Below, one piece after another: positions 1 through 50,545 of a DNA stretch of 50,545 bases. The DNA is taken from positions 1 to 50,545 of IMG/VR virus record IMGVR_UViG_3300003465_000010. One strand, written 5' to 3'. A program made the translations under genes and the position numbers. The notes beneath the pieces were generated by a model, which did no database searches, was not told the origin of the DNA, and was given only the letters and a program-made list of their open reading frames with translations. This stretch comes from a virus. Its lineage: Duplodnaviria > Caudoviricetes. Numbering within the stretch: the first letter of the stretch is position 1; every line of letters starts with the position of its first letter.

Positions 1-99
1 AAATTTCCCGCGTGTCGCTCAGTGCACCTTCCGCGAACGCCGAGCCGGTGATTAGCACCTGCTTGCCGACGTTTTCGTTCGTCGCGCCGTTGCGGACGC
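1..99. repeat. Terminal overlap copy 1 (circular assembly)
   Basis: 1..99 is identical to 50447..50545; typical k-mer overlap of a circular contig. Confidence 0.97.
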
Positions 100-553
100 T
101 CGCCACCGTGTTCGTCGCGATAACTTCCAGGACAGTAGACGAAACAATGCTCGTCACACGACCTTTAATCCACGACGCATCGGTGACAGTGCCACCAACG
201 TCCGTGAACGCCACGATCGTATGCCCCTTCCGGAACAAGTCCGTCGACGCGACCTTCAACTGATATTTGGTATCAGTCGTCCACGTCACCGGATCGCCAG
301 GGTCAGCCCCTGCTGACGTCATGATCGGACCCTTCGACGACCCTTGCGAGGCTGTCGTGGTCCAATACTTCTTCATCCGCTTTTCGTAATGAACGAACTT
401 CGGATCGTTGGTTTCCTTCTCTTTCGACACGGACAGGAGTCCGGCGAGGGGAAACGCGCCATTCGGGTATTGATGAAACACCCGTTGGCGGATATTTGTG
501 AACCGTTGGTTTGCGAATGTCTCCGCTCCAACGAGACCTAATATAGCTGCCAT
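1..553 (-). CDS. Major capsid protein, N-terminal part (gene continues across the join to 49653; about 448 aa total)
   Basis: ATG at 553 (MAAILGLVGAETFANQRFTNIRQRVFHQYPNGAFPLAGLL...) reads open to position 1 and joins the 49653 ORF in frame through the overlap; directly follows the scaffold gene. Confidence 0.9.
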   Translation of the reverse strand, partial: MAAILGLVGAETFANQRFTNIRQRVFHQYPNGAFPLAGLLSVSKEKETNDPKFVHYEKRMKKYWTTTASQGSSKGPIMTSAGADPGDPVTWTTDTKYQLKVASTDLFRKGHTIVAFTDVGGTVTDASWIKGRVTSIVSSTVLEVIATNTVASVRNGATNENVGKQVLITGSAFAEGALSDTREI

Positions 554-556
554 ATG

Positions 557-1414
557 TTAACTGAAGACCTCGAACCCATCCGACACTTTGTCGTTTTTGG
601 GTGGCTTGGTCTGGTTCCCCGCGCCTTGTCCTCCGCCGCTCAGCGTGGACATTCTAGACGTGGATTTGGTTTGTTGACCGGAGCCGTTAGCTGCGGCACC
701 GTTTTGAGACCGTGGCTTGGGCGTCACGCCAATCTTTGTCAGCGTTTGTTTGATCCCCTCCGCCACTGCCTTAAAAGCTTCTTCCTTCGTTGAGAATTTC
801 TTCCCCTGTGCTTGAAACTCAGCCACAATTTTCTCGCCGAGGATTTCGTAGTCCGCGAGTTCCGGGTGCGTATCCAAGAACTCCTTCTTCAACGCTTGGC
901 GTTGTTGTTCCTGCATGAATTGGCTCACTGGCGCAATCTGTCCGCCTAACTCCTGTTTGAGTTTCTGCAACTCGAGTTGGAGTTGATAGCCCATCAACGT
1001 CGTCGCCTGTCGGTTAATTCCCTGCGCCATCTGTGCCATAGCAGCGAGAGCGTTCTCACCACCAGCACGAATAGCCTCAATCATCTCGTTGGTGGGTTTG
1101 AAGACATTAAACCGCTGATCGAACTCCTCCTGCGTCATTTGACGTGGGGGGTCTTGCTGCTGTTGCTGTTGTGGGGGCTGACCGACACCCGCAGCCTTCA
1201 AAATCCGCACCATTTGCTCTTCACTGAGTCCCGCGGTAGCAGCCTGCTGTTGTTGGTCATCCGGCTGCTGTTGGTCCTGTTGCTGTTGATCGTCCTGTTG
1301 ATTGTTCTGTGGCTGGTCATCTCCACCAGAAATCGCACTCAACCCAGTATCATCGGCCTGTTGTTGCTGACTCTGGTCCGCCTGTTGCTGTTGATTATTC
1401 TCGTCGTCCGGCAT
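557..1414 (-). CDS. Putative capsid scaffolding protein
   Basis: Q/D-rich disordered N-terminus, helical core, position between portal and capsid genes. Confidence 0.75.
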   Translation of the reverse strand: MPDDENNQQQQADQSQQQQADDTGLSAISGGDDQPQNNQQDDQQQQDQQQPDDQQQQAATAGLSEEQMVRILKAAGVGQPPQQQQQQDPPRQMTQEEFDQRFNVFKPTNEMIEAIRAGGENALAAMAQMAQGINRQATTLMGYQLQLELQKLKQELGGQIAPVSQFMQEQQRQALKKEFLDTHPELADYEILGEKIVAEFQAQGKKFSTKEEAFKAVAEGIKQTLTKIGVTPKPRSQNGAAANGSGQQTKSTSRMSTLSGGGQGAGNQTKPPKNDKVSDGFEVFS

Positions 1415-1417
1415 TGT

Positions 1418-1714
1418 TTATCTCTGCTCCTGTGTTAATTGACCGATAAGCTCCTGTTTCGCAGCAAGTTGGGTCTCAACCAACTTTTGGATGTGCTGGA
1501 AAGCTCGTAGCTCACCGATACATTGTTGTTGTTGTACTATACCCGTTAATTCTACGCTCGGATCAGTAACCACTTCCAAAGCCTGCTTGACCCGCTCCTG
1601 AACCTCCGCCATTACCAGCAGATACCCCGGATGCTGGGTCAGCTCCGTTAGATTGTGAACCTGGTTGCGGAGCACCGTTACCTGATCCTCCGGTGATTGG
1701 GGTAATGTTTGCAT
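1418..1714 (-). CDS. Small coiled-coil head-assembly protein (hypothetical)
   Basis: 98-aa helical ORF in the usual portal-small-scaffold position; overlaps the portal 3' end. Confidence 0.7.
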   Translation of the reverse strand: MQTLPQSPEDQVTVLRNQVHNLTELTQHPGYLLVMAEVQERVKQALEVVTDPSVELTGIVQQQQCIGELRAFQHIQKLVETQLAAKQELIGQLTQEQR

Positions 1715-3530
1715 CTTGTGGGGGTCCTTTCATGAAGAACCGTTGGGGATTCCTCACCCCTCTCAGTTCCATCATCTCTGTTAATAGAGCCTTGGGGTCT
1801 AACTGAATAGCAACGGAAATCTGTGGCGCCTTGAGAATCGCCGCCAGCACCTCTTGCAGCACCTGCGCCGTATAAATCTTCTCCGTCGGCAATGTGCCGT
1901 CATACATGCAAAACTCACTCGGCCCGAGGATGTCAGCATTGGTGACGGGGAGGAATTGTTCCTCCTGTCCAGCAGCAGCGTCTTCCAACCCGACGACCTT
2001 TACCAGCGTCTCCTCATCAAGACCTTGACGTAGGTTAGACAACATCTTCTCACCTAGTGGCACGAACATGTCGTGCCACAGAAGCACCGCTACCAACTTC
2101 AGCCTCAACGTCGCGCCGACATTAACATTCTTCGCCTCCGTTGCTGACCTTCTACCAGACGAAAACTGCCCTAGCGCATTCTCCGTAATCCCCGTCGTCT
2201 CCTGCACCATTTCCTTCAAAAACGCAACATCCCCAATATGCCCAGCCGTGACGTCCCTCAACTCCAACTGTTTAATCGCACGGTCAATACCGAGTCTCGA
2301 CGCCTGCGGCTTCATCCGTATGACACCCGAACGGTCCTTAACATCCTGCATGTTCACCAACTCAGGATCAACCACCAACTGATTCCCAATCACCTTCCGA
2401 ACATTCGTCACCCGCGCATTGATAAACCACGTAATCACATCCTGCAACGCATCAATGGACCCAGCCAGTGCGGTGTTGATGAGTTCGTGCATGTCCGGGG
2501 TGTATTGTCCGACATCGTAGGTAAACTGGTCGTGGATATATCCAAGCGGTTCGGCCTTGACAATGCGATTGTCGTTAACGTACCAGATGTTATACTTGAC
2601 CGGATAATCCTCCTCGCCAAGCATGACGCCGTCTTCGATTTCATATTCGTTCGGGATGATGACCCTCTGTACCTCGGTGAGGATATACACCCCTTTCGAC
2701 TGCGCGTGTCCGTGTAAATTATCCCCCATCAAGACAGGGTCTTCGCTTTGCAGCCTTGTCTGCCCCCTGTCCTCAAACTGCTGCCGGGTCATCTGCTTAA
2801 CATACTTCACCCCCGCAATCTCCCCGTCCTTTTCCATCTTCTTCAACGTCGTGTAGGTATACTCATCCTCCGACGCACAGAATTCCCCCTCCTGAAACCT
2901 AGACAATGGCAACCTCACGTCCGGAAAGAACCTATACGGCGACACGTTCATTATACGGTTCCCCAAAAACTTCGTAACCTCAACCTCCTGCACCTGCGTA
3001 AGCGGCTGCTGCACCAGCCCCAAATACTCCGTCGGCTGCGTCACCGGCACCGCCTGCATGATCCGCTGCGTCTCCTTCGTCCACCCCACCTTCGTCACCG
3101 CCAACCCAAACCTTGCAATATCCAACAAGGACTGATAGAGTTTGGCAGGCCATTTGTTGTAGTTGAGGTCACGCTCCAAACACGCCTCCGCCAACTTCGC
3201 CGACCTTTGATTATCCTTCGCACCCTGCAACTCGAAAAACCGATCCCTTTGCAGATAGTTAGCGTGCAGGAACGCAACGAACGTACTAATCTGTGCGTGA
3301 CTCACTGGCACCACAACCTTCGTTGGCTCCTTGCGTTCCCGCGCCGCTCGGTCTTCCGCATCTTCTGCTCTTTTCGTGCGAAAAATCTCATCGTTCCGAT
3401 CCCACTCAGCGTAATAATCACTCATCCTGGACCGGCTGTTATTCACGAGCGCAATACAGTCATCCAGGAGTTTCTTATGCTCCTTAGTGACTTCTTCCCG
3501 CTCCAGCACTTTTCTAATCTTCTCGTCCAT
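1563..3530 (-). CDS. Portal protein
   Basis: 655 aa with podovirus portal-like motifs (DIARFGLAVTKVGW, NVSPYRFFPD, GRRSATEA) and synteny. Confidence 0.88.
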   Translation of the reverse strand: MDEKIRKVLEREEVTKEHKKLLDDCIALVNNSRSRMSDYYAEWDRNDEIFRTKRAEDAEDRAARERKEPTKVVVPVSHAQISTFVAFLHANYLQRDRFFELQGAKDNQRSAKLAEACLERDLNYNKWPAKLYQSLLDIARFGLAVTKVGWTKETQRIMQAVPVTQPTEYLGLVQQPLTQVQEVEVTKFLGNRIMNVSPYRFFPDVRLPLSRFQEGEFCASEDEYTYTTLKKMEKDGEIAGVKYVKQMTRQQFEDRGQTRLQSEDPVLMGDNLHGHAQSKGVYILTEVQRVIIPNEYEIEDGVMLGEEDYPVKYNIWYVNDNRIVKAEPLGYIHDQFTYDVGQYTPDMHELINTALAGSIDALQDVITWFINARVTNVRKVIGNQLVVDPELVNMQDVKDRSGVIRMKPQASRLGIDRAIKQLELRDVTAGHIGDVAFLKEMVQETTGITENALGQFSSGRRSATEAKNVNVGATLRLKLVAVLLWHDMFVPLGEKMLSNLRQGLDEETLVKVVGLEDAAAGQEEQFLPVTNADILGPSEFCMYDGTLPTEKIYTAQVLQEVLAAILKAPQISVAIQLDPKALLTEMMELRGVRNPQRFFMKGPPQDANITPITGGSGNGAPQPGSQSNGADPASGVSAGNGGGSGAGQAGFGSGY

Positions 3531-3532
3531 AG

Positions 3533-3551
3533 GTGAGGATTATTCGCTAAT
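3533..3551 (-). promoter_or_regulatory. ATTAG-N3-ATAAT-CCTCAC motif upstream of portal
   Basis: Minus strand ATTAGcgaATAATCCTCACctATG; same motif at 19405, 27374, 33044 and 14989. Confidence 0.65.
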
Positions 3552-3562
3552 TTCGACCAGAA

Positions 3563-3742
3563 TTATTGGCCTGGTGGTTTGACCTCGGAGACGGAGTTGG
3601 TTGGAACGTCAACTCCGATTGAGACGTGAGCTTTCCCGAGGTTGAAACCGAAGCCGAGAGGTTTGCCGCCGAGTGCCTTCTGAAGCTGCGAGCAGCCGGT
3701 GAAGAAGAGTGCGATCATACCGATAATTGCGAGCTTTTTCAT
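3563..3742 (-). CDS. Small lipoprotein (o-spanin-like candidate), 59 aa
   Basis: MKKLAIIGMIALFFTGCSQLQK...: basic N-terminus, hydrophobic stretch, lipobox FTG-C; below the ORF-track cutoff. Confidence 0.7.
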   Translation of the reverse strand: MKKLAIIGMIALFFTGCSQLQKALGGKPLGFGFNLGKAHVSIGVDVPTNSVSEVKPPGQ

Positions 3743-3743
3743 T

Positions 3744-4088
3744 TTACTTCCTTTCTAAGTTGCGGAGACATTCTATGACACGTTCGTGAGATTGTGTCGC
3801 CTTGTCCAGCATTCTAGTGTTGTTGTCGAGAGCGGTGCGGCAACTATCCGCAACGTGCTGAGTTTGCACCGCTAATTGTACCACCTGTTCGTTCTTTGCG
3901 TCCGACTTCTCTTGGAGTTTCTCCTGGCGTTTAAGGAAGTAGACGGTGAGTCCGCCGAGGACCACCATTAACATGACGGCAGTGTAAATCATAATGTAAC
4001 GATCCGACTTACCGTCAAGGTGCTTGGCGATTTCGTTGCCAACCTGGATTGCGATGGCTTCTGGCGTCATGTTGGTAGAGGTGTTCAT
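3744..4088 (-). CDS. Membrane protein, holin or i-spanin-like
   Basis: One TM segment (YIMIYTAVMLMVVLGGLTVYFL) followed by a coiled coil; adjacent to the lipoprotein. Confidence 0.55.
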   Translation of the reverse strand: MNTSTNMTPEAIAIQVGNEIAKHLDGKSDRYIMIYTAVMLMVVLGGLTVYFLKRQEKLQEKSDAKNEQVVQLAVQTQHVADSCRTALDNNTRMLDKATQSHERVIECLRNLERK

Positions 4089-4432
4089 TTCTCTGTTATG
4101 CGAAAGTATTTCGGACCAGAGAGACGAATGTATTGGGTAACGGTGTTGGACGATTCGGATTCGATACCGTTGGCGTCGACGTGAGTGGCGAAGTACAGAA
4201 CGTTCCCTCCGCCTTTGGGTGCGGGGAGGTTGACGTACCAGAGCTTTGTGGTGCTGACAGTGCCAGCAAAGATGATTTCGTTAGTGGCAAAGGTTCGACG
4301 AAGTGAGCCGTTTTCGTATATCCTCGTTGGGTAGACTTCCTCGGATTCCCAGGTAAGTGTCATGTTCGCACGCTCGGTGATGGGCGCGGCGAGGACGGTG
4401 AGGAGAGTGAGGGAAATTAACAGTTTCTTCAT
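4085..4432 (-). CDS. Signal-peptide protein with fibronectin-III-like beta fold
   Basis: Probable start MKKLLISLTLLTVLAA at 4432 (ATGA overlap with the upstream stop); TLTW...YFATHVDANGIESESSN pattern. Confidence 0.6.
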   Translation of the reverse strand: MKKLLISLTLLTVLAAPITERANMTLTWESEEVYPTRIYENGSLRRTFATNEIIFAGTVSTTKLWYVNLPAPKGGGNVLYFATHVDANGIESESSNTVTQYIRLSGPKYFRITEK

Positions 4433-4761
4433 CGTAGGTCGGGGTTGACTATAAATTGGATATAACCGTCCTTGGGGAAGGTGATGATCGCACCGTTGGA
4501 GCGAGTGACTTCCCATTCAGCGTTGTAATGGTTGGCGGAGGAGACATCACCAGCAACGAATTGATATTCGACGGTGATTTTGTAATCGGTGAAACTAACT
4601 ACTGTAGCGTTTCGCCTCGTTACTGCTCCACCGGCTTGCGGTTGGTAAACGAACACCACCGTCGCACCCGTCATATCCCCGATCAATGAGCCATCGTCGT
4701 AGGATAACTCGGAGCGAATCTTTGGTTCGAGATCGCCTTGTTTGGTTATGAAGACAGCCAT
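4429..4761 (-). CDS. BppU N-terminal-like virion protein
   Basis: ITKQGDLEP...DMTGATVVF...YNAEWEVT...ITFP pattern typical of this family. Confidence 0.6.
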   Translation of the reverse strand: MAVFITKQGDLEPKIRSELSYDDGSLIGDMTGATVVFVYQPQAGGAVTRRNATVVSFTDYKITVEYQFVAGDVSSANHYNAEWEVTRSNGAIITFPKDGYIQFIVNPDLR

Positions 4762-5240
4762 GTTGATACTTTAGAGCGACCGGTGTTGGTGTTGACGAGG
4801 ACTTTACCAGTGTTTGTTGGGTTGAGGACTCCTGGTCCTCCGTTGGCGAATGGTGAGAGGAGTTGGAACGGAACGAAACCACCTCCAGCCGAGCCACTCG
4901 CAGTTAGTCCAAAGTTTCCTATTGATTGGTTTAGTGTTCCTATAACTGTTAATGAACCGCTGGATGATAGATTAAAGTTCCCAATCGAGGAGTTTAGGGT
5001 GGCGGTAACGGTAGTGGTACCAGAGGCGGTTAAACCAAACGTCCCGATAGTTTGGCTGAGAGTTCCTGTTACTGTTGTTGTTCCTGTGGCAGTAAGACCA
5101 AAATCACCAATCGACGCGGAGAGGGTGCCAGTGACGGTAGTGACGGCGGAAGGGATATTGACCGCCATCCCGCCAAACCAGAACAACCCCGGATTCGCAT
5201 CCGAGACCATCCCGCTTCGTGTCCAAAAAACAGAGGCCAT
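4746..5240 (-). CDS. Virion structural protein with about 21-aa Thr/Gly-rich repeats
   Basis: Four repeats of the type TVTGTLSQTIGTFGLTASGTT. Confidence 0.65.
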   Translation of the reverse strand: MASVFWTRSGMVSDANPGLFWFGGMAVNIPSAVTTVTGTLSASIGDFGLTATGTTTVTGTLSQTIGTFGLTASGTTTVTATLNSSIGNFNLSSSGSLTVIGTLNQSIGNFGLTASGSAGGGFVPFQLLSPFANGGPGVLNPTNTGKVLVNTNTGRSKVSTWLSS

Positions 5241-5241
5241 G

Positions 5242-6627
5242 CTAGTAGGTCATCACCGGGTCCAAGTAATAAGTGCCCGCTTTTCGAAAGATGGCCCGCC
5301 ACTTTATCTCGCTGGCTTCCGCCGGAGTGAAAGGACCAACCTGTAGTTTCTGTTTGACCGGAGTCGTCAGCCCCGTCCAAGTGTCGGTGTCACTCGCCAA
5401 CGCGCTCCCAGCCCCGTAGGGATCGCTGTTTCGGCTGGTGATCAAAGTCGCTTTGGGCGTGCTCGCATCAGAGCGATACACCACTTCGAGTTCCGCTTCG
5501 GTATCGGTGAGGTTGGACGCTCCGCTGGCTTGCGCGATCTTCACAACCCCGGTGCTCGCGCTCGTGCGCGTGTCGTATCCGTTGCTCCCCCATTCCAGAT
5601 TAAATGGGTTGAATTTGTTGCAGTCCGAGGACGCGACGACTTCGATGCTGATGTTCTGGCCGCTCGAATTTCCGAACTTGGTCGCGCTGGTCGAATTGTA
5701 AACCGAACTGGACGCCATCGCGGTCCCGGCCCGAGTCGCCTTGCCCCACATCCAATAGGTGTCCGCCGAATCGACGTTCTCCCAGACGATCTCCATCGAA
5801 TCGTTCGGCCATGTGCCAGTGATCCACGTCGGCGTTGCGTCTCGTTTGCAGCCTGAGATGAAGATATAACTCCCGCGCATGTTCACCACGTTGAAGTAAG
5901 CGCCGCCGCTCTTTTCGTAGCCGGACAGATCGCTGGCGATGATCTCGACATCAAAATCGCCTTCTGAGGCAAGACCAGAAAAAAGATTGTTTGGTTTGGT
6001 CGCACCAGCGTATTCAAAAGAAACTCCGATCATTCTCACCTTGGTATTCTGATATGTGATCGCTGAAGCTGTGGAGTTCTGTATTCGCAGAACAGTGTTG
6101 CGAAATTCAATGAACGTGAACGCCTGGCCTGATGCGGCCCCTGGACCTAAAAACAGACTTAAAGTGCCACCAGACCCTTGCGTGCCGACCGTGCAATCCT
6201 CGAAGATGGCAGATTGATTGATATTCGCGGAAGTCGCAGAGCAAATGGATATAAGGTTTGAAGATGAATTCCCGTTGTGCCCCACTAAGAGGACGCCTTT
6301 GTAGTGAAGTGTTTGGCTTCCCGCCGTTGCAACCCGCAATGAAAAGCCGTTTGTGCCCGGTGTTTCTTGCGCGCCCTTTGCGTAGACCCCGGTTGTTCGA
6401 TTGCGTGACTCAATAAAAATTTTCGCTCCCGAAGCGGCGTTGTGAACGATGTTTGCCGACGCCGGTGAGAAGTTGTGCGTGTGCGAACAGATGATCGTGT
6501 CTCCATCCACCGCGACCGCAAGAGCCCCGGCGATGGATTGATACGTCGCCTGCGACCCGTTCCACCAAGTCACGCTCGGCGGCGTCGCGTCGTTTCCATC
6601 TGCGCTGTCAACGTAAAGCGTAGCCAT
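5242..6627 (-). CDS. Putative tailspike / beta-helix virion protein
   Basis: MATLYVDSADGND...SIAGALAVAVDGDTII N-terminus typical of right-handed beta-helix proteins. Confidence 0.6.
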   Translation of the reverse strand: MATLYVDSADGNDATPPSVTWWNGSQATYQSIAGALAVAVDGDTIICSHTHNFSPASANIVHNAASGAKIFIESRNRTTGVYAKGAQETPGTNGFSLRVATAGSQTLHYKGVLLVGHNGNSSSNLISICSATSANINQSAIFEDCTVGTQGSGGTLSLFLGPGAASGQAFTFIEFRNTVLRIQNSTASAITYQNTKVRMIGVSFEYAGATKPNNLFSGLASEGDFDVEIIASDLSGYEKSGGAYFNVVNMRGSYIFISGCKRDATPTWITGTWPNDSMEIVWENVDSADTYWMWGKATRAGTAMASSSVYNSTSATKFGNSSGQNISIEVVASSDCNKFNPFNLEWGSNGYDTRTSASTGVVKIAQASGASNLTDTEAELEVVYRSDASTPKATLITSRNSDPYGAGSALASDTDTWTGLTTPVKQKLQVGPFTPAEASEIKWRAIFRKAGTYYLDPVMTY

Positions 6628-7079
6628 TAGATCACCACCCTTTCCACGTCGCCAAGGATGTGCATCGTCTCATACGGCGCCGCCCGCAGTTTGTTCCGAA
6701 TGCGCGTCACACGTGTGTCACCGAGTCGTGTCGTTAGAGCAGCGATGATGGTGCGCTCGTTGGTTTTGGTTCCAGTCACCTTAACGAAGCGACTGCCGTC
6801 CATAATCAACGCTTCCACCCGCTCGCTGACGAGCGCATCACGAAACGCGACGGCATCACCATTGCCAGCCAAAGCGTCGGCGAGCAACTGCGCCTCATCC
6901 ACGTTCACAGGGATGATGCTGTTTGCCCACGCCTGATGATCCTCATTCACAGGACGATCCGCCACGCGCGGGCCGATCACCTGCTGGCCGACCGGCAAAA
7001 ACACGTCAACAAACTGGTAGGTGACGCGGTGAGTTAGCCCTTCGTCTCGCACTTGCAAAATTTCTGCTATAAACGCCAT
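6627..7079 (-). CDS. Hypothetical protein (possible spike chaperone/adaptor)
   Basis: 150-aa ORF translationally coupled on both sides. Confidence 0.6.
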   Translation of the reverse strand: MAFIAEILQVRDEGLTHRVTYQFVDVFLPVGQQVIGPRVADRPVNEDHQAWANSIIPVNVDEAQLLADALAGNGDAVAFRDALVSERVEALIMDGSRFVKVTGTKTNERTIIAALTTRLGDTRVTRIRNKLRAAPYETMHILGDVERVVI

Positions 7080-7486
7080 TAGGCTCCGGGTGCGGTTGTT
7101 GTATAAGTTCCGATAGTCACCGTGTTGCCGGACGTTATAGTCGCTGACGCGGAGTCGAGTGTCATGTCACCGCCTCCGCCGCCTGCCGTCACCGTCCCCT
7201 GTTCGTGTACTGTGCCACCTGAACTCTTCAACCTGTAGTGAGCCGCGTTACCCGTAGCAATAGCGGTTGCTGACCAGGTTCCCAGCTTCGCCTTCGACCC
7301 TGAAGCAGCGGCGTCCATCCAGTCGGCGGGGAGAGTGATTGACACCAACTTTGTTCCACTATCCGCGGCAGCGCAGTTAGCTGGGGCTGCTCCAGTGAAT
7401 ATCTCCAAAATAGCCGACGCTCCGATGTTGGACTCCCACCTATCAAGCCAGTCGTTTCGGATGGTGGTTGAAAATTGCCTTGCCAT
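7079..7486 (-). CDS. Virion structural protein
   Basis: Ala/Gly/Thr-rich 135 aa (LEIFTGAAPA...ATGNAAHYRL...GGGDMTL), a type common in phage fibre modules. Confidence 0.7.
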   Translation of the reverse strand: MARQFSTTIRNDWLDRWESNIGASAILEIFTGAAPANCAAADSGTKLVSITLPADWMDAAASGSKAKLGTWSATAIATGNAAHYRLKSSGGTVHEQGTVTAGGGGGDMTLDSASATITSGNTVTIGTYTTTAPGA

Positions 7487-7487
7487 A

Positions 7488-7826
7488 TTACAACACTCCT
7501 TGCGCGAGGTATGCCACCCCGTCAGCGTTTGTCACCACGTCGATGTAGAGGTCGTAAAGGTCGATGTATTGACCATCAGCAGCGGTGATCACAAACTCAC
7601 CACCAGCAGCGATTTTGATAACGTTATTCTCGGAATCGTTGGCGGAGTCCGGGCCGACATAGACGATACCAGCGTTGTCCGTACGTGCCGCCTTCCGTCC
7701 CCAGAGAGTGACCTTCTTGCACTTCACCGCTCCCTCCGTAGCGTGCATCCTTTCCGGCGTCCCTGATGCTGCGACGGTCTTTATACCAATCGCATAACCG
7801 CCAGTTGCAAATGTGTTCGGAACCAT
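7488..7826 (-). CDS. Virion structural/decoration protein
   Basis: 112 aa beta-rich (NAGIVYVG...DLYDLYID...DGVAYL). Confidence 0.65.
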   Translation of the reverse strand: MVPNTFATGGYAIGIKTVAASGTPERMHATEGAVKCKKVTLWGRKAARTDNAGIVYVGPDSANDSENNVIKIAAGGEFVITAADGQYIDLYDLYIDVVTNADGVAYLAQGVL

Positions 7827-7848
7827 ATTGATCCTTTGGTTAAGTTAC

Positions 7849-7877
7849 CATTGGGTGGGTGTGGTCACCCACCGATG
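7849..7877. terminator. Intergenic hairpin
   Basis: GGTGGGTG-tggt-CACCCACC 8-bp stem between two minus-strand genes; weak U-tract. Confidence 0.4.
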
Positions 7878-7882
7878 AGAAC

Positions 7883-8389
7883 TTAGGCCGTTTTGCGGGT
7901 GACGTTGAACTCGAACCACCCGTTGCCTTCAGCGAAGGCGGTGGTGGCGGACATGACGACACCGACGGTTTGGTCGGCTGTGCCGGTGTTGCCAGCCGTG
8001 ATTGCTGTACCAGCGACCGCGGCGCCAGACGGTGTGCAGTTGGCTGAGGTAAGAGCAACCACGCCACCAGTGACAGAGACACCGTTAACCTGCGCTGTGG
8101 CGGTTGACGCCTTGGCAGCTGTCGTCACAGCTTTATCACCAACTCGATACGCGACCGAGTTGAGAATGAAGGGGAACGGCACAGCAACCTTCAACACCTG
8201 TGCATCGGCAAGGTTTGCCATTGCCGCGACAGGCAGGATGATTGTGTGTTTATGGAGTTGACCAACAACCTGTTTCAAGGTTGGGTCAAAACCGAGGATT
8301 TGATTGGCCACGTAGGCCACGTCTTGAGCGTCACGTGGGGTTTCCGGCGCAACGCTATCGGAGTCTGTCAGATGTAGTGCTTTTCTCAT
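7883..8389 (-). CDS. Virion fibre/decoration protein
   Basis: 168 aa Ala/Thr/Gly-rich; shares the N-terminal ILGF(D/N) motif with the two upstream genes. Confidence 0.7.
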   Translation of the reverse strand: MRKALHLTDSDSVAPETPRDAQDVAYVANQILGFDPTLKQVVGQLHKHTIILPVAAMANLADAQVLKVAVPFPFILNSVAYRVGDKAVTTAAKASTATAQVNGVSVTGGVVALTSANCTPSGAAVAGTAITAGNTGTADQTVGVVMSATTAFAEGNGWFEFNVTRKTA

Positions 8390-8400
8390 TGATAGCTAAG

Positions 8401-8853
8401 TTATGCCGATCCTTTGATTACCCCTACAGCAACTAGATCGGACCGTAGTTGATTTAGGAGACGAGCAACGCTCGCGAAATTCGCATTGATGTTCGCCTGG
8501 GAGTAAGCACCTCCAGCGTCAACGAGAGTAAAGGCAGCGACGCCTGTGGTGGAGTCAGTGAGTGCCGCCTGATTCGCACCGGAAGGTTGCACAACGGGAG
8601 TGACATTCCAGAAACCAAGCTTCTGTGTCACAGCTGTGCCAATCTTCGTTCCTGTCGTGCCGGAGAGTATTAGGTTCTTGGCGTCGAGGAATGTAATATG
8701 ACCCGACGAATCATACGACAGTGTCGTAACGTTCTCCGGCACCCGCGTCGTGGGGTTGAACCCTAGAATACCGCCAGCCGCAGGTGCCAGAGTCCGGAAG
8801 TCGTACTTTGTTGTCGCGTCCTTCTGTAGGAAGGGAATGTCGTATTGTGCCAT
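8401..8853 (-). CDS. Head-fibre-like protein
   Basis: C-terminal INANFASVARLLNQLRSDLVAVGVI resembles the head-fibre trimerisation tail. Confidence 0.65.
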   Translation of the reverse strand: MAQYDIPFLQKDATTKYDFRTLAPAAGGILGFNPTTRVPENVTTLSYDSSGHITFLDAKNLILSGTTGTKIGTAVTQKLGFWNVTPVVQPSGANQAALTDSTTGVAAFTLVDAGGAYSQANINANFASVARLLNQLRSDLVAVGVIKGSA

Positions 8854-8854
8854 A

Positions 8855-10894
8855 TTACGCTTGCACGCCTAAGAAGCGCGCTTGAGTGTTTGCAGTGACT
8901 CCGTCGGGACAATAGAATTCAAACATAGCAATCTTGCCCGCTGCGACGGTAGCAGGTAGGGCCGTGCCGATGGTGTTGGTGACCAAGTTAGCGTTCCAGG
9001 TGATAGCATTACCATCTCCCACCAAACGCAGCATCACAATGTTCCCTTCCACCGCGTTAAGAACGTTGATCGTCACCGTACCAGCCTGCGTCAGCTTCTG
9101 AGTCTCGATCCCACCGAGGTCGATGTTGACGGTGGCGGCGAAGGTGAGGGTGGTGTGGGTGGTTCGTTTCCGAACCCGACGAGTGGTGCCAGCTAACACG
9201 AGAGAACCGGCAGTATTACCTAACGTCCTCTGCAACGTTCCACCATCGTAACGATCAAAAAGGTTCCCAGACTGGTCCTCCATCGTGATGGTGTCAGTGA
9301 CGGCCGTATTCACCCGTACAATGATCTTCTGCACCCCTGAAGTTGATTGAACCGTTAAGGGGGTTAAAGCCGTGATCGGAGCAGCCGTGCCGCCAGGATT
9401 CCCGAAGAACTCTCCAGTCACCGTTGTGCCAATATTCACCAACGTGCTGCCCGTGTTACCCTGAGTTCCGTAAACGTTGATGTTGAGAGCGTTATTGACG
9501 ACTTGGATACCGAAGGTGGTGCCATCTTTGATCACCGTATTGGCAATGGTGACGTATTGTGCGAAGGTGTTGAAGAATGGGTCGCCAGCGTCGGTTTCAT
9601 GTTGGACAAGAATACCAGCAGTGCCGGTTTCAATACAGACATTACCTGTGACGGTGATGTGTTCACACTGCCCTCTAAGATGAATACCACGATCACCCCA
9701 TTTAATCACGTTCCCCGTGATCGACGTATGCCGTCCGCCCTTGATGAACAGACTGTACGTTGTGCCTGACGTAGCGCGATTGTAGAGAGTGATTTCGTTG
9801 TGGTCGATGATGGCGCCGGTGCAGAGAGTGAAGAAACTAAAAGCATTGATTGGACGTTCACAGGTGCCGCCGTAGAATTTATTGTGAGCAACGACGGCAT
9901 TATGACCAAACCATTCGATGGCAGTCCTCATACACTTGAGGTAACCGTCGGTGTCGGCAACACCCGCTCCCAACACCGTACCAGACTCGATCTCATTATT
10001 GATCGCACGAAAGCCGGAGCACTGCATCTTGAGTCCGCGCCATCCCCACCATTTAATATAGCAGCGAGTGATTACAGCGGCGTGGTTCGGCACGAGATCG
10101 AGGTCCACGTTCTGGAACACGATCGCATCACAGTCGATTTTCTTGTTATCCGCCTCGTTGTTGATGAATCGACAGTCGTCGATAACAATGTCGATGCAAG
10201 CGTCCGAAGCTGTCGAGACGGACGGGAAAGGTGCCGCAAGGATTCCGCGAGAGGCACGTCCCACACCGCCGAGATAGTGTTTAATACCCTCCCACGCGAT
10301 GTTGAGGAAGTCGCAGGTAAGGATTCGGCCGTGTTGGCAAGCGCGGGTGAGGCGGATACCGACAGCGGTAGCGGAACCTGTGGAGGCCGTGTTGGTTGGA
10401 TCGTTCACTTGTGTTACCCTCGCATTGACGAACGAGCAGCGAAGAAACATCCAATACGTTGATGCCTCGACCAATGTTATAATCTGCTGAATCTTCTCAT
10501 CACCATCGAAGGTGACCCCCTCGATGCGGGATTTGTAGAGGGAGACAGTGAGCCAGGCTGTGCCAGTAGCACCGGCCTTCAATGTGCCGTTACCGAATAG
10601 ATTCACCTGATTGAGGGTCAACGTCACACCGGGATTGATGTAATACGTTCCATCGGCGATACAGACGGCTGTTCCTACAGGTGCTTCCCTCACCGCTCTC
10701 TGCAACGCCTCCGTAGAATCGTGGCCGTCCCTCGCACCGAAGTCACGGATGTCTACCCACCCACCGAAAGACCGCATCTCCGGTGTGCCGTCCTCCCGAT
10801 TAAACCCGAGGATGGCACCCTTCCGAACCTCCACCGGGACGGTTGCTGTATCCAACCCAGCGAAGTCGTTGAGGAACGCGACGTCTACTTTCAC
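8855..10894 (-). CDS. Tailspike with pectate-lyase-like beta-helix (depolymerase)
   Basis: VDIRDFGARDGHDSTEALQRAV...IADGTYYI N-terminal motif and repeated ITGN/HN beta-helix rungs. Confidence 0.8.
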   Translation of the reverse strand: MKVDVAFLNDFAGLDTATVPVEVRKGAILGFNREDGTPEMRSFGGWVDIRDFGARDGHDSTEALQRAVREAPVGTAVCIADGTYYINPGVTLTLNQVNLFGNGTLKAGATGTAWLTVSLYKSRIEGVTFDGDEKIQQIITLVEASTYWMFLRCSFVNARVTQVNDPTNTASTGSATAVGIRLTRACQHGRILTCDFLNIAWEGIKHYLGGVGRASRGILAAPFPSVSTASDACIDIVIDDCRFINNEADNKKIDCDAIVFQNVDLDLVPNHAAVITRCYIKWWGWRGLKMQCSGFRAINNEIESGTVLGAGVADTDGYLKCMRTAIEWFGHNAVVAHNKFYGGTCERPINAFSFFTLCTGAIIDHNEITLYNRATSGTTYSLFIKGGRHTSITGNVIKWGDRGIHLRGQCEHITVTGNVCIETGTAGILVQHETDAGDPFFNTFAQYVTIANTVIKDGTTFGIQVVNNALNINVYGTQGNTGSTLVNIGTTVTGEFFGNPGGTAAPITALTPLTVQSTSGVQKIIVRVNTAVTDTITMEDQSGNLFDRYDGGTLQRTLGNTAGSLVLAGTTRRVRKRTTHTTLTFAATVNIDLGGIETQKLTQAGTVTINVLNAVEGNIVMLRLVGDGNAITWNANLVTNTIGTALPATVAAGKIAMFEFYCPDGVTANTQARFLGVQA

Positions 10895-12405
10895 AGCGTT
10901 GAGAGATTGAGACTAAGATCACCCTCCCACGAATTTCCGGCAATCACCGGATCAGGGATCGGACCACTATCCGCGACGTCCATTGGGAGGTAGATGGGTT
11001 TGTCATAGACAGAACGGTAGAAATTCTCCATTGCGTGGTCGTCTTTGTCGACTGGTTTATTCTCCTTCTCATCCCAACAGTAGCGTTGGATTTCCCAGAG
11101 AAACCGCCGGCACTGACACATTACAAAAATCTGTTGCTCGCTCCGGTTAACCTTGCCCCTCTCCAAGGCTTCCTGTGTTAGCACAATTCCACCGGCTAGG
11201 TCTTTGTGCGCTTTCTCTACAAACAAACCGTTTGATATCAACTCATCCCCGAAGGTGGTGCCTTCCAGCACCGGGTGCTCGATGAAGGCGGACGGGTCGA
11301 TACAGGTGCGGATGACCCGCATTCCCTTCGTACGGTTCTTCACCAACTGCGCCAAAGCCTCCGCACCAAGGTGCTGAAATTCGTCGATGAAGTAGTACCA
11401 GTGGCCCTGAGGACTCACAGCGAGGCCGAGAACATGGTGAGGAGTTTGAGGGTGAAAGTCGATGTAGATGTAAACGGGCCAATCTTCTGGCGGTGTTCGG
11501 AGGTCCTTCCACCCTTTAGGAGGTTCGGTGAGAACGTGCCGGCGATAGTCGAATTGTTTGTATATAAGACCCGACAGATGTAAGGGGATTCCGTACAAAC
11601 GGCATTGTTTCTCGTCCTCAGAAAGCTCCGCTTCATACACCGCGATGGCCTCTTTCGTAAGGTAAGGGTTGTCGAATATAGACCCTTGAACGGACCAAAC
11701 ATGCTCAGGACGTACAAGCTCCGCGCCAGTAAGATCGCGGGGGAAGAACAGATCGTTAATCCACGCCTCCCGGAGAGGAGTGAGAGTGAACCAGGCTGCG
11801 CCATTACGGTCAATAAGACCGCGAGAAGCAGCCTTCCACATTTGTTGAGGGATGGGTTCATCGACGTGGATGAAGTCCCAATCTGACGACTCAGCACTTT
11901 GCTGGTCGTTCATGAACGACTTCACCGTATCAAAGCGGAGAATACTCCCATTCGCGCACTCAATAATCGACGTCACCCCGTTGTGGTTCTTCCTTGTACT
12001 CGTGACAAAACCCTTTGGCAGAAACTTCCACAACTTTCCTTCCCCACCACCGCGAGTGGATGTGAAGACTTCGTCAACCTTATCCCAGTCAGTTGTAATA
12101 ACGAGCCCCTTAACACGATGCTGAGGAATACCTCCCCGTCGGGCGCTGTGACTTTCAGGATACCACGGACGCTCCCCGAGAAGCCAGGCACAGTCTTCAG
12201 CACAACCAACAGTGGACTTCCCTGAGCGGTTACCAGCGCGATACATTCTCCTCGAATGCTTGACGCCAGCTTGGTGGAAGTCGTCCTGCTTCGGGTGCGG
12301 TTTGTAGAAAGCGAGACCATTTCTCTCCGCCGCAGCGATTAGTTTCCTCGTTGCTTCCAACTTCCTTCTCAGGAGGAGCACATGTTCGGGATCGAAATCA
12401 CTCAT
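10891..12405 (-). CDS. terL: Terminase large subunit
   Basis: PHPKQ, Walker A AGNRSGKS, Walker B IHVDEP, FTLTP coupling motif, nuclease YIDFH and DKDDHAME. Confidence 0.93.
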   Translation of the reverse strand: MSDFDPEHVLLLRRKLEATRKLIAAAERNGLAFYKPHPKQDDFHQAGVKHSRRMYRAGNRSGKSTVGCAEDCAWLLGERPWYPESHSARRGGIPQHRVKGLVITTDWDKVDEVFTSTRGGGEGKLWKFLPKGFVTSTRKNHNGVTSIIECANGSILRFDTVKSFMNDQQSAESSDWDFIHVDEPIPQQMWKAASRGLIDRNGAAWFTLTPLREAWINDLFFPRDLTGAELVRPEHVWSVQGSIFDNPYLTKEAIAVYEAELSEDEKQCRLYGIPLHLSGLIYKQFDYRRHVLTEPPKGWKDLRTPPEDWPVYIYIDFHPQTPHHVLGLAVSPQGHWYYFIDEFQHLGAEALAQLVKNRTKGMRVIRTCIDPSAFIEHPVLEGTTFGDELISNGLFVEKAHKDLAGGIVLTQEALERGKVNRSEQQIFVMCQCRRFLWEIQRYCWDEKENKPVDKDDHAMENFYRSVYDKPIYLPMDVADSGPIPDPVIAGNSWEGDLSLNLSTL

Positions 12406-12586
12406 GTGAGGGACGTTCCCTTTTCGGTATTGCCACCAGCATATCGTTCGTTAGGTAGAACTTCACCACCCCCACCACCACATACGTCCCGCCCTCGTCC
12501 TTATTAGCCTCTAATATGGTTTTGTCGTTGAGAACGATGGTGCCATCGTTACGGACGGACTCGATACGGAGGAATTGGTAGGTCAT
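12398..12586 (-). CDS. Hypothetical protein
   Basis: 62-aa ORF coupled to terL. Confidence 0.55.
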   Translation of the reverse strand: MTYQFLRIESVRNDGTIVLNDKTILEANKDEGGTYVVVGVVKFYLTNDMLVAIPKRERPSHE

Positions 12587-12699
12587 TGTTCCTGCTCACG
12601 TTCGATTTTCGAGGCGCAGTGAGCCGCCCAGAGGCAGGCCAAAACTGACACTGTTAATGCCACACCCACCAACACCGAAAATGTTATCAGGACTGTCAT
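12583..12699 (-). CDS. Small single-TM protein (38 aa)
   Basis: MTVLITFSVLVGVALTVSVLACLWAAHCASKIEREQEQ; ATGA coupling to the next gene. Confidence 0.5.
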   Translation of the reverse strand: MTVLITFSVLVGVALTVSVLACLWAAHCASKIEREQEQ

Positions 12700-12727
12700 T
12701 GGCAACATCCGACCTCCGGTCGGCCGG

Positions 12728-12976
12728 TTACTTACCCGCGGGGCGCTTGTCCAAACCCTTCTCCTTCAAGAGTTCGGTGAGGTCGTCGATGTGCAGACAG
12801 TCGCACAGGCAAGCACCGACGACAGTGGTGTTAATTGGAGCGATACTGCCATTGCAGTAATCGTTGCCTGGGACTGCGTTGTGGAGGACGCCGATAGCTG
12901 CGATCTTGCCGCCGTCGAAACCGAGGCTGACGATCGTGTCTCCGTTCTTTGCTTCTCTGCCGTTTCTGTAGTGCAT
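12728..12976 (-). CDS. Hypothetical protein
   Basis: 82 aa MHYRNGREAKNGD..., in operon after terS. Confidence 0.7.
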   Translation of the reverse strand: MHYRNGREAKNGDTIVSLGFDGGKIAAIGVLHNAVPGNDYCNGSIAPINTTVVGACLCDCLHIDDLTELLKEKGLDKRPAGK

Positions 12977-12979
12977 AAA

Positions 12980-13624
12980 TTAGTTTGTACTCCCGACACC
13001 AAGACCGCGTCGCTTCAGTTCGGCCTCCGCGGCAGCGAGTTCGTTTTGGAGTTCGGCGACGTCCGTGGATTGGATTGTAGTCTTCACCTCCGACTCAACC
13101 TTCTGCGTAGGCTTCCCAAGGAACCGATCTAAGAGGGCGTTCGCCGCGGCGAGCTGGACATTCTGCTGCTTTGCCTCATCACGGAGTTCGATGAGTTTGT
13201 AGACGGAGTCCTCAGCAGCGGCGGTGATGACGGTTTCGATAGCATCACGGCCACTCGCTTGCATTTCCTCCGCAATACGCTTTCGAGCCCAAGGTTGGCG
13301 GAGGACTTGGGAAACCCAAGGTTCGCTTTTGTCGGTGCGTAGAGCGATCTCCCTGTTGCTCAACCCCTGTGCTTTTAGATAGCACATCAGACGGTGAGTT
13401 GCGTTCTCGCTTTGAATCATCATCGTTGGCGTCTTGGCGTTGAAGAAGTCGTCTTTGACGTCCGGTTGGATTGCCTGAAGTTCGGGGTTATTCTTCCACG
13501 CTTGTTTGTTATCGACGTACTTCAACTCATCCGGCTTCGCACGATGGTCCGCCGACGTCATCCGGAAGGCCGAATGCTGGTCGCTGACGGGGATCAAGTC
13601 GGAAATGTCAACTTCATCACTCAT
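12980..13624 (-). CDS. terS: Putative terminase small subunit
   Basis: HTH (GLSNREIALRTDKSEPWVSQVL), QLAAANALLDRFLGKP motif, first gene of the late operon upstream of terL. Confidence 0.7.
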   Translation of the reverse strand: MSDEVDISDLIPVSDQHSAFRMTSADHRAKPDELKYVDNKQAWKNNPELQAIQPDVKDDFFNAKTPTMMIQSENATHRLMCYLKAQGLSNREIALRTDKSEPWVSQVLRQPWARKRIAEEMQASGRDAIETVITAAAEDSVYKLIELRDEAKQQNVQLAAANALLDRFLGKPTQKVESEVKTTIQSTDVAELQNELAAAEAELKRRGLGVGSTN

Positions 13625-13717
13625 CTTGTTTCACTGACTCCTCGTAATGCCTCCGAACGGTATCCGTCACGGGGATCGTTGTGGGGAGGGAGCCGTCGAG
13701 AACCTCAAGAAGAAACG

Positions 13718-13890
13718 ACCCCTTTTCCTTCCGGTCATCGGGTCCTAGTTCATCCATCGGGGATCACCCTATCAACCCTCCGGCCAAAGACGACCCTTAT
13801 CTTAGGGTCGAGAGACTATCGGGTCTTCCCGCAGAAGGGTCATCGGGGATTTGACCCCTTTCTCCAAGGGTCCTAAGCCAAAAGGGTCTT
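13718..13890. repeat. Cluster of short (AA)GGGTC/GACCC repeats
   Basis: About 9 copies in both orientations in non-coding DNA upstream of terS. Confidence 0.6.
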
Positions 13891-14054
13891 TAGTTTTTTC
13901 TCACCTGGGAAAGTTTAAATTCCGAAACCACGTGGAGCGGGGATATAGCTAATGTTCATCCCCTCGCGGGGAAGGTATCCCCGCCTTGATAACCTCGTAA
14001 TCTCCGGGCGAAGCCCGCTAATTCCCCCGTCCGGAGCGAAGCGTGAGGACCGGC

Positions 14055-14087
14055 AAAAATTGCCCACCCCGAACTAACGGAGTGGGC
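14055..14087 (-). terminator. Intrinsic terminator of the 14105-14455 gene
   Basis: GCCCACTCCG-ttagtt-CGGGGTGGGC stem followed by aaTTTTT on the minus strand. Confidence 0.75.
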
Positions 14088-14104
14088 TTGCTGCTCGTGG
14101 CCGA

Positions 14105-14455
14105 TCAAAGACCAGCGATGAGGGACGCGGCTTTGTTGCTGCGCTTGTTGGTCTCCGCCGGGGGCGTGATCACCTTATGTGTAACCATCGTCTGCCGGAG
14201 AGCGGAGGGGTTGGTGAGCAGATGCGCGCCAATCTCAAACTCCGCATCAGCGGCGTCATACAGCGGCGTCTTATCCGGCGCGTCGTCTTCGTCGATTGTA
14301 ACGAGGGCGTCGTGATAGGCCTTCGCCATCGCGAGCAGAACGGCGTCAGAATCCGCTTGCAGCCAATTTGATTTGCCGTTCATTTGCAGCCGGGCGGTCA
14401 TGGCGACCTTCCTTGCGCCTGAGAGCTGCGCTTTGATGTCTTCGATTTTGAGCAT
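14105..14455 (-). CDS. Hypothetical early protein (stand-alone transcription unit)
   Basis: 116 aa with its own promoter and terminator. Confidence 0.75.
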   Translation of the reverse strand: MLKIEDIKAQLSGARKVAMTARLQMNGKSNWLQADSDAVLLAMAKAYHDALVTIDEDDAPDKTPLYDAADAEFEIGAHLLTNPSALRQTMVTHKVITPPAETNKRSNKAASLIAGL

Positions 14456-14479
14456 ATATGATTCTATCCTATCGGCTGC

Positions 14480-14497
14480 TTTCGCGTTCTTGCGAAG
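14480..14497. promoter_or_regulatory. Palindromic operator (downstream of P1)
   Basis: TTTCGC-gttctt-GCGAAG. Confidence 0.6.
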
Positions 14498-14518
14498 ATG
14501 TCAGCCATCAGCACAAAG

Positions 14519-14535
14519 AGCTAGAATCATGCCAG
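14519..14535 (-). promoter_or_regulatory. sigma54-type promoter P1
   Basis: CTGGCATGATTCTAGCT: GG-N10-GC, -24/-12 consensus; 63 nt upstream of the 14455 start. Confidence 0.65.
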
Positions 14536-14542
14536 GATAACC

Positions 14543-14560
14543 TTTCGCATTTTTGCGAAA
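14543..14560. promoter_or_regulatory. Palindromic operator (upstream of P1)
   Basis: TTTCGC-attttt-GCGAAA, 7 nt from the promoter element. Confidence 0.7.
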
Positions 14561-14574
14561 GCCTCCGAAAGCCA

Positions 14575-14982
14575 AGGGTCCACCTCGCTAGGTGAATCAT
14601 AGACATTCTGGAGATTCCTTGGTTCATATTAGCCTCTAATATCCGCATCCGCTCATGCGTCCGTGCATTCGTGCGTGCGTTCCCCTCCCACCCTCTCTGC
14701 CGGAATAAGGGTCAAAGGGTCATTGCGATATTCTCACAAAGCCATTGCCTATATACCAGCGTAGAGACCCTCCTCTGTGTGTATATAATTTTTTTGATTT
14801 CCAATACTACTTTAGTTGGTATGGTTAGGGAGATTGGATTACACCGGGATAGAGGCAATGACCCATATTCCCGGATCGCCAGAGGCCGGGATCATAGCGC
14901 ACGTTGACACGCACGCACGTATGGGATGAAGGGTCATAAAGCACAAGGGTCATTGGGTCGAAGGGAATAAGGGTCATTGGGA
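14575..14982. repeat. AAGGGTC(AT) repeats and large imperfect inverted repeat around an AT-rich core (origin/packaging candidate)
   Basis: About 9 GGGTC/GACCC copies; CGTGCGTGCGT 14670-14680 vs ACGCACGCACG 14909-14919; AT-rich core about 14780-14815. Confidence 0.55.
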
Positions 14983-14988
14983 AATTCC

Positions 14989-15007
14989 GTGAGCATTAGA
15001 GAATAAT
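14989..15007 (-). promoter_or_regulatory. ATTA-N-CTAAT-GCTCAC motif copy
   Basis: Minus strand ATTATtctCTAATGCTCAC. Confidence 0.5.
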
Positions 15008-15128
15008 AGGGACCGGCGCACAAGGGAGCGTACCCGGCCCCTTGTCGCGTGAAGGGATCGAACGGGCCGAAGGCAGAGTTGACGCCTTGGAGGCCCAGGT
15101 TGTAGTATTCCATCGGCTCGTTCGCAAG

Positions 15129-15146
15129 TTTCTCAACCCTGAGAAT
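15129..15146. promoter_or_regulatory. Palindromic operator (upstream of P2)
   Basis: TTTCTC-aaccct-GAGAAT, 6 nt from the promoter element. Confidence 0.65.
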
Positions 15147-15152
15147 GGAGGA

Positions 15153-15169
15153 TTGGCATGGGATTTGCT
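15153..15169 (+). promoter_or_regulatory. sigma54-type promoter P2
   Basis: TTGGCATGGGATTTGCT, near-consensus YTGGCACG-N4-TTGCW, upstream of the first rightward gene. Confidence 0.75.
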
Positions 15170-15181
15170 GGAGTCAGGGAG

Positions 15182-15199
15182 ATTCGCGATGATGCGAAT
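15182..15199. promoter_or_regulatory. Palindromic operator (downstream of P2)
   Basis: ATTCGC-gatgat-GCGAAT. Confidence 0.7.
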
Positions 15200-15224
15200 T
15201 TAGTTTAGTGGGAAGGATGAACTT

Positions 15225-15485
15225 ATGGTATTAAAGATCGAGTATACAACAGATTCCAAAGGATACTCTTTGGTTTCGGACTTAGACATCAACATCGAGC
15301 CCGATGCAGAGGCGGTTGGGTATGCTGCGGCCATGTTTGCATCATGTGCTGCGTTGTTTGAAACACTGATGAACAAGGCCGATCCGAAGTATAGGGAGAG
15401 GTTAATGCACGGCTTCAACAAAGGTCTCTCCGAGGCGCGGCAGAACGAAATCTGGCCGTTTGATTCATTCATGGTGAAGAACTAA
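15225..15485 (+). CDS. Hypothetical early protein
   Basis: 86 aa, GGAAGGA upstream. Confidence 0.7.
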   Translation: MVLKIEYTTDSKGYSLVSDLDINIEPDAEAVGYAAAMFASCAALFETLMNKADPKYRERLMHGFNKGLSEARQNEIWPFDSFMVKN

Positions 15486-15514
15486 CCACCCATCAGCGGC
15501 ATCTCTCCACCGCT

Positions 15515-15785
15515 GATGCGATGGTTGGTTAAACAATGGAAGGATATTATGATCACAAAAAACGACCTAGAAACGCAGTATAGGAAAGGGGTTATCACCG
15601 CCACCGAGAAGGAGATTAAGTTCCTCGTCTTGGACGGGCTGATTTCGCAACAACGCGCGAATGAGTTGTATGAGGTTCTCGTGCAAGAATACGCTCCGCG
15701 GGAATACACTAACGAGCTATTCGCTCGCATTTCCAAACTCGCACAGGAGGGTTTGGATGCGATGGTTGGTTAAACAATGGAAGGA
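15515..15785 (+). repeat. 30-bp direct repeat (15515-15544 and 15756-15785)
   Basis: GATGCGATGGTTGGTTAAACAATGGAAGGA twice, each just before a start codon. Confidence 0.9.
15549..15773 (+). CDS. Hypothetical early protein
   Basis: MITKNDLETQ..., start after GGAAGGA. Confidence 0.7.
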   Translation: MITKNDLETQYRKGVITATEKEIKFLVLDGLISQQRANELYEVLVQEYAPREYTNELFARISKLAQEGLDAMVG

Positions 15786-15790
15786 ATGAT

Positions 15791-16042
15791 ATGAACACGA
15801 AAGTAACAAACGTCCACGTTCGAGAATTCGGCACCATTCAAGTCTCCTGGGAGGTTTCCGACACCCTCAAAGGCTTCTCGCATCGCCTGAGATGCGGTGA
15901 ACTCTACAGTGCTTGGTGCTGTTACGAACACCTAACCACCCTTCAAGTCGGCAAGCGAACATTCGCAGCAGGAACGCAGTATTGGTTGGGTTTTCTGCCG
16001 GTGGAAGAACCCTTCGAGATCGTAACAGGGAGGGAAGTGTGA
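15791..16042 (+). CDS. Hypothetical early protein
   Basis: 83 aa after the second repeat copy. Confidence 0.65.
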   Translation: MNTKVTNVHVREFGTIQVSWEVSDTLKGFSHRLRCGELYSAWCCYEHLTTLQVGKRTFAAGTQYWLGFLPVEEPFEIVTGREV

Positions 16043-16335
16043 ACGAAGAAAACAAACCGGCGGAGCGAAGCTCCGATGTTGCCTCTAACGAGGTTGACGC
16101 TTTTGAATGTTCGGATTGTCAAACAACACACCACGGAACTAAAGGTGTTTGTCCTGGTGCTGAACCTCACGATGTTGAGCGCGAACAAAGGATGGCTGAT
16201 GTCACGGCACCTGAATTCGTTGAAATCCAAATACGTTCAGATGAGAAGGTTGTTTGGGTGAACGTTGATGGCCGTTGCTTGTTTCGTGCCTGTCGTATTG
16301 GTAAGTTGATTATTAACGACGAGAGGGTTAAGTGA
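16039..16335 (+). CDS. Hypothetical protein
   Basis: GTGA coupling at both ends; CxxC...H...C. Confidence 0.6.
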   Translation: MNEENKPAERSSDVASNEVDAFECSDCQTTHHGTKGVCPGAEPHDVEREQRMADVTAPEFVEIQIRSDEKVVWVNVDGRCLFRACRIGKLIINDERVK

Positions 16336-16703
16336 ACATCTCCATCACCGAACACCGCTCCGCTCTCTGCCTTACCTTCGAGTGTCGCACCGGCACATTG
16401 CCATCCGTGGTTAAAGCACAACTCCTCGCGTGTTTTCTCTCCCACAACCTGAAAGACGTTGACGGGCCGCGTATTCTCACCAGAATGACTTCACCCGAAT
16501 ACGATACTAAGTCACCAACATCCAACTTCGTTTTCTTTCGAAGGAACGTGGCGGTGAGAGAATGGCCGTTCCCCTACGAAGACTACATCTACGCCACCGA
16601 ACTCGCACTCGAAAACCACTGCGAGATCGTCCGTTGCAACTTTATTATTCACTTACCTGAACCCGGAGAACCCTTTAAAGATTATGTCAACCCGCACAAG
16701 TAA
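16332..16703 (+). CDS. Hypothetical protein
   Basis: 123 aa coupled ORF. Confidence 0.6.
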   Translation: MNISITEHRSALCLTFECRTGTLPSVVKAQLLACFLSHNLKDVDGPRILTRMTSPEYDTKSPTSNFVFFRRNVAVREWPFPYEDYIYATELALENHCEIVRCNFIIHLPEPGEPFKDYVNPHK

Positions 16704-16797
16704 ACACATCTGCCTAGTCCTCGCCTTCGGCCTATTAGGCTGGTTGGTGATGATCACCCTTGTCTTTCTATTCACCACCGCGGAGAGTTTGTTATGA
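16684..16797 (+). CDS. Small single-TM protein (37 aa)
   Basis: MSTRTSKHICLVLAFGLLGWLVMITLVFLFTTAESLL; ATGA coupling to the next gene. Confidence 0.5.
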   Translation: MSTRTSKHICLVLAFGLLGWLVMITLVFLFTTAESLL

Positions 16798-17066
16798 GCA
16801 CCAACAACTCCCCGGTGCCGCAAAGCGGCCAAGTTTGTGAACACGTGCAACCAATCACCAACGGCCATCGAAACAACTTTCGTCTTTCATTCGACGAAGT
16901 TTGGCTTGACGGCAAGAGAGTCTACGTTGGTATCGACACGAAAGTCTTCGAACGATGGCTTGACTGGTGTAAGATAAGCAAACCTCACGTTCTCACCCTC
17001 ACACTCAACGACCAGCTCTGCGTCTTAGCTGGGCTGCGTGATGAAAATTCTCAACCTTGCGAATAA
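16794..17066 (+). CDS. Hypothetical protein
   Basis: 90 aa coupled ORF. Confidence 0.6.
   Translation: MSTNNSPVPQSGQVCEHVQPITNGHRNNFRLSFDEVWLDGKRVYVGIDTKVFERWLDWCKISKPHVLTLTLNDQLCVLAGLRDENSQPCE
17047..17064. promoter_or_regulatory. Palindromic operator (upstream of P3)
   Basis: ATTCTC-aacctt-GCGAAT, 6 nt from the promoter element. Confidence 0.65.
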
Positions 17067-17070
17067 AATC

Positions 17071-17087
17071 CTGGCATGCTTCCTGCT
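17071..17087 (+). promoter_or_regulatory. sigma54-type promoter P3
   Basis: CTGGCATGCTTCCTGCT, GG-N10-GC, in an intergenic gap. Confidence 0.7.
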
Positions 17088-17098
17088 TCTCAGGAGGT

Positions 17099-17116
17099 CC
17101 TCGCATGAATGCGAAA
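17099..17116. promoter_or_regulatory. Palindromic operator (downstream of P3)
   Basis: CCTCGC-atgaat-GCGAAA, overlapping the 17105 ATG. Confidence 0.55.
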
Positions 17117-17500
17117 AAACAACCCAGACCACCGGGACGATTACTCCCGATCGTGAGTGAGCCCGAGTCTCTCCCACGATCCTCGCTCGTTCCCCTCTAC
17201 TCCTCGATTATAGACTTCTTCGAGTGTAACAACATCACCGTTGGCCGTAATGAGGAGTGGAGACTAACAGAGCGCCTCCACGGCGAGATTCAAGGTCTCC
17301 CCGGCTCCCGTGGCTTCCTAACCGCCACCAACGGCATCCTCTGCTACGTCGAACAGCACTCCCGCCTATTCCTCGGCCACCTTCACTGGTTCGTGACAGA
17401 CAAAAATGAGCGTATTCACTTCAATCGTGAGACAAAAACGATTGAAGTCAAAACGACAAGAACATCAAAAATGACCGAAATGGTGAAAGACCTACTATGA
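17105..17500 (+). CDS. Hypothetical protein
   Basis: MNAKKQPR...MVKDLL; AGGAGG upstream. Confidence 0.65.
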   Translation: MNAKKQPRPPGRLLPIVSEPESLPRSSLVPLYSSIIDFFECNNITVGRNEEWRLTERLHGEIQGLPGSRGFLTATNGILCYVEQHSRLFLGHLHWFVTDKNERIHFNRETKTIEVKTTRTSKMTEMVKDLL

Positions 17501-17898
17501 AACTCGACTTCTCCAACGAAGCTCCCGTCTGGGTAGCCGCCCTCGTCCAAGCCGCCAAACTCGGCCAAGGATACGAGGAAGGTATGACCGAAACCAAAAG
17601 TGGCCCATCGGCCTTCGACCAGTTGCAGGATGTTGTTCGTGCCGTAATCACCAACCACACCGACTCCTCAAAACCTTCCTGCGACTGCGGCAACCCTCTC
17701 TGTTCCCTCACCCTCGCACGCGAAGGTCGCTGGCAGGAGTTGGCCGAATTACTCCTCGTCGCCAACCACATGCAAGCCTTCCTCATGGCCACCATGAAGA
17801 TCACCGACCCGAAGGTTTTACTCTCCTGCACAGGCTGTTTGATGGACATGATAGAGGCGGTGAGTGCTCAACCCAGCCAAACAGCGCACGCTGAATGA
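17497..17898 (+). CDS. Hypothetical protein (Cys-containing)
   Basis: 133 aa; CDCGNPLC and CTGC. Confidence 0.7.
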   Translation: MKLDFSNEAPVWVAALVQAAKLGQGYEEGMTETKSGPSAFDQLQDVVRAVITNHTDSSKPSCDCGNPLCSLTLAREGRWQELAELLLVANHMQAFLMATMKITDPKVLLSCTGCLMDMIEAVSAQPSQTAHAE

Positions 17899-17905
17899 CA
17901 TCTTT

Positions 17906-18140
17906 CCCACCAGCTTTGTCGCCGACCTATCTGCCGACAACAGTATGGTCAGAGCTGTGTGGGCGTTTTTGCACAGATAGTCCGCCGTTCGCTACGTGCT
18001 CATTGTCTGTGGTGTCCTGCCTGCCCGACAGGAAAGAGTGGGTGAAACTCCCACCTCGGGCAAATTTACCCTCCCCGTCTTTCACACCGACCACAAAGCA
18101 TAGGTGTTCTATCCTTCCGCGACGGGGAGGGTTTTGATTT
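17906..18140 (+). ncRNA. Candidate structured RNA (four consecutive stems, one tRNA-like)
   Basis: Stems at 17906-17963, 17972-18011, 18023-18061 and 18068-18132 (12-bp perfect) followed by a T-rich tail. Confidence 0.45.
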
Positions 18141-18141
18141 T

Positions 18142-18351
18142 ATGGACAACAACCTCGAAAAACTCGTAGCCCTATTAGAATCCGTTGCCGACAACGGACC
18201 AGCAGAAATCAAACTACACGCCATCGACAACTTCCAACAATTGCTGTGGCTTGGTAACAGCGACATGACACAACGAGACTTACCGCTCCGCGCACGTCGC
18301 ACTCTCGACCTTCTTCGTAATCTCAACGACTCTGTCATCATCCCGAAATAA
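18142..18351 (+). CDS. Hypothetical protein
   Basis: 69 aa helical. Confidence 0.65.
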   Translation: MDNNLEKLVALLESVADNGPAEIKLHAIDNFQQLLWLGNSDMTQRDLPLRARRTLDLLRNLNDSVIIPK

Positions 18352-18354
18352 CAT

Positions 18355-18600
18355 ATGCACGCAAAGCAAATACGATACAATCAACTCAAAAACACTCGCA
18401 ACGAGGAACTTCCCGGTCGTGTAAAGAACCCAAAGAAGTCCTCCAGCGCACGCCGTCCTCGCGACGACTCTTGGAAGCGTGGGACAGAAGTGAAATACAC
18501 CCCAAACCCACCCTACGTCGTCCGCCCGGACTCCCGCTACTGGCGTTCGCCCAATTTCGTCCCTCGCATCACCGCTTTTCGTATCATCACTTCCAACTAA
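18355..18600 (+). CDS. Basic hypothetical protein
   Basis: 81 aa Arg/Lys/Pro-rich; CATATG start context. Confidence 0.5.
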   Translation: MHAKQIRYNQLKNTRNEELPGRVKNPKKSSSARRPRDDSWKRGTEVKYTPNPPYVVRPDSRYWRSPNFVPRITAFRIITSN

Positions 18601-18698
18601 CAATCTCGATCTAAACGATCACCTCAGGTGCAGTGAGCTGAGGAAACCAAACCTTCTCACCGCGGGACAGGTGGACCCATATCCCACCGAACAAACAT

Positions 18699-19310
18699 AT
18701 GAAACAACATATAGCTGACTCACTCGGCTTCGACGTTATGGTCCAAGTGCCCGAAACGGTCGAAGAATTCGATTCACTCGCTGGTCGTTCCGGCGCATGT
18801 CTCGAAGAAGCCACTGACAACGTGATCTACCGCGGCGTCCTGGCTGAATTCCGTTCCAAACTCGTCGACGCTCTCGAAAAGGACACCTCCTTCCCGATCG
18901 AGCGTGAACAGAAGAAGAACGCGAAGGGTGAACCTCAATTCGACAAGGACCAGAAACCCATCCTGGTCGTCTCCGAATCCGAAGGTGCCTACAAGAAACG
19001 TCTTCAGGCCCACCTTGGCCTTGACGACGATGCCTTCGCGGCACGTTTCGCACCCCTCGCGCAGCAGGTGGCACAGGGTATCAAATTCGACCCGAAGGCC
19101 ACGGAACGCAAACCCAAGACTCCACCCAAAACCTACCTCGAAGCCGCCCGTTCCATCCTCGCCCAAGGTGGCACCTACGAGAAGGCCGCTGGGAAACTCG
19201 GCGCTGAACTCAACCGCGAAGTCCCCGCCACCGAAGAAGGTGTCGCCTTCGCCCTTCAGGAACGCGAAGCACGTCGCCGCGCCCAGGTGGTCGCCGACCT
19301 GGTGGCATAA
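18699..19310 (+). CDS. Hypothetical helical protein
   Basis: 203 aa with strongly biased codon usage. Confidence 0.8.
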   Translation: MKQHIADSLGFDVMVQVPETVEEFDSLAGRSGACLEEATDNVIYRGVLAEFRSKLVDALEKDTSFPIEREQKKNAKGEPQFDKDQKPILVVSESEGAYKKRLQAHLGLDDDAFAARFAPLAQQVAQGIKFDPKATERKPKTPPKTYLEAARSILAQGGTYEKAAGKLGAELNREVPATEEGVAFALQEREARRRAQVVADLVA

Positions 19311-19404
19311 ATCACGGTGGAGGACGTTTTCGGTCCCTGTGCATATTATATTCCATATGTCCTATGCTCAGGTGTCCTCCACCGCCTTTATTCCATCGGT
19401 TGAA

Positions 19405-19423
19405 ATTAGCCTCTAATCCTCAC
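19405..19423 (+). promoter_or_regulatory. ATTAG-cct-CTAAT-CCTCAC motif
   Basis: 9 nt upstream of the ATG at 19433. Confidence 0.65.
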
Positions 19424-19432
19424 CTCCAAAAC

Positions 19433-19699
19433 ATGGCAACTTTTTCCTTCAAAGGCAAACCCGACCAGCGTTGTAAGGGACAATCCTCCCTCTACGACCA
19501 CCTCCTCATCCTCGGCCCACTCACCGACCCCAAAATTGAACAATACGAGCTGGAGGGGAAGTATGGACCGGAGAGACAAAAAGCTGCAATCGAACGTCGC
19601 AAACTAGTCGAGGCGCAACAGAAGGTCCGGGAACAGAAAGCGAAGGCACGTGCAAAGACCGCCGAGTATCGTGCCGCAATGGTGAAAGACCTCCTATGA
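19433..19699 (+). CDS. Hypothetical basic coiled-coil protein
   Basis: MATFSFKGK...MVKDLL. Confidence 0.7.
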   Translation: MATFSFKGKPDQRCKGQSSLYDHLLILGPLTDPKIEQYELEGKYGPERQKAAIERRKLVEAQQKVREQKAKARAKTAEYRAAMVKDLL

Positions 19700-19917
19700 C
19701 CCTTGAAGACTCCTTTAACAAACAACTCCGTGAACAAATGTCGAAGAAGGACATTAAACCAAAAGAGTTGGCCGCAGCACTCAACGTCCCTGTCGGTGTC
19801 GTCTACATGGCGATGAAACGTTCTGGTTTTCATACCGCCTGGTCGATGGTGAGGTATGCGCGGGCAGTGGGATGTAGGGTGGAGGTGAAGTTGGTTCCGG
19901 AAAAGGAGAACAAATGA
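19696..19917 (+). CDS. XRE/Cro-like HTH transcriptional regulator
   Basis: QLREQMSKKDIKPKELAAALNVPVGVVY...YARAVGCRVEVKLVP. Confidence 0.75.
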   Translation: MTLEDSFNKQLREQMSKKDIKPKELAAALNVPVGVVYMAMKRSGFHTAWSMVRYARAVGCRVEVKLVPEKENK

Positions 19918-20096
19918 CCACCCCCACAGACCCCTGCCTCGCAACAACTGAAATAGAAAGCGGCGAGCCCGTGTCGCCGTGTCACAAGCCAAGGGGGCAT
20001 CAAGGGAACCACGAAGGATGGTGTTTAGGATCGCGCTGTAGGTGGTCTGATCTGCCACCCGCCCAATCCGACGAAAACCCAGCCGAAAAGATATGA
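19914..20096 (+). CDS. Small Cys/His protein
   Basis: C...CHKPRGHQGNH...W pattern; coupled ORF. Confidence 0.6.
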   Translation: MTTPTDPCLATTEIESGEPVSPCHKPRGHQGNHEGWCLGSRCRWSDLPPAQSDENPAEKI

Positions 20097-20815
20097 AGAT
20101 AACCGGCAAAGAGCATTACCTGCGATGCGTGCCTCAACCCAGCCGAAAAGGAGAACAAATGAGCGAACCGCAATGCCCTGGGCCAGAATGCAGTAAATGT
20201 AACGGCGAGTATTGCAGCGTCCACGGACCGAACCCGTGCAACTGCGATGTGATAGGTCGTCATGCAATAGAAAACTCAACGCCTCCCGCCATCCCCGAAA
20301 AATACCTCAGCCATCATATGAACGCTACTTGTATTCGCTGTGGAAACCCATTTGCGCCAACATCAAATGAGCAGGAATACTGCGTCCATTGTTCGCATGA
20401 ATTGCTTGGCAATGATTTAACAAATCCCCAACCAGAACCGCCGTCTGAGCGGGCGATCAAAGAACTAAAGGCCCTTCGCGCCGAAAACGAACGGCTGAAA
20501 GCGAAGGCTGAAAACATTCTTCAGAGCAACAACTTCAGATACTGCGTTCAGTTCTTAAAAAACGGCGGCGAGCGCGTTAGGGCGATTCGGCTCGTAATAG
20601 ATGCGGCAGGGCTCTCATTTATGGACGCGAAAAACTACGTCGAAAATCTGCACACGCCTTTGCCGGTTGTTGAGCGCGAAAAACCTAAGATCACCTGTCC
20701 GAGTTGCCGCACGGATTTTGACAACGACGACGAACGCTTAATTGTTGGCCTGTGTCCCGTCTGCGCTGAAATGTTGCCAGCCGAACTCAGCGCGATTCTA
20801 CAGAAAGGTCAATGA
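20093..20815 (+). CDS. Mosaic Zn-finger protein with ribosomal bL12 C-terminal-like domain
   Basis: Multiple CxxC pairs; RVRAIRLVIDAAGLSFMDAKNYVE. Confidence 0.65.
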   Translation: MKITGKEHYLRCVPQPSRKGEQMSEPQCPGPECSKCNGEYCSVHGPNPCNCDVIGRHAIENSTPPAIPEKYLSHHMNATCIRCGNPFAPTSNEQEYCVHCSHELLGNDLTNPQPEPPSERAIKELKALRAENERLKAKAENILQSNNFRYCVQFLKNGGERVRAIRLVIDAAGLSFMDAKNYVENLHTPLPVVEREKPKITCPSCRTDFDNDDERLIVGLCPVCAEMLPAELSAILQKGQ

Positions 20816-20985
20816 TGAAATACGAAGTAATTGATACACCAATGCGTCCGGCGCGATGGAAGGTAGAGAGCAAGGAATTTCCGGGGCGTAACAATTCATG
20901 GACCGAATACTTTTCGGATTTCATGGACGCTATACGGGAATGTAAACGGCGCAACTCGACCCCGATTCAACAGAAAGGGAAGTGA
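20812..20985 (+). CDS. Hypothetical protein (57 aa)
   Basis: MMKYEVIDTPMRPARWKVESKEF...; fills the gap, ATGA coupling. Confidence 0.6.
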   Translation: MMKYEVIDTPMRPARWKVESKEFPGRNNSWTEYFSDFMDAIRECKRRNSTPIQQKGK

Positions 20986-20989
20986 GGAT

Positions 20990-21487
20990 ATGAGCGAAAT
21001 TGTTAATGGTGTTTGTCATCTGTGCGGAACGCCGGTTCAAAAATTGTGTGAGGCTTCGATTGTCCGCTGTCAAAACTGTTGTCGCCTCTATGGCGATGGT
21101 CCGATGCCTTCCTTTTCCGCTGCGATGAAGGCTCAGATTCATTTTGCCCAATGTCATGCCGACGAATCCGAACTTCAGCGCAAAGCCTACCTGCAATTAC
21201 GAACAGAGAGAGACGCAGCGGAACAAAAAGCGAGAGAGTTGGAGGCGGAGCGAGATGAATGGAAACAGATTTGCGCCAACAGAGATCAAACTGTCAAACA
21301 GCAGGGCGACGAGTGGGTAAAACTTAAGACCGAGATCGACGCCCTCCGCGCCGAAAACGAACGCCTGAAAGAAAAGGCGGCGTGGGTGGATAGACCAGAT
21401 GTGCACGCGCAGGCGTGTCCCGCTTTTGGGTTTTACGGTGTCGGAAAAGTTCAAAACGAAAAATGTAACTGCAAACCGAAAGGATAA
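20990..21487 (+). CDS. Zn-ribbon plus coiled-coil protein
   Basis: CHLC...CQNC, long coiled coil, ALRAENERLK segment shared with the 20093 gene. Confidence 0.7.
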   Translation: MSEIVNGVCHLCGTPVQKLCEASIVRCQNCCRLYGDGPMPSFSAAMKAQIHFAQCHADESELQRKAYLQLRTERDAAEQKARELEAERDEWKQICANRDQTVKQQGDEWVKLKTEIDALRAENERLKEKAAWVDRPDVHAQACPAFGFYGVGKVQNEKCNCKPKG

Positions 21488-21489
21488 TT

Positions 21490-21720
21490 ATGCCCGGACC
21501 ATCAATGGCTGAAATTCACTACGCACAATGGAAGCGGAACGGTTCAAAGTCTGTGTATGCAGGCGAAATCTGGCACGCATTCAACCCCGGACAAGACAAG
21601 GTATTCCCAAAAAACTTCGTTAGCCGTCGTGCGAATGGAGAACTTGCTACTGTTGTAAACAGCAAAGAGGAACTGGTCGAAAACGCTAAGCTGTGCCAAG
21701 TCATACTTGCTTGGCAATAA
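21490..21720 (+). CDS. Hypothetical protein
   Basis: 76 aa. Confidence 0.6.
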   Translation: MPGPSMAEIHYAQWKRNGSKSVYAGEIWHAFNPGQDKVFPKNFVSRRANGELATVVNSKEELVENAKLCQVILAWQ

Positions 21721-21755
21721 AAAGCCGAACTCAGCGCGATTCTACAGAAAGGTCA

Positions 21756-21953
21756 ATGATTATGAACAAAGTGCTTCCAACTGTGTGCTGGGAATTGCCC
21801 AGCGATGATATTGAGATGTATTCAAAGTATTACTACCTCGGAACGTATTGCCGAAACTGTGGCAAGCACGACCAGTGTTACATAAAAAAAGGCGTTCTCG
21901 CTAAAGGATTGTCTCTCACATGCGAGAACTGTGGATGCGCTGTAAAACTTTGA
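21756..21953 (+). CDS. Zn-ribbon protein
   Basis: CRNC...CENC; start 21756 or 21762. Confidence 0.6.
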   Translation: MIMNKVLPTVCWELPSDDIEMYSKYYYLGTYCRNCGKHDQCYIKKGVLAKGLSLTCENCGCAVKL

Positions 21954-21980
21954 CCCCGATTCTACAGAAAAAAGACTCCT

Positions 21981-22526
21981 ATGCGTCCTGACCTGCAACT
22001 CCGTGCCGTCCACCGCTACATCCCCGCCATCGCCACGGTCCTCAACCGTTGGCCAGACGTCACCTCCTTCACTCCTCACATCTCCCCCGCCACCTTCTCT
22101 GCCCGTTTGCGTGACTCACTCCTCGCCATAGTCAAATACCACCAAAACGAAGTCAAAGACCTCATCGACGTTCCCAAACTCCTCACCATCTACGACGACA
22201 TCATTGTCTCCCACCGTGACGACAACACCATTCTCGTTGGTCCGAAGGAAAAGATCAAAACCTGGTCTAAGATGAACGAAGTTGTGGGCTGCGACGTCCT
22301 CGACATCCGCACCAAACACATCGACATCATCACCATCCCCGACGAGGACTACAAGGCCTTTCTCTCCGCCTGTGCTATCCTCTGCTCCCACCGCATCGAC
22401 AACTTCGCTAACGGCGTCCGCTTCGCGCACCTTACTGCCGAGCAAATCCAGACTTTAGAAGAGCTTCAGAACGTAAAAGACGTGACAGTTATACGTAATA
22501 ACGACGGCTCTTACGTAATGTTATGA
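21981..22526 (+). CDS. Hypothetical protein
   Basis: 181 aa, genome-typical codon usage. Confidence 0.75.
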   Translation: MRPDLQLRAVHRYIPAIATVLNRWPDVTSFTPHISPATFSARLRDSLLAIVKYHQNEVKDLIDVPKLLTIYDDIIVSHRDDNTILVGPKEKIKTWSKMNEVVGCDVLDIRTKHIDIITIPDEDYKAFLSACAILCSHRIDNFANGVRFAHLTAEQIQTLEELQNVKDVTVIRNNDGSYVML

Positions 22527-22538
22527 CGATAGAAACCT

Positions 22539-22943
22539 ATGCAAACCGTTCGCCCCTCAATCCACAACCCCTACGCCAACACTCCCGAAGACGACCTCAT
22601 CGCATTCCGTGCGAAGCTAAAGGCCGACGATCTTCGTGCTATACAAGCAATCTTCCCCGGCAAGTCCGGGGTTCTACAGGCCGTATTCAACACCCTCGTT
22701 AAACAAACAGCCGATTATGTCCGAAAACACCGATACACCTATCTCGAACGCACCACCGTCGAGGCCTACCTTTGTGCCCGACTCACCGATCCTGAATCTA
22801 ATCCACACTCCAGTGGACAAGATGACGGAGGAGGAACTACGCGCCCACGTCCAGAAGCTCAGGGAGATTCGGCAGACAAGCCAACTGGTCAAGTCAGTGA
22901 GCCCGAAAAGGTCGTCCGCAACAAGCGAGCTAAGAAAGGCTAA
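22539..22943 (+). CDS. Hypothetical protein
   Basis: 134 aa, folded N-terminal half and disordered tail. Confidence 0.65.
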   Translation: MQTVRPSIHNPYANTPEDDLIAFRAKLKADDLRAIQAIFPGKSGVLQAVFNTLVKQTADYVRKHRYTYLERTTVEAYLCARLTDPESNPHSSGQDDGGGTTRPRPEAQGDSADKPTGQVSEPEKVVRNKRAKKG

Positions 22944-22983
22944 AACGTCGGTACCGAAGATTGACGTGTCGGAGTTCTTATGA
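22717..22983 (+). CDS. Hypothetical protein overlapping the previous gene
   Basis: MSENTDTP...PVDKMTEEELRAHVQKLREIR...IDVSEFL; ATGA coupling to the next gene. Confidence 0.6.
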   Translation: MSENTDTPISNAPPSRPTFVPDSPILNLIHTPVDKMTEEELRAHVQKLREIRQTSQLVKSVSPKRSSATSELRKAKTSVPKIDVSEFL

Positions 22984-23102
22984 AGAAACTCGGAGAGTGG
23001 TGTGTTATCGTTTTCGCAGTACTACTGGTGGCTGCCATACTCGCCGCGGGTATCTACTACGAATACGTCAAATTCATGTTTTTTCTCAAAAACTCACAAT
23101 GA
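22980..23102 (+). CDS. Small single-TM protein (40 aa)
   Basis: MKKLGEWCVIVFAVLLVAAILAAGIYYEY...; coupled on both sides. Confidence 0.6.
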   Translation: MKKLGEWCVIVFAVLLVAAILAAGIYYEYVKFMFFLKNSQ

Positions 23103-23281
23103 ACCCCAACCTCGCCATACCATTCGCGGCGTGTTTATTCCTCGCCTTGTTCGGAGCACTGACCCTACTAGTGCAATACGGTGCAATCAAACATAATGGC
23201 TCAGGTCAATTCAAACCTGAATCCGCCTTCATGTTTTGTCTTGGTACAGCAGGTGCCATAACTCTCTGGTTAATACAATGA
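23099..23281 (+). CDS. Small two-TM protein (60 aa)
   Basis: MNPNLAIPFAACLFLALFGALTLL...; coupled. Confidence 0.6.
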   Translation: MNPNLAIPFAACLFLALFGALTLLVQYGAIKHNGSGQFKPESAFMFCLGTAGAITLWLIQ

Positions 23282-24321
23282 CCCCTTTACCAATCATCGA
23301 CGGCTGCCTCTACATCGACAACACCCAACTCGAGAACTTCCAAACCTGTTCTCGTCAGTGGGAATACGGCTACGTCCGTCGTCGCATCCTAGACGGCTCA
23401 GGCGCCGCCGTCCGCTTCGGTGCCGCAGCGCACAAGATGATGCAATACCGCTACTCCAAGGAAGACTTCCTCTCGGCCATCGACGGACCGGATATGATTG
23501 CTGCTGGTCTACAATACCTCGAAGCCAACCCCTGTCCCTCCGAGGAATGGCGGAACGCTGAACAGCTTTCCCTGCTCGGCGAAACCTACAACAAAGAATA
23601 TGCCACCGAACGAGTCATCGTGGAAAAACTTAATCGCAAGCTCACTCTCCCAGAGCGGTGGGAATACCTTGCCGCCGACTTCCACCATGCTAAAGACTTG
23701 TCCAGCACGACTCAGCATGTCATTCTCACAAATCACGGAATCCCTACCATGGGTCTCCGTCCATACGTCGAACGCCCCTTCGCCATCCCTCTCGCCGTGT
23801 TTGCCTACAGAGGTGAGCCGGTTACCGTTATATACACCGGCCGTATCGACCTCGTCGAGCGAGAACACCACCGTCTCTGGGTCTGGGACCACAAAACCAC
23901 CACCATCATGGGCTCCCAGTTCTCCGACCACCTAAACATGTCCGCCCAATTCCCCGGTTACATGTGGGCGGTTCATAAACGCACCGGCGAATTCCCCCTC
24001 GGCTACAAGGTCAACATCCTCGGCTCACGTCAACCCACCGCCAAAGGCACCGGCAAACGCATCGAACTCTCCCGCGAAACCTTCCCTAAAGACTGGCGTC
24101 TGGTTGAAGAATGGCGTGACAACACCATCCAACTCCTCGAAGAAGTCTTCTTTCATGCGAACAAAGGACACTTTCCATTGAAGAAAGTCTGGTGCGTGGG
24201 GAAATTCGGCAAGTGCCAATACTATGATGTGTGTTCCTCTCCGACCCCCGAAGCGCGTGAGATGCTTTTGACCTCTGGTTTGTATAAACACAACGACTGG
24301 TCGCCGTTGAAGGAGGATTGA
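23278..24321 (+). CDS. Cas4/RecB-like PD-(D/E)XK exonuclease
   Basis: FG...H, E, GRIDL, DHKT, Q..GY motifs; 1+3 Cys cluster (TCSR...WC...KCQYYDVC). Confidence 0.85.
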   Translation: MTPLPIIDGCLYIDNTQLENFQTCSRQWEYGYVRRRILDGSGAAVRFGAAAHKMMQYRYSKEDFLSAIDGPDMIAAGLQYLEANPCPSEEWRNAEQLSLLGETYNKEYATERVIVEKLNRKLTLPERWEYLAADFHHAKDLSSTTQHVILTNHGIPTMGLRPYVERPFAIPLAVFAYRGEPVTVIYTGRIDLVEREHHRLWVWDHKTTTIMGSQFSDHLNMSAQFPGYMWAVHKRTGEFPLGYKVNILGSRQPTAKGTGKRIELSRETFPKDWRLVEEWRDNTIQLLEEVFFHANKGHFPLKKVWCVGKFGKCQYYDVCSSPTPEAREMLLTSGLYKHNDWSPLKED

Positions 24322-24322
24322 T

Positions 24323-24499
24323 ATGGACGGACGCACCCTTTTATTCAAACTCCACAACAAACTCGGAGACAAGTTAGATGACGCACACCGGCACCTCACC
24401 TTGTCCGATGACCGTTACGACGACATAGTCCACCGAACTGAGATGCGAATTTACAGCGACCTCCGCGAAATCATACAACAAATACTAGACGAATCATGA
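24323..24499 (+). CDS. Hypothetical protein (58 aa)
   Basis: MDGRTLLFKLHNKLGDKL...; fills the gap, coupled to the helicase. Confidence 0.6.
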   Translation: MDGRTLLFKLHNKLGDKLDDAHRHLTLSDDRYDDIVHRTEMRIYSDLREIIQQILDES

Positions 24500-25854
24500 A
24501 CCCAACACCACAACAAACCACCATCATCACGCACAACCCCTTCTCCACCCCTATCACCAAAGTAATCGCCCGAGCGGGCACCGGGAAGACTACCACCCTC
24601 CGCCTGTTGACAGAAAAAAACGAATGGACTCCCACCCTCTACGTCGCCTTCAACAAGAGCGTCGCCGACGAGGCCAACACCAAATTCCCCTCGTGGGTCA
24701 ACTGCCGCACGATGCACTCCCTGGCCTACCGGGAAATAGGCCGCCAGTTTAAAGAAATCCTCCCCAAACTGGACCGCTCCACCGTCGCCAAAGACTTCGA
24801 GATGAACGACACCTCCACCTCCTTCGTCCTCGAAACGATTGAAAAATACTGCTCCGACGCCACCGACGAAATCCTCGACGACCACATCCCGGTCGAAGTC
24901 GAGAACGCCCGTGAGCAAATACTCGAATGGGCTAATGATGTATGGGAACGAATGCTCACCCGCAAATACCCAATCACCCACTCCGTCTATTTGAAGGTCT
25001 GGCAACTCTCCAAACCCACCCTCCCTCACAACCTCATCCTCCTCGATGAAGCCCAAGACACGAATCCAGTCACCTACTCCATCATCGCCAACCAAGCCTC
25101 CACACCGAAGGTCCTCGTCGGGGACCCATACCAACAAATTTACTCCTGGCGAGGTGCGCATAACTTTCTCTCCACGATCGAAGGTGTTACACATTACCTT
25201 ACAGAAACATTCCGATTCGGTCCTGCTATCGCGGATGTTGCGAACACCATCCTCTCAAAAGCATTTGGCGAAACTCATCTTATCGAGTCCCGCCTTGAAG
25301 ACCCTGGTGTCGTCACTCACACAATACCTTCACACTTTACCTATCTCGCAAGGACCAACGCGGGTATATTTCACTTTCTCGCTTCAGGTCGAAGAGCCAC
25401 GGTGATTAACCCCGCTGGCTACCGTGCCTACATGCGCACCCTTCCCCCACTCCTCACCCAGGACCTGAAAGCTCTAAGATTCCGTGCAGAGAAGATTAGA
25501 GACTTCGAGACCTTATCCAAAATCGGCATCGTCGAACGCTACAACACCGACCTCCGTCGCGTCATCCAACGTATCGACGACATGCTTTTCTCCCCCGACC
25601 CTAACTGCATCGCCACCACCACCCACAAAGCTAAAGGTCTTGAATGGGACAACGTCGTCCTCGCTGACGACTTCAAACTCTACGACGAGTGTGGCAAAAT
25701 CACCACCGAACCCGAAGAATTCAACCTCATGTACGTCGCAGTGACGAGGGCGAAGAAACTCTTGGTTCCGTCCTACGACCTCCACACTTTCATCAATCAA
25801 CCAAAACAAGACAAACCTATATGCCCATCACCATCAACCCAAACGACGCTCTAA
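24496..25854 (+). CDS. UvrD/Rep-like SF1 helicase
   Basis: ARAGTGKTT, LDEAQD, VGDPYQQIY, TFRFG, TTHKAKGLEWD, YVAVTRA. Confidence 0.9.
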   Translation: MNPTPQQTTIITHNPFSTPITKVIARAGTGKTTTLRLLTEKNEWTPTLYVAFNKSVADEANTKFPSWVNCRTMHSLAYREIGRQFKEILPKLDRSTVAKDFEMNDTSTSFVLETIEKYCSDATDEILDDHIPVEVENAREQILEWANDVWERMLTRKYPITHSVYLKVWQLSKPTLPHNLILLDEAQDTNPVTYSIIANQASTPKVLVGDPYQQIYSWRGAHNFLSTIEGVTHYLTETFRFGPAIADVANTILSKAFGETHLIESRLEDPGVVTHTIPSHFTYLARTNAGIFHFLASGRRATVINPAGYRAYMRTLPPLLTQDLKALRFRAEKIRDFETLSKIGIVERYNTDLRRVIQRIDDMLFSPDPNCIATTTHKAKGLEWDNVVLADDFKLYDECGKITTEPEEFNLMYVAVTRAKKLLVPSYDLHTFINQPKQDKPICPSPSTQTTL

Positions 25855-26576
25855 AAGACAAACCTTCCATCCTCATCGAGGGGTTTCCGGGGGCTTTTAA
25901 GACCACTCTCGCCCTCCAATTCCCAAACCCCTGGCTCATCAACGTCGATCTCAACCACAACGGTCCTCTCCGTTACCTCAAGTCGATCAACAAGATGCCG
26001 CAGAACCTCGTCATATCCAACGTCCCTTACTTCGACGACCATACCGACGAGAAACCGCACCTCGTCCCGTCCGGCGAACGATACGATCGCATGTTTTCCG
26101 AAACCGAACTCGCCATCAAGGACCCTCTGGACCGCACCATCATCGTCGACTCCATGTCCACTATCGACACTGTCATATACGACAAGGTCAAGAAGCAACT
26201 CAACATCCCCACTGGCAAACCGTTCGAACGCCAACACTGGCGTCCATTCCGCGACTACCTGATGACCTACATTGGTCTCATTCGCAACTGTCGCAAAACT
26301 GTCATCGTCACCTGCCACGTTGAATCCATCACCAACGACGCGAACCAAATTATCGGTTACAAACCCCTCATCTCCACCAAAGTCGGTGAAGTCTTTGCCG
26401 GCTTCTTCACCGACGTCTGGCTCATGACCGTTACTCCAGGCACGTTAGGGAAACAAGACTGCGTCCTCACCACCACCCGCTCTCCCAAATACGGCGACCT
26501 CAAAAATGCCTACCTCATGCCACCAGAAATCAAAAACCCCACCTACGAAGAAATCAACAAATACCTGAAGATATGA
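25821..26576 (+). CDS. Sak4-like AAA_24 ATPase (recombinase)
   Basis: GFPGAFKTT Walker A, IIVDSMS Walker B, VIVTCH; next to SSB and nuclease. Confidence 0.8.
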   Translation: MPITINPNDALKDKPSILIEGFPGAFKTTLALQFPNPWLINVDLNHNGPLRYLKSINKMPQNLVISNVPYFDDHTDEKPHLVPSGERYDRMFSETELAIKDPLDRTIIVDSMSTIDTVIYDKVKKQLNIPTGKPFERQHWRPFRDYLMTYIGLIRNCRKTVIVTCHVESITNDANQIIGYKPLISTKVGEVFAGFFTDVWLMTVTPGTLGKQDCVLTTTRSPKYGDLKNAYLMPPEIKNPTYEEINKYLKI

Positions 26577-26791
26577 TCCACGGCGCATACCAAGAGGACG
26601 ACCACTTCGAAGTTTATACTCGCCCAAACTCCCGCTGCTACGGCTGCGACCAAGACTTCTTCGATTGGGATACTATAACATGTTGGCAAGTTTCCGTCGC
26701 CTCCCCCAAACCTTTCGTCCGCTTCAACCTCTGCCCCAACTGCTATCCTGCGTGGGACGGAGATTACTACCACGGTCGACACGAAGACTAA
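26573..26791 (+). CDS. Small Zn-binding hypothetical protein
   Basis: CYGC...CPNC. Confidence 0.6.
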   Translation: MIHGAYQEDDHFEVYTRPNSRCYGCDQDFFDWDTITCWQVSVASPKPFVRFNLCPNCYPAWDGDYYHGRHED

Positions 26792-26860
26792 TTTCCCCTG
26801 AACTACTCAGGGAAAACGCTGGTATCGTCACTACCACTAAACAAACACATATCAACATAT

Positions 26861-27340
26861 ATGTCAGACGAAACACAACAAGAAGCGAACCCATCACCAG
26901 ACGTCCTCGCAATCCTCAACCAGGATTACAAAGACGTCGATCGTTCGATGCCTCTGCTTGCCGAGGATAACTACAAACTGGCCGTGGACGACATCAAACT
27001 CGTCCCCTCCAAAAACACCCCCGGCAAGACGAACCTCTCCATCAAGCTCCGCACGATGGAGGACGCTCGCGACACCGAAGGCAAGCCCATCCGAGCTGGT
27101 TGGAAACTCAACCACACCATCTCGATGGACAAAACCGACTCCTACGACCCATCCCGCAACCTCGCACTCTTCCGCGACTCTGTCCTCGGCAAGGGTGCTG
27201 GTGGCTCCTTCATGCCCCTGGACCAATACAAAGACAAGGTCCTCATGGCGAAGGTTGTGGTCGAACCAGAGTCCAAGGACAAGAAAACGGGCCAGGTCTA
27301 CCCGCCCAAGAACGTCATCAAGCAGTTTATCCCTGCCTGA
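26861..27340 (+). CDS. Putative SSB (DUF669-like)
   Basis: PLLAEDNYKLAVDDIK...LSIKL...PKNVIKQF OB-fold pattern; follows the Sak4-like gene. Confidence 0.7.
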   Translation: MSDETQQEANPSPDVLAILNQDYKDVDRSMPLLAEDNYKLAVDDIKLVPSKNTPGKTNLSIKLRTMEDARDTEGKPIRAGWKLNHTISMDKTDSYDPSRNLALFRDSVLGKGAGGSFMPLDQYKDKVLMAKVVVEPESKDKKTGQVYPPKNVIKQFIPA

Positions 27341-27350
27341 TTACTAACAC

Positions 27351-27376
27351 AATGGGCATCTTCATCGGTGCCCATT
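27351..27376 (+). terminator. Hairpin after SSB
   Basis: AATGGGCATC-ttcatc-GGTGCCCATT. Confidence 0.45.
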
Positions 27377-27392
27377 AGTTAATAATCCTCAC
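27374..27392 (+). promoter_or_regulatory. ATTAG-tta-ATAAT-CCTCAC motif
   Basis: 5 nt upstream of the ATG at 27398. Confidence 0.65.
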
Positions 27393-27397
27393 AGAAA

Positions 27398-27679
27398 ATG
27401 ACCTCCCACGACAAAGACCTCCTCGAACGCGCCGCGGACTTCCTCGAAGCGGAGCAAAAACCACTCGCAGACTCCGTCCGCGAAATCGCCTTCAAGGAAA
27501 CCACCGGCGAATGCGCACGTTGTTCCGAGCCCACAGGTAAAATCCACCACCGACTATTCGGCCCATTTTCCGGTATGCACATCACAATCGAAGTCGTCTG
27601 TAACGAGGACCGTCTCCTTTGTGATTCATGCGTCCGGCACGAATTAGACAAACTCCCTGCTAAGTTGTTAAAATCATGA
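27398..27679 (+). CDS. Zn-finger hypothetical protein
   Basis: CARC...CDSC. Confidence 0.65.
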   Translation: MTSHDKDLLERAADFLEAEQKPLADSVREIAFKETTGECARCSEPTGKIHHRLFGPFSGMHITIEVVCNEDRLLCDSCVRHELDKLPAKLLKS

Positions 27680-29061
27680 TCGCACGTATACAAATCCCCA
27701 TCAAATCCATCACCATCGGCGAACGCTACCGCTCCGACCTGGGCGACATAGCCTCCCTTGCTGAGTCAATCAAGCAAAACGGACTAATCCAACCGGCTGT
27801 TGTAGACGCCAACCATCGTCTCATCGCCGGACGACGACGTATTGCTGCGTGCGAAATGCTCGGTTGGCAGGAGATTGACGTGGTCTATATCGAAGTCCTA
27901 AACGACTCCGATCGAGTCATCCTCGAACTCGAAGAAAACGTCCGCCGAGAGGACACCCGTTGGCAGGACAACTTCCAAGCGATCGACAAAATCCACCATC
28001 TCAAATGGGTGGAAGCCACGAAGGCGGGTAAGTCGTGGACCGAAACCGACACCGCCCGCTTCGTTGGCTACTCTCAACCTCTCGTCAACTTCGCCCGGAA
28101 GTTGGCCCGTGAAATCAAACAAGGAAACAAGGAAGTGATCGAAGCGCCAACGTGGTCCGACGCTCTCAAGACCCTCGCCAAGAAAGCCGAAGACGTCGCT
28201 GCTCTGGAGTTAGCCAAACGCACGCTCCCCGCCGCCATGTCCCCGAAAGCTCTCGGAGAACACGCCACTCCCGCCACCATCAAACCCACAGACGCACCGA
28301 ACCTCCTCGCTGGCCTAGTGGACGTCGCCCCCATCACCATCCCTTTATCCTCAATGCTCCACCACGCAGCATGGGAAGGCAAGATGATGACACTCAAATC
28401 TCAATTCCAACACATCATCTGCGACCCACCATACGCCATCGACGTCTCCATGATGCAACAGAACAACGCGATGGAGAACATAGACCGTATCGCCGAGACG
28501 CACCAGGTCGACTCCAACAAACGAATGCTCGAATCCTTCGTCCACGAAGCCTACAAAGCCCTCATGGACCACGGCTTCTTAGTCATGTGGTGCGACTACA
28601 CCATGTGGGAATCCCTCTACCAATGGGGTATTGACGCAGGGTTCAAGGTGCAGCGTTGGCCCTTCATCTGGTGCAAAACTCACCCCTGCATGAACAACGC
28701 AGCGCAGTATAACACCACCAAAAACCACGAACCTGCCATCATCATGCGTAAGGGAAAGGCCCTAATCCCTACTCCCGTGCAGAGTTCCTGGGTCCTTGCC
28801 TCCAACGACAAGGCCAAGGAAGAATTCAAACATCCCTTCGCGAAACCCTTCGAAGTTTGGAAACCCCTGATCGAAGCGGTCTCCGTCGTCGGGGAAACAA
28901 TTTTAGACCCCTTCGCTGGGTGTGGGTCGTCGACGGTGGCGTCGCTTTCCCTGAACCGTAAAGCACTAGCAATCGAAAAGGACGCAACCCACTACCCAGC
29001 GTTGATTGAGAATGTGTCTAGACACTACCGCAGTAGATTCGCTGCGGTGAATTTTGAATAA
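27676..29061 (+). CDS. ParB/Srx-domain fused amino-DNA methyltransferase (N6/N4, beta-type motif order)
   Basis: SLAESIKQNGLIQP...LIAGRRRIAA; DPPY; HPFAKP; ILDPFAGCGS. Confidence 0.88.
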   Translation: MIARIQIPIKSITIGERYRSDLGDIASLAESIKQNGLIQPAVVDANHRLIAGRRRIAACEMLGWQEIDVVYIEVLNDSDRVILELEENVRREDTRWQDNFQAIDKIHHLKWVEATKAGKSWTETDTARFVGYSQPLVNFARKLAREIKQGNKEVIEAPTWSDALKTLAKKAEDVAALELAKRTLPAAMSPKALGEHATPATIKPTDAPNLLAGLVDVAPITIPLSSMLHHAAWEGKMMTLKSQFQHIICDPPYAIDVSMMQQNNAMENIDRIAETHQVDSNKRMLESFVHEAYKALMDHGFLVMWCDYTMWESLYQWGIDAGFKVQRWPFIWCKTHPCMNNAAQYNTTKNHEPAIIMRKGKALIPTPVQSSWVLASNDKAKEEFKHPFAKPFEVWKPLIEAVSVVGETILDPFAGCGSSTVASLSLNRKALAIEKDATHYPALIENVSRHYRSRFAAVNFE

Positions 29062-29317
29062 TATGAGCACAACAGCTACACCTTTTTGTAAGAAACACCC
29101 GAACACTCCGTTGGAGGGTGGTCCAGTGGTGTTTACTTGTCCACAGTGTTCTATGGAACTACAGCCAAAACTATTCCGAGACGAAGTAGCTTTGGTGACA
29201 TTACAGTGTCTCCTTCGAAACGAAAACTATATTAACGGCACCGAAGGAGACGCTAATAAAGTCGCCAACGACTGCTACGCAATAGCAGACGCCTTTGTCA
29301 GAAGGAGGGCAAAGTGA
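29054..29317 (+). CDS. Hypothetical protein
   Basis: 87 aa; FRDEVAL...CYAIADAFVRRR type of phage protein. Confidence 0.65.
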   Translation: MNNMSTTATPFCKKHPNTPLEGGPVVFTCPQCSMELQPKLFRDEVALVTLQCLLRNENYINGTEGDANKVANDCYAIADAFVRRRAK

Positions 29318-30192
29318 TAACCCGCCCAATGCTCGCCGCAGACCTCCGAATGGATGTCTCCAAAGTCCGTTACCCATGCTGGGCTACGCCAAAGATCGAC
29401 GGCTACCGCTGCCTCGTGATAAATGGCCGTCCCCTCACTCGCAACTTCAAAGACCAACCAAACTCCTTCATCCGACAAATGCTCTCCACCATGTGGTGCG
29501 ACATGCTTGACGGGGAGTTGATCGTGCCTGGTAGGCCGTTCAATGAGGCTGGTGGCCTCATCCGTACAACCACGGGCTCCCCTCCCTTTTCCTTCCACGT
29601 CTTCGACGAACTCACCTACCCAGAACGCACCTACATCGAACGTCTCGAACGTCTCAACGAACGCGCCACATCCTTCCCCACCTACGTCTCCGTCGTTCCA
29701 CCCAAATACATCACAAACGAACTGGACCTCATCAACTACGAGAACGTTTGTTTGGCGCAGGGATACGAAGGTGTGATGCTCCGAGACCCTCGTGGACCGT
29801 ACAAATCCGGCCGCTCCACCCTCAACGAATTCTACCTCGTCAAACTGAAACGCTTCCTAGACTCCGAAGCCATCGTCACCGGTTATGAAGAACTCCAACA
29901 TAACGAGAATGCCCAAACAGTTAATGAACTTGGCCTCTCAAAACGCTCATCTCATCAAGATAATAAGACGCCAGGAGATACTCTCGGCGCGCTTGTGGCC
30001 ACATGGACGCCCGAAGGTAAGGACTCCTCTATCGAAATTAGAGTCGGCTCAGGGTTCACACAACAACAAAGAGACAAAATCTGGTTTAACAGGGCCTTCT
30101 ACCTAGGCAAAACTTTCACATTCAAATACCAACCACATGGCATGGACGTCCGTCCACGTCATCCAACCTTTATAGACTGGAGGGAAGATTGA
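29314..30192 (+). CDS. lig: ATP-dependent DNA ligase
   Basis: PKIDGYR (motif I), LDGEL, FHVFD, EGVMLR, VKLK, VGSGFT, PRHPTF. Confidence 0.92.
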   Translation: MITRPMLAADLRMDVSKVRYPCWATPKIDGYRCLVINGRPLTRNFKDQPNSFIRQMLSTMWCDMLDGELIVPGRPFNEAGGLIRTTTGSPPFSFHVFDELTYPERTYIERLERLNERATSFPTYVSVVPPKYITNELDLINYENVCLAQGYEGVMLRDPRGPYKSGRSTLNEFYLVKLKRFLDSEAIVTGYEELQHNENAQTVNELGLSKRSSHQDNKTPGDTLGALVATWTPEGKDSSIEIRVGSGFTQQQRDKIWFNRAFYLGKTFTFKYQPHGMDVRPRHPTFIDWRED

Positions 30193-30377
30193 CCACCAAA
30201 ATAGTCAAACACGACGACGATACCTACGAAATCCACCAATCGTTGGAGAAATCCCACGACCCTCAGATAATCCGCTACCGTCACTCGCTCAACTCCCAAG
30301 GCGAGGTCGTCGACTTCTACGACCTCGAACCGAAACTCCAGAACAAAATCATCAACGCTCTCTCACGTGGCAAATAA
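30189..30377 (+). CDS. Hypothetical protein
   Basis: 62 aa coupled ORF. Confidence 0.55.
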   Translation: MTTKIVKHDDDTYEIHQSLEKSHDPQIIRYRHSLNSQGEVVDFYDLEPKLQNKIINALSRGK

Positions 30378-33039
30378 AGTCCCCAACTCATTCCCCACCA
30401 CCACCGCCGCATACCGCATCGCCTTCGTTGGCGAAGCCCCCGGCGAACAGGAAACCCTCGAAGGCAAACCCTTCGTCGGAATGTCCGGACGCTTTCTTCG
30501 CTCCCTCATGTCCAAATCCGGTATCGACCCAAACGCTTGCTTCTTCGGTAACATCTGTCAACACCGACCACCAAACAATGACATCTCACAATTCTCCAAA
30601 GACGGCCCGGAGTTCCGTGACGGGTTCCACCAACTCAAACTCGACCTCATCGCCTTCAACCCGAACCTCATCGTCCTCCTTGGCAACACTGCCCTCTCTC
30701 AGTTTAAGGGCGGTAAAACGTCGGTTGACGCGTGGCGTGGGTCTTTATTCGAAGCCTACTTTCACGACCCTACCAAAACCGACTTCGAGCCCTTGCGATT
30801 CAAGTGCCTGTCGACTTACCATCCAGCCGGAGTTTTACGCCAATACTCTTGGACGCCATTACTTAATTTTGACCTTATTAGGGCGCGCAGTGAAGGGACT
30901 ACGCCCACTCTCACCCTCCCGAAAAGGGTCATCGAAACGAGTCTACCCCTTGACGTACTGGTCGCAAAGCTCCGAGACCTACGTGCTAACCCACGACACA
31001 TCGCGATAGACATAGAAGGCGGCGTGCAAGAAGGCGTCACCTGTATCTCCTTCGCCGACTCGCCCACCTACGCCTTCGTCGTTCCCTTCTACTTCGGCCA
31101 GTGGTGTCCTTGGACTTTAGACGAGGAAGCCTTGCTGTTGAAGGAAGTTGCTCTCACACTGGCCGATCCCAACGTCCCCAAGATTCTACAGAACGGTCTC
31201 TACGACCTATTCGTTCTCGCCTACCATATGAAGATATTGGTCCGCGGGTTCGCCGACGACATCATGCTTATGGGCTGGGAACTCATGTGTGAAATCGAGA
31301 AAGGTCTCGCCGTCCAGGCCTCCCTCTACACCAAAGAACCCTACTACAAATCAGAACGTCAAACCCAAGACCGAACACAATTCTTCACCTACAACGGAAA
31401 GGACTCCTGTGTCACCTACGAAATCTGGCAACACCACAAATCTAAACTTCACGATTGTAGCCTTGCCCACTATCGCTTTAATTTTGAGTTGCTCCTACCT
31501 CTCCTTTACTCGGAGCTTCGTGGTATCCTTTTCGATAAGGAAAGGTCTGTGGCTCGTCTTGATAAAACAACTGCCGAAATATACGGAGTTCAGCACGAAC
31601 TAAACAAGCTCGCTGGCATCTCCCTCACCATCCAATCCATTTTTGAAAAATGTCGTGAACTCTGCTTCGTCAAAGACGTCAAAAAAGGTCTTGTCAACAC
31701 CTTCGCCGACCTTATCCAGCATTCTAAAACATCAACCTTCGCCGACGTTAATCGCATCGTCGCTATCATTACTGCGGCAGCGCGTGATCAACGTGAACTT
31801 ACGCCGAGCGAACTCGGTGAAATATCCATCCTCCTAAAGTGTGAACTGAACGTGGACTCCCCACCACAAATGACGGAATTTCTCTACCGAAAACTCAAAC
31901 TCCCAGTACAATACAAGAAAGGAAAGAAAAATGAAGACGGCGAAAGGTCAGAAACGACGGACAAACTCGCGCTCCTCAAACTCAAAGGGAAACACCCCTC
32001 AGTCCAAGCAATCGACCTCATCATCAAACTGCGCGCTCTTTACACTGCCACCGAAACCCTTGGCAATAAAGCTGATCCTGACGGAAGAATCAGGTGCGGC
32101 TATAACATTGTGGGCTCCGAAACTGGACGACTTAGCTGTTATACTTCCCCTTCAGGTTCAGGTTTCAACCTCCAAACCGTCACCAAGAAAAACCGAGATA
32201 TTTATCGAGCTGACGGAGGCTATGACCTCAACCAAAACGACCTAGCCGGTGCTGACGGCTGGACAGTCGCCGCCCACTGCAAATCCCTCGGCGACCCTAC
32301 TATGTGGGACGACTATCTCGCCAAACTCAAACCCGCACAGATTCTTTCCCTCATGTACCTCGGCTACGACGTCAACCGTATGTCCCGCGACGACCTCCGC
32401 GTCCTCTGCAAACAAATCAAAGACGGCAAAGCCACTGAAATCAACCCTCACTCTTGGCTCTACTTCGCCTGCAAACGCGTCCAGCACGGTTCCAACTACA
32501 TGATGCGTGAATGGACCATGTCGGATCAAATTCTCCAAGACTCTTTCAAGCTCACCGGAGAAGCCGTCTACGTCGCCCCAGACATCTGCGCCAAGCTACA
32601 GCGTTTGTATCTAACCCGCTACCCAGGCGTCCTGCAATGGCAACGTGTCTCCGCAACGAAATTAAAGCAGTTTAGATACATGATCGTTCCCTCCGGCCAC
32701 AAGAGAATCTTCATGGGTCGTCCGGACGAAGAATCAACTCTTAAAGAATGGCTCGCACATGAACCACAAGCAAACACCACCTACGCCACCAACAAAGCCC
32801 TTCACCGGTTATGGTACGACCAATCAAATCGCCGTCCTGACGGAGGACTCTACATCGAAAACCTCCATCAAGTTCACGATGCCCTCATCACTCAGTGGCC
32901 AAGTGACCTTCGTCAGTGGGCAGTGGGAAAAATCCGCGAATGGTTCAACAACCCTCTCACCATTGCCGGACAATCTGTAACCATCCCCTTCGAGGGTGCC
33001 TATGGCCCTTCGTGGGGTGAACAAGAAAACCCTATCTGA
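30367..33039 (+). CDS. polA: Family A DNA polymerase with N-terminal family-4 uracil-DNA glycosylase and 3'-5' exonuclease
   Basis: UDG GEAPG...PFVG..G, HPAGVL; Exo DIE, NGLYD, YNGKD; Pol ETGRLS, NLQ, motif A DLAGAD, motif B KRVQHGSNY, motif C QVHDAL. Confidence 0.92.
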   Translation: MANKVPNSFPTTTAAYRIAFVGEAPGEQETLEGKPFVGMSGRFLRSLMSKSGIDPNACFFGNICQHRPPNNDISQFSKDGPEFRDGFHQLKLDLIAFNPNLIVLLGNTALSQFKGGKTSVDAWRGSLFEAYFHDPTKTDFEPLRFKCLSTYHPAGVLRQYSWTPLLNFDLIRARSEGTTPTLTLPKRVIETSLPLDVLVAKLRDLRANPRHIAIDIEGGVQEGVTCISFADSPTYAFVVPFYFGQWCPWTLDEEALLLKEVALTLADPNVPKILQNGLYDLFVLAYHMKILVRGFADDIMLMGWELMCEIEKGLAVQASLYTKEPYYKSERQTQDRTQFFTYNGKDSCVTYEIWQHHKSKLHDCSLAHYRFNFELLLPLLYSELRGILFDKERSVARLDKTTAEIYGVQHELNKLAGISLTIQSIFEKCRELCFVKDVKKGLVNTFADLIQHSKTSTFADVNRIVAIITAAARDQRELTPSELGEISILLKCELNVDSPPQMTEFLYRKLKLPVQYKKGKKNEDGERSETTDKLALLKLKGKHPSVQAIDLIIKLRALYTATETLGNKADPDGRIRCGYNIVGSETGRLSCYTSPSGSGFNLQTVTKKNRDIYRADGGYDLNQNDLAGADGWTVAAHCKSLGDPTMWDDYLAKLKPAQILSLMYLGYDVNRMSRDDLRVLCKQIKDGKATEINPHSWLYFACKRVQHGSNYMMREWTMSDQILQDSFKLTGEAVYVAPDICAKLQRLYLTRYPGVLQWQRVSATKLKQFRYMIVPSGHKRIFMGRPDEESTLKEWLAHEPQANTTYATNKALHRLWYDQSNRRPDGGLYIENLHQVHDALITQWPSDLRQWAVGKIREWFNNPLTIAGQSVTIPFEGAYGPSWGEQENPI

Positions 33040-33043
33040 CCGC

Positions 33044-33062
33044 ATTAGCAACTAATTCTCAC
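33044..33062 (+). promoter_or_regulatory. ATTAG-caa-CTAAT-TCTCAC motif
   Basis: Fills the 27-nt gap between polA and DUF3987; 4 nt before the ATG. Confidence 0.65.
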
Positions 33063-33066
33063 CAGC

Positions 33067-34359
33067 ATGTCTTTCCTACGTAATTACCTAACCTACAACT
33101 CCGGCAATGAATGCCCACCCGAATATCACCTCTGGTCAGCTCTCGTCATACTTGCAAACGTCGTTTCGCGGCGGGTGTATCTTGACATGGAGTATTTTCA
33201 AATCACTCCGAACTTATACGTTACGTTGGTGGGCTCCCAAGGGAACCGGAAGACGGTGGCTAAGGACATTGCCTACGACATGCTTAGAGAAGTATGTCCT
33301 TCCATACCCGTCTCAGCCGAGTCAGAGTCCAAAGAGGCTATCACTAAGTACATGGCAGCGCCTGAACAAAATCGAAGTTACACTGACCCTCTCACTAACG
33401 AAAACATCGAATACCGTCCCTACGGTATCTTCGCCACAGAACTCAAAAACTTCCTCTCCATCAACCAGGTAGTGATGGTTGACTTCCTCACCACGATCTA
33501 TGACAGAAAATTCTACGACGTCAAGACGAAGAATAAAGGCACGGACGTTATCAAGAATCCGTGCGTTAACTTCTTGGCCTGCGAAACACCTGAATGGATT
33601 ATTGCCAGACTTAAGGACTCTGTTATTTCTGGTGGTTTTTGTCGTCGGATGGTGTTTGTTTATTCGAATTCTCCACGAAAGCGCATTGCGTTTCCGAAAA
33701 TCACAGACGAACAACGAGCAGCTTTTGAAGCCTGTAAGAACCAACTAAGGAAGATTAAGGACATCGCCGGGAAGGTCAAATTCGACGACGAAGCGAAGAC
33801 GTTCTACGAAAACTGGTACAATAACCTAAAATTCCCCGACGACCCGTTCATGAAGGGCTGGATGGAGTCGAAGCACATCCAGATGTTGAAGGTGGCAATC
33901 CTCATCATGGTGTCGGAGATGGAGGAACCGGACCACACAAAGCTGATATTGAAAAAATCCCACATCGAAGACGCTCTCGCGTGCATCGACGAAGGGGTAG
34001 AGAAGAACCTGGGGAAACTAGGCGAATCCGTTGGCAGAAACGAAATGGCCTTGCCGACGAACAAAATCCTAGAGTTAGTGAAGGAAAAGGGCGGAGCCGT
34101 GCCCGAGAAGGATATTCAACACCTAATGATGCGTGACCTGAGCGGGATGGAGTTCTTGGCCGCCGTTCACGCGCTGGTGGGTATGGAGAAGTTAGTTAAG
34201 ATAAAGCTCGCCGACCCACGTACTAACGTCGTGCGCCACTGGCTCTTAACCCCAGAGAAAGCACAAGCCTTTAAAAACGCTACCAACCAAGTTATCACTC
34301 CAACTCCCGCGAAGGACGCAACTGCTTCATCACCATCATCCTCGCCTGCTGGTAAGTAA
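33067..34359 (+). CDS. DUF3987/YfjI-like AAA+ helicase-type ATPase
   Basis: ECPPEYHLWS, PNLYVTLVGSQGNRKT, NPCVNFLACETP, GGFCRRMVFV. Confidence 0.75.
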   Translation: MSFLRNYLTYNSGNECPPEYHLWSALVILANVVSRRVYLDMEYFQITPNLYVTLVGSQGNRKTVAKDIAYDMLREVCPSIPVSAESESKEAITKYMAAPEQNRSYTDPLTNENIEYRPYGIFATELKNFLSINQVVMVDFLTTIYDRKFYDVKTKNKGTDVIKNPCVNFLACETPEWIIARLKDSVISGGFCRRMVFVYSNSPRKRIAFPKITDEQRAAFEACKNQLRKIKDIAGKVKFDDEAKTFYENWYNNLKFPDDPFMKGWMESKHIQMLKVAILIMVSEMEEPDHTKLILKKSHIEDALACIDEGVEKNLGKLGESVGRNEMALPTNKILELVKEKGGAVPEKDIQHLMMRDLSGMEFLAAVHALVGMEKLVKIKLADPRTNVVRHWLLTPEKAQAFKNATNQVITPTPAKDATASSPSSSPAGK

Positions 34360-37300
34360 GACTCGGATTCATCGCTCTCAACCTATCAACCATAACCGCC
34401 AATGTCAACTCCTGATTCGACACAACCCCCGCACCGGGAATACCTAAACTTCTTTCAACTACTTTCCGCTCTTGAAGCCGTCTCAACTCAGGTTTCTGCG
34501 GAGCCTGCGTATAAGTCGCTGCTAGACTTGCTCTATCATCAACACCGACTTTGCGACCACTACGGTACAAGTCAGCTGGCTCAGTCATGTTCTGAACTAA
34601 CTCAGCGACTCTTCGCACTCCGCTCCGAGCATCGTAACCTTCAAGCTCGTGTTGCATCGCAATTAGGTCTCTACGCACGCCAAGCGTATCTCCAGTCAGT
34701 AGACGCTCAGCTAGGTCACGGTGGAAGCGATTCAGCCGGTCGCCTTGAATCTGTTCCGAACGCTTCAGGATCGACTGTTGTTCGTAATACTGCGATAACC
34801 TCTTGGGAGAGAATCCAGCAACTCGTGCCAAAGTCTCAGAAGCTGTTGGATCAAACACAAGATTACCTAAACGATCTTTCACTTGCCAATTATTCGTGGC
34901 AAGATCAACGAGACCTCGGAGACCGGTTGGAGAAACTCTGCGAGCTGCTGACTCAAATTCACCCTTTGACGCGTCAGACACAGCTTTCGTCCAGTTAGCC
35001 GCCATGTTCGCCGCAGGACCAAACACATTTTGCCATGAAAACCCATCGTAAGAATTCATCCCGAAAACGTTCCCGAGTTGGAACCTTGCTCCAACATCCG
35101 CCGGACCGAGATTCAACACCCCATGCAACGACGCATCCGCCATCATCCCCCCTAGCTGTTCGTCTTGACCTGCAAGAGACGCTATTGCTTCCCGTAACTC
35201 TTTACGAACTTCGGCTTCTGGAAACAGTTGTTCGACTAGTGCGATGGCAGTCGCAGCAAACGGAAGGCCAAGGGCTCCTCCAAGGACAACTTGCGTACCA
35301 AGCATTAAGCCCACTGCACGACGCGCTGCAGAACGTTCTGTATCCGAAAGGCCAGAACGCCCAATCGCCTCCTTCGCCAACCTCCCCATATAAGCAATAG
35401 TGTTGAACGTATATGAACTCAACGCATACATCAATCCCCCTACGCCTTGAGCCCTTCCCATGTAAGAAAATACAAGAGGACGAGCAGCAGTTCCTCCAGT
35501 ATATGCTGTTGATCGGACGGCATCTTTCGCGAACGAATATGATTCGTCCTTTGACTTCCCGCGAGCTAAGGCAAATTCAAACGCACTTAAAAAGGCTGAC
35601 CGAGTTACTAAATGTGCTGGCACGGAATAGAACTGCCGAGCTAGCTTCATTAACCAATACCCAGGCTTCTTGGCAGTCTCCAGAGAGTTTACAAACTCAT
35701 TACCACGAGAAAGGTTCCGAAGGTTGATGGTATTCACATCCTCCGTCATGGTAATCTCCTGCACGAATCCCTGGTCAACCACCCCTTCATTCGCCGCCCT
35801 TTTCAACGCCTCCGCCAGCACCGGCTCCTCCTTTTCCAGGTTCACCTTATCAAACGCATACTTCGCTGCCTTTGACATGGCCTTTGCCGTAAGCTGATAC
35901 GCCTCCTTCATCGACGCACCCTCTCGAACCAAATACGGCACATGAGCTACAGCAAGCTGCGTAGGTTCCGTAAACCACGTCGCTGGACTCAGTCCCATAT
36001 ACTGAAAGAACACCAAACTCTTTAACGCTTGAAACTCCTTCCCACCCGGCGTGATGATGTTGTTCAAATACTGACGCGCTGCGTTCTGGATGTTCGGGTT
36101 CGCCCGCATTTCCGGTGTATGCAGTCTTATCGCTGCTTCCGCGCGGATGAACTGTTTCGCCAGCCCAAGAGACGTACTATCTATATAGTGCATCATACCG
36201 GCCATCATGTTGAGGTCTTCGCGTCCACCTACCAGGTTTCTTTCCTGCATCGACGGTGGCGTAATCATCCTCCACGCACCCTCCCCTGGCATGAACATGT
36301 CTTTCATGAACGCGATCTCCTCCGGTGAGAGATTATCCATCGACGCTAACATCTTCTCATATGCAACCTTATCCATCTCCGCATACCGCTGAAGTAAATC
36401 CGGGTCAAAGTTCTGCGCCATGTTCTGACGATCGCGCTTATCCCATTTCTTTGGTTCGATACCTCGGGCACGAAGTTTTTGTAGATACTGTAAGGCTTCC
36501 TTCTCAGTGTAAAACCCTTTCACAAAAGGGCGTTTTCCCTCTCTCCACCCAAGAAAGTAATCGCCGAGGCGTACCTCAGTCGTCCACCACGGCTTGCCTG
36601 TTCCATCAGGTCCCAACAATTTCAGTTTCACCTCCTCCAACTTCGGCTTCATGGAGTTGCTGAAGTCTACCAGGTCGGCAAGCACCGCAATCGGCAACTG
36701 CTGCACCGCTGGACTAATGGGTCCGTTTTCAAACGTATGCACATAAACCTGCTCGGCCAACTTCTTTGCGCCGTTTATATCCATCTTTTGTGTAGGACCC
36801 AACTTCTGCACCAGCTTCATGGCGATTGTGGACTTTATCTTGTCCACTTCGCCTGAGAGTCGGGCAATGGCAGCCCGGACGGATGTTTGAGAGATGGCCG
36901 ACAGCCCACGCTTTAGTAGGGCTTGGTTATCAGCCGATAAATGCCCCGCATACTGCGCGAACTCCTCCGCATCCAAAAACCTCTGCACCTCATTCTGCGC
37001 CAACAAAATCTCCGACAACGGTCTCTGGATCACCGACTTTGGGTCAGTCAACTGCCGCACAAACTCCTCATCCAGCTTCCCCGAACCGTCCAGTTTAAAA
37101 AACGGCTCCCACAGCTTCTTCGCAATCTCCGTTGCATGGTTCTGGAATCCTGTCCCTAGGTCAAACACCGGACCCATTATTGGGAAGTCCTTCACCAACT
37201 GTCCCATTGGCTTAATATAGTCCAACCAACCAAGCCTGAGCCCTGACTCCTTCTCCCACGTGCTCGGCTCAAACATCATCTCATACCCCTTCTTCACCAA

Positions 37301-39748
37301 CTCCTTAAATTCAGGGAAGTTTTGAGTCTCCGGCACACCGTGTTTATCATACCCTTTCCACATAAGAAGGTCCGCTGCAGCGTATACCTTCTTAATATCC
37401 TCATACGAAATTGGGGGAGAATAGGGCGTCCGTTCTAAATTCGCTGCCACCATCGACAGATATTGTTTCGCCGTATCCGCCGCCAACCTCTCCTTCATTA
37501 ACGACGATACATTCTTCAACGCCTCCGTCATCGGCGCAGCGTGCTTCCTTTTCGTTGCCTCATCGCCATGCCAGAGAGCGTCGAGTAGAGTCTCGTTCCC
37601 GTGTAAAACAGCCCCAATATCCGTATACATCTGGAACATGAAATCCTGCACCCTTGGCTCGGAGAACCGGAGCATCTCAAGAATGTTCTTGAAGGACTTC
37701 TCTCCCGCTGGTGAACTCGCGCCCATCGCCAGCAATCCACTCACATCCCCCATAAACTCCCTCACTCCAGCCTCCCCGTCCGCATAAACCTTCCCTCTCC
37801 GCTCATACATCATCTCGATCGCTGGTAGGTCAGCCGCTCCTACTCCCTTCACCGACGGAGTCGAAACAACCACCTTCGGGAAGACCGCAGCATGAAGTGT
37901 GGTGAAAACATCCTGCAACTCCTGCGGACTGTAACCTTTGAAGGTCTGGTACGCATCCGCATACACCTTATTCGCCCTCGGATCACCCGCTCCAATCTTC
38001 ACATCCTGTCCCCAAGCATGTGTCAACTCATGCCCTACCACCCACAACGTATGAGCCATATCCCTCGCCGTGAGGTCGAAGGACCTGTTCTGCGCCAACA
38101 CCACCATCTTTCCGTCCGGACTTTCGGTGAGAGGAATGAAGAAATTCACATCCTGATCCTTCCCCCTCACCACCTTCACATCAAACTGCCCTAACGCCAC
38201 CGCCATCTTTGTTGCGATGTTGGAAAGACGGTCAATGCCAGCAGGGTCGTATCCTCGCTGTTCGTAGAGACTCTTGAAGAAGGTTGTGACACCCTTCACC
38301 GTCGAGAAGTTATTCGGACGCTGAAACTCCGGCTGACCTAGTGCTTGACCCACATCCTCCAGCACCGCACGCTTCGCTGCCTCTCTCGCAATGTCAACGT
38401 CCGAAACCTCCGGCATTTTCTGACTGAGCTCAACAACCTTCGTCAGCTGCTCATCGGTCGCACCAAGATCGGAAAGTTTATTCAAAACCTTCGACAGGTA
38501 TTCACTGTTTGGTGCAGTTTCGAGGGGAGGTTTCACAACCATGTTCTGCGTTGCCGGAGTCTTATCCGTCTGCGCCAACGCAAACTTCCCATTCAACCCC
38601 TGCATCACCAGTCCCCTTTTCGACAACTCCTGCATCACAGTCGTCGCCTGCGAAAACGGTATTCCCAACTTCTTCGACAATGGCGCCGGATTCACTGGCA
38701 TTCCTGCCTTAAAGTGCACATACGCTTCATTCGCCAACTCCTCGATGGGTTTTAGCGACACCACAAGCTCCGGTGTCGGATCAGGTACCGCCTCCTCCAC
38801 CTTTTTCGTGGTAACCTCCTCCGTCTTCACCTCATTCTCCTTCGCCCGTAATGGTTCGACCACCTCGTCGATACTCACCGACAAGTCCACTACGGCCCGA
38901 CGTGCATCTTCAACATTCAGCCAATCACCGCGGGAAGCGATAGGCGTCTCGGTCCCCCGTGCGAGGTCCACCAAGTTGGCCGCTTCGGGACCTTTGGAAG
39001 TTAGTTTATACCCCTTAGCCAACATCGGGGCATCGAATGGTAGAAAAGCCAAACCACCCGCGATGTTAGCTACCACGTTCTCCTTGGTAAACGGATTTTG
39101 GAGACCCTGCCCTTGTACAAGGGACGAAAGCTGATTACCCACCTCAATCGGCACCTGCGCACCCACTTGCGCCCCAGCATACTCCACTCCCCTCTGCGCC
39201 AACGGCGAAAGTCCTTTCTTCGCCATGTCTTTGGTGACATACTTTGCCGCAGCCTTGACACCGAGATTAGCCGCACCCGGCACGAGACCAGTCGACAACC
39301 CACTAATAGCCCCTACAGCCGGACTCCCTGTCTCCGTATACCCCTTAGCACCGGCAGACAATATCCCGGCCAACGCAGCGCCTAAACCTATCGGTCCGCC
39401 AGCAGCCGTCCCAGCAGCCACGGCTCCAATCTCTCCACCCATTCGTGGAATAGCCTTCCCCACATCTTCCAGCACATCCGGGAACCCAATAACCTCCCCA
39501 ACACTCCGTCCTGCCCTCCCTAACGGCTCTGAAAGTGGTGCTAAAGCCTTGTCGATTCCAGTACTCGCACGCTTGACCAACCCACCCAACTTCGTCGTAT
39601 CCCCAGCACTAAAATCATCCGTCTGTAACGTCTGATTCGCATACCTCGCAAACGACCCCAAGTCCATGTCCGCAAAAAACGGATCGGACGTCCTCGCCAG
39701 TTCGTGCGCCTTCTGTACTTGTTCGAATGATAAAGGCATATCAACCAA
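34295..39748 (-). CDS. Giant internal virion/ejection protein (polyvalent-like)
   Basis: 1817 aa, last late gene; Gly/Ala-rich N-terminal hydrophobic segments, wHTH-like segment, HELTH zincin motif. Confidence 0.8.
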   Translation of the reverse strand: MVDMPLSFEQVQKAHELARTSDPFFADMDLGSFARYANQTLQTDDFSAGDTTKLGGLVKRASTGIDKALAPLSEPLGRAGRSVGEVIGFPDVLEDVGKAIPRMGGEIGAVAAGTAAGGPIGLGAALAGILSAGAKGYTETGSPAVGAISGLSTGLVPGAANLGVKAAAKYVTKDMAKKGLSPLAQRGVEYAGAQVGAQVPIEVGNQLSSLVQGQGLQNPFTKENVVANIAGGLAFLPFDAPMLAKGYKLTSKGPEAANLVDLARGTETPIASRGDWLNVEDARRAVVDLSVSIDEVVEPLRAKENEVKTEEVTTKKVEEAVPDPTPELVVSLKPIEELANEAYVHFKAGMPVNPAPLSKKLGIPFSQATTVMQELSKRGLVMQGLNGKFALAQTDKTPATQNMVVKPPLETAPNSEYLSKVLNKLSDLGATDEQLTKVVELSQKMPEVSDVDIAREAAKRAVLEDVGQALGQPEFQRPNNFSTVKGVTTFFKSLYEQRGYDPAGIDRLSNIATKMAVALGQFDVKVVRGKDQDVNFFIPLTESPDGKMVVLAQNRSFDLTARDMAHTLWVVGHELTHAWGQDVKIGAGDPRANKVYADAYQTFKGYSPQELQDVFTTLHAAVFPKVVVSTPSVKGVGAADLPAIEMMYERRGKVYADGEAGVREFMGDVSGLLAMGASSPAGEKSFKNILEMLRFSEPRVQDFMFQMYTDIGAVLHGNETLLDALWHGDEATKRKHAAPMTEALKNVSSLMKERLAADTAKQYLSMVAANLERTPYSPPISYEDIKKVYAAADLLMWKGYDKHGVPETQNFPEFKELVKKGYEMMFEPSTWEKESGLRLGWLDYIKPMGQLVKDFPIMGPVFDLGTGFQNHATEIAKKLWEPFFKLDGSGKLDEEFVRQLTDPKSVIQRPLSEILLAQNEVQRFLDAEEFAQYAGHLSADNQALLKRGLSAISQTSVRAAIARLSGEVDKIKSTIAMKLVQKLGPTQKMDINGAKKLAEQVYVHTFENGPISPAVQQLPIAVLADLVDFSNSMKPKLEEVKLKLLGPDGTGKPWWTTEVRLGDYFLGWREGKRPFVKGFYTEKEALQYLQKLRARGIEPKKWDKRDRQNMAQNFDPDLLQRYAEMDKVAYEKMLASMDNLSPEEIAFMKDMFMPGEGAWRMITPPSMQERNLVGGREDLNMMAGMMHYIDSTSLGLAKQFIRAEAAIRLHTPEMRANPNIQNAARQYLNNIITPGGKEFQALKSLVFFQYMGLSPATWFTEPTQLAVAHVPYLVREGASMKEAYQLTAKAMSKAAKYAFDKVNLEKEEPVLAEALKRAANEGVVDQGFVQEITMTEDVNTINLRNLSRGNEFVNSLETAKKPGYWLMKLARQFYSVPAHLVTRSAFLSAFEFALARGKSKDESYSFAKDAVRSTAYTGGTAARPLVFSYMGRAQGVGGLMYALSSYTFNTIAYMGRLAKEAIGRSGLSDTERSAARRAVGLMLGTQVVLGGALGLPFAATAIALVEQLFPEAEVRKELREAIASLAGQDEQLGGMMADASLHGVLNLGPADVGARFQLGNVFGMNSYDGFSWQNVFGPAANMAANWTKAVSDASKGEFESAARRVSPTGLRGLVDLATNNWQVKDRLGNLVFDPTASETLARVAGFSPKRLSQYYEQQSILKRSEQIQGDRLNRFHRDLAERLLTGDTLGVRRDLIAMQHELEGYDARSGVRRVAELVQNMTEPADLYRSGRKVGVDDRASLAATYTQAPQKPELRRLQERKVVERSLGIPGAGVVSNQELTLAVMVDRLRAMNPSLTYQQARMMVMKQLRPSRELE
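34402..34998 (+). CDS. Candidate antisense-nested helical protein A (198 aa)
   Basis: ATG 42 nt after the DUF3987 stop; amphipathic Leu/Gln helices; host gene shifts to A-ending codons here. Confidence 0.55.
   Translation: MSTPDSTQPPHREYLNFFQLLSALEAVSTQVSAEPAYKSLLDLLYHQHRLCDHYGTSQLAQSCSELTQRLFALRSEHRNLQARVASQLGLYARQAYLQSVDAQLGHGGSDSAGRLESVPNASGSTVVRNTAITSWERIQQLVPKSQKLLDQTQDYLNDLSLANYSWQDQRDLGDRLEKLCELLTQIHPLTRQTQLSSS
35035..35400 (+). CDS. Candidate antisense-nested protein B (121 aa)
   Basis: Same frame as A, 36-nt gap, Leu/Gln-rich helical core. Confidence 0.45.
   Translation: MKTHRKNSSRKRSRVGTLLQHPPDRDSTPHATTHPPSSPLAVRLDLQETLLLPVTLYELRLLETVVRLVRWQSQQTEGQGLLQGQLAYQALSPLHDALQNVLYPKGQNAQSPPSPTSPYKQ
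35413..35727 (+). CDS. Candidate antisense-nested protein C (104 aa)
   Basis: Same frame, 12-nt gap, TATATG start context, RELRQIQTHLKRLTELLNVLARNR helix. Confidence 0.5.
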   Translation: MNSTHTSIPLRLEPFPCKKIQEDEQQFLQYMLLIGRHLSRTNMIRPLTSRELRQIQTHLKRLTELLNVLARNRTAELASLTNTQASWQSPESLQTHYHEKGSEG

Positions 39749-40274
39749 TCTTTGAATCCATGAACCTTCTCCACTTTGCTACCAACTCTGGCCGGTGTTC
39801 CAGCTTCTCCGAATACTCCGGTCCCCTAGACGCATACCAATTAAAGAACCTCGTCGGTGCTTTAGTCATGACCCACTTACGGAATTCGTGGACCTTGTTC
39901 AGGTCAGCTTTGTAAACTGCCGTCGCTACCCAACACAAAAGGAACCCAGCGGCCGCTTGCACCAACTGCGAAATATCCAAACTCCCACCCTTACCGTTCG
40001 TCACATCCTGCTGACGCTGTTGCTGTCCAGGTGTAGCAAACAAAGCTAACGGGTCCAACCCTCCGCCACCTTGTCTTGCTCCGCCACCACCCCCACCACC
40101 ACCCGCAGGTTGTCCGCTCATACTCTGCAACAACTTCGTAAAATCGAAGGAGTTCTGTGTTGGTAACGGATTAGCCGCCGCCACTTCCGGTCCCACCGCA
40201 CCAACATAACCAGCGTCCGCGACACTTTGTGCCGCACTAGACGCCCCAGACGCTGCTCCACCTAACATGTCCAT
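39741..40274 (-). CDS. Ejection/pilot protein with C-terminal CFI-box-CTERM-like domain
   Basis: Gly/Gln-rich N-terminal part, then LLCWVATAVY...FRKW...FFNWY..RGP. Confidence 0.7.
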   Translation of the reverse strand: MDMLGGAASGASSAAQSVADAGYVGAVGPEVAAANPLPTQNSFDFTKLLQSMSGQPAGGGGGGGGARQGGGGLDPLALFATPGQQQRQQDVTNGKGGSLDISQLVQAAAGFLLCWVATAVYKADLNKVHEFRKWVMTKAPTRFFNWYASRGPEYSEKLEHRPELVAKWRRFMDSKIG

Positions 40275-41386
40275 TATCGTATCTCCTTCATTAGACGTGA
40301 AATCTCCGATCTCAACCGGTCAATCTCATCAACGATCGGCCTGTTCTGCGTTGGCAGTGCCATCAACCTATCGAGTTGTTGTTGCAGGTCAACAAGCTGC
40401 TGTGCTGACTGTTGACGATTCGGTCGCTTCGGATAAAACTCACCAAACTTCCCTTGCCCAGTCGTTAATTCGTGAAAAGCACGGTCCAACACGCTCCCTT
40501 GCAACGTGAACCCTTTATTCTTCAACGCTTCCCTCTCCGGCGTACCTTCCACAAACCTTGCCGGTAGGTCGTTACGTTGCGCCGGCTGGAACATCGGTGT
40601 TGTTTGTGTTTGTTGCTGTGGTTGAGTAGTTTGTTGCCCTCCTACCACTTGCTCTCTCACCCTCTGCAACGTCTCCAATCCCTGGGGTTTCGGTGCCTCC
40701 GGAAACACCATCCCCAGCTTCTGCAACTCAGCCATCAGCGCTTGCGTCACCTGCGGCATGGCTGCCGAATACGGAGACGTCAACGCCTGCAACAAATCTC
40801 CTCGTCCACGTTGCTGTAACTCAGCCTGATTTTGTTGTTGTGTAACCTGTCGATACTGGTCATTCGCCTTTAACTGCTGTTCCTGCAACCCGATCTGCTT
40901 TTCGTTCTGCCCCGACGTAATCCCAAACTGCCGCATCTGTTCCTCTAACGACCTCTGAGCACGATCGTCCTGCCGATACCCCAAATCGACATTCGCGCCT
41001 TGTGGTGTCATTGGCCTTCCCTGTATCACCCTCGCTCTCGCGTCCTGCTGTCCTTGATTAAACAACGTCTCCTGCTGCGTGATCGCTTGTTGGTTCGCTT
41101 GATTCCCCAACTGCTGACCCGTCAACTGCTCCTGCAACGTGCGAGCATCGAAACTCCCCAACTGCCCAGCATCCAACTGCTTCGCCGTGGCCATCCTTCT
41201 TCCCAAATCAAACGCCTGAAACAACGCCTGAGCACTCTGTGCTTGCGGCACTGCAACATTCACCTGATTCTGGGCATCAAGCTCCTGTCTTCCTTGCTGA
41301 GTAAACCCCCTTGCCACTGCGAACGGATTTAACCGTCCGTTGGTCATATTACCCGGATTAGCTAATATATCAAGCCACGAGGCCAT
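40274..41386 (-). CDS. Gln-rich ejection protein
   Basis: Probable start MASWLDILAN at 41386; coiled-coil Q-rich. Confidence 0.75.
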   Translation of the reverse strand: MASWLDILANPGNMTNGRLNPFAVARGFTQQGRQELDAQNQVNVAVPQAQSAQALFQAFDLGRRMATAKQLDAGQLGSFDARTLQEQLTGQQLGNQANQQAITQQETLFNQGQQDARARVIQGRPMTPQGANVDLGYRQDDRAQRSLEEQMRQFGITSGQNEKQIGLQEQQLKANDQYRQVTQQQNQAELQQRGRGDLLQALTSPYSAAMPQVTQALMAELQKLGMVFPEAPKPQGLETLQRVREQVVGGQQTTQPQQQTQTTPMFQPAQRNDLPARFVEGTPEREALKNKGFTLQGSVLDRAFHELTTGQGKFGEFYPKRPNRQQSAQQLVDLQQQLDRLMALPTQNRPIVDEIDRLRSEISRLMKEIR

Positions 41387-42560
41387 ACGTCGATCCTTTC
41401 TTGTTAAAACTTCCGCACACTCTCCACACGCCCAACCACACCTTAAACACCGGCTTACACAGCCACCCAAAATTAGCCTCCCCCGCCAAGTCCCATGAAC
41501 CGTAATACGTAATCGGCTTAACCATCAGCCAATTCACCAAATTAGCGACTAATTTCCACCTCCGCATCGCTGGGACTAACCATGACGACATCCAGTTATA
41601 TCCGTTGCGGTTGTGGGAGTTGACGTAGGTGTCTCGACCGAGGCGAACGAACCAAGGGAGTTTGCCGTTGTACGCCTCCAGAAAGATGAAGCAGCACGAT
41701 AGGCCAGTGGACCAGCCGAATTGGGACTGAACCTGTTGTCCTTGCCCGGTAAGGTTGTCCGTCTGTGTAGTCTTAGGTGAGCCTAGAACGTCGGCCGCAA
41801 GTGCGAGGTTTCCAAGGTTGACTTGGCGATTACCGGCGACTCTACCGGAGGCATCAAGACCTTGTTGATTACGAGTAGCTTCACCAGCGTTCCTTTGCTG
41901 TATTGCACCGATGGAGATGCCACGTCGGGACGCCTCGATCGCGTTAGCAATCTGGGTAGCCTCACCCACAACCCCAGCATCTTGTCGCTGTTGTTGCTTA
42001 ATGTCGCGAAACCGATTCTGGGAAAGCGCTGTACCGAGTTCGGCAAGTTCAAAGCCTTGACGTGCGGTCCCGCCACGTACGTTGGCCGGACCTGACTGCG
42101 CTGCTGCTCGTGCTTTGTCGAAGGAGCGTTCATATAAATCCTGAGTGTTGGTTTCGTAGTCAGAACCATAAGGGTTCTGAGCAATCATTGTTTCGAGAGC
42201 GGAACGACCGACACCGGTGGTTGGGTCAAGGGTAGAGAAGGTGTCGAGCGTGGATGCACCGGGCATTTGACTGGCGTTCCGTTGCAATAAACCGGATAAG
42301 AAGGTAGTGTCGAGGTTGGATAGGTTCGACGAGACAGCCGGAGCGTTGTAGAGGTTCGACAAAGCCGTCCCTAAGTCCGACGGAAGGGCAAATTGTTTTT
42401 GCGTGGTCGACGTGCCGGAACGGTCGAATGCGGTGTTTGTTTGTGTATCACTCCCACCGACCTCGAAGTTGACCGCATCTTCACACCCTGGATAAAGGTC
42501 ACGCTCCGCCGCGACGATCCGTTCGGCGGCCTTTAGACACTGTTTAAATAACTCACTCAT
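41370..42560 (-). CDS. Pilot/ejection protein with C-terminal CFI-box-like domain
   Basis: GGSDTQTNT-type N-terminal region; GLSCCFIFLEAYNG...RLGRD...GY..MSSWLVP.M. Confidence 0.75.
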   Translation of the reverse strand: MSELFKQCLKAAERIVAAERDLYPGCEDAVNFEVGGSDTQTNTAFDRSGTSTTQKQFALPSDLGTALSNLYNAPAVSSNLSNLDTTFLSGLLQRNASQMPGASTLDTFSTLDPTTGVGRSALETMIAQNPYGSDYETNTQDLYERSFDKARAAAQSGPANVRGGTARQGFELAELGTALSQNRFRDIKQQQRQDAGVVGEATQIANAIEASRRGISIGAIQQRNAGEATRNQQGLDASGRVAGNRQVNLGNLALAADVLGSPKTTQTDNLTGQGQQVQSQFGWSTGLSCCFIFLEAYNGKLPWFVRLGRDTYVNSHNRNGYNWMSSWLVPAMRRWKLVANLVNWLMVKPITYYGSWDLAGEANFGWLCKPVFKVWLGVWRVCGSFNKKGSTYGLVA

Positions 42561-43023
42561 ATTTTAACATCCGGCTGAACGTTGTTGCGACGCGCTTGAA
42601 CTTCCACCGTTTCTCAAACAGCCGAAAAGTGGCTGCTGATGATCGGTAGGTTTGACATTGAATTTCCTCATAACCATGTTCCTTGGCCCACTGGACGCCG
42701 TAGTTGAGTAATCCAGTCATGATACGAGAACAGTCGTTAGTAGCGTAAGCCATGTAGCAGGTGATGACTTTACGTTCGGTGTACAGTTTGTGGGTTCGTA
42801 AGTTGACAATAAACCCAACCGGCTTGTTATCCTTCTCCGCGAGTAGAATCAACCGTTCATCCTCTGGTTGTGGCATGAGGTTTAGTACCAGTTTAACAAA
42901 CTGTTCCTTTGTGATCTGGTGACGATCTTCTGAGACGGTTTTATTACAATGCTCCAACCCTTCAGCGAAGAAGTGCATGAAGGTTAGAACGTCGTCGACC
43001 GTCTGTAACTCAGTAAATCTCAT
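42553..43023 (-). CDS. GNAT-fold acetyltransferase
   Basis: LLAEKDNKPVGFI...WAKEHGYEEIQC...RLFEKRWKF; usual position before podovirus ejection genes. Confidence 0.75.
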   Translation of the reverse strand: MRFTELQTVDDVLTFMHFFAEGLEHCNKTVSEDRHQITKEQFVKLVLNLMPQPEDERLILLAEKDNKPVGFIVNLRTHKLYTERKVITCYMAYATNDCSRIMTGLLNYGVQWAKEHGYEEIQCQTYRSSAATFRLFEKRWKFKRVATTFSRMLKYE

Positions 43024-43577
43024 TTTTCTGCTTCGTTGAGGAGTACTTGTTCTGAGAAGCCACCGAACTTAAACCCCCTCACTCCACCACCGGTGATTTC
43101 GGTGGTGGAGACAGAGATGTAAGTCTCTGCGTGGTCGATTTGGGCGAATACGCCACGAAAGTCGTCGAGAACGTCGTTTTCAGGGTCGGTGACAGAGTCT
43201 TCACCTATTACCAAAGCGGTCGGAACAAGGTTGTCGATGGTGTCGAGTTCGAGGGTGAGTGTAGCGTCACCTTTAACCTGCACGGTTATTCGATAATCGG
43301 CAAACACACAATCCTCCGGAGAGCCAGATTGACCTTTGTTGAGGTAGTATGTAGCGGCTGGATCGGAGATTGTGAGTTTAATCGTCTCGTAATTATCCGC
43401 TGCTGGAGTGCCACCGACGTTGACGTAGGAGCTATCAGCGTGGACGGTGCCCCCAGTATACGTCTTCAAAGGTGCTCGAAAGCGGACACGGATTTTTATA
43501 GTATACGTGACGGCAGGGTTCGCGGCCAACACCTTCACCGTCGTCACTTTTCTTGTCGCTGTTGCTAGTTGCGTCAT
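43020..43577 (-). CDS. Virion structural protein
   Basis: 185 aa beta-rich, coupled ORF. Confidence 0.6.
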   Translation of the reverse strand: MTQLATATRKVTTVKVLAANPAVTYTIKIRVRFRAPLKTYTGGTVHADSSYVNVGGTPAADNYETIKLTISDPAATYYLNKGQSGSPEDCVFADYRITVQVKGDATLTLELDTIDNLVPTALVIGEDSVTDPENDVLDDFRGVFAQIDHAETYISVSTTEITGGGVRGFKFGGFSEQVLLNEAEK

Positions 43578-46500
43578 GATAAAACCTCACCCGTATTCGC
43601 GTCAAGACAGACAATGTGGCCTACGTTGGTAACAACACCGTTCACCGTTATCTCTGTAAACTTCCCTCCAACGTACGCTACTCTCCCTGTTGCCGACAGG
43701 GTGAGGCAGTTTATCTTCTCGTAGTGTGTTTCGTCGACACCAGAAGATATGTCACGTTTTAGAGTGAAAGAAACAGGGCCGAAGGTTGGTGGGACGAAGG
43801 AGGTTAGTAACGAGCCTCCGTGAGATAGTTTGAACAACTGATTCTTAGCCGTCGCAATCGTGACACCTTTGAACTTCTCTAAAGGACCGGTGATGAACAC
43901 CCCTAAAGTTGATGGAGTGTTTGGTCCTGCCGCCAGCGTCGACCCATCATACTGAGACTTGAGGACCCTACAATTCTGGCACCCGTCATCGTCGAGAGAT
44001 GCGCCGAAGAACGGGTCAAAACCATGCTTTGTTGTGTCCTCCATATCAGCTACCGACCCACGCAAATCCCATAAATGTGTTGGCGCTGCCACCATAGCTC
44101 TCTGACGAGGACTATAGACTTCCCACAAACTCACCACTCCCGGCACTCCAATCTCGAATGAGAAAGGACCGTCAGGATCGGGCGGTGCGTTAATCCAATA
44201 ATCGCCAACCTCACTACCAACTGGACCTGTTATGATAAAATCATCCGGCGTACCTTTTGCGTACCAGACGTTGTGAGCTGCGACACCAGTATGATAGGGA
44301 GTGTAACCTCTAACGCCACCTGAACCCATATAAGTCAACGCAATCGCCCCATCACCACTACCAGTAACCAACCCATCACCAGTGAAAGCTTGGGTAAAGC
44401 AAAAATGCAAACACCCTTTATGTTGTCCTGTTGGAGATGAACGCCAACGTCCTTCAAAAGGACTGCCAACGGGGTCGCCTACCACTCCTTGACTACCAAC
44501 CAAAGAACCTCTAAAACACCCACGTGTGATTATCTGCGGAACCATTCGAGTATAATACCCAGCATCAGCGGCAGTGAACGAGTTTGCAGCCCAATCCGCT
44601 GCTTGTTTGAATGCGAGATTAAGGTCAAACACCAAAAGACCTGGCACCGCACTAGGATACTCTATATCCCACTGTCTCCAACCAAGAGGAGTGCCGACAT
44701 TGGAAACACCTGCTTTACATTGCACCAAAGAGCCGACGGCTGTAACGTTTGAATTTATTCCAGACCAATAAACCAATCCAGTCTGCTCGTCAACGAACAC
44801 CATATGGCAGGTGGTATATGGTCCGGCAGCGTTAAAATCCAACGAACTGCGAATGAAGTTTAGTTGGGTCAGAGTTCCTGTCAGCGTTCTTTTCTCCAAC
44901 ACCGGCTTATTATCTCCCCCGATATTCGCTGCCGCACCGACAACATCTTCAACCACCGGATTAACATTACGTTGGTATGTTAGATAAACTGCGTTCGCCG
45001 ATTCGTGTGCGTGAAAGGACATGAAAACCGGATTGGTCGCAGCGCCGGTGATATAGTTCGTTACGAAGGTGTTGTCTCTCGCACCGTTGAGAGACAATTT
45101 AATCAACGGAGGGACAGCAACGCCGTTAAGACTCAACGCCTCGTAATTCCCGCAGGTAGGTTCACCTCTGTCTGTATACAACCTAGGCTCTGGTAAATTC
45201 CAGAAAGACATAGCCACAAAAACACCACCATCAGCAGCGCCCTGCATCTGCGTCGGAGCGAAGTATGGGTAAGTAATGTCGAACCCGCCCCCAGCAACAC
45301 CACCTGGTTGGAATGTGGTGTCTAACGACCCATCCACCTTCTTAATCCGCGCGATCCCCTTACAATTTTGCCATCCCTCTACATTACTGCCATATTGATT
45401 AAACCGCCCACATACATACACAAACTCACCAGATTCGAGGACATGATATACAGGTCCATTGAATCTCTTAAACTCCACAGCATCGTTCGGTGGTGGCTCG
45501 TCCTCGTCATCATCCGGTGGAGTCACTTCCCCCGTTCCCTCTAACTCCGCGCGGATTGAAAAACCTGGACTGAGAATAACGTTGGTTGTGGTTGTGGTGG
45601 TGGAGGCCGCCACTTGCACTGGAGTGAAACGAAACCTAAAAATCCGCCCACTGATTCGAGGAAAACTTAATCGTTTTTCAGGTAAAGAAGGAGTCCATCG
45701 TTGACTAATCTCATTCCACACCACATTACCCTCCAAATTATCCCTTGTGGAGTATTCAACTTTCAACCCAACTGCGGTGGTCCATTCTGCATGTATCACC
45801 ATCGACTCAATCTCTTTAACCTTGTCAATGTCACCATAAACGTAATCCGGCGTCTCTAACACTGGAGGAGGAACGTACTTAAAGTCCGCGACTGAGTCAG
45901 CTGCAATCTCCTCACGGAGTATAGCCGCATTCGCTGCCCCGAACATTCGGGGAAAGGTTTGGTTCGCCCCCACACCTAAATCCCCTGCCTTTCCTGTCAA
46001 ACTCCCTGCCTGCGTACCAGCCAACTCTCCTATCGTTCGTGCTCTGTACGAACCGGGGCAAAAGGCGTGGATGTTCTCGCAATAGCCATGCGTCCATTTG
46101 CCGGACGTTTCATTGAACGTCACATAGGCATCTAGATCGGATGCTGACGCAGTAGAGCGGAACACCCACGTAACTTCCTTATTCACGCCGTCATAGAATC
46201 CCCACATTGTAGCAAGGTCATCCGGCGTGGTTGTCTTGATCGTATTCGCCAACCACGTTTGGATGGCGTTCCCGATGGGAGTCAACTCCTCCCCGGTGAA
46301 GCGATAAAAGTTAAACGTTTTAAGATCAAAGAAATAATGCCTACCCTGAAGGGCCACTAGCGTCCACGGTAACCCGTTTCCAATGTCTAACGCTAGTGGC
46401 TCCACGTTCACGATCTTCGGTAACCCGACATATCGGACGGCCAATATCGCCGACGGGGTGTAGGCGACCAAAGACGTGCCCAACTTACCCAAACCAGTGA

Positions 46501-47152
46501 TCCCTCTCACCGGCAAATCGGTTGAACAGAACTCCTCGAAGTCGTAGAAATCAGTCTCTGCTGTAGGCGCAGGGTCCCATTGCGAGAAGTTGTACAGGTG
46601 AGACCAATGCAGTCGTGTAGGATAAGTATGCCCATCCTTACGGACCCATCCGAGCCACATATGGTCATATACGTTCGAGACATACCTTCCGCCGGGGATG
46701 TTCTCTCCCAACTTGTAACAGGCTGCCCCGTCAGTGTAACGTAGTGAGTTAAGTTCATTGGTGAAGTAGAGGTGATTTTTATACATCACCGTCCCCCAAC
46801 GACGATATTTACTGTCGTTGTTGAATTCCAGAATGTTGTTGTCGCGGAGGATTTCGACGCCGACGTTGTTGCCTGTGTTATTCGGCACTGCCCATATTTG
46901 CTTCGCTGACATCGCAACCAACAATGACCTTCCATTCTCTTTTGGTATGGCAGACAGATGTATAATCGGGTCTGACGTATCCGATCGCATCTTACACAAC
47001 ACCTTCTTCCTCGGCATCTGCGTTGCGCCGTTGAAGAAACGAACATTTGTTCCGGTGAGCCATAAATTCGGCTCCACCAAATGTGGCTTCGACGAGGTAT
47101 CTACCCCACCGTAGACGTTCAAATGATTCCCACCTTGCTTCGTTGAACTCAT
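43574..47152 (-). CDS. Tail nozzle (tail tubular B-like) with C-terminal beta-propeller extension
   Basis: N-terminal about 510 aa with NVRFFNG, RLHWS, GRIFRFRF; Thr/Pro-Asp linker; delta-60-like repeats (YVCGRFNQYG...IARI..DGSLDTTF). Confidence 0.75.
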   Translation of the reverse strand: MSSTKQGGNHLNVYGGVDTSSKPHLVEPNLWLTGTNVRFFNGATQMPRKKVLCKMRSDTSDPIIHLSAIPKENGRSLLVAMSAKQIWAVPNNTGNNVGVEILRDNNILEFNNDSKYRRWGTVMYKNHLYFTNELNSLRYTDGAACYKLGENIPGGRYVSNVYDHMWLGWVRKDGHTYPTRLHWSHLYNFSQWDPAPTAETDFYDFEEFCSTDLPVRGITGLGKLGTSLVAYTPSAILAVRYVGLPKIVNVEPLALDIGNGLPWTLVALQGRHYFFDLKTFNFYRFTGEELTPIGNAIQTWLANTIKTTTPDDLATMWGFYDGVNKEVTWVFRSTASASDLDAYVTFNETSGKWTHGYCENIHAFCPGSYRARTIGELAGTQAGSLTGKAGDLGVGANQTFPRMFGAANAAILREEIAADSVADFKYVPPPVLETPDYVYGDIDKVKEIESMVIHAEWTTAVGLKVEYSTRDNLEGNVVWNEISQRWTPSLPEKRLSFPRISGRIFRFRFTPVQVAASTTTTTTNVILSPGFSIRAELEGTGEVTPPDDDEDEPPPNDAVEFKRFNGPVYHVLESGEFVYVCGRFNQYGSNVEGWQNCKGIARIKKVDGSLDTTFQPGGVAGGGFDITYPYFAPTQMQGAADGGVFVAMSFWNLPEPRLYTDRGEPTCGNYEALSLNGVAVPPLIKLSLNGARDNTFVTNYITGAATNPVFMSFHAHESANAVYLTYQRNVNPVVEDVVGAAANIGGDNKPVLEKRTLTGTLTQLNFIRSSLDFNAAGPYTTCHMVFVDEQTGLVYWSGINSNVTAVGSLVQCKAGVSNVGTPLGWRQWDIEYPSAVPGLLVFDLNLAFKQAADWAANSFTAADAGYYTRMVPQIITRGCFRGSLVGSQGVVGDPVGSPFEGRWRSSPTGQHKGCLHFCFTQAFTGDGLVTGSGDGAIALTYMGSGGVRGYTPYHTGVAAHNVWYAKGTPDDFIITGPVGSEVGDYWINAPPDPDGPFSFEIGVPGVVSLWEVYSPRQRAMVAAPTHLWDLRGSVADMEDTTKHGFDPFFGASLDDDGCQNCRVLKSQYDGSTLAAGPNTPSTLGVFITGPLEKFKGVTIATAKNQLFKLSHGGSLLTSFVPPTFGPVSFTLKRDISSGVDETHYEKINCLTLSATGRVAYVGGKFTEITVNGVVTNVGHIVCLDANTGEVLS

Positions 47153-48327
47153 TACATCTTCAGGACGTTAATGACTGCGTAAACTTCCTCGACATTACCC
47201 ACTGACGTGTTCGTGTCGATACCGAATCCGTTTGTCGCCACCGCATTTTGGCAATAATGTCGTAATCGTATCTTCTGCCCCGCCGTAATCGTTGCGGTGA
47301 AAATAATCGTTGACGACGTCTGTTGCCCCGGAGGAGCATACTCCGACGATCCGTAACCCGCCGAAATGATCGTCGTCAACGCGGAGTCTAACTGTTGGAT
47401 GGCGATTTTGTGAGCGCCCACCCCGAAAGCTGGTGCGGAGCAGATGAACATATACGAACCCGCTTCCGCGAGCGTGATAGTTCCATCCGCGTTTGCGGTG
47501 ATGCCCGCTGCCAGACTGCCTGAGATATTCCACGGCACCGCAGAACCTCTATTTCCCGCAGTGGAGATGGCCGTCAAATCCACACCCGCCGTACTTGCTC
47601 CTCCAGCGGTCGCCTTCGGAGCTTTCTCCCGAATCAACGCTGAGCCGGCAGCCACCGATCCGATCAGAGTCAACACCCCAGCGGCTGATATTGTCGCAGC
47701 ACCGGACATTGACACTGGCGTATAGTTGGTACCATTAGAAACCAACAACTGTCCCGCCGTCGCACCGTGGACCAGTCTATCCAGTCCAATACTATTTGCC
47801 TGCACCTGCGTCCCGGTCAAAGTTCCGGCAGCGACCTGTGCCGCAGTGATCGTATTCGCAACAATCTTTGCTGCCGTGACTGATAAATCCGCTAGTTTGG
47901 CTGTTGTGACGTTTAAATCTGTAATCTTATCCGTCGTCACCGCATTGTTTGCTAACTTTCCGGCGGTGATGGTGGCGTCAGCGATCTTTGCTGCCGTCAC
48001 AGCAAGGTCAGCCAACTTCGCCGTTGATACTGCCAAATCTCTCAGGTCATTTGTGGATATAGTGCCAACTTTAACTTTCCCTCCGGGTGCTGCCGTCGCG
48101 TTCGATTCCGACCCATTGACGGTATTGGTAGCTATACTCACCTCTGTCGCAGCGGACGCTTTCAACTCCCCAGTGTCCTCATGCGCCACCCTAAGAACCG
48201 TCACCAAAATCGACTTAATCTGCCGAATCGCAGCGGCCAACTGCGCTGCGTCCTCCGTATTCTGAGGATCAGCATTATCTAGCGGTTCTAGGTCAGCTAT
48301 ACCCAACCCATCGAGATAGTCACTCAT
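47152..48327 (-). CDS. Tail fibre protein
   Basis: IRQIKSIL anchor-type N-terminus; 10-aa VTTAKLADLA repeats; C-terminal beta head. Confidence 0.8.
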   Translation of the reverse strand: MSDYLDGLGIADLEPLDNADPQNTEDAAQLAAAIRQIKSILVTVLRVAHEDTGELKASAATEVSIATNTVNGSESNATAAPGGKVKVGTISTNDLRDLAVSTAKLADLAVTAAKIADATITAGKLANNAVTTDKITDLNVTTAKLADLSVTAAKIVANTITAAQVAAGTLTGTQVQANSIGLDRLVHGATAGQLLVSNGTNYTPVSMSGAATISAAGVLTLIGSVAAGSALIREKAPKATAGGASTAGVDLTAISTAGNRGSAVPWNISGSLAAGITANADGTITLAEAGSYMFICSAPAFGVGAHKIAIQQLDSALTTIISAGYGSSEYAPPGQQTSSTIIFTATITAGQKIRLRHYCQNAVATNGFGIDTNTSVGNVEEVYAVINVLKM

Positions 48328-48332
48328 AAAAC

Positions 48333-49049
48333 TTAGTCCAAACGAACGTCATCGCTCTGTTCCACCAACGCAGCATTCCAAGCCTTCAGAGACTCCCAAG
48401 CATTTTGCACCACCTGAGACGAAAGCTCCACTCGTCGGTCCTCTTTCAAAAAGAAATTCAACTCCATGATACATCTAAACATCATGTAGTCGAAGCAGTA
48501 GTCCAAAAGAAAGTCGGTTTCTGCTCCGCTTGTGTACGCGTCCATCCACTTAAACACATCCATATGGACTGTCGTAGCCGTGGTGCCTGAGGCAAACCCA
48601 CTTGCAGGCACCACGTAAATCTTATCAGCCAACCGAAAGATTCCGAATGGTAGTTTCGGCGGCTCAAAATCAGTCGTTCGAATCTCCGTCGAATTATCAA
48701 ACTTCCTGCCCACTCTCCGCAGGTAATCATCCCGATTGTATATCTTAATCGGCACGACCGTATTCGCATCATCCTCTAACGCCAACCCCGCTGACCGTAT
48801 ATGCTTCACAGACACCGAGGTTGCCGTTCCAGTTAGAACGGCCGAAGAAAGAGCACCTCCGGTAGTCAAGTTCACTGACAAAGTGGCTGAAACCCTCGCG
48901 AGTTCTAAATTCACTGTCCGCTCTACATACAATCTCGCGTTGTTGCAGGCTTGCAGGAGAACGTCGAAGGAACCGACCATAAACGTGCTCGTATCGCGAT
49001 TTAAGAATCCCGCTACGGCCGTTTTTAACTCTGCTACTGTTCTTGGCAT
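48333..49049 (-). CDS. Head-tail adaptor (tail tubular A-like)
   Basis: TVAELKTAVAGFLNRD...ETDFLL...FLKEDRR pattern and synteny. Confidence 0.7.
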   Translation of the reverse strand: MPRTVAELKTAVAGFLNRDTSTFMVGSFDVLLQACNNARLYVERTVNLELARVSATLSVNLTTGGALSSAVLTGTATSVSVKHIRSAGLALEDDANTVVPIKIYNRDDYLRRVGRKFDNSTEIRTTDFEPPKLPFGIFRLADKIYVVPASGFASGTTATTVHMDVFKWMDAYTSGAETDFLLDYCFDYMMFRCIMELNFFLKEDRRVELSSQVVQNAWESLKAWNAALVEQSDDVRLD

Positions 49050-49066
49050 ACCGGAGGTGCTTTGAT

Positions 49067-49255
49067 TTACTTATTCGTATTCCACCCGCCCAGGTCGTTC
49101 TTCGGCATAGCCGGCTTACGTTCCTGCGCGGTGGAGTTCGTCTCCGCCTTCGTCGCGTGCGACGTTGACGAGAGCATCTTCGTATCCTTCACGTCGACAC
49201 CATCGTTGATGGAATATTCGGCGTTTCGGATGTTTGCTGTGTGTGACTTACTCAT
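49067..49255 (-). CDS. Hypothetical protein
   Basis: 62 aa; AGGA upstream. Confidence 0.55.
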   Translation of the reverse strand: MSKSHTANIRNAEYSINDGVDVKDTKMLSSTSHATKAETNSTAQERKPAMPKNDLGGWNTNK

Positions 49256-49281
49256 TGTTATCCTTTCGTTGGGGTTGAAGT

Positions 49282-49626
49282 TTACCGTCCCCAGACAGAG
49301 ATGTAACCAAAACCAGAAGAAATGGTAACATCTGCTACGTCTGCGCGTGAAGCATCAGTAGCCTGTGTAGGGTTCGACAACACGATCTTCGACCCGTCAG
49401 CGATAACCGCCGCCGGGAAGATTGTTTCCGTATCGTCGTTATACAAATTGGTGCACCCTTCGATCTCGGTAAAACCGAGCGTGGACGCATCAATCGAATT
49501 TGTCAGCCCGCCAACACCCGACGTCATGTCGAGCTTGAATCGTCTGAACAACGTGCGCTTCCCCGACGTACCGCCATAACGGTACGTATGAAGAATCGTC
49601 ACGGCCGTTGAAGCTAAAGCAGCCAT
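49282..49626 (-). CDS. Putative capsid decoration protein
   Basis: 114 aa beta-rich directly after the capsid gene. Confidence 0.65.
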   Translation of the reverse strand: MAALASTAVTILHTYRYGGTSGKRTLFRRFKLDMTSGVGGLTNSIDASTLGFTEIEGCTNLYNDDTETIFPAAVIADGSKIVLSNPTQATDASRADVADVTISSGFGYISVWGR

Positions 49627-49652
49627 AGTGTTAGCGTTACTACGCCGTCAAT

Positions 49653-50545
49653 TTAGCTCGCCACGTACGTGCGCAGGTTCTGCATGTACATGTTGGCCTC
49701 CGGATGGAACATCTCGAAGCCCAACTCGCCCAGCCACTCGTCCATGCGGTAGTCCGCATCGTTCGGTTGGCGGTTCTTCAGCAACTTGGTGTTGCGGCCA
49801 ATGAGCGGACGCAGCCACATGTCGTTAACATCGAGGAACAGGCCGTTGTAACGCAGGTTCGGGTCCTGGTTGAACAGCGGGTGAGTTTTGTAATGCACCG
49901 TGCCGAATGGTGTCACATGCGACACAACCGCAAGGCCGAACGTATCGGTCTTATTCATCTGTGCCTGTAGCACCGACTGACCGCGATACATGTTCTGCAA
50001 CGTCAGCAAGAACGCATTACCGCAGATGCAGAGTTTCTCGTTCGCCGCGTTGTTGCACACACGAAAGGCACGTTCCAGATACGTATGATACGTAGTGTCA
50101 TTGATCGTGCCAGCGGTGTTGTTGATGATGCGTTTGTCGTCGTCCGAATCAGCCGAAGCGGTCGGCGCATCTTCGTACACATTCGCCTCGTACTGTTGCA
50201 AGTACCAGAGAATACCACCGAACGTGCGGGTCACCTCCCCGGTCACCGGATCAGTGTAGAGATGCCGCTGACCGAACAGGAGCGACTTCTCCAACTCTGT
50301 CATGTGTTGAATCGACGTTTCCTTGGCTTTTTCCTTATACGGGCCAGATTCGTCGAACTTCAATGACGTGCTGAGAGCCGTACCCGAGAAACTCATCTTC
50401 GTCCGGAAGATTTGGGTGTAGTTATACACCTCAACCGGATTATTGTAAATTTCCCGCGTGTCGCTCAGTGCACCTTCCGCGAACGCCGAGCCGGTGATTA
50501 GCACCTGCTTGCCGACGTTTTCGTTCGTCGCGCCGTTGCGGACGC
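49653..50545 (-). CDS. Major capsid protein, C-terminal part (SU10/DUF5309-like)
   Basis: YNYTQIFRT, ELEKSLLFG, RTFGGI, TPFGTV...HPLF, DEWLGELGFE. Confidence 0.9.
   Translation of the reverse strand, partial: VRNGATNENVGKQVLITGSAFAEGALSDTREIYNNPVEVYNYTQIFRTKMSFSGTALSTSLKFDESGPYKEKAKETSIQHMTELEKSLLFGQRHLYTDPVTGEVTRTFGGILWYLQQYEANVYEDAPTASADSDDDKRIINNTAGTINDTTYHTYLERAFRVCNNAANEKLCICGNAFLLTLQNMYRGQSVLQAQMNKTDTFGLAVVSHVTPFGTVHYKTHPLFNQDPNLRYNGLFLDVNDMWLRPLIGRNTKLLKNRQPNDADYRMDEWLGELGFEMFHPEANMYMQNLRTYVAS
50447..50545. repeat. Terminal overlap copy 2
   Basis: Identical to 1..99. Confidence 0.97.

Follow-up and report, generated by a model that had tools for sequence, protein, structure and literature searches.

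In the complete 50.5-kb genome of an uncultivated phage analysed here (the window, i.e., the whole stretch of 50,545 nucleotides), we have found three promoter elements of the rare sigma54 type, each of which is flanked by two members of one family of 18-bp palindromes. Such palindrome-flanked promoters had been noticed in an initial annotation of this DNA; the observation is confirmed, and the interpretation given to it there is partly supported. The best explanation, to which we hold tentatively, is that the elements are promoters for the host sigma54 with flanking operators for a phage-encoded dimer, the candidate being the Cro-like protein of 19696–19917, and that the likely effect would be shut-off.

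Table 1 Features of the control region and related sites; promoter coordinates count the second G of the GG as -24.
Feature	Position	Strand	Sequence	Remarks
Orphan palindrome	4088..4105		TTTCTCTGTTATGCGAAA	Exact; junction of two late ORFs; no -24/-12 element nearby
Terminator-like hairpin, intrinsic	14062..14087	-		10 pairs, then T run; closes the promoter A unit
ORF P0001, 116 aa	14105..14455	-		Helical bundle with conserved disordered tail
Palindrome A-down	14480..14497		TTTCGCGTTCTTGCGAAG	1 mismatch; +12..+29 of promoter A
Promoter A, sigma54-type	14519..14534	-	TGGCATGATTCTAGCT	Predicted +1 at 14508; would drive the 116-aa ORF 14105-14455
Palindrome A-up	14543..14560		TTTCGCATTTTTGCGAAA	Exact; -52..-35
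Palindrome B-up	15129..15146		TTTCTCAACCCTGAGAAT	Exact; -51..-34
Promoter B, sigma54-type	15154..15169	+	TGGCATGGGATTTGCT	Predicted +1 at 15180; heads the + strand early/replication block
Palindrome B-down	15182..15199		ATTCGCGATGATGCGAAT	Exact; +3..+20
Palindrome C-up	17047..17064		ATTCTCAACCTTGCGAAT	Exact; -51..-34; within the last codons of ORF 16794-17066
Promoter C, sigma54-type	17072..17087	+	TGGCATGCTTCCTGCT	Predicted +1 at 17098
Palindrome C-down	17099..17116		CCTCGCATGAATGCGAAA	2 mismatches; +2..+19; includes the ATG at 17105
P0004 (gp17105), 131 aa	17105..17500	+		First gene downstream of promoter C; small beta-barrel
P0002, 73 aa	19696..19917	+		Candidate operator-binding protein; Cro/Xre-type HTH, predicted homodimer

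Promoter elements and their flanking palindromes

The pattern TGGCAY-N5-YWGCW has exactly three matches in the genome, where 0.31 are expected, and none of 100 shuffles reaches three. All three sites keep the GG-N10-GC spacing and read TGGCAT-N5-(T/C)(T/A)GCT, departing from TGGCAC-N5-TTGCW by T for C at -21 in every case and by TAGC at promoter A. They fit the sigma54 class, as had been annotated, and from this likeness we infer that host sigma54 would be used at A, B and C. A sigma70 reading of the three was rejected, as no -10-like hexamer lies at -12..-7 of any of them; sigma70-like sites are present elsewhere in the intergenic region. No palindromic enhancer was seen at -80..-150 of the promoters, and repeats of AAGGGTCAT are located 199–251 bp upstream of A and B.

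As to whether the palindrome might occur merely at background frequency, which was part of what the initial annotation named as refuting it, the genome holds five exact copies of WTTCKC-N6-GMGAAW against 0.04 expected, and five were reached in 0 of 100 shuffles. Four of these five lie within ~45 bp of a promoter element, for which an arithmetic estimate gives a chance of about 1e-8. When up to two mismatches are allowed, however, the 34 matches are close to the background of 23 expected, so that the two degenerate copies, at 14480 and 17099, count by location alone. All six copies listed in the annotation are where it placed them. Its consensus holds exactly for those at 14543, 15129, 15182 and 17047 but not for the degenerate two, and its tally had left out a seventh copy, the exact one at 4088–4105. 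In addition, A-down is embedded in a longer inverted repeat, GGCTG...CAGCC. Among the 14 half-sites, 10 are of the TCGC type and 4 carry TTCTC; the change is compensated in one of the three TTCTC-bearing palindromes (B-up) and uncompensated in the other two. By these sequences the half-sites appear to behave like protein sites.

The upstream palindrome ends 8, 7 and 7 nt before TGGCAT at A, B and C, respectively, slightly off the 6–7 nt first given, and its position is common to the three within 1 bp. The downstream palindrome begins 21, 12 and 11 nt past the element; the description of it as lying just downstream of +1 is right for B and C, while at A it is one helical turn further out. The centre-to-centre distances are 53, 52 and 63 bp (the last at A), i.e., 5.05, 4.95 and 6.0 helical turns, and since 63 bp makes 6.0 turns, the helical phase at A is preserved despite the odd spacing. 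Overall, the palindromes form one sequence family with a conserved, helically phased geometry. The looping suggested earlier for these sites would better be termed cooperative bracketing, in helical phase, of the closed complex across 52–63 bp. Classic sites of bacterial enhancer-binding proteins (bEBPs) are 80–150 bp or more upstream. The palindrome centres, at -42.5/-43.5 and at +10.5/+11.5 (+20.5 at A), are outside the enhancer range of ~80–150 bp upstream, and the placement is indeed atypical for bEBP enhancers, as the annotation had remarked.

Occurrence in related phages and in bacteria

A core, YTGGCATR-N4-NTGCT, recurs in the control regions of distant relatives that belong to one clade (G001, L005, L019, L025, L029, L188, L189, L210, L227 and L255). 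In a quick TerL tree, which took in 26 of ~130 TerL loci, the core-bearing relatives account for 11 rows in a clade of 13 (SH-aLRT 82); the core trait needs three changes on this tree, and 0 of 500 shuffles are as low. These relatives are far from the analysed phage: TerL searches gave nothing above ~57% identity over full length in either IMG/VR (61 loci) or metagenomes (69 loci), and the best identity among GenBank phages is 25%. The proteins P0005, P0009, P0133 and P0155–P0159 come from closer relatives.

While the core is kept, the flanking repeats vary between related phages. In G001, the only two matches to the core are a divergent pair, and another motif, GGCGRAGCC, has four copies in the genome vs 0.63 expected; three of the four, together with a one-base-longer variant, flank both promoters, and these flanking motifs extend to -39..-28 and -8..+4. 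Between L019 and L025, whose flanking DNA is 81–93% identical, the core alone is kept and the promoter flanks differ, the upstream repeat not being retained in this close pair. Across the relatives, inverted repeats are enriched upstream of the core (arms of at least 7 in 3 of 11 sites vs a background of 0.038 per search window) but not downstream of it (arms of at least 6 in 2 of 11 sites vs 0.12).

The palindrome–promoter pair was also searched for more widely. Viral contigs gave at least 120 stretches; among the 123 matches read, 11 have WGC at the right spacing, and none of the 123 listed has a downstream palindrome. In G009 and G010 the pattern matched repeats that code for Ala/Gly-rich stretches, and these matches were rejected as false positives. 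Scanning 185,579 species genomes, one per species, for the palindrome-N8-promoter pattern, we obtained 102 scattered matches, which is near the rough random expectation of ~70. They spread over many phyla, and the recurrent ones are conserved coding sequences. The second palindrome is present in 0 of the 102, and none of the bacterial genomes scanned has the full architecture. This makes the host regulator that had been proposed as binder less likely.

Genes of the control region and the candidate regulator

P0002 is the sole HTH protein found in the phage and the best candidate for binding at the palindromes; by features and structure it is of the Cro/Xre type. Its Pfam match is weak (HTH_26, E 0.098). 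In the Atlas, its feature score is 0.93, and ten rows give TM values of 0.74–0.87 by query to the HTH_3, HTH_31 and HTH_26 clusters, in agreement with the Cro-like character proposed for the 19696 protein. The homodimer model scores 0.56 vs 0.01 for the best of three controls; the mark that it meets is reached by 21 of 30 one-chain-pair solved proteins and by 0 of 23 single-chain ones, although the pass may reflect likeness, as Cro-like dimers are among the solved structures. At least 96% of the contacts agree between runs, with a partner pLDDT of at least 82. The predicted interface consists of residues 58–69, the C-terminal strand, which leaves the HTH free. A search of five whole genomes of relatives found no homologue of P0002.

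The second binder that had been put forward, the 14105 protein (P0001), does not hold up: it is modelled as a helical bundle (pLDDT 79) that has neither a PDB match nor any likeness to DNA-binding proteins. No gene other than P0001 lies between promoter A and the terminator. P0004 belongs to a wide phage family of unknown function; its predicted fold, a small beta-barrel (pLDDT 87), matches nothing in the PDB at E 0.001 or better, and searches with it gave 0 GenBank matches and 0 IMG/VR loci. MNAK, the translation of ATGAATGCGAAA, stands at the start of or within 4 of 151 representatives of this family, and the residues that follow are unrelated. We considered gp17105 as a sigma54 cofactor and set this aside: it co-occurs with the promoters, yet both are clade traits.

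Six-frame searches of the phage genome found neither a sigma54 DNA-binding domain nor an AAA+ activator domain (PF00158), and no phage RNA polymerase or sigma-like protein was detected. The 1817-aa virion protein was tried as an N4-like RNA polymerase; it has no polymerase match, and the idea of hairpin promoters was dropped. Its C-terminal part alone resembles virion proteins of the PLxRFG type. The Rfam search (gathering and E-value thresholds) and the tRNA scan of the genome gave no matches. Most of the early proteins are ORFans.

Possible modes of action and known systems

According to the explanation that we favour, the host sigma54 RNA polymerase would read A, B and C as -24/-12 promoters, and the 18-bp palindromes would be DNA operators for a dimeric, phage-encoded regulator. 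Repeated palindromic operators of 14–18 bp at early promoters are a feature of Cro/CI-type modules, and here six palindromes occur at three promoters. One dimer would be placed directly upstream of -24 (centre -42.5/-43.5), and another on DNA that the polymerase must take in at opening (centre +10.5/+11.5, at A +20.5), both sharing one helix face. Bracketing the closed complex in this way, the paired dimers would turn the promoters off after the early protein accumulates, similar to the turn-down by Cro. Several observations are difficult for this explanation, among them that in relatives the upstream inverted repeat alone is enriched, that this repeat is lost between L019 and L025, and that the downstream copies would form RNA hairpins (see below). 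In addition, an early promoter of a lytic phage that depends on a host activator ATPase is awkward, and the predicted start of promoter C (17098) falls 3' of the Shine-Dalgarno AGGAGG (17092–17097) of the next gene, that is, past the Shine-Dalgarno of the gene to be served.

The same sites could also act positively, in that a phage or host dimer at the palindromes recruits or opens the sigma54 closed complex, replacing or positioning the enhancer-binding ATPase. We regard this as rather unlikely, since all known sigma54 opening requires ATP hydrolysis by an AAA+ protein and the 73-aa HTH protein has no AAA+ domain; moreover, a site at +2..+20 is in the polymerase path, which is typical of repression, and the arrangement is in no host genome scanned. 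On the other hand, the central promoters are sigma54-type although the phage lacks an AAA+ activator. The upstream centre of -42.5/-43.5 matches the place that class II activators, and Mor/C of phage Mu, take on sigma70 promoters, and both palindromes are just outside the sigma54 closed-complex footprint of ~-34 to -5. The recurrence in relatives of an inverted repeat abutting -24 (arms of at least 7, 3 of 11 sites vs 0.038) speaks in the same direction. For the three downstream copies, hairpins at the RNA 5' end are a live alternative. If the predicted starts are right, these copies would fit 5'-terminal stabilisers, i.e., stem-loops within ~4 nt of the 5' end, as their hairpins would start between +1 and +4 of the predicted transcripts; the leader energies are -10.6, -12.4 and -15.8 kcal/mol (z-scores -2.26, -3.06 and -2.15). 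The stem at A is extended by GGCUG/CAGCC so that the position of the hairpin base is kept, which explains the offset of 10 nt no less well than helical phasing, and the compensated double change in B-up and the start codon inside C-down also agree with such a role. As a complete account, with stem-loops stabilising transcripts or gating translation, the upstream copies unrelated or on read-through RNA, and no DNA-binding protein at all, this reading appears improbable: the three upstream copies, which are of the same sequence family, are absent from the transcripts of their own promoters and, like the 4088 copy, could not be 5'-terminal stabilisers. Besides, the predicted folds of B-up and C-up are no more stable than those of shuffled sequences (z +0.65 and -0.49), two of the three TTCTC-bearing palindromes are uncompensated, the orphan copy has a stem mismatch on both strands, and there is no Rfam match.

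It is also doubtful, in our judgement, that the elements merely resemble -24/-12 promoters and that YTGGCATR-N4-NTGCT with its flanks is the site of a clade-specific transcription factor or sigma-like protein. At every site collected, the GG-N10-GC spacing agrees with the sigma54 consensus, as do the two flanking blocks. In the phage, neither an RNA polymerase nor a sigma-like protein is detected, and YuA shows that -24/-12 promoters are used by phages. Nevertheless, T replaces the consensus C after TGGCA in 14 of 14 collected sites, a preference that is partly the product of the search pattern and matrix, and the usually conserved T at -14 varies among them. The core trait follows the phage clade, the flanking motifs of G001 (-39..-28 and -8..+4) intrude on the normal polymerase footprint, and the prevalence of ORFans among the early proteins would suit this reading as well. 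If it were right, the elements would represent a class of promoters that is specific to phages, unknown so far and conserved throughout a deep clade. Very unlikely, finally, is that the palindromes are host regulator sites borrowed by the phage, for a bEBP or a dimer of the CRP/FNR type. CRP and TyrR boxes have the 5-N6-5 or 6-N6-6 layout of the palindrome, and enhancer-binding proteins typically have paired sites in helical phase; but the near-random, many-phylum and partly coding scan matches, 0 of 102 with a second palindrome, argue against it, as do the flanking repeats that differ between related phages.

A broader proposal, which we consider quite unlikely as it stands, is that the phage clade runs its central control on host sigma54 without its own AAA+ activator, a small phage dimer on either side of the poised closed complex being the switch that locks or opens it from promoter-proximal sites. 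If true, a switch by flanking dimers would be a mode of sigma54 control not described in bacteria. Without an ATPase to open them, sigma54 promoters stay silent, and they are normally controlled from distant enhancers. If, as in the explanation that we favour, the early and late-direction control promoters are under sigma54 with operators of their own, there would be a second, promoter-proximal layer of control on the closed complex, and infection by this phage clade would depend on host RpoN. The compact module of ~80 bp (operator, -24/-12 core, operator) would then suit synthetic circuits as a tight switch.

Sigma54-type promoters are already known in phage, and the paired putative operators would be a new variant; searches of the open-access literature gave no phage in which a -24/-12 promoter is flanked by operators. 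The closest case is Pseudomonas phage YuA, whose promoters with a -24/-12 consensus were described by Ceyssens et al. 2008, as cited in PMC10914365; YuA is likewise a virulent phage that bears -24/-12-type promoters without a sigma54 of its own. Its GenBank record (NC_010116) labels three promoter-trap fragments 'high activity, -24/-12 consensus'. The YuA elements, however, are among structural genes, whereas those studied here are in a central divergent control region and bracketed by putative operators. TGGCAY-N6-WGCW has 0 matches among the YuA elements, and in the three fragments, read by eye, no flanking palindrome family is seen. With the lambdoid Cro/CI system our phage shares several copies of a 17–18-bp palindrome at divergent early promoters, a small HTH protein dimerising (here by prediction) via a C-terminal beta strand, and an operator specificity that varies between related phages. 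The lambdoid operators, in contrast, overlap the sigma70 -35/-10 hexamers and are mutually adjacent; here no such overlap is found, and the putative operators, 52–63 bp apart, flank the -24/-12 promoter with none overlapping its core. The sites of bEBPs such as NtrC, PspF and XylR are also paired palindromes in helical phase at a sigma54 promoter, but the palindromes here abut -24 and follow +1, and no AAA+ protein is encoded. According to PMC3900584, CRP, a dimeric HTH protein, lowers the output of a sigma54 promoter; it is a single host global regulator, while in this phage the promoters are bracketed by pairs of phage-specific sites.

Paired palindromes at three sigma54-type promoters

The 50,545-bp window, i.e., the whole virus record, has 99-bp direct terminal repeats at its ends. 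Genes for an SU10-type major capsid protein, the portal, the large and small terminase, tail fibre proteins and an 1817-aa virion protein lie on the minus strand, and a run of small ORFans followed by replication genes (PD-(D/E)XK nuclease, UvrD-like helicase, ParB-methylase, ligase, UDG-PolA fusion) on the plus strand; the two blocks diverge at a 770-bp non-coding region (14456-15224). No cultured relative was found; among GenBank phages, TerL identity is 25% at best. Nearly all early proteins received no name from Pfam and PHROGs. Six-frame searches of the window found neither a sigma54 DNA-binding domain nor a sigma54-activator AAA+ domain, and no RNA polymerase-like protein was found in it. 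The C-terminal third of the 1817-aa virion protein (34295-39748, minus strand) is similar to giant Pseudomonas phage proteins carrying PLxRFG domains, and searches of the protein showed no polymerase signature.

We have found three exact matches to TGGCAY-N5-YWGCW in the window, against 0.31 expected, and none of 100 shuffles gave three or more. The initial annotation had placed six copies of an 18-bp palindrome, WTTCKC-N6-GMGAAW, in pairs around these promoters with a conserved geometry. The pairing is confirmed, with five exact palindromes against 0.04 expected. All six copies do lie beside promoters, but those at 14480 and 17099 are degenerate (one and two mismatches, respectively), and at a tolerance of two mismatches the pattern is close to background (34 found, 23 expected); these two copies therefore carry weight only through their position. 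A seventh copy, also exact, is found where two late genes meet (4088-4105), and no promoter accompanies it.

Coordinates of the promoters and of the terminator-like hairpin
Feature	Position	Strand	Description
Promoter A	14534..14519	minus	TGGCAY-N5-YWGCW match
Promoter B	15154-15169	plus	TGGCAY-N5-YWGCW match
Promoter C	17072-17087	plus	TGGCAY-N5-YWGCW match
Terminator-like hairpin	14087..14062	minus	10 pairs and T run, 3' of ORF 14105-14455

With the second G of the element numbered -24, the upstream palindromes occupy -52..-35 at A and -51..-34 at B and C, so this side of the proposed geometry holds within 1 bp. On the downstream side the copy follows the predicted start closely at B (+3..+20) and C (+2..+19), and at A it lies one helical turn further out (+12..+29). 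The centre-to-centre distances are 63, 53 and 52 bp for A, B and C, i.e., 6.0, 5.05 and 4.95 helical turns. The upstream copies of B and C have 15 of 18 bases in common, including the spacer AACCYT, and at A the two copies come close to being direct repeats. Judged from sequence, modules B and C are paralogous.

Transcription units and early proteins

Promoter A serves a single 116-aa ORF (14105-14455, minus strand). Between the terminator-like hairpin behind it and the small terminase gene lie 430 non-coding nt (13625-14061, minus strand) with GCGAAGC-type mini-hairpin motifs. No recognisable promoter was found in this leader, and the late genes may be reached through antitermination or an unrecognised promoter. 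In the model, the 116-aa protein folds as a helical bundle, and no structural match was found for it. Its C-terminal tail ...RS..ASLIA(G/D)L, disordered in the model, is kept in all five homologues (59-80% identity) and may be a docking peptide.

Promoter B stands at the head of the early block, and promoter C inside the 38-bp gap preceding the gene at 17105. Since the Shine-Dalgarno AGGAGG of this gene (17092-17097) precedes the predicted start of C at 17098, a transcript from C would begin only 7 nt ahead of the gene. The main role of C may be to bind sigma54 or a regulator, or it may give a nearly leaderless mRNA. The product (17105-17500, plus strand) is a small beta-barrel from a wide family, which counts 279 representatives (E 0.001 or better). 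At this same level no Pfam match was found for the family (just four single-member matches, E 0.015-0.095) and no PDB match for the protein. W52, G70, T75, G77 and H92 are invariant, and in related phages the family genes are always among the first early genes.

Two kinds of repeats were also observed. GGGTC / AAGGGTCAT repeats form two clusters (13717-13890 and 14707-14977) either side of the promoter A unit, where GGGTC or GACCC reaches 9 per 500 bp, while the genome averages 1.07; of these repeats, the groups at 14707-14723 and 14929-14977 are 199-251 bp upstream of the predicted A and B starts. Enhancer sites, origin iterons and late-promoter elements are all possible roles. Two consecutive small early ORFs are each preceded by a copy of the direct repeat GATGCGATGGTTGGTTAAACAATGGAAGGA (15516-15550 and 15755-15790), which duplicates the ribosome-binding region.

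Proposed operators, possible hairpins and the candidate binder

The most likely mechanism, which we put at just under even odds, is that the palindromes either side of each promoter are operators bound by a dimeric phage protein, probably the Cro-like product of 19696-19917, and that this bracketing would shut off the sigma54-type promoters. Activation from the proximal position is rather unlikely, and a phage promoter of a non-sigma54 kind has a similarly low probability. That a host regulator binds the palindromes seems very improbable. We have scanned one genome per species with TTCKC-N6-GMGAA-N8-TGGCAY-N6-WGC and obtained 102 stretches against about 70 by chance (a rough expectation); they are scattered across many phyla, the recurrent ones are conserved coding sequences, and in none does another palindrome follow within 60 nt. 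In a viral scan with the TTCGC form, none of the 123 matches listed had the full architecture.

On the other hand, the palindromes may function as RNA hairpins instead of protein operators, which is again unlikely. All three downstream copies would fold at the extreme 5' end of the predicted transcripts (z-scores -2.3, -3.1 and -2.2), and an outer stem GGCUG/CAGCC at A holds the hairpin base at +3, which explains the extra 10 nt of A as well as helical phasing does. However, the upstream copies, which are of the same family, lie outside those transcripts, and folding at B and C upstream is no better than in shuffled sequence. Half-sites are TCGC-type (10) or TTCTC (4) irrespective of pairing, only one of three TTCTC-bearing palindromes is compensated, and in the 4088 copy the stem contains a mismatch whichever strand is read. 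On these grounds the protein operator is favoured, and the downstream copies may additionally function as 5' hairpins. In the family of the gene after C, MNAK, the reading of ATGAATGCGAAA, stands at the start of or within 4 of 151 members; two of these have in-frame residues upstream (GPR, TP), and the residues after MNAK are unrelated. This pattern suggests conservation, at the DNA level, of the right half of the downstream copy at C.

As for the candidate binder in the favoured operator mechanism, the 19696-19917 product is the only HTH among the early proteins. It matches Pfam HTH_26 weakly (E 0.098), falls among Cro/C1-type clusters of the Atlas by features (0.93), and by structure reaches TM 0.74-0.87 by query among the ten rows listed. 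Modelled as two copies, it scores 0.56, and the highest of three controls scores 0.01; 21 of 30 proteins solved as one-chain pairs attained that mark, and none of 23 solved as single chains did. Contact agreement between runs is at least 96%, with partner pLDDT of at least 82. The two copies are predicted to meet through the C-terminal strand 58-69, the arrangement known from Cro; since Cro-type dimers are already solved, this pass may reflect likeness.

Phage YuA has been reported to depend on sigma70 and sigma54 (PMC10914365). Three promoter-trap fragments in its GenBank record are annotated as having a -24/-12 consensus; the strict TGGCAY-type pattern is absent from them, and no operator family was seen around them on reading. 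Cro/CI modules have the operator logic in common with the window, but on sigma70 promoters, and enhancer sites have the phased pairs, but far upstream. Searches of an open-access library turned up no system in which operators bracket a -24/-12 promoter.

The promoter core and its flanks in relatives

Searches with TerL returned 61 loci from IMG/VR and 69 from metagenomes, of which none exceeded about 57% identity over full length. In control regions of these phages the core YTGGCATR-N4-NTGCT is found again, exactly twice in the complete genome G001 (divergent, 145 bp apart) and singly or paired in L005, L019, L025, L029, L188, L189/L037, L210, L227 and L255. It is absent from the complete or near-complete genomes G006, G007, G012 and G017; matches in G009 and G010 were rejected as coding repeats. 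In a quick TerL tree of 26 rows picked from about 130 loci, the promoter-bearing phages account for 11 of 13 rows in a single clade (support 82), and the promoter label needs three changes, with none of 500 shuffles as low. We conclude from this concentration that the promoter type is an old clade trait.

The flanks differ among these phages. GGCGRAGCC brackets both G001 promoters, at -39..-28 and -8..+4, and three of its four genomic occurrences (0.63 expected) are at promoters. L025 and L227 have different upstream inverted repeats, and in the close pair L019 and L025 the flanking DNA is 81-93% identical, yet just the core is kept. Among 11 sites outside the window, three have upstream inverted-repeat arms of at least 7 (background 0.038 per window), and downstream repeats show no enrichment. 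A constant core with phage-specific flanks would fit host sigma54 plus phage-specific regulators; weak flank constraint in some phages would also fit.

In L012 (5261-5325, plus strand), two tandem sigma54-like elements, 45 bp apart, are directed at the terminase genes, and one ends in CTGCC, outside the strict pattern. Position 4374 (minus strand) of L004 corresponds to about 13892 (plus strand) of G001, at G001's first early gene, whose Cys-rich peptide starting MARCEDYPCCGHEDGGC is probably a zinc-binding protein.

Follow-up and report, generated by a model that had tools for sequence, protein, structure and literature searches.

How would a phage fire promoters of the sigma54 (-24/-12) class, which to our knowledge phages almost never use, if its own genome encodes no activator for them? 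According to the passages of PMC4641369 cited here, no other class of bacterial promoter is considered to depend invariably on an ATP-driven activator. The window, by which we mean the whole stretch of DNA analyzed, is a complete phage genome of 50,545 bp with 99-bp terminal repeats, and it raises this question through three motifs that a first-pass annotation had described as sigma54 promoters driving early transcription. The phage is unrelated to any isolate: its best large-terminase match among isolates has 24.5% identity, and a megablast search with region 13000-19000 found no match among GenBank phages. The motif strings proved to be exactly as the annotation had written them, each with the exact GG-N10-GC spacing:

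14519..14535, minus strand: site 1, CTGGCATGATTCTAGCT; 1 mismatch; matrix score 15.1; predicted start near 14508
15153..15169, plus strand: site 2, TTGGCATGGGATTTGCT; 0 mismatches; matrix score 18.9; predicted start near 15180
17071..17087, plus strand: site 3, CTGGCATGCTTCCTGCT; 1 mismatch; matrix score 15.7; predicted start near 17098

In all three, GG and GC stand 10 bp apart within TGGCA(C/T)(G/A)-N4-TTGC(A/T), the published sigma54 pattern being TGGCA(T/C)(G/A)nnnnTTGCA in the section of PMC11704786 drawn on here. The predicted starts assume initiation about 12 nt past the GC, as at sigma54 promoters. As had also been claimed, every site lies in a non-coding gap and faces a gene, 19 to 65 nt before a same-strand start codon. 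Sites 1 and 2 share a 769-bp divergent gap (14456-15224), with 65 nt between the -12 C of site 1 and the ATG at 14455 (minus strand) and 57 nt between site 2 and the ATG at 15225. Site 3 sits within a 38-bp gap (17067-17104), 19 nt from the ATG at 17105 and directly before a gene that we call gpX.

The motifs are rare as well as well placed. A strict form of the pattern, TGGCAYGNNNNTTGCW (TGGCAYG-N4-TTGCW) with at most one mismatch, matches three times on both strands of the 50,545 bp, at sites 1 to 3 only; dinucleotide shuffles average 0.64 matches, and 4 of 100 contain three or more. An RpoN-type position matrix, hand-written from the general sigma54 consensus, likewise marked them as non-random, giving its top three scores to the same sites (18.9, 15.7, and 15.1; the next score is 11.9). 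On 100 shuffles the matrix yielded a mean of 0.75 matches scoring at least 14 and a maximum of 18.7, below the 18.9 of site 2. A reading of the sites as sigma70 extended -10 elements was rejected for the window, where the bases after TGC are not TATAAT-like at any of the three; among the 27 sites collected in all, such an element fits well in two, both from the record L140.

Each site is, moreover, flanked by two 16-bp dyads of the form TTCKCA-N4-TGMGAA:

14544..14559, unstranded: dyad O1-up, TTCGCATTTTTGCGAA; 0 mismatches to TTCGCA-N4-TGCGAA; 8 nt upstream of site 1, its center 31.5 nt from C(-12)
14481..14496, unstranded: dyad O1-down, TTCGCGTTCTTGCGAA; 1 mismatch; about +12 to +27 of the predicted site-1 transcript
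15130..15145, unstranded: dyad O2-up, TTCTCAACCCTGAGAA; perfect palindrome; 7 nt upstream of site 2
15183..15198, unstranded: dyad O2-down, TTCGCGATGATGCGAA; 1 mismatch; about +4 to +19 of the predicted site-2 transcript
17048..17063, unstranded: dyad O3-up, TTCTCAACCTTGCGAA; 1 mismatch; 7 nt upstream of site 3, within the end of the preceding gene
17100..17115, unstranded: dyad O3-down, CTCGCATGAATGCGAA; 1 mismatch; overlaps the gpX start codon

A search for TTCGCA-N4-TGCGAA with up to two mismatches gave 9 matches where 3.0 were expected, a count reached by none of 100 shuffles, and its six top-ranking matches are precisely the dyads that bracket sites 1 to 3. The dyads adjoin the core directly, the upstream ones being centered about 43 nt before the predicted start; the usual enhancer distance at sigma54 promoters is 80 to 150 bp upstream. 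Two further kinds of element occupy the divergent gap:

14707..14985, unstranded: GGGTCAT repeat cluster, AAGGGTCAT / GGGTCATTG; about 180 to 230 bp upstream of sites 1 and 2
15079..15108, plus strand: sigma70-like promoter candidate, TTGACG-18-TAGTAT; 9/12 consensus positions, by consensus match only; 45 bp upstream of site 2

The GGGTCAT repeats, which form a second cluster at 13790-13890, match 22 times where 10.7 would be expected, a number that none of 100 shuffles attained. Their clusters are, to judge from the sequence, candidate distal binding sites (an enhancer or iterons), present upstream of sites 1 and 2 only, with none upstream of site 3.

What these promoters would transcribe only partly fits the idea of early transcription. 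Site 2 does face the first rightward (early) gene. Site 1 faces the other way, toward the packaging and structural arm, which carries small terminase, large terminase, portal, and capsid genes and begins as follows:

14105..14455, minus strand: first gene downstream of site 1; 116 aa; no Pfam match and only a weak PHROG match, to a group with no function assigned there
14062..14087, minus strand: terminator-like hairpin; 10 pairs, 8 of them G-C, then a T run; directly after the 116-aa gene

A tblastn search of the relatives' loci found no homologue of the 116-aa gene. Sigma54 need not be the sole route into the early genes either, given the sigma70-like candidate listed above. At site 3 the proposed +1 near 17098 raises a difficulty: it falls just past AGGAGG (17092-17097), the ribosome-binding site of gpX, and a transcript starting there would lack that site.

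The claim that the phage encodes no enhancer-binding protein of its own withstood a six-frame search for the AAA+ families PF00158 and PF14532, which returned nothing in the window at E<=10; the PF00158 control search was positive in 14 of 14 control genomes. An AAA+ activator with a GAFTGA motif was thus not found among the phage's own genes. PF00158 was likewise found in none of the 10 gpX phage records searched (the window and nine others), 8 of which are at least 92% complete. The window encodes no sigma70 or sigma54 domain, and when 29 of its proteins were scanned against Pfam and PHROG, no regulator turned up. Searches of the window also found no tRNA genes and no Rfam family at gathering score. 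An 1817-aa protein of the virion arm, considered as a possible virion RNA polymerase, was dropped when it gave no match to solved polymerases.

The annotation had offered a non-canonical activator as an alternative to a host one, and for this there is now a concrete candidate:

17105..17500, plus strand: gpX; 131 aa; the gene right after site 3; no Pfam or PHROG match

The family of gpX comprises at least 627 metagenomic clusters and was found only in uncultured phages; alignments of family members have invariant residues at W52, G60, G70, T75, G77, and H92. A tblastn search with two family members as queries found no homologue in 50,697 GenBank phage records. Ten of 10 other family members scanned had no Pfam match. 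AlphaFold2 models gpX with a small beta-rich core (pLDDT 79.8). Foldseek found nothing in the PDB at E<=0.001 for this model (best E 0.42), the best match in BFVD was an uncharacterized protein of an uncultured phage (E=1.7e-3), and the ESM Atlas held no match above 0.80. The AAA+ sigma54-interaction domain (PF00158) by which enhancer-binding proteins are recognized is absent from gpX, and we detected no similarity between gpX and any transcription factor.

The case for linking gpX to the promoters comes from other phages. Records related to the window by large terminase carry gpX in 7 of 44 cases, and in whole-record scans 7 of 8 gpX records, the window included, have an intergenic match of at least 14 close to the gene. 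Among near-complete relatives lacking gpX, 2 of 12 have such a match, both near the ends of incomplete contigs. A terminase of the window's family is missing from the record L127 (= G046), which contains four matches (15.4-18.7), all on the gpX strand and at most 3 kb upstream. Nine further, newly fetched gpX loci, sought with narrower sub-alignments of the family, held 14 matches in 85,025 bp against 1 with the reversed matrix (Poisson P = 4e-7 relative to the rate in gpX-lacking relatives). Taken together, 15 of the 19 records or loci that bear gpX have an intergenic match, compared with 2 of the 12 that lack it (Fisher P = 0.001), a count in which the co-occurring records are partly dependent (G015 and G019 are near-identical; L141, L142, and L143 share one core sequence), in which G045 is positive on a second, weaker intergenic match (14/19 without it), and from which four short contigs of the metagenome scan, too small to judge, are left out. 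The stronger match in G045 (17.3) falls in a 102-aa opposite-strand ORF of a crude gene caller. The gpX-bearing exceptions are G032, L137, L138, and L144, and among the four short contigs L130 (6.8 kb) has no match of at least 14.

That these sites match the consensus at the matrix positions is so by construction, because they were found with that matrix. Two observations stand outside it. The base before TGGCA, a position that the matrix does not cover, is a pyrimidine at 25 of the 27 sites, and the extended sigma54 consensus requires T or C there. Among 7-mers in the 3.5 kb upstream of gpX at 16 loci, the most strongly enriched after homopolymers include TGGCATG, GGCATGG, and GCATGGC. Dyads, too, recur upstream of the sites in unrelated gpX phages, with sequences that differ between phages: G046 has three copies of TGTCC-N7-GGACA and L146 has one, all of them 11 to 53 nt upstream of a site. 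The gpX sub-families likewise vary from phage to phage with the -24/-12 core motif unchanged.

Conservation in related phages, which had been proposed as a check, thus divides in two: it was borne out as recurrence beside gpX and not across the large-terminase relatives as a whole. Scanning 44 dereplicated large-terminase loci gave 6 intergenic and 23 coding matches, against 5 and 13 with the reversed matrix, with no general intergenic enrichment, and the strict pattern occurs in these relatives at the background rate (17 in 840 kb). Many large-terminase relatives manage without -24/-12 sites. The well-supported branches of the terminase tree require no more than a minimum of three changes of the gpX label, and the clustering of gpX does not differ significantly from that of shuffled labels (54 of 500 as low). 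Searched against species genomes, the large-terminase profile had as its sole match a 3.9-kb contig in the bin of a Binatia MAG; gpX was absent from that MAG and from 301 searched genomes of its phylum.

The explanation we favor, which we judge about evenly poised between right and wrong, is that sites 1 to 3 belong to the host sigma54 class of promoters and make up a module with gpX, a candidate non-AAA+ cofactor. The three motifs would be working -24/-12 core promoters, their likely reader being host RNA polymerase with sigma54. Each would form part of a composite element in which one 16-bp dyad lies about 31 nt upstream of the -12 C and a second covers part of the first 20 to 30 transcribed bases, the dyads probably being bound by a dimeric regulator. 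From site 1 transcription would enter the leftward unit (the 116-aa gene, the terminator, and then the packaging and structural genes), and from sites 2 and 3 the small rightward genes, gpX included. In place of a phage AAA+ enhancer-binding protein, the conserved partner of the promoters would be gpX, whose family may supply the missing activator function; most plausibly it is a phage-made factor that lets the sigma54-polymerase fire or modulates its firing. A stronger form of this proposal, to which we incline less and which we offer tentatively, makes gpX the type of a widespread ATPase-free family that turns on sigma54-polymerase at phage -24/-12 promoters with no need of an AAA+ enhancer-binding protein. 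It might act, for example, by relieving the sigma54 block on DNA melting, possibly with a dyad-bound partner beside the promoter. Counting against the favored explanation are the position of the upstream dyads, which is not the classical enhancer position, the loss of the gpX ribosome-binding site from a transcript begun at the predicted start of site 3, and the lack of general enrichment among the large-terminase relatives.

We think it unlikely, if well worth considering, that the sites are sigma54 promoters of the ordinary kind, activated by an enhancer-binding protein of the host and so tying expression to a host signal, which was the annotation's main reading. In that case gpX would be an unrelated early gene or an accessory, such as one shifting core polymerase from sigma70 to sigma54, and the host activator would bind at the GGGTCAT repeats or the dyads. 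The promoter cores fit the consensus, the repeats lie at a distance upstream of sites 1 and 2, and gpX has no similarity to any activator; the text of PMC4641369 relied on here has enhancer-binding proteins required "without exception" at such promoters. Left unexplained is why the motif tracks gpX into phage groups lacking the window's terminase family. Site 3, moreover, has no repeat cluster upstream, and the dyads vary among phages, so that several different host activators would be needed.

A regulator gene beside its own sites is a common arrangement, and the motifs do cluster within about 3 kb of gpX, which raises the contrary prospect that sigma54 plays no part: the motif would be the site of a phage factor (gpX as a regulator, or a small sigma-like subunit) and its likeness to the consensus coincidence or mimicry. 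Consistent with this, L007 and L008 have, near their sites, further copies of TTGGCATG that lack the -12 GC, and position -15 is not T-rich (A 6, C 4, T 5 of 15), as it is in classical sigma54 promoters. We nonetheless consider this improbable. About 11 positions and the exact spacing agree with the sigma54 pattern, including the unsearched flanking pyrimidine; the sites are directional and always face genes; the core motif stays constant as gpX sub-families and dyads change; no sigma70-family domain is found in the window; and a sigma70 extended -10 suits only the two L140 sites. As for chance matches in a 50-kb genome, selected from very many windows, the scan does span many windows, and the strict pattern did reach three in a few shuffles; yet all three sites are intergenic and gene-facing, all share flanking dyads, site 2 outscores every shuffle, and the motif recurs beside gpX homologues in other phages, all of which makes chance a scarcely credible explanation.

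These results describe a set of uncultured phages with clustered -24/-12 sites, no activator of the expected kind, and the same small gene alongside, and our literature search found no description of such a promoter-gpX module. If the gpX link is functional, it would provide a handle on how a virus takes over the sigma54 enzyme and on whether nature has ways around the ATPase requirement, and a functional gpX might find use in synthetic biology as a compact, orthogonal switch. Were gpX to activate without an AAA+ protein, sigma54 transcription would have its first natural activator from outside the AAA+ ATPases. Even if the link is not functional, this would be only the second kind of phage that we found in print with sigma54-type promoters.

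The first of these, Pseudomonas phage YuA, qualifies the earlier remark that such promoters are unusual for a phage: they are rare, but not unprecedented. The cited portion of PMC10914365 reports for YuA a sigma54-like promoter whose start, mapped by ONT-cappable-seq, agrees with an earlier promoter trap (Ceyssens et al. 2008, as cited there). YuA, which is virulent, resembles our phage in its -24/-12-type promoter, used alongside sigma70-type and phage-specific ones; it differs in that this portion names one sigma54-like promoter, against three here, and describes no flanking dyads (PMC10914365). The tblastn search of the 50,697 GenBank phage records, taken as a set, gave no sign of a gpX module in YuA. 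T4 offers another likeness in the account given by PMC2988020, as a phage without its own polymerase in which small proteins (gp55, gp33, and gp45) redirect the host core enzyme to unusual promoters; T4, however, has its own sigma-like gp55 and a single -10-like element, whereas the promoters here resemble a host alternative-sigma type, and no likeness of gpX to gp55, gp33, or a solved structure was detected. Htm (Gp204 of Mosigvirus AV110) is, in the part of its preprint used here, a phage protein proposed to act on sigma54-polymerase, but one that is AAA+ ATPase-like, lacks GAFTGA and a DNA-binding domain, and acts on host genes (10.64898/2026.10.06.757011). As modeled, gpX is instead small, at about 100 aa, and beta-rich, would have no ATPase fold, and adjoins phage promoters. 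With the classical systems of sigma54 and AAA+ enhancer-binding proteins (NtrC, PspF, and NifA), the module shares the core pattern, its spacing, and dyads upstream of the promoter; it differs in that this phage encodes no PF00158 or PF14532 protein, in that the dyads lie beside the core rather than at the 80 to 150 bp usual there, and in that a second dyad lies over the transcript start. The TGTCC-N7-GGACA dyads of G046 and L146 presumably resemble the TGT-N10-ACA type of site.

The phage genome of 50,545 bp has a G+C content of 52%, carries 99-bp direct terminal repeats and arranges its genes in three blocks, around which the relevant features lie as follows.

14455 down to 1, minus strand: leftward block, first stretch, including a beta-helix protein and an SU10-type portal
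12980-13624: small-terminase-like gene, leftward block
10891-12405: large terminase, leftward block
50504-34295: leftward block across the genome ends, with an SU10-type capsid protein and proteins of 1192 and 1817 aa
15225-34359: rightward block, opening with many small genes with no assigned function
14519-14535, minus strand: site 1, -24/-12 motif
15153-15169, plus strand: site 2, -24/-12 motif
17071-17087, plus strand: site 3, -24/-12 motif
17105-17500, plus strand: gene for gpX (131 aa), the first after site 3
14087-14062: strong terminator-like hairpin, directly after a 116-aa gene
15079-15108: candidate sigma70-like promoter, upstream of site 2

Later genes of the rightward block encode a PD-(D/E)XK nuclease, a UvrD-type helicase, a ParB-methylase, a ligase, a UDG-PolA fusion and a DUF3987 protein. 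The fusion region is a single ORF of 890 aa (30367-33039) with uracil-DNA-glycosylase-superfamily, 3'-5' exonuclease and family A DNA polymerase domains. Three minus-strand ORFs (165, 48 and 79 aa) lie at 25851-26782 within this otherwise rightward replication block, and a weak TGGCATG-containing match (score 11.9) occurs in the same region at 26507-26522 (minus strand). The 1817-aa protein (34295-39748), at the end of the virion arm, has PHROG matches, all of unknown function, across residues 1230-1691 and no match among solved structures. The phage has no close isolate: a nucleotide search of GenBank phages with positions 13000-19000 returned no match, the closest large terminase from an isolate is 24.5% identical, and 61 IMG/VR loci carry a large terminase 35-57% identical to that of the window.

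The first-pass annotation had proposed that three sigma54 promoters drive early transcription in a phage that encodes no activator of its own. The three motifs are present at their reported positions with the reported spacing, and they are the sole genome matches to TGGCAYG-N4-TTGCW with at most one mismatch (3 versus 0.64 expected; at least three matches in 4 of 100 shuffles). In a scan with a hand-written matrix of the sigma54 consensus, they take the top three ranks (18.9, 15.7 and 15.1; next 11.9), the score of 18.9 being reached by none of 100 shuffles. They also fit the sigma54 pattern TGGCA(T/C)(G/A)nnnnTTGCA as published in PMC11704786. Sites 1 and 2 stand back to back in a 769-bp divergent gap and site 3 fills a gap of 38 bp, with 65, 57 and 19 nt, respectively, from the -12 C to the same-strand ATG. 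Starts are predicted at ~14508 for site 1 and ~15180 for site 2; that of site 3 (12 nt past the GC, ~17098) lies just downstream of an AGGAGG at 17092-17097. Early transcription does not hold for site 1, which does not face early genes: its unit consists of the 116-aa gene, which tblastn of window proteins against the fetched loci found in no other phage, then the terminator-like hairpin and afterwards the packaging and structural genes. In several other phages the -12 GC is merely 13-20 nt ahead of an ATG (locus L008, 795-822; locus L127, 2863-2895 and 4328-4364), so that the predicted transcripts would be leaderless or nearly so.

The proposed lack of a phage-encoded activator was borne out, for the known kind, by six-frame searches of the window, in which PF00158, the domain of the AAA+ enhancer-binding proteins, and PF14532 were both absent. 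The same searches found no sigma70 region 2 or 4 domain and no sigma54 DNA-binding domain. PF00158 was likewise not found in G046, the 92%-complete virus record that contains L127, nor in any of five further gpX records that are 96-100% complete.

Conservation of the motif turned out not to be general across the large-terminase relatives, whose 840 kb contain 17 instances of the strict pattern. Scanned with the matrix, 44 dereplicated loci yielded 6 intergenic matches and 23 in coding sequence, compared with 5 and 13 when the matrix was reversed. A subset (L006/L007, L008, L015, L022, L028, L032 and L040) has strong matches in the stretch that separates the small-terminase homologue from the early genes, and when 19 window proteins were run against the loci by tblastn, gpX homologues came up in L006/L007, L015, L022, L028 and L040. 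Profile search of whole records detected a homologue for L008 as well, and none was found in L032, whose record is incomplete. By this search gpX is present in 7 of the 44 relatives; a broader profile returned the same seven and one fragment at E=0.003, which was discounted.

The eight gpX records (293 kb with the window) contain 11 intergenic matches scoring at least 14, in seven of the eight, where window site 3 and position 13843 of G003 are scored as intergenic although a crude gene caller put both inside ORFs with doubtful starts. All 11 adjoin gpX or sit in the divergent gap beside the gpX operon. Twelve near-complete relatives without gpX (548 kb) have 14 coding and 2 intergenic matches, both of the latter within ~520 bp of the end of a 97%- or 91%-complete record. 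In G009, G015, G019 and G004 the site faces the terminase side and not gpX; in G030 it faces gpX; G003, like the window, has one site in each orientation. On the terminase tree the gpX label is scattered, with at least three changes forced by well-supported branches and clustering not significantly different from that of shuffled labels; L005, the sister of L007, has neither gpX nor sites in a region that its sequence covers.

New gpX loci were fetched by sub-alignments, with promoters disregarded in the choice. L127, in whose record no terminase of the window's family was found, has four matches (15.4-18.7), all on the strand of gpX and within 3 kb upstream, three of them intergenic. Nine further loci (85,025 bp) contain 14 matches scoring at least 14 versus 1 with the reversed matrix and 2.5 expected at the rate of gpX-lacking relatives (P = 4e-7), and six of the nine have an intergenic match. 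The window's terminase family occurs in just two of the five gpX records that are 96-100% complete; G046, G348, G349 and G352 are thus without it. Pooled, an intergenic match is found in 15 of 19 gpX-bearing records or loci (14 if G045 is scored negative) versus 2 of 12 without gpX (Fisher P = 0.001); the 19 include close kin (G015 with G019; L141 with L142 and L143) and exclude four short metagenome contigs as too small. An unbiased 7-mer count (16 loci), comparing the 3.5 kb ahead of gpX with the rest, placed TGGCATG, GGCATGG and GCATGGC in the leading ranks below homopolymers, together with CACGCAC. A pyrimidine precedes TGGCA in 25 of 27 collected sites, a position that the matrix does not score.

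gpX itself has no match in Pfam or PHROG. Its homologues, mostly ~100 aa, share a core of ~65 residues (WR..G.I.GLP...G.L..TNG....H..WF..D), and among 1.84 billion cluster representatives a profile search picked out 627 proteins at E<=0.001, 317 of them at E<=1e-10. None of 10 such proteins scanned has a Pfam family, and tblastn with two family members found nothing in 50,697 GenBank phage records. An AlphaFold2 model from a 77-sequence alignment has a confident beta-rich core (pLDDT 79.8; above 90 for residues 31-100). Foldseek gave nothing significant against the PDB (best E 0.42, faint KOW/SH3-like barrels), and its sole find in BFVD was an uncharacterised protein of an uncultured phage.

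Every window site is bracketed by two 16-bp dyads, TTCKCA-N4-TGMGAA. The six best genome matches to TTCGCA-N4-TGCGAA are precisely these flanking pairs, and with up to two mismatches there are 9 matches versus 3.0 expected, a number reached by none of 100 shuffles. The upstream dyad ends 7-8 nt from the motif; the downstream one spans ~+3 to +27 of the predicted transcript and overlaps the start codon at site 3. This is the layout of a promoter under a putative dimeric DNA-binding protein, and no such regulator was recognised among the 29 window proteins scanned. The G046 locus has a different exact dyad, TGTCC-N7-GGACA, three times, with one copy 11-53 nt ahead of each of its three intergenic sites; L146 has a single copy, 32 nt ahead of a site. 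Measured from the dyad centre, the -12 C lies at 30.5, 30.5 and 31.5 (window), 33, 52 and 75 (G046) and 54 (L146), distances that fall in steps of ~21-22 bp; over only seven cases this is at most suggestive of helix-face dependence. The dyad sequence varies from phage to phage and the core motif is constant.

Terminase, dyads and gpX sub-family all vary among these phages; the core alone is constant, and its sequence, spacing, direction and flanking base agree with the sigma54 pattern. Most simply, the sites would be read by host sigma54-polymerase. One main rival is that a phage factor, perhaps gpX itself, recognises a motif merely resembling that of sigma54; against it stands the agreement with the sigma54 pattern. 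For Pseudomonas phage YuA, PMC10914365 reports a sigma54-like promoter whose start has been mapped.

The other main rival is that a host enhancer-binding protein does the work and gpX is a bystander. Because no AAA+ activator was found in those of these phages that were searched and the sites track gpX, we regard a functional link of gpX with the promoters as likely, gpX being a candidate factor that fires them or a modulator of sigma54-polymerase. A preprint (10.64898/2026.10.06.757011) proposes that Htm, an AAA+-like phage protein, acts on sigma54-polymerase; our search, which lay outside subscription journals and supplementary files, found no paper that connects sigma54 promoters with a small phage protein that is not an ATPase.

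Copies of AAGGGTCAT cluster ~180-230 bp ahead of sites 1 and 2, with a second cluster at 13790-13890, and could be distal activator sites or replication iterons. GGGTC/GACCC words form a dense second cluster at 13720-13900, in the 157-bp gap, and its flanks, from the terminator of the 116-aa gene to the small-terminase-like gene; it may serve in late regulation, as a packaging signal or as a replication origin. The 30-nt sequence GATGCGATGGTTGGTTAAACAATGGAAGGA occurs as a perfect direct repeat at 15515-15544 and 15756-15785, covering the stop codon and the ribosome-binding region of two successive small early genes, with a third, weaker copy at 16399-16415. Inverted CGTG/CACG runs, GTGCGTGCG (14661-14680) and CACGCACGCACG (14905-14924), flank the centre of the divergent gap, and CACGCAC, which occurs in 8 of 16 loci, is one of the 7-mers most strongly enriched ahead of gpX. 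In L022 (6246-6340) and L028 (5863-5960), the loci of G015 and G019, no ORF occurs for more than 400 nt after the late-facing -24/-12 site. A conserved GTCGGTAAGTCGGT stretch follows it instead, perhaps a non-coding RNA or a long leader, and in L028 two TCCGCA-N2-TGCGGA dyads are found downstream.

Follow-up and report, generated by a model that had tools for sequence, protein, structure and literature searches.

The early and late arms of the phage genome analyzed here (a single window of 50,545 nucleotides) converge at the 3' ends of two genes. The last conventional gene of the early, replication arm encodes a DUF3987-type DNA primase/helicase, a designation that accords with a Pfam match well above the gathering score (58.6 bits versus 27) and with a match to a PHROG family of DNA primases (E = 7e-45). 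Facing it, on the minus strand, lies a giant virion protein gene, which is the largest structural gene of the phage, and three ATG-started reading frames (ORF1 to ORF3) are found on the plus strand antisense to the last 1.4 kb of this gene (Table 1).

Table 1. Features of the locus where the two arms converge
Feature	Position	Strand	Remarks
DUF3987-type DNA primase/helicase gene, upstream of the ORFs, 430 aa	33067..34359	+	Pfam PF13148, phrog_14296
Giant virion protein gene, 1817 aa	34295..39748	-	ORF list; final late-arm gene
Convergent overlap of primase and giant-gene 3' ends, 65 nt	34295..34359		No terminator-like site
ORF1, 198 aa, 22.3 kDa, pI 6.1	34402..34998	+	ATG start
ORF2, 121 aa, pI 10.1	35035..35400	+	ATG start
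ORF3, 104 aa, 12 kDa, pI 9.4	35413..35727	+	ATG start
Low-GC3 segment of giant gene	34436..35632	-	Two-boundary change-point fit, LLR 30.2
PLxRFG domain, aa 1220-1689 of giant protein	34682..36091	-	NCBIfam NF032893, phrog_11358
Forced antisense stop between ORF2 and ORF3	35404..35406	+	Sense Phe1448-Asn1449 (TTC/AAC), YTFNT motif

Three reading frames antisense to a giant virion gene

The three ORFs share a single frame, which is also that of the primase gene, and they are separated from the primase gene and from each other by gaps of 42, 36 and 12 nt; stops of this frame at 34357 and 34393 lie upstream of ORF1. The coordinates and lengths put forward for the ORFs in the original prediction were confirmed, as was the overlap between the two arms and its lack of an evident terminator. 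In a scan of positions 33000-37000, terminator-like sites are found neither at the arm junction nor just past 35727, and their overall number (5 versus 4.4 ± 2.1 in shuffles) does not rise above that of shuffled sequences, which is also the case for promoter-like sites. A look-up of sequencing runs for 33900-36100 listed none, RNA runs included. No Shine-Dalgarno sequence was found upstream of ORF1, ORF2 or ORF3, but this absence is uninformative, such motifs being missing from the majority of this phage's genes. Direct derivation likewise bears out that the second position of each antisense codon pairs with the wobble base of the giant gene.

The coding status of the minus strand is well established. 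Residues 573-577 of the giant protein form an HExxH motif, of which H573, E574, L575 and H577 are invariant in an alignment (A2) of its homologues, and the protein has a C-terminal PLxRFG domain that matches both NF032893 (E = 3.2e-42; 144.9 bits versus a curated cut-off of 100) and phrog_11358 (E = 1.1e-29). The PLxRFG domain shows that the minus frame genuinely codes where the ORFs overlap it, and the domain, together with 17 homologues at E ≤ 0.001 (the window's own protein excluded), establishes the gene in which these long ORFs are embedded. The sense protein also imposes limits on the antisense frame: the stop separating ORF2 from ORF3 arises with a probability of 1.0 whatever synonymous codons are chosen, and the F[IMTNK] site that matches it is found in 7 of 13 family members.

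Synonymous sites in the overlap

The antisense frame contains fewer stops than synonymous reshuffling of the giant gene would leave, at 3 versus roughly 15-17 expected. Three stops are found between 34393 and 35725, as opposed to 16.6 ± 2.9 under local synonymous shuffling (three or fewer in 0 of 2000 shuffles) and to 11.9 when the codon usage of the remaining giant gene is used (tail 0.0010 of 2000), and the exact Poisson-binomial probability of the count is 1.2e-5, or 2.6e-4 with expectations scaled by 0.85. Genome-wide, 24 long genes were tested in four alternative frames each (2000 simulations per null), and the block with its three stops proved to be the top outlier (p = 0.0045-0.0115). 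The stop-free run of ORF1 (lambda = 7.2) is the largest among these genes and frames, and the individual runs of ORF2 and ORF3 do not stand out (lambda = 2.9 each). The avoidance can be traced to particular codon contexts, with NTT, NCT and NTC codons being used at 98 of 184 sites before a base other than A and at 5 of 43 before A, whereas control N[AG]T codons reveal no avoidance (49 of 108 and 15 of 33, respectively); the other two plus-strand frames of the block, with 25 and 14 stops, are not depleted. Depletion of risky dipeptides at the amino acid level was set aside as evidence, being a family-wide trait, with values of 15-23% over the region for each of the 13 proteins.

The frame contains only five ATGs in 443 codons, and three of them, the starts of ORF1, ORF2 and ORF3, sit respectively 2, 12 and 2 codons past the preceding stop; the sole ATG of ORF1 is codon 3 of 200. 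The joint p-value of this placement is 0.0057, and a pre-set summed-distance statistic yields 0.0063.

The wobble composition of the giant gene changes over the same stretch. A single change-point is located at 35713 (with a plateau at about 35600-35790 and a log-likelihood ratio matched by 0 of 200 permutations), and the low-GC3 segment of the two-boundary fit coincides with the ORF block (34402-35727). Wobble frequencies in this segment are 0.25 A, 0.15 C, 0.27 G and 0.33 T, versus 0.15 A, 0.14 C, 0.48 G and 0.23 T in the remaining giant gene, and the shift persists in four-fold codon families (summed chi2 56.9, df 24, p = 1.7e-4). The switch to A-ending codons originally described for the ORF block is thus real as a shift, with G3 dropping from 0.475 to 0.27, but only partly correct in its description, since the gain in T-ending codons (0.23 to 0.33) exceeds that in A-ending ones (0.15 to 0.25).

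Beyond openness of the frame, the arrangement of the wobble bases points to the shaping of a second protein in ORF1 and ORF3. Against a null in which shuffles preserve both the amino acid and the next-base context, the helical hydrophobic moment is in excess in ORF1 (p = 0.0004) and in ORF3 (p = 0.0024; pooled, 0 of 5000), and the excess is restricted to 100-110 degrees. ORF2 shows no signal under this null (p = 0.32), and the amphipathic helices initially proposed for all three products are accordingly supported for two of them. Among 116 genome windows, those of the region rank first and third under an amino-acid null and reach z = 3.5 and 3.1 under the context-preserving one, where 3.5 is the maximum of the 116 and the best outside window among those listed attains 2.5. 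The signal is absent in the homologous windows of four relatives (z from -2.1 to +2.0). Single-sequence AF2 modeling of ORF1 yields five helices in a low-confidence model (mean pLDDT 50.4), as opposed to no structure (pLDDT 29.8) for a control antisense ORF of the same length elsewhere in the giant gene. ORF2, with a basic N-terminus rich in Pro, Ser, Thr and His, appears disordered. Antisense proline depletion (z = -4.4 in ORF1) was considered and rejected as evidence; it is also seen in the relatives L001, L002 and L004 (z down to -3.7), where the frames are not open, and hence it points to a codon-junction bias, namely avoidance of G-G across codon junctions.

Distant relatives and a probably lineage-specific frame

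In the five relatives with available DNA (approximately 25-38% protein identity), the frame is closed in every case by frequent stops at close to the expected rates, the observed and expected numbers being 9 and 14.4 in L001, 23 and 27.5 in L002, 24 and 27.7 in L004, 9 and 17.0 in L005, and 24 and 27.4 in L006. These relatives are so distant that they rule out deep conservation only. At the protein level, 8 of 13 family proteins have an unavoidable stop at F1646, midway through ORF1. The closest relative, P0007 (82% identity in the region, encoded on a 15.8-kb contig), has a protein that imposes zero unavoidable stops within ORF1, ORF2 and ORF3, and its Ile-Asn pairs at 1353 and 1736 would each give a stop in the frame unless the Ile codon is ATA. 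Identity to P0007 ranges from 69 to 90% per 100 residues over aa 401-1800 and displays no break at aa 1340, and a mosaic origin of the region is consequently not supported by this comparison.

Searches for further relatives gave little. Nucleotide searches (blastn) against phages returned zero matches and tblastn searches returned only matches at 22-27% identity; queries with A2 and P0007 had no match in metagenome contigs, the giant-protein family was not found in genome contigs, and the contigs of P0007 and of P0008, a relative with 45% identity in the region encoded on an 11-kb contig, were not found among viral contigs. For the antisense ORFs themselves, Pfam and NCBIfam gave nothing above cut-off, PHROG gave no family for ORF1, and tblastn searches of the three ORFs against the window, L001 and L002 yielded nothing below E = 0.2 besides self-matches. 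No usable match for ORF1 or ORF3 was obtained in the ESM Atlas, and no credible homologue of ORF1 emerged from word-sharing candidates or phmmer. The single phmmer match, to P0024 (E = 9.4e-11), was discarded; P0024 is a 1400-aa protein with repeats of about 38 residues, matched in eight stretches, and the score is read as inflated because of these repeats.

Proposed overprinting, its rivals and its precedents

Across the overlap both frames are open and the minus frame is a coding one, and the statistics on stops, ATGs and amphipathicity stand up. We favour the view that these signals, drawn from one genome, point to selection acting on the antisense frame, and we put at roughly 0.6 the probability that ORF1 and ORF3 are young, lineage-specific overprinted genes. 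ORF1 is the strongest candidate and ORF3 a moderate one; ORF2, which lies within the wobble-shifted block and lacks a signal of its own, is possibly a third gene. The selection on antisense proteins argued for in the original prediction is hence sustained by stop depletion, ATG placement and the helical pattern of ORF1 and ORF3, but it does not extend to ORF2 and finds no echo in the closed frames of the five relatives. The fuller scenario, in which the early operon gained three de novo antisense genes on the most conserved domain of the giant protein and its silent sites were rewritten for amphipathic helices, is one to which we give an even chance. On the favoured reading, the plus-strand early operon would continue past the primase stop and its transcripts would enter the 3' end of the giant late gene, where their translation would give two or more small proteins of mainly alpha-helical character, those of ORF1 (22 kDa) and ORF3 (12 kDa), with ORF2 as a possible third product. 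The genes would have originated through overprinting antisense to the conserved PLxRFG domain, with the sense protein preserved through the first and second bases of its codons. Its wobble bases, recoded from G to T and A, would have become the antisense second bases, arranged so as to avoid antisense stops, to place ATGs just past stops and to spell amphipathic helices. The products might serve early in infection as accessory factors for host takeover or anti-defence.

A serious rival, albeit one that we deem less likely, is that the giant gene simply ends in a low-GC3 patch of 1.3 kb with no functional ORF product, generated either by recombinational import from a relative rich in T3 and A3 or by a local change of mutational regime where the arms converge. 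The paucity of stops, the location of the ATGs and the amphipathic signal would then represent the extreme tail of many alternative-frame stretches. The wobble composition of this phage is indeed strongly regional and strand-asymmetric, independently of gene orientation, with plus-strand wobble C at 0.40-0.58 over approximately 29-41.4 kb and a flip near 41.5 kb; the adjacent primase gene likewise deviates from regional composition over about 33500-34230, and the composition of the island resembles that of the entire giant gene of L002. The region was moreover chosen post hoc, by a reader, from a very large scan. ORF1 on its own reaches a genome-wide stop p of 0.034-0.08, the moment z of an unrelated window (23686-24135) climbs to 3.5 when the simple null is used, another antisense ORF of 197 aa exists elsewhere in the giant gene, and the closed frame of the five relatives also fits a chance origin. 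Nonetheless, the wobble shift toward T predicts more antisense stops, not fewer, raising the expectation from 11.9 to 16.6, and the comparison with P0007 offers no mosaic break that would betray an import. The avoidance is limited to stop-making trinucleotides in a single frame, and ATG placement (p = 0.006) and helical moment are separate statistics that coincide in one 1.3-kb stretch, which also holds the context-preserving maximum among the genome windows.

It is also conceivable, if improbable, that the frame is translated but the protein is irrelevant. Ribosomes would enter the late gene behind the early RNA polymerase and the peptides would be by-products, with the open frame preventing premature (Rho-type) termination and antisense transcription dampening or timing the expression of the giant gene. 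Convergent arms meeting at a junction devoid of terminator-like sites, and ORFs that follow on from the operon at short distances and in its frame, are compatible with such a process, as are the disordered appearance of ORF2, with no structural signal, and the combination of stop depletion and ATG placement with no conservation in five distant relatives and no credible homologue. Read-through of this sort, however, predicts no selection on amino acid patterns, and yet the wobble bases of ORF1 and ORF3 are arranged in a helix-specific manner and wobble composition shifts toward that of a protein's second codon position. Overprinting of ORF1 and ORF3 remains, in our assessment, the preferred reading.

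Gene callers discard long antisense overlapping genes. HIV-1 offers an example in asp, an ORF overprinted antisense to a conserved structural gene, and the case for it comes mainly from ORF maintenance, argued from conservation across many strains. The ORFs described here resemble asp in lying antisense over a conserved structural gene, but the statistics in their favour come from one genome instead of many strains. The asp gene is cited as hypothetical in PMC7017920, and antisense overlaps in viruses have received relatively little attention so far according to a review (PMC7457138). Among virus reference genomes, tailed phages have annotated antisense overlaps longer than 50 nt in 84 of 1079 Siphoviridae, 82 of 544 Myoviridae and 21 of 347 Podoviridae genomes, with lengths spanning 50 to 2351 nt (Schlub and Holmes 2020, PMC7017920). 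These are annotation counts with no tests of selection, as opposed to the 1.3 kb of full embedding and the synonymous-codon statistics of the present case.

Further precedents come from bacteria. In Pseudomonas aeruginosa, two long antisense overlapping genes of 957 and 1536 nt have been described within annotated genes (PMC8850804). Like the ORFs of this phage, which are probably young too, they are long, young, embedded antisense in an established gene and proposed from sequence features, but they are bacterial and single, and that source reports them to be translated and under purifying selection; here, three tandem candidate ORFs would extend a phage operon into a convergent late gene. The antisense overlapping genes described in E. 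coli O157:H7 (PMC9927249) are similar in being ORFs antisense to known genes that standard annotation drops, and they differ in the evidence, which as described there consists of RNA-seq and ribosome profiling, in place of the synonymous-site statistics of one genome.

The giant gene belongs to the PLxRFG domain-containing large phage virion proteins (NF032893), and overlapping genes do not feature in any title among the four papers listed of the five that use the term PLxRFG. Should expression be confirmed, the locus would constitute a rare case of two-strand coding, 1.3 kb in length and invisible to standard annotation. If the overprinting reading is true, a single genome yields several concordant indications that both strands code (avoided stops, start positions and a helix-periodic wobble arrangement), which would argue for such synonymous-site screening of phage structural genes, and the locus would offer a clean model of de novo gene birth through overprinting. 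Early transcription would in that event extend 1.4 kb into the last late gene, and the timing of late expression may be affected.

Genomic layout and the sense-strand gene

The window has the appearance of a complete phage contig of 50.5 kb, organized in two arms, and the core of the original prediction, three tandem ORFs lying antisense within the giant virion gene, was confirmed as a whole. The coordinates and lengths of the ORFs proved exact on re-check, and the 65-nt overlap between the arms, the gaps of 42, 36 and 12 nt between ORFs and their use of a single frame, which is also that of the primase gene, were borne out as well. The junction of the arms had also been described as lacking an evident terminator. 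Five terminator-like sites occur between 33000 and 37000, against 4.4 ± 2.1 in shuffles, and none of them falls at the junction or after 35727.

Organization of the two arms and of the antisense ORFs
Feature	Coordinates	Strand	Length or content
Early arm		plus	exonuclease, helicase, ParB/methyltransferase, ligase, DNA polymerase, DUF3987 primase
Late arm		minus	terminase subunits, portal, fibre-like proteins, virion proteins
Giant gene	34295..39748	minus	1817 aa, last gene of late arm
ORF1	34402..34998	plus	198 aa
ORF2	35035..35400	plus	121 aa
ORF3	35413..35727	plus	104 aa

The C-terminal third of the giant gene's product consists of a PLxRFG domain (aa 1220-1689; NCBIfam NF032893, scoring 144.9 bits where the cut-off is 100). 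The protein also matches phrog_11358, and this third is its best-conserved part across a family of 17 homologues, so that all of the disputed stretch is genuinely coding in the minus-strand frame. The giant protein also carries an HExxH motif (HELTH, aa 573-577, window 38018-38032), in which H573, E574, L575 and H577 are invariant in the five closest family members and E574 is conserved almost without exception across the full set of 13 family proteins. The motif suggests a zinc-metallopeptidase-like site in a virion protein; it matched no Pfam family.

The stops before ORF1 and ORF2 (34393-34404 and 34996-35004, plus frame) are each followed by CCG CCA codons. Across the window, a recognisable Shine-Dalgarno sequence is present in few genes, with starts taken from a crude longest-ORF call, and the upstream regions of early genes are A/C-rich and G-poor; together, these traits may hint at the host or at the mode of initiation.

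Stops and starts in the antisense frame

A stop in the ORF frame requires a sense NTT, NCT or NTC codon followed by a codon beginning with A. Only three stops occur between 34393 and 35725, whereas local synonymous shuffling predicts 16.6 ± 2.9 and yields three or fewer in none of 2000 shuffles; with codon usage taken from the rest of the gene, 11.9 are expected and the fraction of 2000 shuffles with three or fewer is 0.0010. One of the three is unavoidable, being forced by Phe1448-Asn1449 in a YTFNT motif. The exact Poisson-binomial probability of three or fewer stops is 1.2e-5, or 2.6e-4 once the expected numbers are multiplied by 0.85 to correct for the mild general deficit of this frame. 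The avoidance is specific to the stop-codon context: in the region, stop-making codons occupy 98 of 184 sites where the next base is not A versus 5 of 43 where it is, with no such bias among the N[AG]T codons taken as controls (49/108 versus 15/33). The corresponding figures for stop-making codons in the rest of the giant gene are 167/493 and 47/177.

As the region had been chosen post hoc, stop-poor runs were scanned over 24 long genes of the genome in four alternative frames, with 2000 simulated genomes per null. The ORF1 run is the largest in the genome (lambda, the score for stop-free runs, of 7.2), with a genome-wide p of 0.034-0.08 when taken alone; the block with its three stops reaches 0.0045-0.0115, and neither ORF2 nor ORF3 stands out as a run by itself (lambda 2.9 for both). 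The second-largest run (124 codons, lambda 5.2), which is in the giant gene's +2 frame on the minus strand (35206-35578), sits inside the ORF region and partly shares its avoidance of T followed by A at codon junctions. Since its score is within the range of the simulated genome maximum (median 5.1-5.5), this run is probably due to chance.

The ORF frame contains only five ATG codons in 443, and three of these lie 2, 12 and 2 codons past the preceding stops. When codons were synonymously shuffled with stop positions fixed, an ATG was present in all three head windows in a fraction of 0.0057 of 20000 shuffles, and the summed stop-to-first-ATG distance was 16 codons or less in 0.0063 of 20000 trials.

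Shape of the putative antisense proteins

The helical hydrophobic moment of the antisense translation (100 degrees, 18-residue windows) was compared with that of synonymous shuffles. Under a simple null, z was 3.8 for ORF1, 2.5 for ORF3 and 0.4 for ORF2, and the ORF1 excess was found only at 100-110 degrees. A stricter null, permuting codons only between sites that share amino acid and following base, preserves junction dinucleotides and, nearly, antisense composition. The amphipathic helical pattern originally proposed withstands this null in ORF1 (p = 0.0004) and ORF3 (p = 0.0024), with the pooled statistic reached in none of 5000 shuffles, but not in ORF2, which has no excess (p = 0.32). 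Moment z-scores are well calibrated over 116 genome windows of 150 codons (mean about 0, sd about 1). Among these, the region supplies the first- and third-ranking windows with the simple null; its scores with the stricter one are 3.5, the maximum of the 116, and 3.1, against 2.5 for the strongest window listed outside the region. Homologous antisense windows in four relatives give z only between -2.1 and +2.0, so that the signal does not simply follow from the fold that the sense proteins have in common.

Without an alignment, AlphaFold2 predicts five helices for ORF1 at low confidence (pLDDT 50.4, pTM 0.39) and no structure for a 197-aa antisense ORF of the giant gene used as control (38541..39134, pLDDT 29.8), a contrast that may be taken as weak evidence for a shaped ORF1, because only one control was used and its frame is not that of ORF1. 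The control, likewise ATG-started and on the plus strand, indicates that long antisense ORFs arise by chance in the G3-rich giant gene. Proline poverty (z = -4.4 in ORF1) was withdrawn as evidence, since three distant relatives (L001, L002 and L004) share the deficit and the frame is not open there; it reflects avoidance of G followed by G at codon junctions in a Gly/Ala-rich domain.

Relatives, wobble composition and competing readings

Across the region, the nearest protein, P0007, shares 82% identity with that of the window, and P0008 shares 45%. Distant family members from five IMG/VR loci were also compared (25-29% identity by tblastn best segment; 38% in the C-terminal region of L002). 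Frequent stops in relatives, together with normal synonymous divergence, had been named beforehand as refuting the original prediction. The frame is not open in any of these five, whose distance is such that they exclude only deep conservation: over the last 480 codons, stops seen and expected are 9/14.4 in L001, 23/27.5 in L002, 24/27.7 in L004, 9/17.0 in L005 and 24/27.4 in L006, the last being nearly identical in sequence to L004. At the protein level, a stop is unavoidable where Phe precedes Ile, Met, Thr, Asn or Lys. The region has one such site in the window's protein and one in P0007, both at the ORF3/ORF2 boundary, and two to eight in each of the other 11 family members; the F1646 site, in the middle of ORF1, gives one in 8 of 13 members. 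In P0007, Ile is followed by Asn at 1353 and again at 1736, and each pair makes a stop in the ORF frame unless the Ile codon is ATA. Since the relatives' frames carry stops, the ORFs are not a family-wide feature and, if real, would be of recent origin and restricted to this phage's own clade. Sequence searches found no credible homologue of ORF1, which matched no PHROG family; ORF1-ORF3 had no family matches, tblastn against the window, L001 and L002 returned self-matches only, and an ESM Atlas search gave no usable match.

Third positions of the giant gene are A 0.25, C 0.15, G 0.27 and T 0.33 inside 34436-35632, versus A 0.15, C 0.14, G 0.48 and T 0.23 outside. A single change-point lies at 35713 (plateau about 35600-35790; likelihood ratio reached by none of 200 permutations), and the shift persists within four-fold codon families (p = 1.7e-4). 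The switch from G/T-ending to A-ending codons originally described is therefore real as a shift, but the gain in T-ending codons exceeds that in A-ending ones.

On the stop, ATG and moment statistics, we judge it probable that ORF1 and ORF3 are genuine overprinted genes of recent origin (probability of roughly 0.6). The original interpretation is thus partly supported: the proposed selection on antisense proteins would apply to these two, whereas ORF2, without a moment signal, is undecided. With position as the only guide, the products would be accessory early proteins. The main rival, chance within a low-GC3 island, is less probable but serious. A compositional island with an origin of its own is plausible, because wobble composition is strongly regional across this genome, with a flip near 41.5 kb, the adjacent primase gene deviates from the regional pattern as well (about 33500-34230) and the island at 34436-35632 resembles the whole L002 gene in composition. 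Yet an island predicts more antisense stops, the opposite of the depletion seen, no mosaic break is visible in the identity to P0007, and both the ATG placement and the helix-periodic arrangement would be left unexplained. Translation serving read-through, with no function for the protein, is a minor and improbable rival.

Reports of long embedded antisense genes exist for bacteria (PMC8850804, PMC9927249 and a review, PMC7457138), and a minority of tailed-phage reference genomes carry annotated antisense overlaps of more than 50 nt (e.g. 21/347 Podoviridae, PMC7017920). The present case is unusual in that three tandem ORFs would extend an operon over 1.3 kb of a conserved structural domain, and in that a single genome provides several separate synonymous-site statistics in its favour.

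Within about 17000-41500 (alternatively, about 29 to 41.4 kb), wobble sites are C-rich on the plus strand whatever the gene orientation, with plus-strand genes at a C3 of about 0.45-0.52 and minus-strand genes at a G3 of about 0.40-0.48 over the wider interval. At 41400-41700, inside gene 41370-42560, plus-strand wobble turns from C-rich to G-rich, which may mark either the edge of a strand asymmetry linked to replication or a mosaic joint. In the 3' half of the primase gene (33600-34230), G3 rises up to 0.36-0.40 and T3 falls to 0.03-0.10, an anomaly that differs in kind from that of the ORF block, and the 33-34 kb stretch has the lowest GC content in the window (0.475).
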